From Takakia lepidozioides (taxonomy: Eukaryota > Plantae > Bryophyta), in the NCBI GenBank assembly GCA_030704615.1, contig CM060731.1, forward strand, positions 28,892,001 through 28,956,000: DNA of 64,000 bases, given 5' to 3'. Shown here in pieces: positions 1 through 64,000 of this stretch (within the stretch, counting starts at the first letter, position 1; each line of letters starts with the position of its first letter). A model generated the notes under the pieces. That model was not told the origin of the DNA and searched no databases. It saw only the letters and a program-made list of their open reading frames with translations. The position numbers and the translations under genes are program-made.

Positions 1-824
1 TGGATCGTTGTATTTGGTGCCGTAGTAGCAGCGGCATGGTCCGTCGTCGACCATCCAGATCACTTCTCTTGACGTCTTTCGATCAAACGATTATCGCATG
101 CAATGACTTGGGTGATGAATTCGCTCAGTATACTCACGTTTGACATTGTCAGCAACAAATCTTTTACATCCTCTTTTAGGCCACATCGAAACTGACTAAT
201 GAGGCTCTTCTCTTTCCAGTCGAGATCGCACGCAAGTTGTCGAAATTCGGCAGCATAAACGGAAGCAGGACGTGCTCCTTGTCGAAGATTTTGCATCTTT
301 GTCTCTGCAACTCTCTCTATATCATTATCTCCAAATGTTGCAGTGAACTCGGACATGAATGCTTCAAAATTGTATAGTAAATGCAAATTTTTCTCTAATA
401 GCGGTGCAAACCAAGATAGGGCAGTGCCTGATAGAAGGGTGCCCACGAATCCCACTTGAATATCTTCATCAGGGAAGCGTTGTGGATGTAATCGTAAGAA
501 CAATCGTACTTGTTGAACAAAACCGCGAAATCTTGATCTCGTCCCATCAAATTTCTCGGGCATGCTGACCTTTGGTTCCCTTGTAATCTGTTAAAGATTT
601 GGAGGAACCGTTGCAGTAGGATTTGTTGTAATAGAGACTCGTAAGGTTGAAGATCTATTGTTCGACTCCTTCAACTCTGAAATTTGTTGTTGCAAATTGT
701 TGAGAGCGTTGCCAAGATCTTGAGACTGATCAGCTTGTAATTGGGCAGTAGAGGCACGAAGTTCTTGCATCTGGAACTGAAGACTCTACAATATGGCGAC
801 CATTTCCACAAATGTGCCTTCCAT
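1..824 (-). mobile_element. Ty3/gypsy (chromovirus, Tcn1-like) gag, pseudogenised; element continues beyond the window start
   Basis: ORF 60-563 reads PEKFDGTRSRFRGF...LSGTALSWF...LRQG...YAAEFRQLA..LDW...F..GL, a retrotransposon gag. The frame extends up to an ATG at 822-824 through in-frame TAG and TAA stops and ends in a TGA at 60-62. Confidence 0.85.
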
Positions 825-892
825 CTTAACTAACCTGCGTGGCCAAATGCATGATGTGTATACATGAATCAAGATGATGATCTTTATAACAA

Positions 893-1347
893 TGGACAAG
901 AGTACAAGATACTGGAACTTGACTTGGATACTGGAATGCTGGAAACTGGACTGGAGTACTAGATACTGGACTAGAGTACTGGAAGCTGGATTGGAGTACT
1001 AGGACTGGAAACAAGAGTAGCTTGAACTTGTGTACTAGATACTGGCTACTAAGAAGCTTCCCTAAGAAGCTTCTCCTATGGAGGTTTCTTGCTGGAGAAG
1101 TTTCCAAGATTAAACAAATGTTTCTTGATGGAGAAGCTTCCTTAAGCAAATGAGGTAGCTCGATGGAGAAGTTTCATCCAAAGGAAGCTTCTTGAGCAGT
1201 TTCCTAAGTTACTTTTGGTAATTTGGTAAACTTCCGGTAACTTGATAAGTAATGATAAATCATGATAGATCATGGTAAATTACGGTAAGTCTTGATAACT
1301 TGGTAACTTCTGATATTGGTAAGTTCCTCTGGGCTATGTCCGTGACA
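893..1347 (-). repeat. Putative 5' LTR of the gypsy element with internal short-repeat arrays
   Basis: The minus strand begins TGTCACGG at 1347. The region contains TACTGGA-like 7-mer arrays (~905-1050), GAAGCTTC motifs and GGTAA motifs. The inner boundary is uncertain and no second LTR is present in the window. Confidence 0.4.
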
Positions 1348-2169
1348 GTTACTCCAACATTGAACGCACATAACTCGGTCGCAAATCTGAATTTTATACA
1401 GCCAACCATGCACATATGTTTCCGCCGTTTTTGCAATGTTGTTCTACACATGATATATGGAGGGCTCGCCTCAAAGAGGAGAATGAGACAATGGAAAGAA
1501 TGATACACAATTGCGAGAAACGAAATGATGAACTGAATATTTTCAACTGTTAGTAAAGATATGCAGGGGTCTGTCAACAGAGCTCACTTCCATTAAAGTG
1601 TGCATTGTAAACTCAATGTAAACACGTAGGTGAAACGCATATGAACCACAATTACGAGAATATTACAAAACAACCATGCGCGAAGGAATTTACAACATCA
1701 TCAAAGGGAATCGCGTACCATGCACAACCCTAAACAATATGACAATGGTCCATTTTCAATAGAAAATTGCAAATGAAGCCTTTCAACATGAAAAATGTCT
1801 CCTAAATTGTTTGGCAGTCTGCCAATGAAACTTAAATATGAGATGCCATCAAACCTTGCTTTCATACAAGCTTGCCAAAAGGAACCTTGGTATTCTCAAC
1901 CAATCCAAAGAAAGTAACTTGAGGCGGAAACCCGGAGCTAATTGGTCTAATATTGGCGGAGAAAAAATGACAAACTACTTCTTTGTTAAACTAAACAAAT
2001 AAGGCTATCTACTGTTATTCCCACTCTCATGGACAGCACCGGGGCCTTGCACCTTCAGCCTAAGACGATAGCTAATTAGTAATGATTGCTACTACATGTT
2101 ATTCTGAGCTCTTCAAGAAGCCCTTAAAAAATCACAGACTGCTACTCATGCTCTTTTTTACTCTCCTAT

Positions 2170-2315
2170 CTCTATCTCTGCGGAAAACCTGCTTGGCCTG
2201 TCAGCCCCACTCTCAGAAGAGGAAACTGGGAACGGCCATCCAGGCCTTACCGTCTTTCTAAATCCCCTGGATCAGCCTGATGGCATCCCTGTCGAGTTTT
2301 TTAAATCATTATGGA
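2170..2315 (+). mobile_element. Degenerate L1 LINE fragment (N-terminal RT region)
   Basis: Frameshifted translation LSAPLSEEE..AIQALP..KSPG.PDGIPVEFFKSLW matches the L1 KxPGPDG-x-PxEF motif. Confidence 0.7.
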
Positions 2316-3582
2316 GGACAATTGAGAAACCACAACGTTAGCTCATTTTTGTGGGTGAGCTATTTAATGAAGGCGAAGTAATGTGAGACAGTTTGCAAGT
2401 GAGCTCACAAAAAAAAAAGCAAGCTTTCAAGCATTTACCGAAACCAAAGCATTGAAAAACGAGGAAGTCAGAAGTCATGGATATCGCCATACCTATTGCT
2501 GATAGGGGATCCACAACATGGGCTGTAGTGAGGCGTTATGAGACATAGCGATAATCAGCCAAATGTGGGGGAAGAGATGCAATCTACTAATGACTCGTCC
2601 ATGGAACAATAGAGGGTGTCATACTATTACCAAAACACCACAAGGACGAAAAAGAGTGAGAATCGAGGATGGTCATCAAATGCGAACAAAGTAGTGGATG
2701 GTGGAGGGTAGCTCGAGCTTCACTCGTAGCGGAAGAGAAATGCGAAGGTAAATTGGGTCACACCAATGAATTTCTAGCGGCCAACTTGCCGCAGCGAGAG
2801 GTGGGGCCAAGTGGGGGGAAGTGGCTAGACCTTATGAAACTCGTGATGGCCTGCTGGCCGTTTAGAAAGAGGACAAGAGGAGGTGGGGATCACCATTAGC
2901 GAACTTAGAAGAGTGGAGGGTGGATTAATCCTCCAATGGCAAATTGTTTTGACTTTTGTTACAAGAGTAGTGTACAACGCAGGGTGGGATGGATGAGAGA
3001 TGTAGGTAACGGATGTATTCAAATATCACTGAGTGGCAGGGCCCAGGCCATGTGGCAGTTAGGGCAGGGCCCGACCTGCCAACGGCCTCCATATTCCTGT
3101 TTATGTTCAATAACTATTTCAATAGCCAAGATGCCCTAGCTAGGAGCCCCGTTTAGCCACTTTACCTGCAATTAAGCCGGCCTAATAAGGCTCACGTTAA
3201 GAAAACCTCAAATAAATCTCCATTGGCGAAACTGGGGCGAAACATAATATACTGCCATTTCGAATTCAAAAATGTGGGTCCCTGCCCCTTCTCCTGCCAC
3301 TCCCCCGCTCTCTCGTCTTTCTCTCTTTCTCAGATTTCTGTGGAGCTGTTGGTCGATCGAGCGTGACAGGGGGAGGCATCGCTGATCCATAACGGTCTTG
3401 CCATGCTTGTTCAAATTTGAGCGAGGGAGGGAGGGAGGAGCGATGGCTGATGGCGTGATAGAAGGTGGTGTATTGAGGCGGGAGCTGGGGGCACAGAACT
3501 GTGTAGGAGAAGAGTAGGAGAAGGGAGAAAGAGATTACCGGCAGTGGGAGAGGGAGCGTTTGGACAAGCTGCAAGGTAGGAC

Positions 3583-6500
3583 ATGGGAGAGAACAGGAGG
3601 GTGATGTCATTGGTGGGAAGGTTTGAGAGGGAAGAGGAGCTTATAGGCGGAGGTATGGATGTATCCCTCCCTGATGTGCGCATCCCCCCAATCAAAGTTT
3701 CTACACTACCCTCGACCCCTGCCATCACACCCCCGAGAAGGAATGCAACGCTTGACCCTCGTCCTCTCTACAAAAGCCCCAGCCGTGTCGCACGAAGCAA
3801 GAGTTTGAGAAATCCCGCAGATTTGGTAGAAATGAATGATGCAGGCTACGGGGGGCCGCCTATCGACAGGCCAGTATCCCGCAGTAGAAGTAGGAGCTCG
3901 AGGGATCGAAGAGAAGATTTGACCGAGGCAGTCCAGGTTGCAGAGGAGAGGGAATTGCGCAGCAGCATTGTCGCAAGAAGGCCGAGGACAGCAGATGAAT
4001 TGGCTCCGGGGCAAGGTGTAAGGATTATTCGTAGACCTGTGAAAAGCCCCAGGGCATCCGAGGTGGAAGTGGGCGAGTTGAAAGAAGAAAGGCCGGCCCA
4101 GGATGAAAGATTTCGTAAACTGGGAAGAAGTCCGAGAACATCCAGGGTGGACACGACTGATATGCTGGTAGAAACCATGGTACCCAGGGAGCGGACGCCC
4201 CGCAGAAGCCTGAGAAGCCCCCGGGTAGAAATGGTTGGGACTGATGATGGCGACGAGGGTGTCGGGATGCAGCGGCGAGGTAGGACTCGCCAGCATAAGC
4301 GCAAAGTGCGTGATCCTCCTCGGGAACCTACTCCCGTGCTTCCCGTCAGTCATGCACCCGAATTTCTGCCGCCGGAAGAGCCTCCTCTCCAACCCATGGA
4401 ACCACTGGACTCGTCGACACAGTTTCCGACAAGATCTACAAGAGGTGACTAAGCTCATAGGAAGAGGAAGGCTTTGGAGAATTCTAGCCACTCTGATAAT
4501 TATCGTGGTTGTGCATTTACTCATCATTTGTTTGGCGAGACATAATCGAGCCCTACTGCTTACTGCTTGACATAAATGTTCTCTGAAAGAGCTTTTGTTA
4601 TGTGCATTTGGCAGAGGCAAGCACATCAGAAAGAAGTCTTGGGCCGCATGCCTTTGGTATGACTCACCACCGCAACTATCAAATGACTACTTCATTCCAG
4701 CTTTTCACCCACCTCTGAGATTTCCACGGAACTAGGTGCTGTCCCCATAGTACAAGTCGTCCCATTACACCGGTGACCACGACGAGTTGTTTGTGAATTA
4801 GATTGTTTACGAGTGCCCTTAAGAGTCCCATAGCATCCTCCTTGGCAGATCCCTCACATTATCTTGTTTCTCAGCAGTGAAACTGGAAATCCCTTTCTGA
4901 TTAGAACTGTGCATAATGGGACACCTTCAGCAACATTCCAGTCTCTAGTTATCAAACTCTTGAGTCTGGGAATAAGCAAGTGGTTGATGATGTGCAGTGG
5001 ATGTGATAATGTGGCAAGATGTGCCACGCTCGGCACTCTTATTTGGCGGTGGCTGCTTCTTCATTTTATCTGCCTCTTTCATGCAAGACATGAGCTGTGG
5101 GTAGGTATCTATTTTCCTGCTGCTTGTGTTAAATACTTATAATGAAAGAAGAGTGTCTATTGTTCTGCCAAACTATGAAAGAAGAAGAGTAATGAAAGAA
5201 AAGTGACATTGAAGAGTCATGGTGTGAGTGGTCATGAGAGAAAAAGCAAGGAACTTCTGAGGAGAGCCAGAGCTCAAGGAAGGAAACCACATGAAATCCA
5301 GTCCTGAAACCCTGGCTGTTTAATTTTGTTTTGCAAACCAGAGAGAGCTTATCGCCATCATTGGCTGATGTTTGAGCACCAGGTCAGACAAATGCAAGAT
5401 TTCCAGGATTGCATATTTTGAGATTTGTGGAATGTAAATGAACTACAGCATTGCAATAATCCTTGTTTTGGGAAGTGGCCATGGATGCAGTGTGGTCACC
5501 ATAGCTGCATATATTGCTCTGTTGTGTTTAGCAATTGCTTTCTTTCACCGGACTTTTTTACGCAGGTATGATGTTTCTTCCTTGGCCCCCTGGTCAGATC
5601 TTCTGAGTATTTTTTTGGCTACCTTCAATTGTAAGTATGGAGATATCTCGATATTTTTCCGTATATTGCTTCCTTGGCCCCCTAATACTAGCACAGAGGG
5701 TGAGAGAGTAGAGCACACTGGGAACGTTCCCCTGAAGCATGAGGGCCATCCAACTGGCAGTCACACTATGCAGGGCAGAAACAGACATGTGAAGTTTGAT
5801 TGATGTGTCCAGTTTTGCTGGACCATCATTTTCAGTTCATACTCCTAGTAGCTCTTAATGGCCATCACCATAAGAGTCCAAACTCTCTGGCTTAAAATCA
5901 GGTTTCTCTGAATACACTGTTGAGCACTATGGGATTGTTTCTTGCTTGAAGGACTGCAGTGAGCATTCCAAGCATGTGTTTGTGGCCAGAAGCTCGTCAA
6001 TTAATAGGAATCTGACTTTATTTGTAGTTTCCATAAGACACTAGATGTCAACCATGCCCATCTCCAGTGGGACATGATATTTAATCTGTTGTTGTCCGAA
6101 GACCCTTCCTGTATCAGTACCAGTACCAGTGTGAGCCACTACTTTACTGGACATTGGTATCAACTGTGGTGCAGGCCACCTATGCAGTCAAGCCTAGCCA
6201 GTCCAGAGGGCTGGCTAGTGACAGAAGGAAATGTTCTTGATTGGATTCGAGTAATTTTACCAGCTGTCAACTTAGCATTGAGAGGGTTGAGGCATGTGTT
6301 TTCAGGTGACCCTGCCACCACACTCAGGGTGAGTTTTGTCATCCCTACTCGTCACCCTCGTCACTTCATTCCTGCTTGTGAATTATGGACTGCCTTGCTT
6401 TGAAAGAAAACAGCACCCATTCATAGAGACACCTATGTCTGTGAAGAACTGTTGCAATGCCGATGTACAGCCACCCTCCAGTGGGAAACCGCCTACCTAT

Positions 6501-8934
6501 TCTCAGCTATAACATGGTTAAGGGATTCTTTATTTTCAATTGTTTGTTGTTTCAACCTGTGCTGTCAAAAGCAAAAATAGTATCATATCAGTTGACTCAT
6601 TTCTAAACCTCTTGTCATTCTAAATTCAGTACTTTGATTAAGTGTAAATAGATGATAGCTGCTTGTGGTAATGTCAGGTGGCAGCAGTGCTGTGGTTGGT
6701 GGCAAGAGTGGGATACACATTTTCACTTTGGAGTTTCATGCGTTTCGGTGTGTCCAGAACCTATCCTTTTATCTTGTTGTCTCCTAGCCTGCAGTTGATG
6801 GCTAGAAGGCAGGTTAGACTCGTGACAAGATATCTACGCAGTTCCCTGTCACACTTTTTCACGAGAGGACGGAAAATCTGTTACATATAATACCACTGTG
6901 AGAGTGTGCGGAAATCCTGTTGTGAAATGGGGGTTCCCCCTAGTGACAGCTCTTGTTCTGTCTCGTATGTCACTCAATTCATACCACCCAAAAAAGATGC
7001 CCATTTTACTGTGTGGTTTGCAGAAACAGTCATTTTCTTGCTGTCTTATAGTGAACCCAACAATTTGTGGCTCTCGATTGGAGTTCTTTATCGTGAAGTG
7101 TTGCAGGGTTTTTTGCGCTCTTTACTCTTCCAAAGTTCTCTGCTCTATACTCCAATCAACTGTGTGCGCATGGTGAGTCTTTCTTTCGCAGCTCTCATTG
7201 TTCCCCCATCCCATTCCTATTTTAGTTGTCCCTACGAGGCCTGTGAAATGCTCTCCAATCCAAGTGGTAAGTTTCTACAACATAACTTCAATAAGAAGAG
7301 TGGTCGTGGCAGTGGGAAAGCTAGGTGTGTCCAATCAGAAGGGAGGCCTTTCACTCTGAGGTGATCCTGTGGCCATAACATTTAAGCTATGAGACCCCCC
7401 ACCTTCCTAGTGATTTTGAAAACCTCCACATTGGAATGGCGACTGCTGCAGAATCGCCACGTCAGCTGATGCCACTCAATAGTTTTCTGCTTAGTTTTGA
7501 CTGTAAATTTACTTTTCTCAAGGTAGAGACGTTGACAGTAGTGCAATCCGTTTGAAGGGACTAGACCTAGGAGTGTGCCTACCTTCAATCTTTCTGTGTA
7601 GAGGAGACAATTAAATAACAGCATGTGTAATGGTCAGGTCACATCCCTGTTGGTGGGTTGCCTCTGAGCTTGGCTCCAGTTATATAAGGGCTTGCTCCTA
7701 TTTGCCCACCAGCTGGTCTATATGTAGCAGACATTGTAGCCTTTCAGCAATAGCTCTGCTCAGCCTTCAAGAGTAACAGAGTACATTTCAAGATATGAAT
7801 GGAGATGTGTTCTGACGTAGGAAAGTTCCGTCAGTTTGAAGCAATAGCAAGTTGCTCTAGTGACCAGCCAATTGGAGGCTTTCTGACGTGCGCAAGCTTT
7901 AAGCAATGCAGGGAAAGCTGTTCTCGTTCGAGCATGGGTGACATGGAGCGCATGCTCTCACAAGAAAGCATTGCTGTCCACCATCTTCCTCTTGGCTTGG
8001 AATCTCTCATCGTTTCCTGCTCGCCTTTGTGGTGGTAAGTTCAATGCATTATCTGATTGCACTTTCATGCTTATCAAGGACCAAATTTTATTATTATGAG
8101 TTGATAGAGTGACCCATTCAATCTGGAGAGAGCCCCCTACGCGTCTTTAGACGTCAAGCAGCTAACCTGACCATCTAGCCTGAACCTCAGTGGATTCAGA
8201 TCGTCCTTGCAACTTGCCAGCAAGAATATGGTTTTGGCAAGCTCATTCTAGCTCCTAAAACGCAAACCAAATGTACACTTGACTCTGCATAATTGAAGAG
8301 TTGTGTCTCTTTGGAGTAATCTGATATATTATCTTGGATATTGAACTAGTTGCAATTACTTAGTGCCCAATAGGTCTCCATCGCTCTGTTTTGCTATTCA
8401 GATCTCTGTTAGTGGCTAGTTGCTTGCAAGAGTCGGCCTCACAATAGCTTGCATTTTACATCTACTCTCTGATATCCTTCCTCCCCCTCTCCCATGCAAG
8501 TGTGGATTCTGGCAATCACTTCTTTGCCTTGCTTTGCTGCAGTGTTTATGATCATAGTGGGGCTCAGGCTGTACCAGCAGACCCACAGTTCAATCTTTGA
8601 AAGTCTCCCTGCTGCCAATAACGGCAGCAGTGCGATCGATCGCATCGACCGCCGCAAGGTTTTGCAGCATTATGCCAAGGACACAGGTATGATTTTATCC
8701 TGTCTCTCACTTGCAATCAAAGCTTGTGACTCCTTGGTACTTAATGTCAATGTTTAGAAGGATTCCTGGAAAGATGAGTTGTGTTTGGTGTTAGATATTG
8801 TGTTGGTGTCAGCATCCCACTCTTAGGCTATACTTAGTGCCTGTCCATGGATTGGACATACAGGAAGCGCAAGCGTCTCTAATGATGGAAGTGGACCAAG
8901 TCCAAAAGTCCCCAAGAAAGAAGCTCCGGCATAA
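3583..8934 (+). CDS. Reticulon-like protein, RTNLB17/18/21 type (9 exons)
   Basis: GT-AG exons at 3583-~4444, 4998-5100 (VDVIMWQDVPRSALLFGGG), 5491-5565, 6175-6328 (ILPAVNLALRGLRHVFSGDPATTLR), 6678-6747, 7107-7172 (FFALFTLPKFSALYSNQL), 7912-8034 (WSACSHKKALL..WNLSS..AR), 8543-8686 (FMIIVGLRLYQQ) and 8864-8934 (stop TAA). Intron phases are consistent. Confidence 0.88.
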
Positions 8935-10655
8935 TCTTTTTACTAGGCATGATGTGGAGGCAAGGCACTGCAATTCTGTCAAGTTATGGAGTGTTGAAGT
9001 GAAACAAATCCCACTTTTCCATGTGCTCAAACTTTTTCCACTGTGAAAAATGCTCTGGATCTTGTAGAATCTAGACCCATGTACATTTACTGGATTCAAG
9101 ACTAGAAAAAGCCCTTCAGCTCTTAATATATAGCTTTTCCTGTACAACTTGCTTTTATTTATGCATTCTGTGAGTATCTTGTGTGGGTCCATCTCAAGAT
9201 AGTTGTACCTTCTATAAATACTGATGAATGGTCCTACTGGTCACAGTTGCAGAGAAGAAAATGAGAGTAGAGAGACTGATCAATGGCTGTGCCTCCACCT
9301 ACAGGTAGAAATGGTGTGAATTACAAGGGGTAAGGACAAGAGCTCTTAATTATGCAAGGGCGCCAAGAAAGGGTCCAGATAATAGGGAGCTGGCCCCCTA
9401 CTTTTTCTTTTGACATTCCGCCGTAGGCAAAGCTCCTGGATGCTTCAAGGAAGCTTAATTACTTTTGCCATTCAAGCATTGGCACATTGCCAACACCATG
9501 GTTTTCCTTGTGTAAAATTCAGGGTTTGAGGAAACCATGAATTTGATGATGTAAGGACGGAGATGTGTAGTCTCTCTCATCCCCTTGTTGATGTTTGTTT
9601 GGAGGGTGGATACTGAAAGATGTATATGACTCTCAAGGGCATTTTGTTTTTAAGATTGGATCTCGTTTGGCCTGGTTAGCCTCACATATTCACATGGTGT
9701 CTTGTCAGATTGATTGTGAAGTGAGGTTGAATTAGGCTAGAGTAGAAGTGGAGCGAAAGTGACCTCAAGTAGTATCTACTTTATACCTCATGCCCACAGT
9801 AGCCTCCTATCCTTCCATATGTAGCTGTCCACATTTGCTAGATGGGCTGGAAATTTCGCCACCATTAGTTCCACCTTATTACATTACCATTGCCCCTTGG
9901 GGCCGTGGTAGTTGAGCAGCTATGGTTTCTGCTGCTCCTTTTTTAGACTTTTGTCTCTCCCTGGCTCATCGGAGGGTCTTCCTCTGTTGTGGCAGGGTCT
10001 CTTACTTCAGCTGTCTAGCCGCTCTGCGACTCTGCGGGTCTCCTCGCCCTCGGCCTGAGCATGCTTAGGCCTTGTCTGTGCTCCTTCTCTGCCAATGACT
10101 TGGTTACTGGAGGCCCTCCTGGGGTACAATTGTTTACGTTTGAGTCCATTTGACTCTTGTAGTTGGCCCCTCGCCTGCAAAAGCCTTCTTCATGAGGTTA
10201 TTTTTTCTCCTCTTTTCTTTCTCCAAAACATAAAATATAAATATAAATAATGTTGCCCAATTGTAATGTTCCTTCAGCTTGGGCCCTGCGGTACATTCTT
10301 GTGTGGTTAAACATAAAATAATGTGCTCTTTTGTTCCCATTTTGCACATGCCAAGGTGGGCACTTGAAAACAGTGGAATGTGTGGTCGGAATGTCAGTCT
10401 AAATAAGTGGAACAGTGTCCCCTGTGAACTTTTGTGGCTTGGAAGGGGAAAAGAAAGTGTGAATGCTACATCCAAGCCCTGGTCGCTCTTAACATTCTTC
10501 CTCTTTTCGCTTTTTGGATGGGACACTCGGGGTCACACGGAAGGTAGTTGAGGAAACAGAAAGAGTGAAGGAAATTTGTCGAGAATCCAAATCCACATAG
10601 GATTGTGCTCATCCATAGGCCTGGTCCCCTTGGAGGAAGTTGTGAAGGTATTGAC

Positions 10656-11465
10656 CAGTGTTGGGCGGTTACCTGCCGGGACCCAGGTTAACCGCCGGTT
10701 CAGGTTCAGGTTAACCGGAACCTGGCCCATTCCTACAGAACCTGACTCGGAACCGGAACGTGCCAATGGGGATTGGCGCAGAACCGAACCGGCGGTTCCT
10801 GCTGGGTGTGAGAACCGGAGAACCGGGGCGCAGGGGGATAAAAAGAGGTTCCCGTTCTTGACCCCTTTGGTGGGACTGGTGGGCCCAGGGCAAAACTTAT
10901 TTAATGCTCTCAAGCTCATGAGATCCTGGGTTCAATGCTTGAAGGCCATGAGATTCTATGTTCAATGCTTCAGCGCCATGAGATCTTGGGTTCAATCTCC
11001 AGCTCCATGATAACCTGGCTAAGTTCATTAATAAAATGTTTGAAGATGCCAATACTTGCCAGGTAGCTGAATAGTACTTTCAACCCATAAAATTTTACCC
11101 ATTTTCTTCTACCAGTTTATTTAGAGTATTTTTATTTGTTTTTTTGTGTTAGTGAAAACTAACAAAATCGTTCGATTTTAGTTCAAATATGTGAATACAC
11201 TGCTATTTAATCTACCGGACTGATAAAATATTTTAAATCTAATTAAATTAAACAAATATATTTTTAAAATAGAACCGGAACCTAACCGGAACCGATGGTT
11301 TTTATCAGCAACTAACCGGTAACCGGAACCGCCCCCATGTTTAAAAGTTGGATCCGGAACCGGACCGGAACTGGCTCAATGAAAGAAAACCGGAACCGTC
11401 TCTTGAAATAATTGTGGAACCGGAACCGAAGGTTCCTTCACAAATGCAAGAACCGCCCAACACTG
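10656..11465. mobile_element. Non-autonomous hAT element (MITE)
   Basis: TIRs CAGTGTTGGGCGGTT / AACCGCCCAACACTG. Perfect 8-bp TSD GTATTGAC at 10648-10655 and 11466-11473. Many AACCGG subterminal motifs. Confidence 0.93.
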
Positions 11466-13313
11466 GTATTGACGTACTGGCGGCCCTACCCACCACCATT
11501 TGGTGACAGTGGGTCCAAAGACAACCCTGCTCATTGCGCTTATGCAACAATAAACAATGATGGTGATTATCATAGTTGCGAAAACCATGACTGAGAAAAC
11601 TCAACAACAAGGCATCTTCATCACCTAGCCCTGCAATGATGGGCCCAAGAAGGATCAAAACACCAATGAATGAATGTAGAGGGAAGATTGGGATCAGATG
11701 GGTCATGAGTGAAGATCACTAACAAAGTTTTGCCCCATTTGGAATCAATAGACCACTGACTACCTGTAAAGCTCCAAACATGTAGCCCAAAAGCCCACCC
11801 TCTCGGTACTACTAGTAGCAATTCTCTGACAACTCTCTGCTCAGGGAGTCAGGCCAGAGGTTAATTATAGACCACCTGGTTGAAGAGCGCTGTAAAGTTA
11901 CCCACAAAAAGTGTAGGACGGTACCAGGGACTCTCATGATTCACCTAGTAGTACCCACTTCTATCATCTATGCCTTCGAGCTTGAGGAAAAAAGGCTTTA
12001 ATACAGAAGGAACTGCAGGCCATCAATTCTGTGTACTGCCTTCACGATGCAGCGTATTCCAAAACAGTTGGAAGACGGTTTGATCACCAATAGCTTACCT
12101 TGCTCCAACCCCAGTGATGAGCTTCAAGTCTCAACGTCTCAACCCTCTCCAGAGAGGGGCCCTCAATGTCACTTCAAAGCCCTCACCTTCTGTCAGTCGC
12201 CCTGCCATACTTCAATTGCACGGAGCAAGTGTCGGATTCTCTCCAGTGGGAGAGAGTGAAGCCTGAAGGGCAGTAATACTAAGTTAAGTAGAGAGCTCCG
12301 GACAAGGATACCCTCGTGAGTTGCATCTGACAAGAGGATCACAATGAGGCCATCGATCCCCCACCCCCTCTCCTCTCCTATGCTCTTTGCATTCATTCAT
12401 TCATCTCTCTTCATTCGTGCCCTGCAGGACTCTTGCAGCTGACACCAGTTCAGCTTCCGGAAATAGATGCGGATGGATGAAAACTCCGTCATCCGACGGT
12501 TCCATATAATTGCGTCCGACAAAAGGCCAGCGTACCCGGGCTTAATTACGGGTCCCGTTAACGAACCCCGGCAGCGCAGCCACCGCGGACAACCGCAGAA
12601 CCGGGGAACCGGACCGCAGTGCCTGTCAGTCAGTCACTGTCGGAGATGTTACTTTCCGTCTTTTTTCATCCACCGGCTACCGCCGATCGCGGAAGAGTAG
12701 GGGGGGCCCGTAGGCGCGGGACGTATGGTCTTACGGACGCATATACACCGTATTTGTATTCGGTACGCCTTTAATTGTGATTACCGGATGCGGCCTGTAT
12801 TTTAAAAATTCGAAAATGGGTGGACCCACATTCTGATGAGCAAGCTAAGTCGTGGGCCTGTTATGCTCCCATCACCGCCGACATCATTGGGTTTTTTTTT
12901 GTTTTTTGTTTTTTTTGTTTTTTTTTGGTTTTCATTGGGTTCCAAGTTGAGTCCCCTTTGTCAGCGCCACATTTTAGATTCTAGTAATTTGCTAGTCCTA
13001 TCACTTTTTTCTATTTAAAAACAATAAAATAACACAGGGGATAGAGGCAGAGTTTTTTTTTAAATTCGGAAAATAGCACGAGTGGCTACAGAGTTTTGCA
13101 AAAATTAGGCATATATTCTGTTCATCCATTCAAATTAAGACAGAATCATCCACATCCATACTTTCATCCATTCATATCATCCATATTTGGCAAATTCATC
13201 CACAATTTTTTTTTTGGGAGAAATTTGGCGATTTCATCCATGAAAAAACATGGAATTTGCTACGGAATATTCTTTTCTATTTTTTGAGTTCGCCATTTGG
13301 TAGGCCCTGATGG

Positions 13314-14100
13314 TTTTTTTTTTCTGCTGTTTTAAGAAAAAGGACTGAAGCCCAGAAAATAAATTAATGAAAAAATAACCAGTCTGAGCAGGCCATAAAG
13401 CGTATTAAGGGATACCACCCTCCAAAACCAAAAAACGAAACTATGAAGCAACCAGGACAACCAAGTTGTAGCCCAGTGGTAATGGACACATGCCACCTCA
13501 GAAGTGGTTGTGGGTTCAATCCACCCTTGGTGTCACAAAGGTGTCCACCTTCCTAGCGGAAAACAGTAATAACCCTTCTGGGTGAAGAGACACCATAATT
13601 TACGCTTCTTTGGGGAGGCGTCAAATGTTATTAAATATAATATTATGAATCAACCATCCTAGGGAAGGCAAGACAGCTAAGACAAAGAGCAGCGAGTCTA
13701 AAATTCAAGGTGAGTTTTGATCCTAGCCACGCGCTCCTTGCGGTGACGCCAATTAACATCCAGGTCATCAGCTTCTGGAAAAGGACTCCCATTCCTCCAG
13801 GAGATGGTCATGCCAAGAGATCTGAGAATCTGGGATGCGGGTGCAGAGAATGCTGTTCTTGGCCCAGGAGTGGTCAAAGGCTTGAAAAGCTTCATCCTTC
13901 TTTGATCAAAGCACCTGCAAGCGGCTGCCAACAAAGAGATCCAAGCTTTTTCTCCCCTCAGACATCACATCTGAGTACATATTAAACATAATCAATATGA
14001 TGCTGGGGCATTTCCCTTAAAAATTGAGAGCATGTCTGCACTTCCACATATACCATAAAGAATGCGCTTGTTCAGTTCAGAATAGGTTCATTAGGAAAAT
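13314..14100 (-). mobile_element. 5'-truncated L1 LINE 3' end (ORF2 C-terminus, 3' UTR, poly(A))
   Basis: Minus-strand translation ..ILYGIWKCRH.....AFDHSWAKNSILC...ISWHDHLLEEW aligns with the L1 copies at 52.5 kb and 59 kb. A T-run at 13314-13323 fits a poly(A) tail. The 5' boundary is approximate. Confidence 0.7.
13454..13643 (+). mobile_element. tRNA-derived SINE (family A) inserted in the L1 3' UTR
   Basis: A-box-like TAGCCCAGTGG, B-box-like GGTTCAATCC and an AT-rich tail. Flanked by a 12-bp TSD with one mismatch (TATGAAGCAACC 13442-13453 / TATGAATCAACC 13644-13655). The body resembles copies at ~24770-24915 and ~60500-60655. Confidence 0.72.
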
Positions 14101-14372
14101 GTTGAGTTTTGATGGTTGCTTTGGACATTTCCCCACATTAGCCCTTCTTTTATATGGTTAATGAGCTCTATGTTCGCCAAATGGTTTGTCAAGGCACATT
14201 AATCCAATTCACATTGCCATCTAACTATATATGCAAAAGATCACCAAGCGTGGATGTCAAATAGCTCAAATTTGAGTTTTGATACATATTTTACTACATT
14301 TTATCATATCTTTTTGCCTGGACGGAGGCTCCCAAGAAAAAATATGAGGAGGGAAAAAAAATACAACATAAC

Positions 14373-14743
14373 TGTTGGAAATCAACTCCTGACCAAGTTA
14401 CTACTACCTAGAGTTACTGTGATAACAAGTCAGGCTTCCATAATAGGAGTGCTGACAAGTCACAGTTAACAATAGAGATAAGCCTCGTTTAGCTAAAAGA
14501 TAGCTAAAGTTAGCTTCAGTTATTAGCGACTCAAGTCATTGTACCAAAATAGCAGGTGGAGATAACTTAAGTAAAAACATGGAGTTATGCTATAGTTATC
14601 TCAGCTATTTCTGGATTAGACTTTGAGTATAAATAGGGAGAGCTCGGAGGGTGGACACACAGCTGGTTGTAGTCATATGGTTGGGTGGAGAGTTCTCAGT
14701 AATCAGTTCATATTTTACCTCTATTCTCTGTCGAATTCCAACA
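14373..14743 (+). repeat. copia 5' LTR (371 bp) with TATA box
   Basis: TG...CA termini, TATAAATA at ~14628, directly followed by the tRNA-iMet PBS. Confidence 0.95.
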
Positions 14744-14808
14744 TGGTATCAGGGCAAGATTCTATCTGAGAGATAGAAGGAGATGAGTATTTGATTTACA
14801 ACCAATAG

Positions 14809-14912
14809 GCTTGAGTGCTTGGGGTTAGATCTGAAAGCTTGAATGCTTGGAGTTGAGTGCTTGGTGTCAGATCTGAAAGCTTGAGTGCTTGGAGTTAGAT
14901 CTAAAAGTTTGA
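14809..14912 (+). repeat. ~28-bp tandem repeats in the copia 5' leader
   Basis: About 3.5 imperfect copies of GCTTGAGTGCTTGGAGTTAGATCTGAAA. Confidence 0.75.
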
Positions 14913-15030
14913 GGGTGTTTTATAGTTGGCAAAACATCAAACCAGTATCATGACACACTCTGCTAATCATACCCGAGTGAAGAAGTTAGATGGTCACAAT
15001 TTTCATGCATAGAAGATTAAGATGGAGTTC

Positions 15031-15865
15031 CACTACAACAGATCGCGGTATTTATCACTGTATATATGACTATTCTGCAGTCATAAACGGTATATATGAC
15101 TTCTATGACTGTAAGTCGTGCAAACCAAGTGAATACAATGAGTATAGGATGGTACGGTCCAGATGACTACAGTCAGATGAACCAAGTGATATCTCTCACT
15201 GCAGTCATATATATCATACTGCAGTCGCCGCTGTCGCGCCACGAGGTGAGGCGCAATTGATTAATTTTTTTTAAATAAAAATAAAAATAAAAATGTCAGA
15301 CGCCACGTCGCTCCGCGTTGCACCACGTGGCATAATGCAATTTTATAATAATAATAATAAACTATATGACAGCCTATCTAGTGTGTCACGTGCTATCCTT
15401 AGCTCGCCTATTAACCCTAGGGCCATCATATCCATTTGATTGTACTTAGAGGAGTTTGAACCTACAACCTGTTTGCTATAAGATTTATAGTTCACTACCT
15501 GCTAACCAATACACCCATTGTTCATTCATGTGATCATATGGTGTTTTAATTGTATTATACACACCAAATTACAAAATCCCCAATAGTCATCATGACTATG
15601 TAACCTCGTCTATGTGCACTATAGTCATGGAAATGACTATGAGTGGTGAGCTAAATCTGGTCAATTGTCGTTGACCAGCCTTCCGCCTATTCCGGAGCCA
15701 TGTAGTCATACAGACGACTACTTAGATAGTCGTTCATATGACTATAGTCATACGAACGACTACGGGAGGTCAATTTCATATAGAAAACATGATGCATTCG
15801 TCAAAGTCAAGAAAACCATGACTACCGCGGGTTGGCAGTCATAACTACCGCAATCTGTTATAGTG
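15031..15865. mobile_element. Non-autonomous CACTA (En/Spm) element nested in copia gag
   Basis: TIRs CACTACAACAGATCGCGGTA / TACCGCAATCTGTTATAGTG, 3-bp TSD TTC and ATGACTA/TAGTCAT subterminal repeats. Removing it restores the gag frame KMEF|ILHEKDLW. Confidence 0.93.
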
Positions 15866-16899
15866 TTCATTCTTCATGAGAAAGATCTGTGGGAGATCAC
15901 ATCAGGAGAAGCGGTTGCACCAGTTCAACTGCAGCCTGAAGATGGAAAGATCATAGCCGCAGGGTTGACTCCTGAGCAACAATTTTTAACGAAGAAAGAT
16001 AAGTTGGCTCGAGGAACCATGTTGTTGAATGTAGCAGATTCAATACTTCATCATGTTGCACATGCTAAAACTGCTAGAAAAGCATGGTTCAATCTATGTA
16101 TCAGTTTTGGAAGAAAACACGTCGTCAATCGGCTCTATCTTAACCAAAAATTGTAAGATGGAGGAAGGAAGTTAAATTCAAGAAGAAGAAACACAAAGTT
16201 TGTTTCTTTTATGGCATAAGAGGTCATTATGCACGTGAATGCTTCAAGAAAAAGCTAGACGATGAGAAGAAGGAAAAGTTACAGAGTGAAGTTTTATCGG
16301 CAATTATGGCTGACAGAACTAAACTTTTTTGTTGTAGCTTTGTCAATCTCTCCTAGTTGTAGAGATGTATGGTGAATTATTGATTCAGGAACATCTCAAC
16401 ATATGACGTTCCAAATGGAAGCATTCTCAACCTTCAAAGAACTCTTTGTGGGACACAAGGTGTATCTTGGAGACAACAGTACTACTAGTCTTGATATACA
16501 TGAAAAGGTACTGTCGTGTTTCAATTATTACCTGGAGTGTCATAAGAGATCGGAAATGTTCTCTATGTTCATAGATTGACAACGAACCTATTGTCAGTTA
16601 GTCAGCTAACTGAGCAAGGTCTTATGGTTGAGGATTCTACCAGTCAATGTTGGTTGAACTAAGGTAGTTCAAGATGCAAGATTGTACAAACTGTTGGGGC
16701 TGTCCAGGCGTTACATGTGGATTGCAATGCTACACTCAAGTAGAGTGACCCCGGGCATCAGAGACTTGGACATGTCTCAATCCAAAGTTTGGCATGCACG
16801 TCAGCTAACAATCTGGTTGAAGCATGGATCTTACAGGAGATCAGGTCTTGAGTGTTTTGTGATGGATGTGTGTATGGTAAACACCATCGCAACTCATTT

Positions 16900-19571
16900 C
16901 CAAAGGATGGAGGTTCTTGAACAAAGAAGGTTCTTCAACCGGTGCATACTGATCTTCGTCTAAATCTCATGAAGATGCAAAGTATTTCTTGACCTTCACT
17001 GATGAGTTTTCTAAGAAAATATTTCTTTACATGATGTAGAATAAGTTTGAAGTTCTTGATAGGTTCAAAGCATTCAAAGCTTTGGTGGAGAATCAAACTG
17101 GAGAAATGATCGGTGTGATGGCGGTGATGAGTACATCTCAAGGAATTTTAATCAATTCTATAAGGAGATTGGTATTGTGAAACAATCAATCACACCATAT
17201 ACGCTAAAGTAGAATGGAGTCGCAGAGAGGAAGAATCGAACACTTATTGAGAGTGTGAGGTGTATGTTGCAACACATGAGGTTGGACCACCGTTTCTGGG
17301 CAGAAGCAGTGGCGACTGCAGCATATCTCCAGAATCGACTTCTTACTAAGGCAATCTCTACAAAGACACCTGAAGAGGTTTGGAAAGGTAGGAAACCTTC
17401 AGTTGATCATTTGCGCGTCTTTGGGTATGTTGCATTTGCCCATGTTTCAAAAGAAGTAAGGAAGAAATTGGATGCAAAAACAATCAAGTGTATCTTCATT
17501 GGTTATTGTGAAGAAACCAAAGGGTATAAGTTGTATAACCCTGAGAGCAAGTATGTGATCATCAGTCGTGATGTGATATTCAATGAGTCCAGGAACTTTC
17601 ATCAGAAAACAGTAGTTCCAAGTTTGGACCATGAAAAAGAGAACTTGGCTCTAACACATGAAGATAAAATGGAAGAGAAGATTGTTGAAGAGATAGTTGA
17701 GGTTCAAATGGAGGAGGTACAATCTACTATGATTGAAAAACCCTCAAAAGTATCTTCTGCCTATTTCATTGACAGTGATGAACCTCAAAGTGTGTCAGAT
17801 GCAATGAGGAGTGGGAACTCTTCACACTGGAAGGAAGCTATGGCATCTGAGTTTAAGTCTCTTCAGGATAATAAGACTTGGAGTCTTGTTCAACTTCCAT
17901 CTGGACGGCAGTCTGTTGGCTGCAAATGGATTTTCAAGGTTAAGTACAATGCAGATGGTTCTGTAGCAAGATACAAAGCGCGGTTGGTTGTAAAGGGGTT
18001 TTCGCAAATTGAAAGTATTGATTACAATGAAACCTTCTCCCCTGTTGCACGGATAGAGTCAATTCGAGTGATTCTAGCGTTTGCAACTGTTGAAAATCTT
18101 GAGGTACATCAGATGGATGTATGTACAGCCTTTCTCAATGGAGATCTTATGGAAGAAATATACATGGACCAGCTGGAGGGATTTGCTGTAAAATGGAAGG
18201 AGAGGGTTTGTAAGCTCCTCAAGTCCTTGTATGGTTTGAAGCAATCCCCTAGGGCATGGAATGCTAAGATTGATGCATATTTCATGGCTGAAGAGTTTGA
18301 GAAGAGCTCTGCTGATTATAGTGTTTATTATAAGAGGGCTCATGGAAACTCTTTTGTGATCATAACATTGTATGTTGATGATCTGATCTTGGTCTCTAAT
18401 GACTTGACTTTGTTGAAACACATACAGAGTGTCAATATCTCAAATGAGATTGAGATAGTGGTTGTGTGATCATAACAAATTGACTTTGTTGAAACAAAGA
18501 CAAAGTGATATCTCAAAGAGGTTTGAGATGGTGGATTTGAAAGAGATCTTGTGATCATGAGTTGATCAGGCTCTGTTGAAAAAAACAAAGATCGATATCT
18601 CAATAAAGCTTGAGATGGTGGATCTGAAAGAGATCCAGTACTGCTTGGGGGTATCGGTAACTCGTGTTCGACAAGACCGAGCGATTTACCTGAACCAACG
18701 TAAGTATCTTGAAGATATCTTAAGGCGCTTTGGTATGGCTGAAAGTATGCCGGTAAATATCCCGTTTGTCCCAAATTGCAAACTCTCAAAGGAGATGAGT
18801 TCTAAGAGTGTTGTAGACTTGGAGACAATGAGAGATGTTCCCTATCAGAGTGCTGTGGGAAGTCTCATGTATGCAATGGTCTGTACTAGGCCAGATATTG
18901 CACAAGCAGTGGGGGTTGTAAGCCAATATGTGGCTAACCCTGGGCATCTCCATTGGGTTGCAGTAAAACGGATTTTCCGTTATCTGAGAGGCACATTGGA
19001 CTATGGTTTGTGCTTGAGAAAGAACAATGATAATGTTCAGTTGGATCAAGTGGGTTCATATGGTATCTCAGATACTGCTTGCAAAAACACAGAGCTATAC
19101 GGCTATTGTGATGCAGATTGGGCTGGTAACATTGATGACCGCCATTCTACATCTGGCTATGTTTTTATGCTAGCAAATGGAGTTGTAAGCTGGAGCAACA
19201 AGAAACAATCTACAATTGCTATGTCCTCGACTGAGGCAAAATATATGGCTGCATCTCAAGCTATAAGGCAAACATTATTGTTATCATCATTTCTATCTAA
19301 TATTGGTCATCCATAGAGGGATACCATGGTCATATATGATGACATCCAAGGGTGTATTGCTCTCTCAAAGAATCCAATGTTTCATGCTCGCACAAAGCAT
19401 ATTGAGATTTATCATCATTTGGTACGAGAGAAGACTGAAGCTGGAGTTGCCAAGCTTGTATATTGCAACACCAACAACATGGTTGCAGACATACTGACAA
19501 AAGGGCTTAGTGCTGAAAAGCTTGAACGCTTTCGAGGCTTGATGGGAGTAGTTAAGTGCTTAACTTGGTAA
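16900..19571 (+). pseudogene. copia pol (integrase, RT, RNase H), fragmented
   Basis: ORFs 17255-18469, 18576-19316 and 19326-19571 carry FWAEAV, ARYKARLV, QMDVCTAFLNG, YVDD, YCDADWAG and ADILTKGL motifs. Confidence 0.92.
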
Positions 19572-19586
19572 CACGTTGAGTGGGGG

Positions 19587-19874
19587 TGTTGGAAATCAAC
19601 TCCTGACCAAGTTACTACTACCTAGAGTTACTGTGATGACAAGTCAGGCTTCCATAATAGGAGTGCTGACAAGTCACAGTTAACAATAGAGATAAGCCTC
19701 GGTTAGCTAAAAGATAGCTAAAGTTAGCTTCAGTTATTAGTGACTCAAGTCATTGTACCAGAATAGCAGGTGGACATAACTTAAGTAAAAGCATGGAATT
19801 ATGCTATAGTTATCTCAGCTATTTCTGCAGTAATCAGTTCATCTTTTACCTTCATTCTCTGTCGAATTCCAACA
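19587..19874 (+). repeat. copia 3' LTR (288 bp; 83-bp internal deletion)
   Basis: Near-identical to the 5' LTR except that the segment equivalent to 14614-14696 is missing. Confidence 0.95.
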
Positions 19875-20597
19875 ATAACAACATGATGCATGAAAAACAA
19901 TCGGATGTAACCTGTGAATGTTGTTTGACGGGGGACATAGCAAGGCCCTCGTCACACGCGGCTAACACGCGGCTAGTCACATAATGGCTCCTCCTTTGTG
20001 AATATTATTTAGTTTTTTTTCTTAAAAATAATTAACCAAATTTTATTGAAAGAGGCAAAATTAAACCCCAAAATAGCCCTTTAGTTTAATTTTCATAGCA
20101 TGGCGTAATATTCTTCCATGGTCATTTTTCATTTTTTTCATTTCCTCATCACTTGTTGTACAATCAAGGAGGTGTTACTTAGGAAAGTACAAGGGAATCA
20201 AACTCATTTTGGCATGACTGATGAGTAGTCTTCTTCTACAAGAAGGAGCCAATGAACTATTTCTATTTCCAAGTTTTTTTGAAACCATGGTGGATGGTTA
20301 ATATTGTCATGCAAGGTGCCTAAGAGCATGCCCAACAGTGCAAAAAAATACTGTCAACTTCAAAATGACGCTTGTTGTTTTTTCAGCTGCCTTCATGCGT
20401 CCCCAATGGCACCACGAGGCTCTTTAATCCCCCGTCCCCGCTTAAACTCATCCTCTCTCCCACGACATCTACTGCTCCCTTGCTGACCCATAAAGTTGCA
20501 CATTATCGTCAGATTCGGTGGGCCAACGGTCAAGTTGTCTGATGGACTAGCCGTCCCTCCGCGCCTTAGCCTTGGGCCTGCGTTGGGAAGAGCGTCC

Positions 20598-21510
20598 ATG
20601 GCCGTTTCAACTTCCCAACACCCTATGGCGGCAGTGCCTGTTCTTCCACCTGCACCTTGTAGATCGAGAGGGACGAAGGGCAAGAATTTTAATGCTAATG
20701 AGGAAATACAGGTTTGTAGAAGTTATCTGCACATCACCCAAGATCCTTCTACCGACAACAGGCAGAAGAACCAAGCATTCTGGGAGAGAGTTGGAGCACA
20801 TTATAATGCACACATTCCTCCAGGCTGTAGTGCTTGTCCAGCTAGCCTGTCTCTAGAGACAAAATGAGGTCATATAAAGCACGACGTGTCTAAGTTTGCA
20901 GGTGTTTATCAGCAAGTTCTGAGCGTTCATGAATCAGGTTCTAGTCTAGATGACAACCTTCAGAGAGCTTTCGAGTAGTACCAAGTTAAGAACCTAAAAA
21001 TGTCTGATTTCGTTTATTTGCGTTGCTGGTTTGTTTTGAGGGATGTGTCTCGTTGGGCAGAGGCTAGGACTCAAGATGCCCGGAAGGCTGCATCAGAATC
21101 CTCCCCTGCTGTCAAGCAAAAGCAACAAAACGATCGGCATCAGCAACTGTGGCTGCCCATTTTGATCTCACAAGCGGACAATCAGATTCCCCCCCAAGTG
21201 TGACTAACCTCTCGGACATGGAGGATCCGCTTGTATATTTGTCCAACCTGCCTCCAGCGCACAACAGACCGTAAGGTAGTAGGGCAACAAAGGACCAATT
21301 ACAAATAACTTACTCTCGGGAATGCATCGGGAATGCTCAAGCACAAGCGACAGCTGATATAACAAAAGTCAGTTTACAAAAAACGAAGATAATTGCCGAT
21401 CAGACTGCTTTGCAGTTGTTTTCGATGCCTCTGGAAGCGGCTGAGGGGGAGGATGCCCATGAGTACATCCTGCTGAGGAGGAAGGAGGAGTTGAACTTGT
21501 TGCATTTCAA
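20598..21510 (+). pseudogene. Harbinger Myb/SANT-like (NAM-associated type) ORF remnant
   Basis: NFNANEEIQVCRSYLHITQDP..NRQKNQAFWERVGAHY...SLETK*GHIKHDVSKF...FVYLRCWFVLRDVSRW, interrupted by stops. Confidence 0.8.
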
Positions 21511-21629
21511 AGTTGGGTTATGGCATTTGTATGTTATCTGGATCAGATATATGTAGATTTCGGCCGCATATAGGCTTTTGTGTATGAGAGCTTATGTATA
21601 ATTACAACGCCGTTGGAACTTTTATTGAA

Positions 21630-22400
21630 GTCCATACATGGAATTGCCTTTGATAGCCCAAAGGTGGTCAACCAAGTCATTGCGTAGTTTAAAATGAGTC
21701 GATGTACTCTCTATCTCCACTGTCCCTTCCAAAAGTGTTTGAATGTGATACCATGTCTAATTTGTATAGAAGGAGAAGAGGCAATCAGAGGCTCCAAGTT
21801 GAGACCAGCCTCATTCTCAATGACCATGTGATGTAATATCACACAAGCTAGCATGATGTCCGTCATTGTAGATAAATTCCACCGCTTGCAGGGGTTGCAG
21901 ACAAATAGCCCAACGCGACTGTAGAACCTCAAATGTGCGCTCCATATATTTACGTAGTGCCTCTTGCATTTGCGCGAAGTGTTGTCACTTCTCATCCTGA
22001 GGGTCGTCTATCGTTTGCACGAAACATGACCACTTGGGATATATCCCATCGATCAGGAAATAATAGCGATGATATTGTACACCATTAACCACAAACCCAA
22101 GATCATTAGCATCAGCACTTAGCATGTCACGTATCAAAGGAGACCTATCCAGAACATTGATATCATTGTTTGATCCAGGCATGCAAAAGTAGGCATGCCA
22201 TATCCACAATGAAGAGTCTGCAACCGCCTCTAATATGATGCTCATGTGGTCGTCCTTGTCTTGGTATTGTCCCTGCCAGTCCACGAGCAGTCCACCAGGC
22301 ATTTAGCCCACTCCCAATGCATACAATCTAGGGATGCAAACATCCCTAGAAAGCCTCTAGCTGCATTGATCTGCATTTGCTTCACCAAATCGCAGCTACA
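21630..22400 (-). pseudogene. Harbinger DDE transposase remnant (N-terminus missing)
   Basis: GFLGMFASLDCMHWEW...IILEAVAD..LWIWHAYF.MPGSNNDINVLDRSP...YFLIDGIYPKW...IMLACVILHHM. Confidence 0.88.
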
Positions 22401-23789
22401 TGCGTTGGAATGGAGCAATAGAGTTTCCAGGCTATGGTGGAAGGGAATTAGCTGCTACCGATAACCGCACTAGAATGGCGTGCGTCCGTAGGTTGCTGCC
22501 AGGGCAAGTGGCAAGTTGGCTGTTTGTTGGCATTATTGCCTTAGCAAAAGACCCACCCAATTGAAGGTTTTGCGCCTGTTTGGTGAGGCTCTATTAGGCA
22601 TGCCCTAAGATTACTACTATAAGTCGCGTCTTTTTAGCTTTTGTTAGTAGACCAATTTCAACACGATAGAATGAAACATTGTTTGCCTGTTAACAACCTA
22701 GTCGCACCTAACCTTTCGAAGTTGCCAACGCCCCATTGTAGCTAAAGAGCATCGGAAAAGGGACAAAATTGATAAATTGTATATTTGGTGGCATTTGACT
22801 TAAGTAAAATTGCTCCAGAAGAGAAGGTTGAGCCGATGATACATTATGCCAACACTGTGTCGCAAATGCGGCCTCTTGAATAATTTTCTAGATTCTAAAT
22901 GATTCAAATTAATGCCTCTAGACATGAAGCCATCTTTGTCCAGTCCAAAAAGTCACATTTTAGAGGAAAGTGCTCACCTAAGTGCACTGTCCTTCTTGGA
23001 AAGCACTGGCAAACCGAGGCTTAGATGCACTTCCACATTTTATCCCCAAAATTGTAATATTCTCATTAATTGCTTAAAAACAAAGGCAAGGCCATTAATC
23101 AAATTAGATGGCAAGGAAAAAATAACCTCACATAGGGGCACATCATGCAGGGAACAAATTACAACTGAACCTAAGAGGAAGAAGGCATGAAAATGCACCT
23201 AATGGGGACAGGGCCCATCGGCCGCTAGGGGGCAGAGAAAGACAACAACACTGGACATACTAGCGGAAACTTGTTTCATTTGAAACCTCTTGGTTTTTTG
23301 TTTTTGTTATCATATACACATCATATATGGGACTGCCACTAAACCGGAATTCAAATACATCCCACCCAATTAGTTTGTATAAATGACCACTCCTACACGT
23401 CAAAAAATAGTCAAAATACAGTTGGACGAGGGATTTGTCTCAATATTTCAACTCATTCAATAACTTTATGTAATGGGTGCAACATGTGTAGGCATGGTGA
23501 GATTGCAAGGTTTTGGAGACTTTTTATTTTAAATTTTTGTTTAGAAATGGCAACACCTAGGAGCGACCGCTCATAATTGATGCCCCTTAAGTACCATTAT
23601 TTTCATGAACCAATCTTTCAGGCGCCGATCAATGTGTGCCACTACGTTCCTGCAAAATCGAGGGGCGTTTGATTTGCAATTTGATTTGGTGTGTTGGATA
23701 TTCGGCTGCGGCATCAACGACTACTTGGACCGACTGCCTGGAGAAAATTACCCCTTTCATAGAAAACTGGCCACCTTGCCATGAGGTGC

Positions 23790-23912
23790 CGAACACAAGG
23801 CTCAACACCGCACAAGGGAAGGAGGAGAAGATCATACCATACTCGACAAGATAACAGGATTTGAACCCATAATCACCTGGGTGGCACTCAGTGCCCTATG
23901 CAACTGAGCTAT
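23790..23912 (-). mobile_element. tRNA-derived SINE (family B) fragment
   Basis: The minus strand reads TAGCTCAGTTGC...GGGTTCAAATCC (A and B boxes). The following body resembles the + copy at ~25797-25935. Confidence 0.55.
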
Positions 23913-24767
23913 TGACGGTCGAGAGAACATGTTTACCATCAAATTCTAATCTGGTAGGTGCACCAATGAGGGATAGAAAATTCTTCAAGAATATGCTGAC
24001 GGCCGGCGAAAGCTCACTGGTAATGACGTAATGACTCACATGGAGCTACAAATGAAGAGACCACAGATCATAGGAGAAAGTCTAAAGTTCTATGCAAGAT
24101 TAAAAAGAAAGTCTAATTCCATGCAACATTCGATCTCAATAAAATACATTACAAACATCTCCATACGGATTACCTATCCATTCGAGCTCGGCTAATGGCC
24201 CCTTCTAAGGAGGATGGATGTCTTTTTGTTTCAAAGAAAAGATATAATAGTGATGCGGTGAGAGATAAAATATAGTCCCGGGACTCGGCAAACAGAGTAC
24301 ATCATGTGCTTCATAATTTGTGAACCTCATTCTAAAGACACCAATATACACTTACAGCAAGAGCACTAGGGTCGGCAATTCATGATTAAAAACTCATTAT
24401 TTGAACCCCAAGGGGATCATTACACACTCCACTACTATGAGTGAAGCCTCTTGGCACCCAAGATTTCAGAGGGACAACAGTGTTGTTTCCAAGGGTATCT
24501 TTTTATTTGCCCATTTGTGGACGATACATGGTATGGTATAAGGTACTATCCTTGAATGAATAGGTGGCAAATTGAATTGGCATAGGTGGCAAACTTGTGA
24601 AGAATATAAGAATAGGCAAATTGCAAATTTAATAGACTTTAGGTTAGTAAGCTAGAGGGGTAGGAGGTATTTGTTTGTAATTGGAAGCACGCTGCAATAT
24701 ACTTCTTGCTTGCTGCAAAAGATGGTTATATAAATATACAAAGATAAATAAAAAATGTGGAGTGCTG

Positions 24768-24915
24768 AACCGTAACTTATGGTGTCACTTGACCTGACCG
24801 GAAAGACTGCTAGGCTTCCCGTAGGGAGGTGGACACCTATATGACATCCAACACACTTACGTGGTTTTGATCCCACAACCAACCATGAAATGGTATTATG
24901 CCCTAGCCAGCTATC
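24768..24915 (-). mobile_element. tRNA-derived SINE (family A), degenerate
   Basis: The reverse complement shares GTGTCCACCT...GTCAAGTGACACCATAAGTTACG with the copies at 13454 and 60500. Confidence 0.6.
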
Positions 24916-25796
24916 TCAGTCAATTGGATGCAAATTAGGAGAGACAATAGTGTGAAACTTGACTACAAGAAGAATGTGAGAGGGCTGTTGAAGGATATCA
25001 TCAAATAGCTGAATCCTAAGTATGTGAGATAGGTAGACTGAATATTAACAGTAGACAACTAGTAAGCGGCTGTAGAACCGAGCCATTTAACATTCCACCT
25101 CCTCACTATGTTTTTGTTCCTGCGGGCTTTGTGCTCGGCGCCTCATGGCGAGGTTACTATGAAAGATGTTATTTTCTCCTCTCACTATAATCAAGAGGCC
25201 TGATTTGTGAGCGGTCACTCCCGGGTATTTCCCCTTAAAAATAAAGTAAAATATACTTTTTTTTAGAGGTATTTCATCCATTCTTCATCATCAGCTGTTT
25301 CTTGTTCAATGGATCAGTGTGACTCAGTTTAGAAGAGTAAATATCGGGGATTGTGTTTTCAAGACATGCAATATGGATATATGAATGGAAATGATTGGTG
25401 ATCCAAATCATAAGATAGCTGCAATCAATTACATGCACTATTGTGTCATGATTACCTCTCATGCTATCATTCCTGCTACTGCTTTCTAGGTCTTCACATT
25501 TTTAATAGATTAAAAATTCAATCATACATCTTTACTATATTATTATTATATTATTTGTCTTTTTTTTTCAATTTAATTGGACCCACTGTGCGCCTACAAA
25601 TTTACAAAGTACGTAAGGGAACATGCTCCCCATGAGCAGAGCCCACATGTATGTCACGCTTTGGCCTTACAAGCAGGTACTCTGCATAGTACTACTTGGG
25701 ATCATGGGCGGTTGGCGGGGAGCATGTTCCCAAGAGCTCTTCAAGAACATGTCAAGGATAAAAACATAATAATACTATTAATAGCTACTTTAAGTC

Positions 25797-25935
25797 GGTA
25801 GCTGAACTGGATAGTGCATTGGATGCCATCCAGGTAGTTCGGGGTTCAAATCCTGCCACCTTGCCGTTTGTGGTATTGTCTGCCTTTGGGTCTGCTCCTG
25901 TATGCCTCCACGGCTCATAAATGAGCCGGTTTATC
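25797..25935 (+). mobile_element. tRNA-derived SINE (family B)
   Basis: GTAGCTGAACTGGATAG...GGGGTTCAAATCC head. There is no intact tRNA acceptor stem, and a non-tRNA body follows. Confidence 0.55.
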
Positions 25936-27878
25936 ATTATTCCCCTCTCTTGAAAGTGTCTGAATTGCCAAAAATAGAGAAAATCCTTCTACACCAGTGT
26001 ATCAAAGTTCAAAATTGTCTGTAAATTATAAAATACCCAAGAAACAGAAACAAAATTGAGAGTGAGTAGTAGCCGTTAAGTTAACGCACTCCCTGCCAAG
26101 AACACTGCAAACTAAGAGAAATGCCTTCAAATGCAGGACTTGCGCCCAAGACTAAGAGAATGCCTCACAAAGCCGAACAGAGCCATGGCTTGCTTGAAAG
26201 ACTCAGGAAATAAATAAATGCCTTTGCTTTTGCTTTTCCCTGGAAGATGAAGAGACGGAGAGGGGGAGCGTATGTGGGGGTGTATGTAACTGTACAAGGA
26301 GTAGGCGGATTGTAGAGGAATAGTCCGGGCCACTGTCTGTGAGCCCTGCTGCTGCTGGCCAGGCACTTTCTCCCATGCTTTTTCCTGCTTGCTCAAGCCC
26401 CGGAGATCTTCCCCGTACTTTGCTTCACTACAGTGCAAGGCACATGTCAGTGGGATTGTCTTCGCTTGGTCTGCAGGGTGAGAGGTAGGAGTCCCTGTTG
26501 AAGATACCTCCTGAAGATGCTGCTGGGCTTTTGGCCTGAAGAACCCACAACGACGTCCATGTTGATGACTGAATTTAGCTTCCACCAATCCAAGACTGTC
26601 TGGGGACTCGGATTTGATGGTGCCCATCTCTGACTAGTTTCGGTAGCTTGTGATGATGCGTTGAGAGGGTGAGGGGTTGTTTGATTTCTCTCTGTCAAGT
26701 CCGGCTGGACAGCTCCTGCCAAAGCTAAGCTCATCGGGTGATGGAGTGGGGGCTAAGTGGGGGGTAGAGCTTCTTCTGCACCTTTTCGTGAGAAAGGTGG
26801 AACCTTTGCACTTGGGCGTCATCAATTTCGCTAACACGAAGAAGGCTTAGTTTATCCTGCACCAGGCTCAGGCTTTAAGCTGCCTGTGGACCGAAGTGGT
26901 GGGTGCCAACCACAAGCCACATAGCAGGCCACTGTAACTTGGTCTGTCAATCTCCTGATCCTTTTGAAAAATATGTGGGCAGCAATAAGAGCATTCGAAG
27001 ATAGCATATGCTGACGTTGGAAAGGAACTGCACAGCCCCAGTACAGCTTCTAGGAGTATCCATAAGCAACCTATCGAGTTAACTCAGTTGTCTAGTTCAC
27101 ACTCGCCTCGTCAGGGAAAAAGCGAGAATGGGGCTTTTCCTTTGGGCAGATAAAGAGAAGGTGAAGACTTAGAGAGCTTGAGCTCGGTTTTTTCATATCA
27201 TTCTTATTGCGTATGTGGCCCCTGCCAGTTAATAGACAGTGAGGACAAGGGCATCACTGGTCCAGGGAGTCATTGGCAACAAAGTGGTACAGTAATTTGA
27301 TGACCCGCTCACGTGCAAGTCAACTCTGAGGAATGCGAAGGCATGGTCTTTCTAGCATCGGATTACGAAAAGTGAGAGCTTTGGAATCTATTGTCATGAA
27401 CCCTGTAGTATGAGAGCTCCTTCAGTGCAGGTTGTGCTGCAAGCAGTCTGATTGAAATGATACGAGACCTGACCGGGATGCCTACAAATGCCACGCCATC
27501 TCCATCAGGACCGGTACCTCACTCCAATACCATCCATCTTCCTCTTGCAATCATGGCCGTTTGCATTTTACCCATTTGCATGTCGCAACCACTCACGCTG
27601 ACGTTGACATGGCCTGAAGCTCACTGGGTTGGACGGTAAATTTCCGCAACTGTTGGTCTAGCTCTGTCAGAAGAGTTTTACGTGAGGCTGGGGTCGAATA
27701 AATGGACATGATAGTATGGCTTCTTCTGCACACTGTTCTTGCCTTGGTTGCGAAAATCTTTCTTCCTTTAGAAAATTGGTAGATTGTTGGTTAGAGTTGA
27801 TACTCTCTATATCATTTTGGTTGAGTTCCCTTCCTCTGATCTGTTTGGTCAGCGTTCGTTTGAACCACTGGACATCAC

Positions 27879-30800
27879 ATGGAAGACAAACTTGCTGCGC
27901 GTTATAATCTCTCTTACAGGACACCTACCACTCTCTCTGAGAAAAGATCTCAGCATGCCTGTATTTACGTCATGTGCATTGTGCGGTTGGATATGATGCA
28001 GTTGTCCCCTCGAGCAGGTGGAGCATTGAGTCCTGAAGGGCCATTTATGCTAGAATTCAACATGCAATTGTCTGCTGCAGAGACAAAAACTACTGGCAGC
28101 ACGGATATACTTGCTACTTTAGGGGGCTCCAGCAAGCCACCAATGCTGGAGCTTAATAGTAAGTTCTTAGGGTGCTCTCTTCAGTACCAAATTTTGGGAC
28201 CTCTGCACCCAGATAGCAGCCTCACAACCTGCTTACTGGCTGGGGGCCCTGTCCCCTCCCTTGGGAGGGGTGCCCCTGCAGAGCAATTTGAACTCCAACC
28301 TTCCATGTATGATGATGAGGGTGGGTCTGAGACTCCTGCATCCCGGCTCATTGACTTCGAGCAGAAAGTGACAGAACCAACTGCAAATGATCCTCAAGAG
28401 CAGTGGAGAGAAAGAAAAGGGGGAGGGGAGGAATCTAGGATGGCAACATCCAGAGGGAGGCGAACAAGAGACAGTAGTTTCTCCTTAGAGGAACAGGCTC
28501 GCATGGCGGCTGGATGGGAAAGCCATGAAACTTCAGGCTTTGAGACTGACAAAGGTCCTGAGAGATTGGGTGAGGGGTCCTACACGGTGGCAGGGGAGCA
28601 TTGGTGCCAAGATAAGATATATACTGATGACTGCAATCGATTGCAGGCCATGGACAGTGCATCATGGTGGGGCCAAAAGAGGGCCAAAACAAATCACAAA
28701 ACGAATGAGAAGTGCAAGTACCCACCAATGTTATGTGTCTCAAAACCTGAAAGTCACCCTGACGACCAAGAACAAACAAGCCTCATTGTGTGGAAAAGTT
28801 TTCCTGAAAGGCCATTGGTAGGACAACTTCTGGGACAAGAGTATCATCTTTCTGCATCAATGCAACAGCCAAAGGGGAAAGAAGAACCCAGACGAGAAGA
28901 TAGGGAGAATGAAACTGAATTCGTGACTCTGGAGGCTCTGAACAATATGCACCCAGGGAAAAAGCTACTTAACAATGGCCATACTTCTGACCAAACTCTG
29001 GAACAAACCCAGCCTCCATTGAATACCAATGACACTACCATTCAAGACCATAGAAATGCAGAGCAAGAGCAGCAGGTAAACCATGGTAGGATGTCTGAAG
29101 GGATGGATTTTGAGAGGCATCCCCGTCAGTGCACAGCCACTGGAACAGATAGTATACTTGAAAATACCCAACAGAGAGAGGCTCAAATTCGGTTTGGCCA
29201 GGATGGAGGGTTCCACAGTGTGTTTTCTGGAAGTGAGGGCTGGCAAGAGGGAGCTTGTGTGAGTGACTATCTGCTACTCACCAGCGCTATCCACAAAGCA
29301 CAGCTACTTGATCTCCAAGTAAAGGAGAATCAGCGGCACAAGAAACTGGAGGCCAGTGGTCACGACAACTTTTTGCTTGACCATGATGGAAGGTTGATAG
29401 ACCACTCTGAGAAATCTGTGTCATCTGGGTTACCAGGGTGCCTAGGTGATTGTCAGCAGGATGGTGGGTCCCCAGGTCATAGCAGCCTTCAATTGGCTTT
29501 AGGTGGGCAGGACTACTTGGGTGATGACAATTTCTTGGATTCCAGAGATGGCCAGCACCTCACGGCGAGGGAGGCTTATGAGAAAGCACGCCATGATCAA
29601 AATGGTGACCTTCCTGGAAAGCGTGTGTTTAAGCGGTCATCAAAAGGGGGTCCCCGCCGACCCAACATTATCAAGGGTCAGTGGACCCCAGAAGAAGACA
29701 GGTTAGAGCATCATCTATTCCAAGAAGGCCCCCCTCTCCACCTTTCCATCGCTCCTATGCTCGTGCAATGCAATGATTCATATCACCATATTTCACAAGA
29801 TGCATTGTAGAAGGGATTAGATTGACGAGTCTTCTCTCTTGGGCTTAGCAGCAACCATGAGCTTTTAGGAGCAGGCAGCAATTGCAAGCCACTGTGTGTG
29901 GAAAGTTGGTTGTAACCTCTTCAAAACATGCAGCTCCCTCGTGATAGGATATTGTAGTTCTTTCTCAGACTCGTCAAACCATCTTGTATTTGCTACAAAG
30001 ATTCACAAAGCAGAACCTTGGCATACAAGAGCAGAATCAAATGCGTCAGCGATGACAATGTGTCAGTAGGTACTTGATGGAGTTGGTGGAGAGGCATGGG
30101 CAGCAGCGCTGGTCACTCATCGCCACTTACTTGACTGGTCGCATAGGCAAGCAATGCCGCGAGCGCTGGCACAATCACCTCCGTCCTGACATCAAGGTAT
30201 ATTCCAAATGCCTGCCACAGAGAAATCTGCATGTCTGGAAAGACCTTGGTAGGCAGAGAGACCACATTTCTTGGATACACTGGGAAGAATTTCCGGCCAA
30301 GCCAAGCAATCACTTTCTCAAGTATATATCACTCAACAGTCTTCTTAAATGAGATATAATTGATCATGTATCAGATTGGAGGCCTACCCAGAGCTTCAGA
30401 TTAAGGCAGGCTTACAGAAGCAACTCCCGTAGTATAGTTTAATTACTTCCAGCAGATTGGACATCTAGCACGGCTCTCTGACCCTCCAAGGTTGCTGAAA
30501 AAGCAGATTCATCAGCTGCATATAGGCAGCAAGTTAGACTCCCATGATTTTGTCGATTCTCCCTACAGGCACTGATGATTTCGATATTCACCTATTTTTT
30601 CATAGGGTGCTACATGTGAGCTTGGTCCACCTCTCAACATGCACTTGTTCCTGGAGTCTCCTTGCTTCGCAGGATGAGTTTTGGGAAAAGGATAAACAAT
30701 CATATAAAAGCTTACCTGCTAGAGTTTTCTGCAAATGCACTTTCAAATGCACTGACAGCATGTTGATGAAACTTTGCAAAGAGAGATGGCTGGAATACTG

Positions 30801-32032
30801 AGGAAGAGGAAGCCCTTGTATCGGCCCACAACAAATTGGGAAACCGCTGGGCAGACATTGCTAAACTCATCCCAGGGCGCACCGAAAATGCAATCAAGAA
30901 TCACTGGAATGCTACCATGCGAAGAAAGGACTTACGCCGCAAGCACAGGAAGACCATTGATGGCTCATCAGACACCCTGGAAGTTGTACCTCGTTGCACA
31001 ATCCTCCGGGATTACCAGCAGAAGGTGGTTGCACAATCTGAGCGGAAAAGCTGTTCTCCCAAACCCCCCACTTTGGATGACCCAGACTGTCTTGGGGGTG
31101 ACCATGATGAATCCTTCTCAGGAACCCCAGACTCGGACTCTCCCCAATTAACGTGTGACTCCACCACCGGCTGGACATCCACTGGGAACAAGGGCCAGGT
31201 AAATATTTGCTCATTCTGTTCCTTCAATCTTTCCTTAGAAAGACTGCTGCGCGTGCAAATTGAGATATTGGGGTAATATATCTTGTACTCTACAAAATAT
31301 AGCATTCTAAGCCTTTCGAACTTTAAACTCGTGCAGATTGACAGTCCTTCTCTCTCTTCCCATTTTGAGGAGATGCACTCTGCCGAAGTTGAACACATGA
31401 TGCGCATAGTGTGTGCGAGTGACCAAGATGACGATGGAGAGGTGAGTGCGAGTTATACCAATGTGCTAGCACATGGAAATGCCATGCTACAGTGTGCTGG
31501 TTATGGTCCATATGTGACCTGCGCTGCACCCTCGCCCTTGCAGGTGCGTGTCTCGGTTTGGGGTGAAGGTGCAGTGAGCAACAAAGCTGCATACCCAAGC
31601 ACCCCAGTCACCATATGGGGTGCTGGGGCTTGGGGAGGAGGAGTCCTGTATGAAGCAGGAAGTGGTCAGAGTGGTGATGCTACAATCTGGCCTCAAAATG
31701 GTGGCGCAAATTTTGATGGCTCATCTTGCAGTGCTGGGTATGAGGTCCTCCATCCTAAGGAGGATGTCAAGCAAACTGGCTGCAGCTTTCCCCCTGCTCT
31801 TGTCTCCTGCAAATCCTGTGAAGAACCAGTTTTTCAGAACCTGCAGCCGCAAGAGCTCAAAGACATGGATATCGCAGTTTCCCAGCTTGGAACCGTGGGT
31901 GTGATAAATGATAGCTCGTCACACTGTTCGTCTCTTCCTTTCCCACTGGAGCCAGAACAAGCTTCAGAGTGCAAAATAGGAATCCTGGATCCAAACACTG
32001 TGATGGTTGAGGACTATCAGCTATGGGTCTGA
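27879..32032 (+). CDS. R2R3-MYB transcription factor, MYB98/64/119 (FGMYB-like) clade
   Basis: Exons ~27879-29701 (long N-terminus ending [12 protein letters not shown]), 30070-30196 ([35 protein letters not shown]), 30782-31198 ([40 protein letters not shown]) and 31337-32032. Intron positions are canonical for R2R3-MYBs. The start codon is uncertain. Confidence 0.9.
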
Positions 32033-33431
32033 GGAATTATGGTAGTGGACAGGGCTGCCCATCAGCAATAGATCTGCCGCCCCGCGACTCTAGGAGCTCT
32101 TTTAGTTTTGAAGGACTGTAGTCACAGCCGTCTGAAAAAACCAAAGCGTCCATTCTTGCAAGCCGGTCTTTCTACCAAGCATCCACGTCCCTCTACAAGA
32201 TGTTGTGTTAACTAAATTGGAAGCCAATCTATCAGCAGACACACAGACTAACGATGCAATCTACAACGAGCCTCTACAACAAGTATTCAATTGGTGTTCT
32301 CAGATTAGTGTCACTCATTGTGCACAGAGATTTTGAAAAAGTATGCATAGTTACAGACCAAAGCAGCAGGCACAGCTAGAGCCATGTGCAGCGTTAGTAG
32401 ACAGAGGACCTTTTCAGTGCAAAAAGCAGTAATTCTGGCAGACCTGATCTTCAATTTGTGATCTGATCTTTTGGCGATACAATCTTGGGGGTGACCCATA
32501 AATTGCCGTCTGTGATGACCAACACTCATAATGCGAACTGTCCTATTCGCAAACAGGCTGCTGTATAGCCAGTTCTAGAAGCAGAAAAGAAAGCACCCAA
32601 AATCATCGATCTTCAAGTAAATTACTTCACACGGACTGACCAATATCCAAAGATAGAGACCCAACAACTCTACAATTTACATAAGAAAGGAGCCAGAGAG
32701 GAGCCACCTACCAAGACTGATCTCACTTTGAACTGCTCCGTGCCAGCTGAGGAAGAATGCGACGAGGCACAGAGGAGATCCCACAAACTAAGAGATGAAG
32801 TGCGCCACACTAAAGAGTTGGTTCTTGACTACCAGCTGGGGGAAAATTATGAGAACCCAGAGAGGAGATCCCACCCAAGAGCGTGAACTTGAAGGCGTAT
32901 TGATCTTCACAGACAGAGACTGCTCTGTAGGAGGACTTCGTTACAGAGGAGTCGAAGCCACCTATCCGGGTGAAGAAGTTGTTACGCTGCAGCGAATATT
33001 CCAAAAGTTTGTTACGATTTGGTACTTGCAAGCAGTGATTGCATGCCGTAACAACCCAGCCTGGGATTGCTTGATTACTTCTTAAATGCGCAACTAACAA
33101 TAAGGGAACGATCTACTGACGTTAACTTGTGTCATTCTTAATAAGACACATTTGGTTCACAGCGTGAGTATCTACATAGGAAGGTATCTCCAGACTCCAG
33201 ACCCGCCAGAACTTTCTCCAGTTTAGGCCACCCTGACACGACCCAACAGCCTGAACTAGTCATGGCTGGACATGTGGGCCACTTCGCCGCGCTTTTTTTT
33301 CGGGATTTCCATGCAACCTTCTCGGAGCTCCAATCCTTAATTTTGCCATTTGCACTTTAGCCACAAAGTTTTTATTTTGTGGGGGAAGTGTGTGGATTTT
33401 GAGGTTCGGATGCTGTTGATGCACAAATGGC

Positions 33432-36400
33432 ATGGCGAAATCAGGGCGGGGAGGAAACGAGGAAACGTTGTTAGACAACAAGTACCTCTTGCCAACAGAT
33501 GGCACCTTTCCCTGCGTGCATGCTGTATATCTCGCGGTGCCCATCACATCTTTTCACTCTTGGAGTGGAATCGTTGTGGGTATGAACAGGCAGAGTGGAG
33601 TGTACTCTGAATGTCAATTGATTGGAGGTATCTGTACGTGGTGTGCCGACACGGTTGAGTAATGGTACATGCTACGAAAAAGATGGAGTTGTGTTATCAA
33701 TGCTTTGTTTGCCGGTCAGCTCCTTCTTGAGCTGGATTCGTGCTGGAATTACTGATGCAACGGAAGGCTGAAGTGCCCGTCGATGCACGGATTTTGAGCA
33801 CGTTCAAATTGGAGTGGCGACAACGGTGGGGTAGTGGCTTCTGGCGGAGGTGGGATTGTGTAATCACTGTCTTTGTGTGCCGATTAGAGTGAATCGTTGT
33901 TTGGTCTGACGAGATAAGAGAATTTGCAAGAGTGAAGTGGCTGCAATTGGAGCACCTTTGAAGTGAGTGGTGACGACAGTTGACAAATGGAAAACGTTGT
34001 TGAAGAAGGTGGACTCTTTACCCAATCTCTCAACCGTTGAGGTCTTCAAAGTACCACATAGAGCCTAACGGACTGGATCCTCTCTCCTGGTGCATGAAGC
34101 TGTGTCAGGACGGTCAATGGGCAGTTTGAGTTCAAAGTCAAACGGAACTTTTCTGTGCCTAGTTTGCAGCTGCTTCGGATTGTTTACTCTAGCGACAATT
34201 TGCATGGCATGTAGGACAGTAGGTGATTTTAGCCAGAAACTTGTCGTGCAACTCCTGCTATTCTCAGCGTTTACGGGTGGTTCTTTAACAGCTTTGAGTT
34301 TCATACGGAGGTAGGGGTCCATGGAAGGAGCTTTCAGTTTACTTGGTCAGTCTTCATCTCGTTGTATTAAGTAGCTATAGCTTGTCGTTTTGACCTGCAT
34401 CTTGGTATTGGCAGAAATTGAGGATGCTTTGTCTGCTCGTCTAGCAGCACCGATCGGCCCTCTGGTATACACATTGCCTCTTCCTTGCTTGTCACCAACT
34501 AAACATGCCCTGATGTAAACTGACAAATTCATGGACTCTCTGTCCTCCCTGTCATGACGACCCAAGGCAATTCTTTTCATGTTGGTTTGTTCCAGTTCTG
34601 GGCTTTACACATCACCCACACTAAGCTTCCAGGACTCACTTTTTATTCTCTTTGGGCAGTTAACTTTTGTCCATGTTTGTAGATTGGACAAGAGTGTGCC
34701 TTGTGTACAGTTCGAGATACCACAGTCGAACAGTCTCACCAGAAACCTAACCCAAATATGATGTCTGGGGTGATTCTGGGGCAGACCTCACCAGTGATAA
34801 AGGGCTGGCGAGGCTTGGCTCATTATCGCACTTGGAGTCAACGTCAGGTTTTGCAGAAGAGGTAAAATGTCATCCTTTTTTCTTGTCAGTCAGCACATAC
34901 GTCAACCATGGTGAACTTGGATGCTTAGACTCCCCCCACCTTCTTGCAGTATTCTGCCTGACTCATCTATAGCTTTCCAGTCGGTCATTGGGTGAAATGA
35001 ATCCACTTTAAGACCCAAATCCAGAGGGCAGAAGAAGGTTGTTAGGATAGGGGAAGGACACTCTCCTGCTGGGTAAACCTAACATCAATTCACTGAATTT
35101 ATCATGACCTGTGGCTCTGATACTGCACTTTCAGCATGGTCCCTCCTGCTACCTCTTAAATCCTTTCTGCTAGACATAATTGGGGGCTCTTTATTACATA
35201 TGCAAGTCCTGATAGTTGCGTGTTAACTATTTAATACATGTATCATGCATGTGTCCCACTTCCATGGCTGTAAATTGTAAAAGCTCGGGGGAGAGAACTG
35301 CAAGTGACTTATATTTACTGGAAGAACTTGTCACCAATGTGAAGTTCATTTGCGATCTTCCTCTCTCAAAACGGCTAGAGGCACGTTGACACTCCCAACT
35401 GACTCTGTTTGCCATTAGTGAAAGCTGGTTGTGGTATAACTAGGGCAGCATAATTGAATTCCTCTATATGGTTCGACCTAAGCACCTGCCTGGCCCCCAG
35501 GTTTACTGGCCTCACTTCATACAGGAACAGCAGCAAGGCGATTATAACTTTCCAACATTCCAATTCAGATTGGGAACAAATGGATAGATTGAGAGAAACG
35601 ATTGTAGAACAGACAGACAGGACACTGTTTTGCTAGGATATACCGTTGAATGAAACATTCATCTAGCCCTCAGAAACATGTCATTGTTGTAATGATCAGC
35701 GGTTCGTGACCTTTCCTACCAATGTGAGAATAGAGGGATGATTAAGCTTACTGAGCTCAGACAGAGGTTTGTTTTCAAGCTCCTGTATTTGCAACGACAG
35801 GTGTGCAAGGTGGTGGGCTATGAGCGGCATGATCCCAACTCGAAGGGTATGTCTTCATTTACTTCACTTCTTTTTTACCATCATTTTTCTATGCCAACTA
35901 TTTGAAGGCATATTTCTCAGTTGCTTTGCAGCAGGCCTTGGGCCCCCTCTAGTGAGAGGTGAATGTCATGGTTGCTACGTGGTACTATTCATGCGTACCT
36001 CCGGAGGAGTGTTATGAAGCTGTCAACGCACATATTGCAGCGTTGTGAGAGCTGTCACTGTTGGGTGGCAGTTTGTAAACAGGGACAGAAGGGCAACATA
36101 TTCTACATTGTGTTCACAGGGTCTTTGAAGGTACGATGTTGTTCATTCTTTACACCATTTCTCCTTACACAGCATTGTGTTTTGAACTATCATGTCTTAT
36201 ATCTTCCTAAAGACCTCAACAGTCTAGGTCAACATGTAAAATGGAGATGCAGTAGGAAATGTGCTGATTCTAGAGAGAAACAAGACAAGTTCAGCACCCC
36301 GAGTCTAGGTGCTGTCTTGCACCATACTTTCAGTCAATGTCTGTAGTTTCATACAGCTTTCAAGTTTCATTGAATGCGGTTTAACAATGTGGGGCAGGCT

Positions 36401-39400
36401 ATTGTGCATGCTCAAGGGGTGCAAGATGATGCCATCACTGTCATCAATGCTGGGCAATGGTTTGGTGATATGGCGCTCGAATCAGAAAATTTCATCCGGT
36501 TTGTTCTGACAGGTCTTCTGTTGTACACTGATAAATATAGAGTACTAGAGGCCTTTTCCCATGACTGGCAGCCAGACTGCTGAATCATTAGCCCAAAGGC
36601 TTTGGGCAGAGCCTAGAATTAGGCACACTTCAGCCTATGAAATGAACACAATTACTACATGACTGGCAATGGCCTGAAGAGAGAGGCATTTGCAGATCGT
36701 CCAAGAGAAAGCTTCTGCCCCCATTCAACGCCACAATCCTTGGGTTTCCAGGGGAGTTTGGTTGGAAGACGGAGTTCTCCGCTGCTCCCCATGGTGGCAG
36801 CCACGTAGTATCCACAACGATTTTATAACTATCCATGCTGCGTTAGCTAAACTCTAACTTTCAGGTCCCCCTTGCCGGTTGTGTGGTAAGGCCCTAGCAA
36901 TTATACTGCCCTACTCAAACATCTTTGGCCATGAACTGCTGCATACTGACGGCTGAGCACATCGCAGTTGGTGGGAGCTTTGCCAGTGTGCAAGGACTCA
37001 TGTGGGAAACTTTGATAGGAAATATGACCCTGTCCACTGTGACTAAAACTGTTATGGATTGTGCTCCTGGGACTTCCACTGGGGACCTGTGAGCCAAGCC
37101 TACAGGGCATGTGTAGCTCAAGGATTTCATCTTCTGACACCTGTACAGAGTCTAGCCTGCATCACTTCCTGGTAAAGCAAACACACTATAAATGTTAAAT
37201 ACTTTTATAATCTGGGAAGTAGCTCTGTTGCATGAGGACGAAGGCATCCGTTTCCATTCTAGTGAAAAGGGACTTGCCTGGGTAAGAGTAGGTGTGAAAG
37301 TTAGTTGACAACCCCTTGAGCAAATTGTAACATTAGTCAGGGTTTACTGTGGTTACAGGGAAGCTACATGCATCACTCGTGAGAAGGTACATATCTGAAT
37401 CAGTTGAAGCCTCAAAGTTTGTACAATGTCTTTCATCAGGCTATAGTCCATGGTAAGGCAAATCTACCTGGTGTGAATGTTCATCGAGTTTTGTATGTGA
37501 GGTGAAACTCGGGAGGTTGGTTTTAGCTGTAATCATTATGAACCACCAATCCACAATAAACTGGTCATCTATTTTTCCTGCCCAAAAGATTGTGTTGTGT
37601 AGTCAGAGCTGCTGACTCTAAGCAAGCATGACTATGAGTCCATTCTCAACATTCAAAAGACTGCTGAGCTCACTGAGCGTGTCCAATTTCTCCAGGTGAC
37701 CCTCTTTTCCTCTGTTGGTGCCAGTCTCATGAGTCAAGCATTTTTGTTCTGAAGTATGCAATTGAGTGAGGTGTCTGAAAGCAGAGGGGACATGCATAAC
37801 AACTGGCAAGCAATTAGTTTGTGAGTTGATGGGAACACAAGATGAACCATGGGCCTGAGTGCCCCATGGGTGTGCAAGCTTCGGAGTGGATTAGCAGCAT
37901 AGACACCAGAGGGGTGATCCAAACAAAAGAAAGCACTCTGGCTTAGATGGACGAAATGAGATGAAATGAAAAAATGCTTTATAACGTCCGCGGAAAGCTC
38001 ATAGAGCTTATGGGAGAAAACATGAGAGAGGAATCAAAACCAGAGCTAAGAATAAAAACTACTATTGCTCGAGTGATTGTCTAAGGGTGAAGGCCTCGTG
38101 CAGGTGAAGTGAAACGTAATGGTGAAAAGGGAATCATCATTTCCTAGTAGGATTAGAAATACCACCTTTCCGATCATCTACTGAATTTTTTAATGACCCA
38201 AACCTAGACTGAATGGAGGGGCAGTTCCTAACCATGTGCGCGTGAAACTTCTAACTGGAGGCACCTGGGAGGTGCACTAAATTAGCTCAGACCAAGATCC
38301 TTGATGAATCTGGAACTTCATGTTGTGCCCCATTAACTTGTGCATGAGGTGTGTCTCTTATCAAACAACCGCCGATAGGCCTTTCTAACAAGAGAAAGGG
38401 TTCACAATGGGTGCTTGTTTTGGGCAGAGCATTGCTACATTCCAGAATGTGTCAAAGCAAAGCCTGACGCGGCTGGCTAATGTCCTAACACACCGCTCTT
38501 TTGGAAAAAACAGGGGTATGCCTCCCTTTGAATCTAGTACTTTGAAGTCTCCTAGTTAATGTCAAGCTTAAGTTACATGTTAGAATTGGAGATAATAGAG
38601 TGCTTAGAGAAATGAAATGAAATGACACTTTATAGCGTCTGCGGAAAGCTCAAAGAGCTTATGGGACAAGAGAAAGCATGAAACAAGAAAGAGAGAGGGG
38701 CCTTCCACAAGCATCCCAGAAACAACTATTGTTCAAGGGATTGCCTCATGCAGATACGCTGCTTAGCATTTCTGATCCTCATAATGGAAGACATCTGTGG
38801 GAGAAAGGAAATGAAATGGTACTTTATAACGTCCTCGGAAGCTCAAAGAGCTCATGGGACAGAGGAAAGCAGCATACAAGAGAGAAGGGGGGGGCCTCAG
38901 CAAGCAGCCCAAAGACAGCCATTCATCAAGAGATTCTGTAAGATGGAAAGCCTCAGTAGATATACCGAAAAATGAAATGGTACTTTAAAGTTAGAAAACT
39001 GCCCCTGTCCTCACTTAACGATGTTGAGAGATAGTTTTACTGTGCACAAGTAGCAGACAAAATTTGACAGCTGAATGATACAGGAATTGACTAGTACTAA
39101 AAAGATGAGAAAACTGGAGACTGGAAGCTCCCTTGCTCCCTACTCAAAAGAAAGCTAATAGAGTTGTCTGTAGATGCTGGACTTCTCCTTCTGCAATCTA
39201 CCAGGATAGCACATCAACCTACATGCTACAAGAAGTACTCGCTTTGCCTCAGCCTTTCCTTCAATCCTAAACAGGTCCTCTGGAACCTTCTGGAAGGAAC
39301 CATCTTTAGCCATTAAAAAAACCCTAACCAAACCCTAGCTAACAGTCCCAATGATTAGCTAAATCTCAGCTGACTTTCAACAATAATGACTGCAGAAAGC

Positions 39401-42400
39401 CTACAGAAAAAAGGAAAGGAAGATTTTACGTCCATGGGAAGGTCAAAGAGATTATGGAACAAATGAAATGGAATGGTACTTCATAACAAAGAAAGAAGTA
39501 TGTCCTTGACAGTGCCAGACAGGGCAGAGGGGAAGTCGGAGACCAGGGGAAAGCAATATGTGCTGTTTCTCTTGTGATGTACGTGATATTTTGGGGTGTT
39601 GGACTGAAAACCGGTTATATGATGTGGGCAGTGATCACCTTCCAAGGAGATGATGCTGTTGAGATGTACTTCATAAAGTCAGGGGAGTGCAGAGTAAGTT
39701 TCTTGCTGAACTGATCTATCAATGGAACACGGCCATGCGGCTTTCCCATGTGGACTTGTTTCCCATTTGGATTGTTGGTGTGATTAGGCAACATACAAGA
39801 GGTTGATGTCATCAGAGGTGCTGTAGAACTCATCTGCCCTCCTGAATCAGTTGGATTATATCTATCATAGTCTTTATAGCTCTGTAGGTTGACACAATAT
39901 ACTCACTGCCTAAGCGAGCAATTGTTCATGGAAGCTTAGTGGAGATGTAGATATGTATGTGATGAGAAAAAGGTAGGGATACAGGCACGAGACTGTTTAT
40001 GAATCTGTTGTGCACAAACCTGTTTTGATGCAGGTGATAATGAAGATCCATGAAGAGAGGACATTTCGACGTTTACCCCGGGCTTCGAGCTTTTTATCAC
40101 AGTACTGGTATGTATTTCTGCATCTTCCTGCAGCAAATTAGGCCTGGATTTTCAGCGTTTCATTCTTTTGTGTCTCCTCTTGGGGCTTTCCATGGATGTA
40201 AAGTTCCTTCCTTGTTCCATTGGCTCTCATTGCCCTCTGGACATTATAATTTTGCTGCTTGTGCTTTAGACAATCACTTGAACAATAGTTCTTATCTCTC
40301 TGGCTTCCTGTTTTCTCTCATGTTTTTCTTTCCATTTTGTCCCATAAGCTCTATGAGCTTTCCGCGGACGTTATAAAGCACCATTTCATTTCTCTGAGCT
40401 ACATGTCAGGAGAACTTGGAAGTTACCCAACCTCACGACAAAGCTCCATTTCTATCGAGAAACATTCTTGGTTCTCCGAGATGATAGAATCTTGCGGCCC
40501 AATGGGAAAACCTGCAGTGGGAGGACCGCCTCTGTCCAGCTTGCACAGGGCGCAACCAGGAAATTGAAACTGAAGAACACTTCTTCTTCTATTGCCCTCA
40601 ATACTATGAGATCCGTGGGAGATTCCATTGTCTATTCCGTGGAACCCAATCTCTCACTGAGGTCTTTCACTATGAGGATCAGAAATGCTTGGCAGCCTAC
40701 CTGCACGAGGCATTCACCCTTAGACAATCACTCGAACAATAGTTCTTATCTTTGACTCTGGTTTCCTGTTTTCTCTCATGTTTTTCTTTCCATTTTGTCC
40801 CATAAGCTCTATGAGCTTTCCGCGGACGTTATAAAGCACCATTTCATTTCATTTTCATTTCTCTACTTTCTCTCTACTTTCGGTTGTGAATTCTGGGCTC
40901 CTGCCTTCCCAGTTTCCTGGTGGGAAAAGAATCTGGAACCATTGCAGTCATTCTTCCTCCAACTAATGCTTGGCGCCAGAGGCACAACTCCATCTCACAT
41001 ACTCAATGCAGAATTCGCCTGTGTGCCACTTCAAACTGAGGCCCTTTTCCGGCTTACAATTTTCCTGCATTGTTTACAAGCCCTTCCCCCAAAGGGGCTT
41101 GTGGCCAGGGCCCTCACAACATCTATTAGACTAAAAAATGCAAGCTTCAAACAATCCTGGTATGCTCGTGTGGATACCTTTTTTGAACGCCATGGACTCT
41201 CTATTGCTTCACTATTGCCAGTGAACCCAGAAGGGGTGGACATCATATCCAAGCACGACCGCAACCGACTCATTAGAAAGGAGCTCATGGAGCTACATGT
41301 CAGGAGAACTTGGAAGTTACCCAACCTCACGACAAAGCTCCATTCCTATCGAGAAACATTCTTGGTTCTCCGCGATGATAAAATCTTGTGGCCCAATTAC
41401 CTTTCGGCCTCTTTATCTCCTTCTCTCCTGAGGGCTTTGGGGCGGTTCAGGGTGGGCTCCCACAACCTACGTATAGAGACTGGCAGATGGGAAAACCTGC
41501 AGCGGGAGGACCGCCACTGTTCAGCTTGCACAGGGCGCAACCAGGAAATTGAAACTGAAGAACACTTCTTCTTCTATTGCCCTCTATACTATGAGTTCCG
41601 TGGGAGATTCCATTGTCTATTCCGTGAACCCAATCTCTCACTGAGGTCTTTCACTATGAGGCTTGGCAGCCTACCTGCACGAGGCATTCACCCTTAGACA
41701 ATCACTCGAACAATAGTTCTTATCTCTGACTCTGGTTTCCTGTTTTCTCTCATGTTTTTCTATCCATTTTGTCCCATAAGCTCTATGAGCTTTCCGCGGA
41801 CGTTATAAAGCACCATTTCATTCATTTCTCCATAAGCTCTTTGAGCTTTCCGCGGACGTTATAAAGTACCATTTCATTTCATTTCATTTCTCTTACTGGG
41901 GCTGTTTGTGGCCCCTCACTCTTTGTTGTTTCTCCTTCGTTATAAAGTACCATTTCATTTCATTTCCTCATGAAGTACCATCTCATTTCATTTAAATTTC
42001 CTCTTGCTCCATAAGCTCTTTGAGCTTCCCAGTTCAAGAAAAAGGACAGGGTTGACAATGCCCACAGAGAAATTAAATGAAATGATACTTCACAACGTCT
42101 GCGGGAAGCTCAAAGAGCTTATGGGACAAGAAATGAAATGAAATGGTGCTTTATAACGTCCGCGGAAAGCTCGTAGAGCTTATGGGACAAAATGGAAAGA
42201 AAACATGAGAGAGGAACAAATCCAGAAACCATAATTAATGTTCTAGCGATTGTCTAAGGGTGAAGGCCTCGTGTAGGTAGGCTGACAAGAGAAAGCGAGA
42301 AAAAGAGTGGGGCCCTCCACAAGAGAATGAATTGAAATGAAATGAAATGAAATGAAATGAGATGGTACTTTAGAACGTCCATAGTTGCAGTTATATGGAG

Positions 42401-45400
42401 ACACCTTCCACCATCCTCTGCAGGGATGGAATCTCACTGCCAACTACTTATTCAAGCCTCTCCCTCAGTCTGTGAACCCCACAAAAGGCTCCGGGAGGGT
42501 TAGTTTCCCACGGGATCAATGGCTTTAAGGCTATGGCGATTTCTCAGGGATCGGCATGAGTACATTCTTTTCCTGGCATAGGGTCTATGGCCACAAGGCT
42601 ATGGTAAACGTCTTATGAGTACGTTTTCTTTTCCATGCATTGGGACGATTCAGGGTGGGCTCACGTAGAGACTGGCAGATGGATAAGCTGCTGCCGCAAA
42701 ACACCTTTGTCCTGCTTGCACTAAATGAGAGATTGGAGACTGAGCCAGACGAATATTTCTTCTTTCACTAACGAAATCCGGGGCCGCTGCTTTTACCTAT
42801 TTAGAGACAGCCAATCCCTGACCGGTTCCATTGCGAGGATCTGAGCTTCCTTGCAGCAAGGCAAGGAATCTCTTCACCTTAGAATCTCGTGAACTTAAAT
42901 TGTAGTATACTGGAGCTTCCGATGGATTTTTTCCAGTTTCTTTCTTTCCACTGTCTATTCCGCGGAACTCAATCTTTCAGATCAGAAATGCGGAACTCAA
43001 TCTCTCGGATCAGAAATGCTTGGCAGCTTACCTGCACGAGGCCTTCACCCTTAGACAATCCCTCCAGCAGTAGTTTTTTTTTGCTCTGGTTTTGTTTCCT
43101 CTCTCATGTTTTTTATCCATTTTGTCCCATAAGCTCTTTGAGCTTTCCGCGGACGTTATAAAGTACCATTTCATTTAATTTCATTTCTTTTCTCCAGTCG
43201 CTTACTGAAGTCTTCCATTATGAGGATCAGAAATGCTTGGCAGCTTACCTGCATGAGGCCTTGACCCTTAGACAATCCCTTGAGCAGTAGTGGCTTTTGG
43301 GCTGTTTTTTGGCTCTGGTTTTGTTTCCTCTCTCTGGTTTTTTCCCATTTTGTCCCAGAAGCTCTTTGAGCTTTCCGCGGACATTATAAAGTACCATTTC
43401 ATTTCATTTCTTGTTTCTTGCTTTCCTATTGTCCCATAAGCTCTTTGAGCTTTCTGCGGACGTTATAAAGTTCCATGTCATTTCATTTCTTCTGTTTGGA
43501 GATAAATATATCCGAGGGATGGAGAGGCCCGCAGATCAAAATTCATACACCCAAAACAAAACAACAATCAAAAGCCAACTTTATAAACCTCTCCAAGGTG
43601 CATATCAACTTGTCGGCAACCAGAGCAAGCTTCTCGCTGCAGTCAATCCACGGAAGACTGGTCAAACTAGCCAAGAGAAACTCGGACCCAGTACAAGGAT
43701 GCAAAAGCCAAAGAACCTAGAATGACATGGGCTGTTCTGAAAAACCCTTACTACATCTTGCTGGAAACCACATGTTCTTGATGGCGGACCAGTTTGCTGG
43801 TCGGCCAGGAGAACAAGAAATAATAACATCCACGGGAAGCCTAGCAGTGCTCAAATAATTCTGCAGTCTGCTGGATCAAGTTTCATAGAGGCCGCAGGCT
43901 ATTCAATGGCCAATATCTCCACGGTGTTGATATGTGAACCGTGGCTTTCTGTCTTGATTGGTCCTGATTTTCATCCATGGCACTGGAATTGAAATCATGT
44001 ATGTAGCGTGCACATGCAGGGCCCACATATCACTTCATCTTCTTTCCTGGAGCAGGCTTGTACAGTCTGGCATGACCTCAAGGGGATAAACATGATCCCA
44101 CGAAAATAGATTGGGAACCCCAGTGGCCATGATAGGGCACCATCATTACATGATACATGCTTTGCTTAGAGCCTGAACAGTAATCAACATAGGGCCTGGT
44201 TATCTATGCTGTAATCGATTTTTTGCAGTCTTTGTCAATGCACTGTGAGGGACCTGTTCTAGCTTGCTTTTCAGTTCAATGCATGACAGTGATACAGCAA
44301 TGAGGTGTAGTTAACAATCACTTTCTGGCAGTCAATGTCTTGCCCGCTGAGGCCCATGCTGAAACACCATTTTGTTTCCATAAATAGCCCCTGTAGTGTG
44401 CAAGGATGGGCCGGATTGATCTCTTGCAGCTAGAATATAGGGGGTCCAACTCCTGGCATATAGTTGGTGGGGCCAGTTTGACGTTCGTCACCTGCTAAAT
44501 GGGCCGCTAGGACATGTGAGTAAACTTTGAACGATTGTCACAAACTAGCATTCTGGCCTTCACTGTTTGGCTAAACAGAGGCATTGCTGAAACAGGGTGT
44601 GTGCATTGACATGCCTGTGCATTTGGGAAACCTCCAATCTGGGACTCACACATCCTTTACGAAATCATACATTGTGCTTTGTGTGTGTGAGTGCAAAGAC
44701 CAACACATTGCCTCTGGACGGAGCCTAACATTACCACTGCTGTTAATGAACAGGCCCACAAAGCACCATCACTGCAAGCAGGAGATGGAAGAAAGGGAAC
44801 GGGAGTGGTGGCATCCATCACTTGTCAAACGGTTATCTGTTGAGAAACCACGAACCTCACGAATCCTACGGTCCCAGTCACTGCCATTCACCAGGCTTCC
44901 TTTGCGGCTAGGTCCAGCTTTGCTGAGAAGCCCTGACATGATAAACCAATTAGTTGTGCGCAAAAGATCCCCATCTCGTGCCCGGCGCTCTCTTGCAGGC
45001 ATCCGACGGTCTACATCATCCTTTAGCAGCTTCCTGCCTGCCAAGGGACGCTCCATGTCATCATTTAGACGGCACAGCTCTGTACCTGGAATCCGTCGTA
45101 AGTCCTCCAAGAAGCATAGCTTACCAGCCGATTTAACGGGGGACCTTCTGTCTGCCTGGGGTTCCCCTAAAGGCTCTTCTGAAGTTTTAGTCCGGTCAGG
45201 GACTCAGGAGCATCGAGAGTCTTCTTTTGTTGGTGGACTGCCAGTGAGCATGGCTTCAGGCTCCCTGGGGTCCAAGTCCTGGTCCTTGAGTAACGCAGAG
45301 GAGGAAGCTGTGACCACTAGGGCACACTTTGACTCGCGAAAACACGCTTCATTCCACTGTAGCAGGGAAGAGATGCCCCAAAAACAGAAATACTCATTGG

Positions 45401-47485
45401 GTCTGTTTTTAACAGAATGTGAGAAAAAGCAAAAGGCTCAGAAACTGGCTGAAATGGAATTCTCAGAGAAGGACAATCTCTTGTGGCAGATTGGGAGCAT
45501 GAGGGAAGGAATAATGCCTGCTGTATTGGGCCAGGAGAATGTGTACTATCAAAAGAAGTTCCAGAGATGGGCCCATAATGTTATCAACCGCGAAAAAATA
45601 TTGTTATCCTACAATGTGTTTGCAGGAACATCAGCGCCCAGCTTTATGCCAGGAATATCCGACAGCACGGTTATGAGACTCGTGCGTGACAAGTCTGACC
45701 AGAAGAAGTCCACAGCTAGGAAATCTGCAAAGCCTGCCAAGGTTGATACCCTGACCTCTTAAGACTGTTGATTTGTCAGCCCTTTTGGTTTAGTTTGTCA
45801 GTCCACATCTTTGTCTGTGTTAGTCATGTGGTGGTTTGAAAGCTCGATTCCCAAGTAAAATTACACCGGACCTTTCTTGCTACATGCCAAATGCTCCCAT
45901 TCATGCTTCGTCAGAAGTGACATTTTATCCAGAGGTATAGACTAATTGTGAGCTTTGGGTCATTTGTGGGGTGGTGGTCAGGCTTCTACAATCCTTGACA
46001 TTGGGGCACTTAATCCTGGCCAATTCTTTGGAGAGGTACTGACTTGCTTATCTTTAGCATAAATATGACCCAGGGACTTTTTACCTCTGACCATAAGTGA
46101 AGTCGTTCTAGTGAACCATGTCCAGTTTCACATGCTAGTAAATATTCCTTGCTCCATATTCTCCACAGACCAGGCCATGATTTTTACAAGTTGGGAAGCT
46201 GTAATTCCGAATGGGTTTTTGTGGGATTTGATGGATTCTGATGGTGCCTATAGTGATGCAGAGGGGCTTGATGACACATACAAAAAGGGCAGCTAGCATT
46301 GTGGCGGTGACCAGGGTCGACACACTTGTGCTAACAAAATGGGACTACCACCGACACTGTGACCGCAATATTATCAAAGTCCTCTCTCAAAATGTATGTT
46401 GCTTGATAGCCCTCAGGGAGTAACATACACACACCAGTCCATATATCTCAGCATATGCATGATGCATGTGACATCTCACAGCACTGACTGTTTGAATGCG
46501 TTTGCTTGTTTATAGATTGCATGTCGAGTGATGAACTGTTGTAGTTGTCATTTATAAGTTTTGACTCTTGTGAGTGTCCGTTTTGGTGTATGTTCAAATG
46601 TAATGTGAACTATTAAGGATTTTTGGTTTACGACTGACGAACTGTGGGATTGAGGGTGTAAACAGGAGTACAAGAAGGAGAAGCATCTTTACAAGGAGTA
46701 CTTGAAAACATGCAAGTGGGAACGGCACAAGGTTGTTGAAACTCACATGTTTGCCATTCTGTTACCCCATCATACCTATCTACAGTTTGATGTGAGAAAG
46801 TAGGAGCTCTGTAGCTCACTTCACTTCTACAAGGATGATACCTTCACTGGAAATGCTGCTGCAATACTACTTATCTGCCACATTCTTCGCATCACTCACC
46901 TGTGCATTGGAGCCTTTTAGAATCAGTTTGCACAATCTGAAGATTGAGAGGCAGAATTGACGTACTATGCGGGCACAGAATATACCTCCTCGCATGTCCA
47001 ACAGGAAATTAGGTGGAGGGAGATCCTACTGTCTTTCCTGAGGCTGTGCATCCTTAGCAGAGGCATTTAGTTTTGAAGACGAGAGAGATGTTTCCAAGCA
47101 TCAGCTTTGGGTGGCGCTGGATGAAGTGATTTCTAGTGGTTTCTTTGTTTGTTATCTGTTCATGTCCCATAAGCTCATCCTGTGAATGCTATGGAGTTCT
47201 TTCATCTCCTGGCTTCCTGTTTTCTCCCATGTTTTTCTTTCCATTTTGTCCCATAAGCTCTATGAGCTTTCCACGGACGTTATAAAGCACCATTTCATTT
47301 CATTTCTCCCCCTTGCATTTTCAGCAGCCTGTTGGGGATGACTTGTGCAGAGGAAGGTGGTGGAGGATGCGCTTGCAGCCAAGAAAAACCGCATAGCCAT
47401 CCGAGTAGGACCACGCGAAGTGCGTGTGCTCCCTAGGCCGGGCGCATCAAAGAAAGAGCTGCCCAGAAAGGAATGGCTTTGGTAG
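33432..47485 (+). CDS. Multi-exon protein with two tandem cyclic-nucleotide-binding (CNB) domains (CNBD2-like)
   Basis: Phase-consistent exons at 34683-34861, 35284-35380, 35801-35846, 36072-36130 (KQGQKGNIFYIVFTGSLK), 36398-36498 (GQWFGDMALESENFIR), 37359-37386, 37603-37695, 38428-38515, 39632-39693 (FQGDDAVEMYFIKSGECR), 40034-40107, 44754-45741, 45982-46035 (GQFFGE) and 46262-46393 (RAASIVA..TLVLTKWDY). The first exons (~33432-34050) and last exons (~46950-47485) are tentative. Confidence 0.82.
37954..39490 (-). mobile_element. Several antisense RTE-X LINE 3' ends in CNB-gene introns
   Basis: (GAAAT)n followed by CTTTATAACGTCCGCGGAAAGCTCA.AGAGCTTATGGGAC at ~37954, ~38608 and ~38808, plus degenerate bits at ~38970 and ~39420. 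Confidence 0.8.
40266..43490. mobile_element. Stack of 5'-truncated RTE-X LINE copies with (CATTT)n tails
   Basis: More than 10 copies of the same 3' UTR. Plus-strand copies lie at ~40266-40392, 40395-40862, 40863-41828, 41829-41890, 42940-43190, 43205-43410 and 43430-43490. Minus-strand copies lie at ~42070-42128, 42130-42285 and 42335-42380. Confidence 0.9.
40863..41697 (+). pseudogene. RTE-X ORF2 C-terminal part (post-RT region and CCHC zinc finger)
   Basis: FGCEFW...Q.FFLQLMLG....TPSHILNAEF...PL and RFRVGSHNLRIETGRW...RHCSAC...ETEEHFFFYCPLY, motifs characteristic of the RTE-X clade. Confidence 0.8.
47215..47305 (+). mobile_element. Short RTE-X 3' end
   Basis: Same GTCCCATAAGCTCTATGAGCTTTCC..GGACGTTATAAAGCACCATTTCATTTC terminus. 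Confidence 0.85.
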
Positions 47486-48101
47486 TTTTTGTTCGTTGCA
47501 CCTTGATGGCACTGGGGTGATGTAAGTCATTCAACACTGGTTCTGCATTGACCCATCATGGTCCCATCCTTTTACAATTTTGTTTTCTTGTTCTTTACAA
47601 TTGTAGTCTGCAATGTATGATACAACCAGGAATTGTTATGTTAGTGTACACACGTCAGTTTGTCAGAGTGAGTTCCCAGCAAATGTGATGATGTATTCTC
47701 TCTCTACATGTGCTTTATTGTTTGGAAATAAGCGAGATGACCATTGCAGAATGACCCCTGCAGTTTTCCGTGAGGTGGAAATTGTGCATTTTCATGCTTT
47801 CCTAGTCTTTTTTCAATCATACTAAATGTCTAATTATGTACGTTGTTACATCGCTTTTGAATGTCCAATGCTGAGTTTGATGATGGCAGGTCTTCCTCTT
47901 CATCATCCTCTTGCATGAAACAGCTCCCAGTAAGTTGTTCTTTGTCAGCTTTATTTTCCAACATGTGGATGTTCCTGTGGTCTCATTTACTATGTGGTAC
48001 AGTAAGGATCGATTTGCAGCCTGAAGCTTTGCCAACACGTCCTTCATCTCGCTCAGAAGGAACAGGTGAACTTGATAGTACTTGAACTTGAACCTCCAGA
48101 T

Positions 48102-48453
48102 GGACTGGATCAAGCAACCTTGAGCTTCCCACACGTGCAGGACAAATTGCGAGTGAAGAAACATCAATCAATTGTATTACAGAACCACGAAACCGAAGCT
48201 TACTATTCAGATACTCACATCATATGAGCAAACTCAATGTTAACCTCATCACACATTATATGCTTAGTATCAAAAAGGACTGAATCAAGCAACCTTGAGC
48301 TTCCCCACACTTGCAGGACAAATTGCGAGTGAAGAAACATCAATCAATTGTATTACAGAACCACGAAACTGAAGCTTACTATTCAGATACTCACATCATA
48401 TCAGTCAAACTCAATGTTAACCTCATCACACATTATATGTTTAGTATCAAAAA
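48102..48453. repeat. Tandem duplication of a ~175-bp unit
   Basis: 48102-48276 and 48277-48453 are near-identical (GGACTG.ATCAAGCAACC...TTAGTATCAAAAA). Confidence 0.92.
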
Positions 48454-48502
48454 GGTCTGATCACATCTGATCACACTGCTCAAATGTTGTCCACTTCCCA
48501 TG

Positions 48503-51500
48503 CTATGCAACTAGGTGTTTGCCACATGTCCGTCTGCCGTGGAAGTTGAATTCTTGTGGTACTGTGAGCTTTTTCGTGGACCTGCAAATGCCAACCTCGC
48601 TGTCAGCTTCTTGTTGCCATGAAAATTCAGCAAGAAAATTCAAGTCCCAGAGATGTCAATCACCTGTGTGGCTTGAAGGGCCTGTCAAAACAGGGAACTT
48701 TCTGTGCGTGTAAAGCCAGATGCTTGTGCGGCCGTTTGCATTCGTCTTCGTTAACCTGTTGCAATTCAAAATTAGCAGTTCTTATTCTTATTGCCCATAA
48801 AGTTCTGCAGTAGCTACGGAACACAAAAGTGGACAGTGGGAAGTGTTATGTGCATCCAAAAAAAATTCATGTTCTGAAGACTGGAGGCTAGACTGGAGTG
48901 GAGCCTCCGCTGCATACTCTAATAAGGTGTTAAAGTATACTATTGACCGGTCTACAAGGAACAATACTCCATAAATAAGAGAGCTGTTGGACCTGCAGCG
49001 CAAGATGGCAAAGATTTTCATACTGTAGTACATATCATTGTGCCAACAACCACAACGGACTTCATGTTCTGCTAGAAGAAAGTACCTTGGCTTTTATTAT
49101 TGTAAGCCCTTGGAAGGCAGTGTGGAATCCCTCTCTGGCAGCAATATACTCCTCCATCTTCTTGTTGAATTCAATTTCTTTCAGTACACCTCTTTCCTGT
49201 AAAGTGAACATGTTTGCACCCCACATATTTTCAGCTTACAAATAGAGTCGGTCCTGGGCCTCAGCTCCATATAAATGTGTACTTCAGCTGCAGTAGTGCT
49301 CAAATTCATACATAACTCGTGGGATTACCTGGGTGCGCAACCGGAAAGGGTGAGGACTAGTTGTCACTTTTTTTTTGTGCTTTGCACCACATGAACCTGC
49401 AGCTTCTTTTGAACCACCTCTACCCTGGTGAAACACAAACCAGATTATTAGTCGGAAGTATGATGGTATGAACAAAACAACTCAGAGACATGAGTTAACG
49501 GACTGAAAGGGAGGGTGTGTTTGCTTTTCCCTCCTGGAGCAGATTACATCCACAACCAGCCATGCACTGACCTTACAGTTATTGGTCTCGCGGGAATCTT
49601 CAGATACAGAGTTAACTTTCTTGCTGCCCCCTTCAGCAATGGTCTCTGAGCTCTTTCTGCTTGTAACACAAGACCAAGAAGTCGGAATATGACAATCAGA
49701 AATTATAGATAGATCAGCCCATCTAACCTGGCACAGCGGACTCTCTTCTAATCCAGAGACCCACACACGTTTTATTTGGGGAGTCATGTGCAAAGTCCAT
49801 TGCATCCAGAAGCACAGAATCCATATTGAGACTCTTGAAGAGCCAAAAAGCCAATGTTAGTGTCACCATGGAGGCATTTTGAAAATACCTCTTCTTTCCC
49901 TGCCGCTTCTCATAATTCTGGTTTAATTGACTAACCACACCAGGACACTTTCCATCCAGCTTTTGCTCTGCTCCTGTTTTAACATCAGATAGGCTTGGTG
50001 TCTTAGCAGTGCTTGTATTACACCCTACAATTGGTATCTCAAGTGAGCAGACCCCCTCAACACTAAGGGGTTCCTCCTCCGGACGGTTAGTGCCACAAAT
50101 ATCTTCAGTCTCGGGGAGAACCCTGTCAATGCTGTCGATAATCCCTTCACCCACCATCTTGGAGTCCACATCAGTGCCCAACTGCATTTGCTTAGGCTGA
50201 CAATTCTCAAGAGAGTCCTGGACTTGCAGTTCTGAGACGTGAGTATTGTTGTACTGTGGTTCTCCATTCAGATCAAGATCGTTAAGGTCAGCAGACCCTG
50301 ACTCCTTTCCACTTCCTCTTGCAGACCCTCCTGAACCCAGTCTATCGACATCGGTATCCGTCCCAAGTCTCTTGAGATTGGGCTCAAAATCTTCATGCAC
50401 CTCCTGAACATCCACTTGAGAGACTTGACCTTCATCCTCCTGAGCAGAAAGCAGCAAAGTTTGAAAAACCTCCTCAAGACGGACTTGCTTAAGGTGCTCA
50501 CTCGTCGAGTCGGCAGAACTTTCTCTCTCACTCTGATCCACAGCAGGAGCGTGTTCCAGCAAACCGGAATCCTCAGGGGAAGGCCCTCCCACGTCATCTA
50601 GTGTCAAGTCCTCACTCTCTGGCACTAACATGCTTCCGCCCTGTCCAGCCTGCTCAGGCGGTGGGATGACCTCTTCTTCCGCTGTGCTACTCTCATGCAT
50701 GTCAATATCATCTGAAGGCGTACCTGCTTTCTCTTTAGAATCACTGTAGTCTTCTGGTCCCTGCGTGAAGCAGGTCAGCTCACTATTCTCAGGATCAATT
50801 CTGACAGAGCCTTGCACCTTACTAACGGGTGTAGCCCGTCGAGCAACTAGATATTTCCTTGGGGGCACACAAGCAGGACTGGCATAGTTCGGGTTATTTG
50901 CAGCACATCTCGAGGACCGGCAGTGGTGTCCATTGTACGGAGACGATGTCGCCTCGGTGCTCGCACCTGCTTTCTTCATTTCTTTGCACTCTTCTGGGGC
51001 AGGTGAGGCAGACTCCTTCGCCGTCGTCTTGCAGCCAACACTCCTCCCCATAACGGTTGACTGTTGGGCTGGTGAGTCCAAGCCCACAGTGGAAGTTTTC
51101 ACCCCACCATTTTTTCCTTTCAGAGCCTTCGCAGTCACTCGAACGGTACTTTCTGGAAGAGCAATTTGGCTATGTGTCTCTGCAGCTCTGTCGCATTCGT
51201 TCGCTACGTCTCCCTCCTTTTTCTGTAAGTTCGCATCCTCCGTTGCAGCAGCTGGGACTTTTGGGAGGCGAGTTGTCGATGGTGGCACTGGTAGTGCCTC
51301 TCTCAGATTTTTCAAGTTACTGGAGCGATTGATCGGCACTTCTGCAGACAGTCCAGCAGTAGGCCTCCTCGTGCTTTTTGCACTCTTCGATGGAGCGACA
51401 GCAGGGGAGTTTCTAACCTTGTTGGTGGCCTGATTGGGGTCGTCATTCTCCGACTGAGAGAATCTGGCCACGGGTGATGGTTTTGAAGTATCAGTAGGAA

Positions 51501-51759
51501 AATTCTTGCAAGGCATTGCGGTCGGGCCTCCGGCGGTGTTGCTGAGGACATCTTTACTCCTTGGAGACTTTGCATCCTGCATCAACACCCGGGTTCCCAG
51601 AGGAGGCACAACCGGCTTCCCCGAGAACCAAACATCAGCATCAATCGGTTCCTCTGGAGCACTGAAGTCATGGAATTTAGGCGCTTGAATGCTCTCATAA
51701 AACTCATCCTTCTCAAAATCTCCCTGGAAATTCCCAACATCCAGCTCAAAGGCCTCCAT
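48503..51759 (-). CDS. TPX2-like microtubule-associated protein
   Basis: N-terminal DEFYESIQAPKFHDFS...DVWF motif. C-terminal exons at 49329-49424 (TSPHPFRLRTQ), 49086-49196 (ERGVLKEIEF), 48664-48755 (AQKVPCFDRPFKPH) and 48503-48581 (STKKLTVPQEFNFH, stop TAG). Confidence 0.8.
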
Positions 51760-52384
51760 CTTGCTGCTGAACTTCTTACAGTCTCTTAATATATTGCACA
51801 GTTATAGACCTGATCTTTTGATTCCAGGTCCCGTCACATACTTGGTCTGGCCTAATCACAGAGCTTGCATAGTGAACACAATTCACAGAACAGAATGTAG
51901 GAATCTCATCAGATAAAAGACAATGAAACAAAGCATGAATCTGGCTCAAAAATGACTGAAACGGAATGCTCAATGTAATGAAAATGGCCTCCTCTCCATC
52001 ACCAAAGCGCTCCCCCGCACATCAAAGAAAATTTCTCGAGAAACAATGCATGAATCTCCCAGCGAACGAGAGGATTTGAGAAGCGGAGGCAGAGCTCCAG
52101 AGAAGGCGCAACGGCTACTTCCCATGTCACAGTGCGTCACCTCGGTACCGTCCGATCCCACAAGAAAATACTTTACAGCCGTCCGATCTGCGGCCTCTGA
52201 TTCTACCGTTAATGCTACTGCGAGCGGCCACCGGATGAGAGTCGCAGCTGTGATCGATGTGAAACATTGTTCATCCACCGGTTGCCTCTATTGCTATTAT
52301 TATTATTTAATTTTTTTAAGAGGAAACCTTGGGAACGATATGATTGCTCACAATTCAGGCCCTTTGAGGAGGGGGAAAAATTAA

Positions 52385-53642
52385 CCCCGTTTCAGATAAG
52401 CCATTGGGCACAAATGAGGAAAGGTCACCCCCAGACCAACCGGTCATGAAATAAATCATACCCGCAGGACAGAGTAGCACAATTTGAACCCTGAAGGTCC
52501 CTTGGAAGCTGGTTTGGCGTGATATTTGGAAAAAACACAGGTCTTCGAAAGTTACGGCCTTCCTATGGAAGGTGGTCAGTAAGATCTTGCCTGTGGCGGC
52601 AAACTTTGAAGATTCATCCTTGAACTGTGTCTCTTGTATCCTGGCTGCAGAGGAAAATTTGGAACATGCCTTGGTGCTTTGTCCATTCGCCCGTGCTGTT
52701 TGGGAAAAGGCCCTTCATCTGTACTCTTTCTGGTCCTCTAACTTGGACTCCTCTCCTTCTGTCTTGCTTCTCAATGTCAAGAATGGCAGAATTCATTGTT
52801 CTTGCCCTGTTTGGGAGTCACTGAGAGGTATCATATTGTGGCAGATTTGGAAAATGAGATGTTGTGTGGTGTATCAAAAAAAGAGGTTGTGTTTGAACAA
52901 AGTTCTTTTTCTGGCTCACTCAGACCTTAAGTCTAAGGCTCGCAAAGCTTGGTATGTTTTGGTTGCAGCTCTTTCCAAGTGTCACAGCAGTCGAAGACCT
53001 CAACTCTTTGCCGCCTTCGACAAATCCTGGGAAAAGATTTCGTGTTCTGCAGGAGAATTGATGACACTAGGATTGTGTGGGAAGACTCCCCCCCTGCCTG
53101 TTGGAAGCTCAACTAGTACTAAAGAGACTTCCTTGGAGAACGAAGACGCAGAAATAAATTGGAGACACAAGCGTAGTGGCTCTAGGAAGGCAAAGTCAAA
53201 GACACAGCTTTCGTTTGATGGGCCCAAAAGAAAAAAGGGTAGTATATAGGTGGCTTTTTAAGTCAACCAGTATCCTATTTCTCTTGCCTTCCCATATGGG
53301 ACAGATGGTCTTGTTTTCATAGTTCTTCTTTTCCTTCCCCCCCTCCATCCCCTTAACTTTTTTTTCACTTATCCTTTCTCTTTTTGGTCTTCACCTCCTC
53401 TCTAATTTTCCTTAGTTAGGAATTTACTTCCAGCTGAGGCCAGATTCATCTCCCCTGATATTTGACATGTTGGTCCTGAGTGGTACCTCTGTAATTTGCC
53501 TTACGGCTTTCTGTAAAGTTATTTTTTCCTTACAAACCTCTTAATAAATTTACAGGGCTACATCCCCCTGTTAAAAATTTAAAAAAAAAAAAAACTGAAC
53601 CACAAGAGTGACACTGTGCACTTCTATCCAACTGAGCTACTA
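52385..53642 (-). mobile_element. tRNA-derived SINE split by an L1 insertion
   Basis: Joining 53642-53596 to 52484-52385 on the minus strand gives TAGCTCAGTTGGATAG...GTGGTTCA|AATTG (A box and B box). Confidence 0.55.
52491..53595 (+). mobile_element. 5'-truncated L1 LINE with poly(A) tail
   Basis: WKLVWRDIW..KVTAFLWK, the CCHC motif CVSC...ENLEHALVLCPFARAVW and ILWQIWKMRC. AATAAA at ~53543 and an A-tail at 53581-53594. TSD TGAACC at 52485-52490 and 53596-53601. Confidence 0.88.
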
Positions 53643-54254
53643 GCTGCAGTTCCTATATTTCTTTCCATGTGCCTTCAAACTGTCCATTGGCCCTTTGATG
53701 GGCTCTGTTGAGCAGTGGGCTCTGTAAATTCATTGGATGTTAAAAAAACTTTATTTTTGGCCCTGCCTTTAGCATGGACTACGGATTCACTTGCATCGAA
53801 GTACCTAAAGACCTTATCTTGAGTGGGTCCCACCTGGGCACAGGTTTGTTGTACTCTTTATGTTCTTTATGTGTTCCATTTGTGGATGAATGTGGATACT
53901 ATGAGATGGACTTAATTATGGATGGATGTAAATCCATGGATTAGGTGACAATTTATATTGATTTCAAACATGTGGTGCGTCCTAAGGCGTAGGATGAATT
54001 TGATCAACACCGTTGGTCAAACTTGATTGATGAATGGAATTAAGCATCATGGATGAAATCGGGTCTCATTCTATCTGTTTGAGCAGTTGTTTTCTCTTTT
54101 GCAATCGTGGCAGAGAATCAAATATGCATTTGACGGAGAGCAGGCTGGATTTGATCTGGAGCTCCCTCGCAGGCTTGCAAGATGAAGATGGGAGGTCAAG
54201 TCTGCTCAAGGCTAGCATCATGGGACGTTCCTATGACAAAATTGACCTCGCCAA

Positions 54255-54638
54255 CGGAGTAATGAGTCTTGAAAGCTGTGATCTGGTACAAACCAGAGTA
54301 GAAAATGATAGACTTACTTTGCACGCTTCTTTTCTCTCTCCTTGTTTTGGCGACAACAATCAAGATGCTGCGATTTGTTCTTGAAGTTTTGATGGAGAGC
54401 ACGCCACGGGAGATTGATGCTCGAGCTGTCGAAAGCGGGTTGTTGGAGATATCCGGTGTACTAGTGGCAGTGCATGATCTTCACATTTGGAAGCTAACCA
54501 TGGGTAAAACCTTTTGCATGCCATATCCGAATCAAGCGAGAGGCAGATGCTGACAGTCTCCTACAATAGATGACAGATTTATGTGAAATGAAGTACAATC
54601 TCACCTATGTGACCATACAGGTTGAGCGAGATTTTTGA
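54255..54638 (+). pseudogene. MTP1-type CDF (Zn) transporter C-terminal pseudogene fragment
   Basis: [27 protein letters not shown]...[14 protein letters not shown]...AVHDLHIW...CHIRIK.EADAD..YNLTYVTIQVER, with in-frame stops and a frameshift. The N-terminal part is absent. Confidence 0.88.
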
Positions 54639-55399
54639 GGGGTTAGGGTCATTGCCTCACCACGATGTATGTGAATTCCATTTTCTATTGTACAGTCAAC
54701 GAATTACAGTCAGCAAGGGACATTTGGACCCCACCTGAAGAGAATGTCTTTGGATACGAGGAAAGAATTGAGATGAGAGGGTTCAAGTGATTTAGCGAGT
54801 TGGTATAAATTAGGGTTTGTACTGACTATTCTGTCACCAGAGAGCTCTTTGAAGCAGCTTGTGATGGTCAATGAAGTTGACTTCTACTTGCAAGACCCAC
54901 TAGACCTGTTGCAGGGAATCTGAACCCCGTATGGAGCAAGAACCTATCTTAGAGGGTCAGACATTCATCAGGTTTTGATGGACAACTTGAGCTATTGATG
55001 ACAACTTAACAAGGTTGTTACTATCATTATGGTGCTCTGTGCTTTGCTTGGGGTCCTTTGTTGGAGTTGCATCCTCGCACATTAATATGCTAAGCAGTTA
55101 GGGAAATAAGGTCCTACTATTAGAGAACGGTCTTTCCTTCTATCTTTGGACTTAATGGATGCGGTGGGGAGTTGAGTTTCTCTTTCATTGATTGTATATT
55201 GATTGCAACTGACCAAAATATTGTAGTGTGGAAAATCTGAGATGACCGTTCTTTGCCTCCTCAAATCGCCGCTTCGGTGACACATCGTCCCCATCGGGCT
55301 CACCAGGATCATCATCTTTCGGGTCGTTCCACTTTCGCTTTGTCTTTCCCAACCCTTTGTTGAGGCCGATCTCAAGGACGATCGCGTACTGAACTCTAA

Positions 55400-55411
55400 G
55401 CTCTGATACCA
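55400..55411 (-). promoter_or_regulatory. tRNA-iMet primer-binding site
   Basis: The minus strand reads a perfect TGGTATCAGAGC, 2 nt from the CA end of the adjacent LTR. Confidence 0.85.
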
Positions 55412-55413
55412 AG

Positions 55414-56795
55414 TGTCGCGCACCTCACTTCGGTAAGCTCCCCTTCAAGTCATAGTTACTCGCTTTGATGCGCGCCTAACTCCCAAACTGGCCGCCGGGG
55501 CTCGGAATTTCGGTTGCTCACCGGGACATAACGGTCCCCTTTTGCTCCTCCACAAGACCCTCTCTCAATTTGGGCTTAGTGGAAAATTCCCTTTGGTTGT
55601 TGGAAGTCCGGATCAGCTCCCCACACCTTGGTCGCTTTCCGGCTCGCACGCTTACTCACTAGTTTTTGGTCACCAACGGGCTTGCACCGTTCTCGGGGTT
55701 ACTACTCCCTATATATACTTTTGTGACTGTCCGCGGGGGTTTCACAAACAACACCATCCTTTTATGGCGAACCACCACGAAGACCCTCCATTCCCGGTGG
55801 TGAGTCGCGGTGAGTCTTGGCCCACCACCACGGCCCTATTGGACCGTGATGAGTCCCAAGACTCCCCACGACTCCCACCACAAGGTCTCCGCCCCATGGT
55901 GAGTCCTATGCCACCCCCACTAAGTCCCACTAAGTCCCACTAAGCTACCACCACCCCTCGGAACCACCCCCACCGCAACCCGGTGTGCGGGGTTCCACCT
56001 AGTGAGCGCCTCCGCCTCCTTGGGCACTCAAGGGTGCTTCAGCCCCCGTATCTATTGTTGCCACTGCCCCCACCACAGGGGCAGCCCATTTTGTGTCCCG
56101 ACCCCCGAAGGGCCGCGACACAAGAGGGGCTGCCCCTTGTGGTGGGGGCAGTGGTAGCAAATAGGAAAGGGGGTTGAAGCACCCTTGAGTGCCGAGGGCA
56201 CCCAAAGAGGCGGTGGCGCTCACTAGGTGAAGCCCCGCAAACTAGGTGGCGGTGGTGGGGCTCGACGAGGGGTGGTGGTAGTGTAGGGAGTCGTAGTGGG
56301 GGTGACATAGGACTCACCATGAGGCTGAGGCCTTGTGGTGGGAGTCGTGGGGAGTCTTGGGACTCACCACGGTCCATTGGGGCCGTGGTGGGTGGGCCAA
56401 GACTCACCGCGGCTCACCACAGGGACGATCGAGGATCTAAGTGATTTGGACTTGGCTACTTGTGGAACCCCCGCGGACACCTACAGAAGTATACATAGGG
56501 AGTAGTAACCCCGAGAACGGTGCAAGCCCGTTGGTGACCAAAAACTAGTGAGTAAGTATGCCAGCCGGAAAGCGACCAAGGTGTGGGGAGCTGTTCCGGA
56601 CTGCCATCTACCAAGGGGAATTTCCACTAAGCCCAACAGATCGAGGGTCGAGTGGGAGTGTGAGGGGGACCGTTATGCCCCGGTGAGCAGCCGAAGCTCC
56701 GAGTTGGCCCGGCGGCCAGTTTGGGAGTTAGACGCGCGCATCAAAGCAAGTAACTACGACTTGAAGGGGAGATTACCGAAGTGAGGTGCGGGACA
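55414..56795 (-). mobile_element. LTR (1,382 bp) that is a full-length inverted repeat
   Basis: Termini TGTCGCGCACC...GGTGCGGGACA with an adjacent PBS. The two ~690-bp halves are reverse complements, with a centre at ~56105. Confidence 0.85.
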
Positions 56796-59750
56796 GCACG
56801 GCTGGACCGCTTTTACTGCTCCCCTACTCCTATGGTTTGGGCTAAACCTGGTATTCAACGGCCGGTGCTCCCAAACTTCGACCATGCCAGTATTTCGATT
56901 TCTTTCTCCCTTTCCTGGTATGCAGGGCCAAAAAAAATAAAAAAATCAGGCTGAATCTTTCCCTGCTTAGCATTCCTGCATTCCTGCAACAGATCAGGGA
57001 AGCATGGGCAGCTTCTGGAAACCATTTCACCTCCCCAACTTTGAGATTCATTAGCAAGTTGGAAAACACCAGGAAAGTGGCCCAAAGATTAGCCCCTATT
57101 TTTTTGGCAGATCCAGGAATTGTCATGAAAGAGCTATCCTCAAATGCCTTTCGGGTATTTGAAGTAAATAGGTTGGGTCCCCAAACGATGACTTCTTTTG
57201 CTTTAGCTAAGCACAATTTGACTGAGCTGTTGGCATCCACGGAGGACAACCTTAGAAGAAAAGCATGTATCAATTGGTCGTTAAAAGGAGAGAAAATGTC
57301 ACGTTATCCTCAAGGTGAAGCAACAAATTGTTGCTACTTCAATTTCTGCTCTTTCAAATTCCTTATCAACATTTTGCAATGCCTCCGGTCTACAAGTGAA
57401 CTGGGGCAAATCTGTTGGTTTGCTCTCCCAACTTAAAAGTAACTCGACGGCTTTCCATTGCCTTCAAGACTTCACTCTTTCGTGGCTACCTGAAGGGCAA
57501 TCTCATACCTTGCTAGGCCACCAAATAGGACACAATTTAAGCAACATGCAAAGATGTGAAGCCGTGCTTTCCAGGCTCAACTTGCTTACTGGAGTTCTAT
57601 TTTTCTATCTATTGTGGGCAAAGCTCTGGTGGCCAACCAGGTGCTTCAGGCCTCCAATTGGTTTGCCTCGTCAGTCTGGTCTCCTGGTGCAACAATCATT
57701 AAGAAATTCAAAGCCCTCATTCGAAATTTTATTTGGGGGGCTTCTCAATCTAGACCCAATCGCAAGGCTCTTGTAAGCTGGGACCAGCTCACTCAAAAGA
57801 AGAAACGTGGAGATCTGGGGCTGTTAGATCCAGACACACAAATTTGTGCACTTCTAGCCAAATGGATGCCAAGAATTTTTTGTAACCTGGCTGCCCCCTG
57901 GAGCATTTTGGTCAGTCGCCACCTCCTGAATGCAACCCCTTCATCCTCAATCCTTTGGCCTGCATCTTTGCGGTGGACTGTGCAAGGTGGAACCTCGAAT
58001 AGTTCCCCCAACATTGGCTCCCATCCATCTAGGTTGCGTGGATCAGAATGCGCCCCTTCCTGGCTCAAACAACTCCCTCAATCCCTGAAGAAGCACTCAC
58101 ACAGCCCTTATTTGGGAACTTCAATAGAGATTCGGAGGATCTGGTAGTATGCTCTCATCGTTGGGCTCACTAGGAAGCAGCCACCATCTGTCACTTCTCC
58201 CATATCTGGGAAAGTGGCTTCTGCCCTGTGCCGAAGCAACAACAACCCTCTCCGCCAGAAGGGCGGCAGCAGGATGGGAGTCAGTCACTCGAGACATTCC
58301 TGACAAATGGATTTCACTTTGTTCTTACCCTGCTAATCTTAGATTTCTTCCTGCCTTGTTGGGAATGGATGGGCCTGAAGGAAAATATGCTTTCTATGCT
58401 ATGTTTAGAGAAGGCTCCTCTCTTGTTGGCTGGAAGTACAAGGTTAGGTCGTCTGGCTCTTTGTTCTTTCCAGAATGGATTACTATGGAAGAGGTTAATC
58501 TTTTCCCGATTAGAGTGATCTGCTGGGGCACGGGAATGGTGAACCCCTCTCTTGACAATGGTCTTCATTCAAACCCTCACCTTCGCTGGTTTCTTCTGGC
58601 TCCCATTTCTCTTCTTCAGTTTGATGCAGGTGAATGGCTTTGGAGGGATAAGAAGCATAGTCATTTCTTCTCCTACTCAGTGAAAATGGGAAGTTCCTTG
58701 ATTAAACTTGCCTGCAGTTTTAATGCCATGTGGGCTGCAAAGTGGTCCCATATTTCTGATTGCCCTTCTTCTTGGGATAAGATATGGGGTGATGTCTGGA
58801 GAAAACACCGTTCGGCAAAGGCTTCTGGTTTTCTTGGGAGATTAGTTTTAACAAGATCCTACCAGTTAAGAGTCATATCTCCAACACTGATTTCAATTGC
58901 CCCACCTGTCGATTGCATGGCCCGGAATATATTGAACATTGTTTCATAGAATGTCAGTTGGCTGCCAGGATCTGGGCTACAGTTCTCACCTTTTATGGCA
59001 CTGCATGGAAACACTGCACTTCTCCTTCCATTTCCTTGTTACTTCTGAATTTCACTATTGGTTGACTGTCCAGTGTGGGCGACGCTCAGACCCCACACTC
59101 TGTGGAACATCTGGAAATCCAGATGTAAGTTGGTCTTTGATGCAGGACTGATAAATGTTAGAGATGTGCTTTGCAGGATTCACTCAGACCTGATGTCTGA
59201 GGGCAGGAAGGCGTGGGTGGTGGTATATGAAGCTGTTCGCAGGTCTAGCACAAGAAGGGGAGAATAACTGCTCCTTCAGTTTGACTCGACTTGGGCCAAT
59301 AGGGAGGTCATCTGCTCCAAACCATCGCCCTCAACAATTCTCTGGAATGACTCCATCCCATCAGGCTGGGAGCTCCTTTAATGCTATGCAATCGCCCTTG
59401 GATGGAGAGGAGTCTGAGGTCAACGGGAGACACCGTCAGCGTTCTGTTAGAAAGACGAGATCTAGGACACAGCTCTCTTATGAGCCACTGAAATGAAAAA
59501 GGGGTAGTCTTAGTTCTTGGTTCTCTATGGTTTTATAACCTTCTTCCCTGTTTTAGTGCAAGCATTGCTTCTTCCCTTCATTTAGTCAGCTGTTTTTCTG
59601 GTTACTTCCCCCTCCACCTTATTTTTTCCTGTGCGTACTCCCTCTCAATTTTGTACTCTTTGGACTTCTTTTAGTACACCTACTATAAAGTTAATCGAGG
59701 CCACCATCCCTTCTTCTGTTAAACTTACTTGCATATATATTTATATTTTT
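56796..59750 (+). mobile_element. Decayed L1 LINE (end of EN domain, RT core deleted, C-terminal zinc finger, 3' UTR)
   Basis: ARLDRFY..SDH (end of EN), then WSLKGEKMSRY joined to FCNASGLQVNWGKS, followed by GKALVANQVL..FIWG..VSW..GDLGLLD, WDKIW and LWNIWKSRC. Confidence 0.85.
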
Positions 59751-59988
59751 AAAAACAATGCCTAAGTCGACTCTAGGGTTACCTAAAGTTAGAAAAGATG
59801 AAATTGCTACAAATAGCGATATTTATTATTTTTTTAAACAAGTTAGTATGTTGAAATTGTAGGAGTCAAACATAGTGGAGTTTTCATTACAGTTTCAAGA
59901 AAGAAAAACGGCAATATAGTCCATGGCTCCAACCCATGAACAATGAAATTATATAAGTTGTACGTTGTCAATAAAAATTATGTGCATA

Positions 59989-62900
59989 TCACAACTTGCG
60001 TTCTACTTTGATGGGATACCCATCCTTGGGAAGTGGAAACGTAAGCCACACAATTCCTGGCTCAAGAGGGCCAACATGCTTCCATCTGCAAGGAACAAGA
60101 GAACATTGAAACATTTAGCCTAGGCAACATTGCGTTATTCTCGATTCATCACAGCTAAGTTTCATAGTTGTGGACACACTTGTGGGAAACAAGGCGGACA
60201 TACCGGAAATTCAATACAAAATGGTGCATAAATATGAGAGCTTCAATCTTGTTGAGCTCATTGCCCAAACACACGTGGTTGCCACTACCAAATGGGACGA
60301 ATGTGTTGGGCATTGGAGTTGTCTGCACATGACAATTTACAACGTCTATCCCACATCAAAACAAAATATTCACTATTGTTTGTACTGAACAAACTGATGG
60401 ATTTGCACTTACACACTAACGATCCTCACACGACAATGTGATTCACGGAGCATTCAACATGTATATTATTTAACAAATGAGCTATGTAGATCATCAACAT
60501 TTAGCCCAGTGGTAAGGGTACGAGCCACCTCACTAATGATTGTGGATTCAAACTATATGTTGGATCTCATAAATGTGTCCCCTTTCCCACCGGAAAGTTG
60601 TTGCCCTTCGGGGTCAAGTGACACCACAAGTTACGTTTTCTTCGGCAACACACATTCATAATTTTTATTTTTTTGAATTTTGTATCTCACATGGTTGTGT
60701 AACGTGTCATACCTTGAAACGTGATGGATTGAAACTCCATGGATCTGGATATATGTTTGGGTTAAAGTGGAGACTACGAGTACTTGCCATGACAGTATAG
60801 CCTTTTGGGATTAGAAACTCTGCACAGCCAACAGATAATCAGATCCATTATTATAACAAACCGATCAACCTACACAAATTCAAGATCAAAACTCATACAA
60901 AACTTGTGGTTTACAAGTGTATTACGATGATGATGGAACAAAGAATTGTGGTACCATTGCATTCGACATCATCAAGAGCTTTACGAAATAATCCATCCAC
61001 GATTGTTGGATTCCTCAAAGTCTCTTGTATAACCTGCTGGAATCCACTCTATGTTGTTAATGAATCATTACACGGCTTCTTGCATAATCCAAATGCATTC
61101 ATACTTCTTTACAAATTCAAAAAAAAAATGACGCCGCTTGAAAAGAAACAAAAATTATGGTGTTTTTTCATCTTGAGAAGATACTAGTTTTAGTTGGAAG
61201 GTGGACACTTTGAACCCTAAATCACTTAGGTTATGCATAGGCAAAGCACAAACTCCCAACCAATGGGCTACCTAATCTAGTACGGTACGCATCCACCTAA
61301 TTAAATAGCTAGGCCATTGTTTGAAACTTAAAAGGATAGAAGAAGGAAGACTCTTGTCAAAGTAAATGTAACTCATGGTGCCACTTCATCCCCGAGGGAC
61401 TACTTGTCATTTGGAAGGTAGACACCTTGTAACTGCCGTAACCAGAGCAACACGATTGCTCATCCCTCCCTAAGACTTCAAAGTCCCATGGTACCCACAC
61501 ATTAAGTAATCAGCTGACCGAGTTAACCAGTGTTGGGCGGTTCTCTGGTTTTGGGTAGAACCTGCAGGGTAGGTTCTATCTTGTGGAAGGTAAATAGAGA
61601 ACCTTCGGGCCGGGTACTTAAAAACATGGACAGTTAGAGAATCTACGGTGTAGGGTATATCTTTGAGTTACATTTTTCACGGGTATGTTTTATACCGGTT
61701 CTTTAATGCAATTATCCGCCAAATCCGGTGCTCAGGTATATGGGAAGAGAACCGTATAGAGAACCAAGAGATGACCCGGTTCCGAGTCCCGGTTCTGAGT
61801 TCAAAAGTTATTATGGACAGAATAAATAAAAAATGTGCATGTATGAGATGGCCACAATTGTCAATAATTAAGCTCATTTTCTAGCACAACTAACACTAAA
61901 CTTCCTCTAGATTGCACTGTTGGCTGTTGGCATTCAGTTCTAGCATTATCACTACCCTTCTTCTTCCTCAGGGCTTCCACGCTAACCTTAGATAACCGCC
62001 CTTATACCCAGGGTATGTGTCGGGGGCAATTACCCTTACTCATTCCAACTCGCGGGTCAGGTTTTTATGGATACTAGCTATTAGAGAACCCCCGGTTCGG
62101 TGAAGTTCACGGGTAAATAGATTTTGGTATCTGCCGGTTCAATCTTGACTAAGGTATTTGAAATTTTAATACCCGAGGTTAAGGGGGAATATACCTAGGA
62201 CCGGAATTGGCGGTTCTTTCACCCAAAACCAGAGAACCGCCCAACACTGGAGTTAACCCCTTTCCATGGTAAAGTTTGTCATAATGGGTGACATCCAACA
62301 TAAACCTATGTGGCTAATTCGAATCCACTACCCATTTGTAAGGTTGTATTGTGCCCTAACCACGAGGGCATCTGTCGATGCTCAAAGGTTGGAAATTAGC
62401 TGCTAGTTTTTTCTAAAATCAATAGCATTCTAGTCTCTTACGTCCCAACCACACCAATAGTTACATGGCAACCGTATTAAACTTTGCTAAATAGGCCAAC
62501 TTTTGAGAGATATTCTAGCTAATTAGCCCACGAGGAGCCGTACTCAGAGTTAGTTACTAAAATCAGTTGTTTTGGCCACCTGCCCGAAGTGCCCGCACAA
62601 CTCTCATCTCTTCAAGAATGTACATAGGACCTTCATCGCGGGCAACTGCCCAAAACTTAGTAGAGGGTTAGATTTAGTTGCACATGAGTCTTGGTCAATT
62701 AGAGCTAACTAGGTTTTAACTTAGTGAAATAGGTCCAGTATTAAAGATAGCTACTGTTAATTACAACATACCATGCCCGTAGCCAATTGGTTAGGCCGGG
62801 GCCATAGAAGAAGAAGAAATGTGCAATGATTCTAGATAACTGAGCATGAACAAAATTTCGATATTGCCCTGAAGGTTACTATTATCATCCAAAGATGCAG

Positions 62901-63067
62901 CCTTTGCATAAAGAAATGTGTGTGTATCACCATGTGTTGAATATACAAATGCCCACTTCTCATTAAGTTCCCATTACCTGTGTCGTGTAGGTCATCTTTT
63001 TGAGGTCTTGCATTGTGAGGGGATCATCGGATGATGTTTTGCTATCCTGAATCGCTTGCTGTTCAGC
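59989..63067 (-). CDS. Cytochrome P450, CYP85 clan; last five exons only
   Basis: Exons 62978-63067 (AEQQAI...LTMQDLKKMTYTTQ, 90 bp), 60955-61033 (VIQETLR, 79 bp), 60713-60819 (FLIPKG...FNPSRF, 107 bp), 60204-60322 (PFGSGNHVCLG heme motif) and 59989-60085 (WKHVG...FPLPKDGYPIKV*). All junctions are GT-AG and in phase. Upstream exons were not identified in the window. Confidence 0.9.
60500..60655 (+). mobile_element. tRNA-derived SINE (family A) in a P450 intron
   Basis: TAGCCCAGTGGTAAG...GGATTCAAAC head. The body GTCAAGTGACACCACAAGTTACG is shared with the 13454 copy. Confidence 0.65.
61528..62249. mobile_element. Non-autonomous hAT element (MITE) in a P450 intron
   Basis: Perfect 29-bp TIRs CAGTGTTGGGCGGTTCTCTGGTTTTGGGT and a perfect 8-bp TSD GAGTTAAC (61520-61527, 62250-62257). 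It shares its terminal 15 bp with the 10656 element. Confidence 0.93.
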
Positions 63068-64000
63068 CTGTAGGTTATTACCAAGTTTAATCAGTTGAGT
63101 GTTAGTGGCCGGAAGAAAGTGTCTGTCTAATACAAATTAGAACAACTTGTACCAAGTCATTTTTCATATATCTATACATCCATCCCATGTATCCAAGCCA
63201 ACTCATTAGCCATAAAACTAATTGAACGAAGTGTCGCAATCGATCGTAAAATCACCGCCAATTGTTTTTGTCAGTACTAGGTTCTTCTAGTATTTCGTAT
63301 AATATTCGTATTTTGAATACTACTGCCCGAGTTCACACGTTCTTAAACGGCGGAAGGGCCTCATCAGCATCCCTTCCACGACGTAAAAGAAACCAACGCA
63401 CCCACTCACCGCCTCCCCAAAATCGTTATCTTTCGAATTCTGTAAGGCTCTAGGTGTCTTATGCTAGACATAAGGTACGTTCTCCTGTTAAAATGACAAC
63501 TTCACGTCTCAGAAGGTAATGACTTTAACCCTTAACCCCTAAAGGACAAGGGCCAATTTTTGCCAAGACCTCAAAAACTGGACCCTGGCCCTCTAAACCA
63601 TTTATATCTTGAGATTTACTAAGGCCCTGTAAAACTAACCGTTGGAATATACTCTCAACTACCCCACCTAGGACCACAAAAATCCCCGTCTAAATCCAAC
63701 CAGCAGAACCAAAGAATATAATGTCTAAAGTGGTGAAAAAACAAAAAAAAAACATGAAGTAAATAGGGAAAAAAAAAGTGCTTTTTCTATCGAATTTCCC
63801 ATCTGCAAACTGGTTTGACATGACACTCTCCAGAATCTGGTGCCCTGTCATATAAGACACCTTCCCTGCAAATTTCATCTTTTTCTGACATAATCTCAGG
63901 TGGGCTGCTTTGTATGCTAAAAATGGGGGGTCAAATTTGGGGTTTTCCTTCGGGCAGGCAAAAAGGTTTGTTCAGAAAATTGAGGAAATTTTTTGAGCCA

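Follow-up and report, generated by a model that had tools for sequence, protein, structure and literature searches.

A 1.38-kb palindrome in Takakia lepidozioides as a probable head-to-head join of two LTRs from an ordinary retrotransposon family

Mu killer of maize is an inverted partial duplication of MuDR, and its hairpin RNA silences the family. Kilobase palindromes are the raw material for hairpin-RNA silencing loci. Inverted structures also occur within LTRs; in maize Sireviruses, the LTRs contain short palindromes within U3, which are inherited by all copies (PMC4728375). Reverse transcriptase can, in turn, self-prime from a hairpin at a DNA 3' end, as described for HIV-1 minus-strand strong-stop DNA (PMC6088434). 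A literature search returned no description of a fully palindromic LTR; in the papers retrieved, the term 'palindromic LTR' refers to the TG..CA motif.

The locus described here lies in the window, by which we mean the whole 64-kb stretch of Takakia lepidozioides DNA that was analysed. Like Mu killer, it is a singular event in which a transposable element was partly duplicated in inverted orientation, next to a host gene able to read into it. It differs in that its arms are 13% diverged, its family may be long dead, and the duplicated part is an LTR instead of a coding region. The LTR of its family forms a terminal hairpin of a similar order of size to the Sirevirus palindromes, but the latter do not turn the whole LTR into a fold-back (PMC4728375). 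With the HIV-1 strong-stop DNA that is extended from the cTAR hairpin, the locus shares its central anatomy, namely an inverted repeat centred on a pre-existing hairpin, which in HIV-1 results from the extension of a hairpin-ended DNA strand on a DNA template. The HIV-1 snap-back products were, however, in vitro dead ends that comprised R-U5 and not a whole LTR and had identical arms, whereas the window structure is chromosomal and has unequal arms (PMC6088434).

We propose that the segment at 55414-56795 is very probably a single, old and dead rearrangement of an ordinary LTR retrotransposon, in which two LTRs stand head to head, and that no family with hairpin LTRs lies behind it. As an object it is of an ordinary kind, a rearranged and decayed transposon fragment with a neat anatomical detail.

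Structure of the palindrome and its primer binding site

The initial annotation described an LTR whose left half, of ~690 bp, is the reverse complement of its right half, with TG...CA ends and a short loop near 56105. The measured structure agreed with this description. The segment 55414-56795 is an imperfect 1.38-kb palindrome with two arms of ~690 bp each (55414-~56105 and ~56110-56795), closed by the central loop CCGAA (56105-56109). Its termini read TGTCGCG... at 55414 and ...CGGGACA at 56795. An inverted-repeat search of the window tiled the segment with 16 colinear repeat pairs, and a blastn search of the left half against the whole 64-kb window returned only the half itself and the reversed right half; no further copy of either arm was detected by blastn elsewhere in the 64-kb window. 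Global alignment of one arm with the other gave 579 identical, 89 substituted, and 46 gapped columns, the last in 14 indel events that reach 9-12 nt, which corresponds to 86.7% identity over the ungapped columns. As RNA, the entire segment is predicted to fold into one hairpin of -1185 kcal/mol. An Rfam search of the segment returned only sub-threshold miRNA-like matches to the central hairpin. The inverted duplication of transposon sequence that characterizes a Mu killer-type silencing locus is present.

The motif TGTCSCG was found six times in the window, with five occurrences inside the palindrome segment. A third copy of the LTR-end motif (CACCGGGACA; 55519-55528, plus strand), with its TGTCCCG-type core at 55522-55528, is situated within the left arm, 115 nt from its end. 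The right arm has only a disrupted counterpart, and chance is the probable cause of this copy.

A primer binding site (PBS) adjoins the left end of the palindrome on the minus strand, as annotated. The dinucleotide CT (55413..55412) is followed by the exact 12-mer TGGTATCAGAGC (55411..55400, minus strand), which is complementary to the 3' end of the initiator tRNA-Met. This 12-mer, located 2 nt from the palindrome end, is the sole exact copy in the 64 kb. It is followed by a leader remnant of ~145 nt (55254..55399, minus strand), in which the homology to two related contigs described below (L001 and L002) stops at ~55254, where gag would come next. No gag or pol sequence was found in any frame to the left of, and thus beyond, the leader remnant, and no second LTR in direct orientation was found in the 64-kb window. 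The window copy is therefore a truncated element fragment, cut 145 nt past the PBS.

Each arm carries a TATA-like motif, and the pair noted in the initial annotation, one at ~55710 and a counterpart with one mismatch, was located precisely. The first (55709..55718, minus strand) reads CTATATATAC on the plus strand and GTATATATAG in the sense direction; it faces the PBS, ~295 nt ahead of the LTR end, and is conserved in the relatives L001 and L003. The second (56489..56498, plus strand; GTATACATAG) has one change and faces rightward, away from the centre.

The family LTR in independent relatives

Relatives of the element were recovered from public assemblies at two independent loci, represented by L001, to which L002 is identical, and by L003; they are 8-15% diverged. 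The successful search route began with a 75-aa ORF at the PBS, which matched the protein P0001 at 80% identity among 1.8 billion protein representatives. The P0001 contigs L001 and L002, from two separate runs, were identical to each other. The LTR ORF of L001 led through P0005 to the contig L003, from a third run. Of the other queries, a 133-aa ORF inside the LTR had no protein match, and an N-terminal piece of gag (P0004) matched only itself; all of the protein clusters were singletons. Likewise, metagenome contigs yielded no match to a conserved 22-mer or to a centre-proximal pattern, and viral contigs yielded none to the 22-mer or to an LTR-end-plus-PBS pattern.

L001 begins with 471-473 nt of unrelated flank, followed by the LTR (474-1199), CT, the PBS TGGTATCAGAGCC, the leader, and gag. 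Its PBS is a 13-nt match to tRNA-iMet in the sequence ...AACA CT TGGTATCAGAGCC, its leader matches the window up to ~55255 by blastn, and the gag that follows was identified by Pfam (PF03732, E 1.6e-14). In the relatives, the leader extends over ~250 nt before gag. L003 is a 726-bp solo LTR (1199-1924) with CCCTT, a perfect 5-bp duplication, on either side; it has no PBS and no inverted LTR copy. Neither L001 nor L003 contained an inverted match to its own LTR. In both, the LTR corresponds to one arm of the palindrome, and the LTR start motif of both relatives (TGTCGCGGCCC) falls at 56120 (minus strand), at the palindrome centre. The family LTR is therefore one arm of the window palindrome.

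These observations define a family whose LTR measures ~726 bp and has TG...CA ends, and whose members duplicate 5 bp of target, use a tRNA-iMet PBS, and encode a gag of the PF03732 type. Gag proteins of the PF03732 type are carried mostly by Ty3/gypsy elements. Pol was seen in no copy of the family, whether in the window or in the relatives, so that an assignment to the Ty3/gypsy superfamily would be tentative. In the relatives, the LTR, the 5-bp duplication, the iMet PBS 2 nt after the LTR, and the gag after the leader are those of an ordinary LTR retrotransposon of solo or truncated fate; the window copy differs in being cut 145 nt past its PBS and in bearing an extra inverted LTR at its U3 tip. 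The initial annotation had considered a family whose LTR is a giant hairpin, and had named beforehand, as the finding that would speak against it, non-palindromic LTRs of one arm in other members. Such LTRs were observed in both recovered relatives, next to a PBS and gag in L001/L002 and as a solo copy with its target duplication in L003, and the proposal of a giant-hairpin family is thus not supported. Its placement of a 5' LTR beside the PBS was correct, as the LTR-CT-PBS order of L001 shows.

With the family LTR as reference, the palindrome was resolved into two LTRs. The first, LTR_L (55414..56120, minus strand, 707 bp), is the complete LTR of the truncated element, starting with TGTCGCGGCCC at 56120 and ending with GGTGCGCGACA at 55414. 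It aligns over its full length with the LTRs of L001 (p-distance 0.079) and L003 (0.095) and is followed by CT and the PBS. Its termini, TGTCGCG (56120) and CGCGACA (55414), represent TG...CA with short terminal inverted repeats, and the same termini were found in L001 and L003. The second, LTR_R (56121..56795, plus strand), is an inverted LTR body that spans the family LTR from nucleotide 41 (CAAGAGGGG...) to the U5 terminus (...GGTGCGGGACA). Its p-distances are 0.152 to L001 and 0.141 to L003, both above those of LTR_L; overall, the inverted arm was rated as two to three times more distant from the relatives. LTR_R lacks a separate hairpin and is not followed by a PBS, and the palindrome does not continue into the PBS on this side.

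Two further features of the relatives' contigs were noted. In L001, an ORF of 152 residues (P0003; 36-494, plus strand) lies directly upstream of the LTR and ends within the first 20 nt of the LTR; it had no Pfam match, and could be a host gene or part of another element. In L003, the flanking segment 275-476 and the window segment 63313-63519 have another repeat in common (73.6% over 208 nt), which indicates that the contigs derive from the same or a closely related genome.

The central hairpin and the origin of the join

The LTRs of the relatives start with a hairpin of 40 nt. One strand of its stem, a, occupies nucleotides 1-11 (TGTCGCGGCCC, or TATCGCGGCCC in L003), and is separated by a loop of 17-18 nt from the other strand, a' (GGGTCGGGACA), at nucleotides 30-40. 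The a' sequence pairs with a at 9/11 positions, and the LTR body then starts with CAAGAGGGG. The terminal hairpin is predicted to fold in all three sequences, the window, L001, and L003. At the palindrome centre it is present as a single copy common to both arms (56094..56120, minus strand), composed of a (TGTCGCGGCCC), the loop TTCGG, and a' (GGGTCGGGACA); the loop is shortened to 5 nt, versus 17 nt in the family. When the centre was read on the minus strand, together with LTR_L, it matched the family hairpin arms at 22/22 positions. When read together with LTR_R, it showed four mismatches, located precisely at the non-complementary positions of a and a'. The hairpin arms match the family exactly on the minus strand only, and the lone hairpin therefore belongs to LTR_L, the LTR on the PBS side. 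LTR_R begins in register directly after the shared hairpin and ends at the last nucleotide of the family LTR, 56795.

Several simple origins were rejected. A blunt join of two whole LTRs would leave two hairpins at the centre, where one is seen. In a host fold-back duplication, nothing would halt the duplication at the U5 terminus, as the other arm runs on into the PBS and the leader. A plus-strand strong-stop product ending at the PBS was ruled out, since the leader extends 145 nt further. A hairpin remnant of a resident LTR was also considered at the left breakpoint, where the 8-mer CTTTGCCT (55251-55258) is shared with the hairpin loop; it was dropped, as neither the bases around the 8-mer nor the predicted duplication GCACG agree with it.

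In this arrangement, the second LTR body (56121-56795) is attached, inverted and in register, to the U3 tip of LTR_L, with the single terminal hairpin as the centre. The join might have been produced by hairpin-primed DNA synthesis, or by insertion beside a resident LTR combined with a small deletion. In the former case, a DNA strand ending at the U3 tip would bear the complement of a at its 3' end. Three partners could supply the complement of a' to which this end anneals: the strand itself, a second minus-strand DNA carried in the particle, or an LTR already resident in the genome. Once annealed and extended, the end would generate the template LTR, one hairpin, and an LTR body in register, which is the order seen. 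With minus-strand DNA or a resident LTR as the template, the new arm would end at, or run through, the U5 terminus. In the latter case, integrase may have placed the element immediately next to a resident solo LTR of opposite orientation, and later slippage between two 11-nt repeats (9/11 alike) may have deleted one hairpin unit. Under either route, the remaining element would have been lost, or would never have been present, past the 145-nt leader.

An alternative to these schemes concerns the relationship between the arms. If the arms were twins, LTR_R would have been copied from LTR_L by snap-back self-priming or by host fold-back repair, and all of their differences would have arisen later at the locus. 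The in-register join and the single shared hairpin, owned by the template LTR, are what snap-back predicts, and the self-priming activity is itself documented (PMC6088434). Such copying would, however, have had to end precisely at the U5 boundary while its template ran on into the PBS. The substitutions also argue against it. In the four-way alignment of LTR_L, LTR_R, L001, and L003, private substitutions numbered 49 in LTR_R and 16 in LTR_L (p 5e-5), compared with 21 in each of L001 and L003. After the hairpin and the columns within 5 nt of a gap (<=5 nt) were dropped, the asymmetry persisted at 26 versus 9 (p 0.006). It was no longer significant, in favour of twin arms, when clustered changes were counted as single events (16 in LTR_R versus 8 in LTR_L, p 0.15). 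The informative sites favoured each of the three possible trees about equally (5, 7, and 4), which indicates a star-like phylogeny with LTR_R on a long branch.

The pattern of the differences between the arms points in the same direction as the private substitutions. These differences were over-dispersed (index 2.1, p 0.002), only 8/89 were of the CpG-decay type, and the ratio of transitions to transversions was 49:40. A long identical block had been noticed in the initial annotation; it comprises 62 nt (55654..55715, mirrored at ~56492-56553, and assigned to neither strand) and is situated just downstream of the TATA motif in the LTR sense. Its length exceeds that expected by chance at this divergence (permutation p 0.003). 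The block is conserved family-wide, with 2 variable columns in ~60 across LTR_L, LTR_R, L001, and L003, and it is thus almost invariant in unrelated copies as well as untouched between the arms. The plain decay of two identical copies does not predict the asymmetry, the over-dispersion, or the spared block, and different templates are therefore the more likely source. Simple self-priming predicts twin arms, yet LTR_R has more private changes, and for this reason a second template or a resident LTR is invoked. On moderate evidence, the arms probably came from different templates and are not twins; an origin as twins appears unlikely, though it is far from fanciful. The suggestion of a one-off inverted duplication in the initial annotation thus broadly survives but needs two corrections: the axis is no random point but the LTR's own terminal hairpin, and the arms are probably not copies of each other.

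With its join centred on the LTR-tip hairpin, the locus illustrates clearly, in a natural setting, how a kilobase palindrome can be seeded by a short terminal inverted repeat. Were this anatomy to be found again elsewhere in the genome, it would indicate a specific replication error of the element family and not a random rearrangement. A more general reading is that the hairpin at the family's U3 tip regularly primes the inverted joining of LTRs, with either its own strand or another LTR as template, and thereby generates a genome class of head-to-head LTR palindromes, which might serve as hairpin-RNA sources against the family upon read-through from neighbouring genes. We regard this generalization as speculative and rather doubtful.

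Remaining explanations and genomic neighbourhood

A different proposal retains the whole 1.38-kb fold-back as the LTR of a lineage, with the window copy as its 5' LTR and the relatives as a sister lineage that kept the ancestral short LTR. The outer ends form a good TG...CA pair, the inverted arm terminates exactly on its outer side, and a divergence that spares the conserved block would fit constrained arms in a replicating lineage. Against this, both relatives have LTRs of one arm, and at these two loci the LTR start coincides with the palindrome centre, where it is fixed by the target duplication of L003. The window holds no second fold-back LTR, and the arms are unequally diverged from the relatives. 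Furthermore, retroelement progeny inherit their U3 from the LTR at the 3' end, which follows the polypurine tract. An arm outside the U3 tip of the 5' LTR would consequently not be passed on to progeny. A fold-back-LTR lineage is, on these grounds, very unlikely.

Chimeric fold-back reads are a known artefact of long-read sequencing, and the palindrome could in principle have been assembled from such a read. An artefact of this kind would give near-identical arms, whereas the arms observed are 13% apart with 14 indels, and each has its own differences from the independent relatives; within a long contig, the segment also continues into unique sequence on either side. From the divergence, the indels, and the arm-specific differences, we judge that the palindrome is not an assembly fold-back, and we consider an artefact highly improbable.

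A fold-back DNA transposon (MuDR-like or MITE-like) adjoining a chance PBS-like 12-mer, to which the long terminal inverted structure would correspond and which the initial annotation had mentioned in a MuDR-like form with 8-10-bp target duplications and no PBS, is scarcely credible: no target duplication of any length between 2 and 10 bp was detected at the palindrome ends (55413/56796), the 12-mer is exact, unique in the 64 kb, and 2 nt from the end, and the relatives share the LTR-CT-PBS-leader-gag order and have 5-bp duplications. DIRS elements have inverted terminal repeats, an internal complementary region, and a tyrosine recombinase, and lack both a target duplication and a tRNA PBS. 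A DIRS-like retroelement was rejected in view of the PBS, the 5-bp duplication in the relatives, and the lack of a recombinase in the little family coding sequence available.

The palindrome lies close to a host gene. An exon of a cation-efflux/zinc-transporter gene, with a weak ZT_dimer match, was located at 54305-54553 (plus strand), ~860 bp left of the PBS. LTR_L points antisense into the 3' end of this gene, and read-through of the gene would cross the palindrome. The possibility that the insertion had split a host exon was rejected, since no frame continues across the joined flanks. A decayed piece of an L1-type LINE with a zf-RVT tail is present to the left of the palindrome (52572-53249, plus strand), and decayed, ORF2-like L1-type remains are present to the right (~57180-59000, plus strand), such that two L1 pieces bracket the region.

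The symmetric promoter and built-in dsRNA source suggested in the initial annotation are not borne out by the orientation of the LTRs, which are head to head with their TATA boxes directed outward. Judged by these motifs, the structure does not drive its own hairpin RNA, and such an RNA would require transcription that enters from an external promoter. Transcripts of the zinc-transporter gene on the left, or of the L1 on the right, could reach through both arms and so form one. Any transcription started by LTR_L would run antisense into the 3' end of the zinc-transporter gene.

Other repeats were recorded in the window. An A-rich tract (AAAAAAAATAAAAAAA; 56930-56946, plus strand) lies 135 nt beyond the right end of the palindrome and might represent the tail of a short non-LTR element. 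A complete-looking Ty1/copia element with plain LTRs (14373-19877, plus strand) served as a comparator within the window. Its LTRs have the form TGTTGG...CCAACA, and the target duplication ATAAC is present on both sides. The PBS TGGTATCAGGGC was found at 14744-14755 and an RVT_2 ORF at 17255-18469. An internal deletion has left the 3' LTR shorter than its 5' counterpart. The regions 37950-43500 and 47200-47310 contain a dense cluster of repeats of 130-350 bp, which occur in both orientations and are 72-97% alike.
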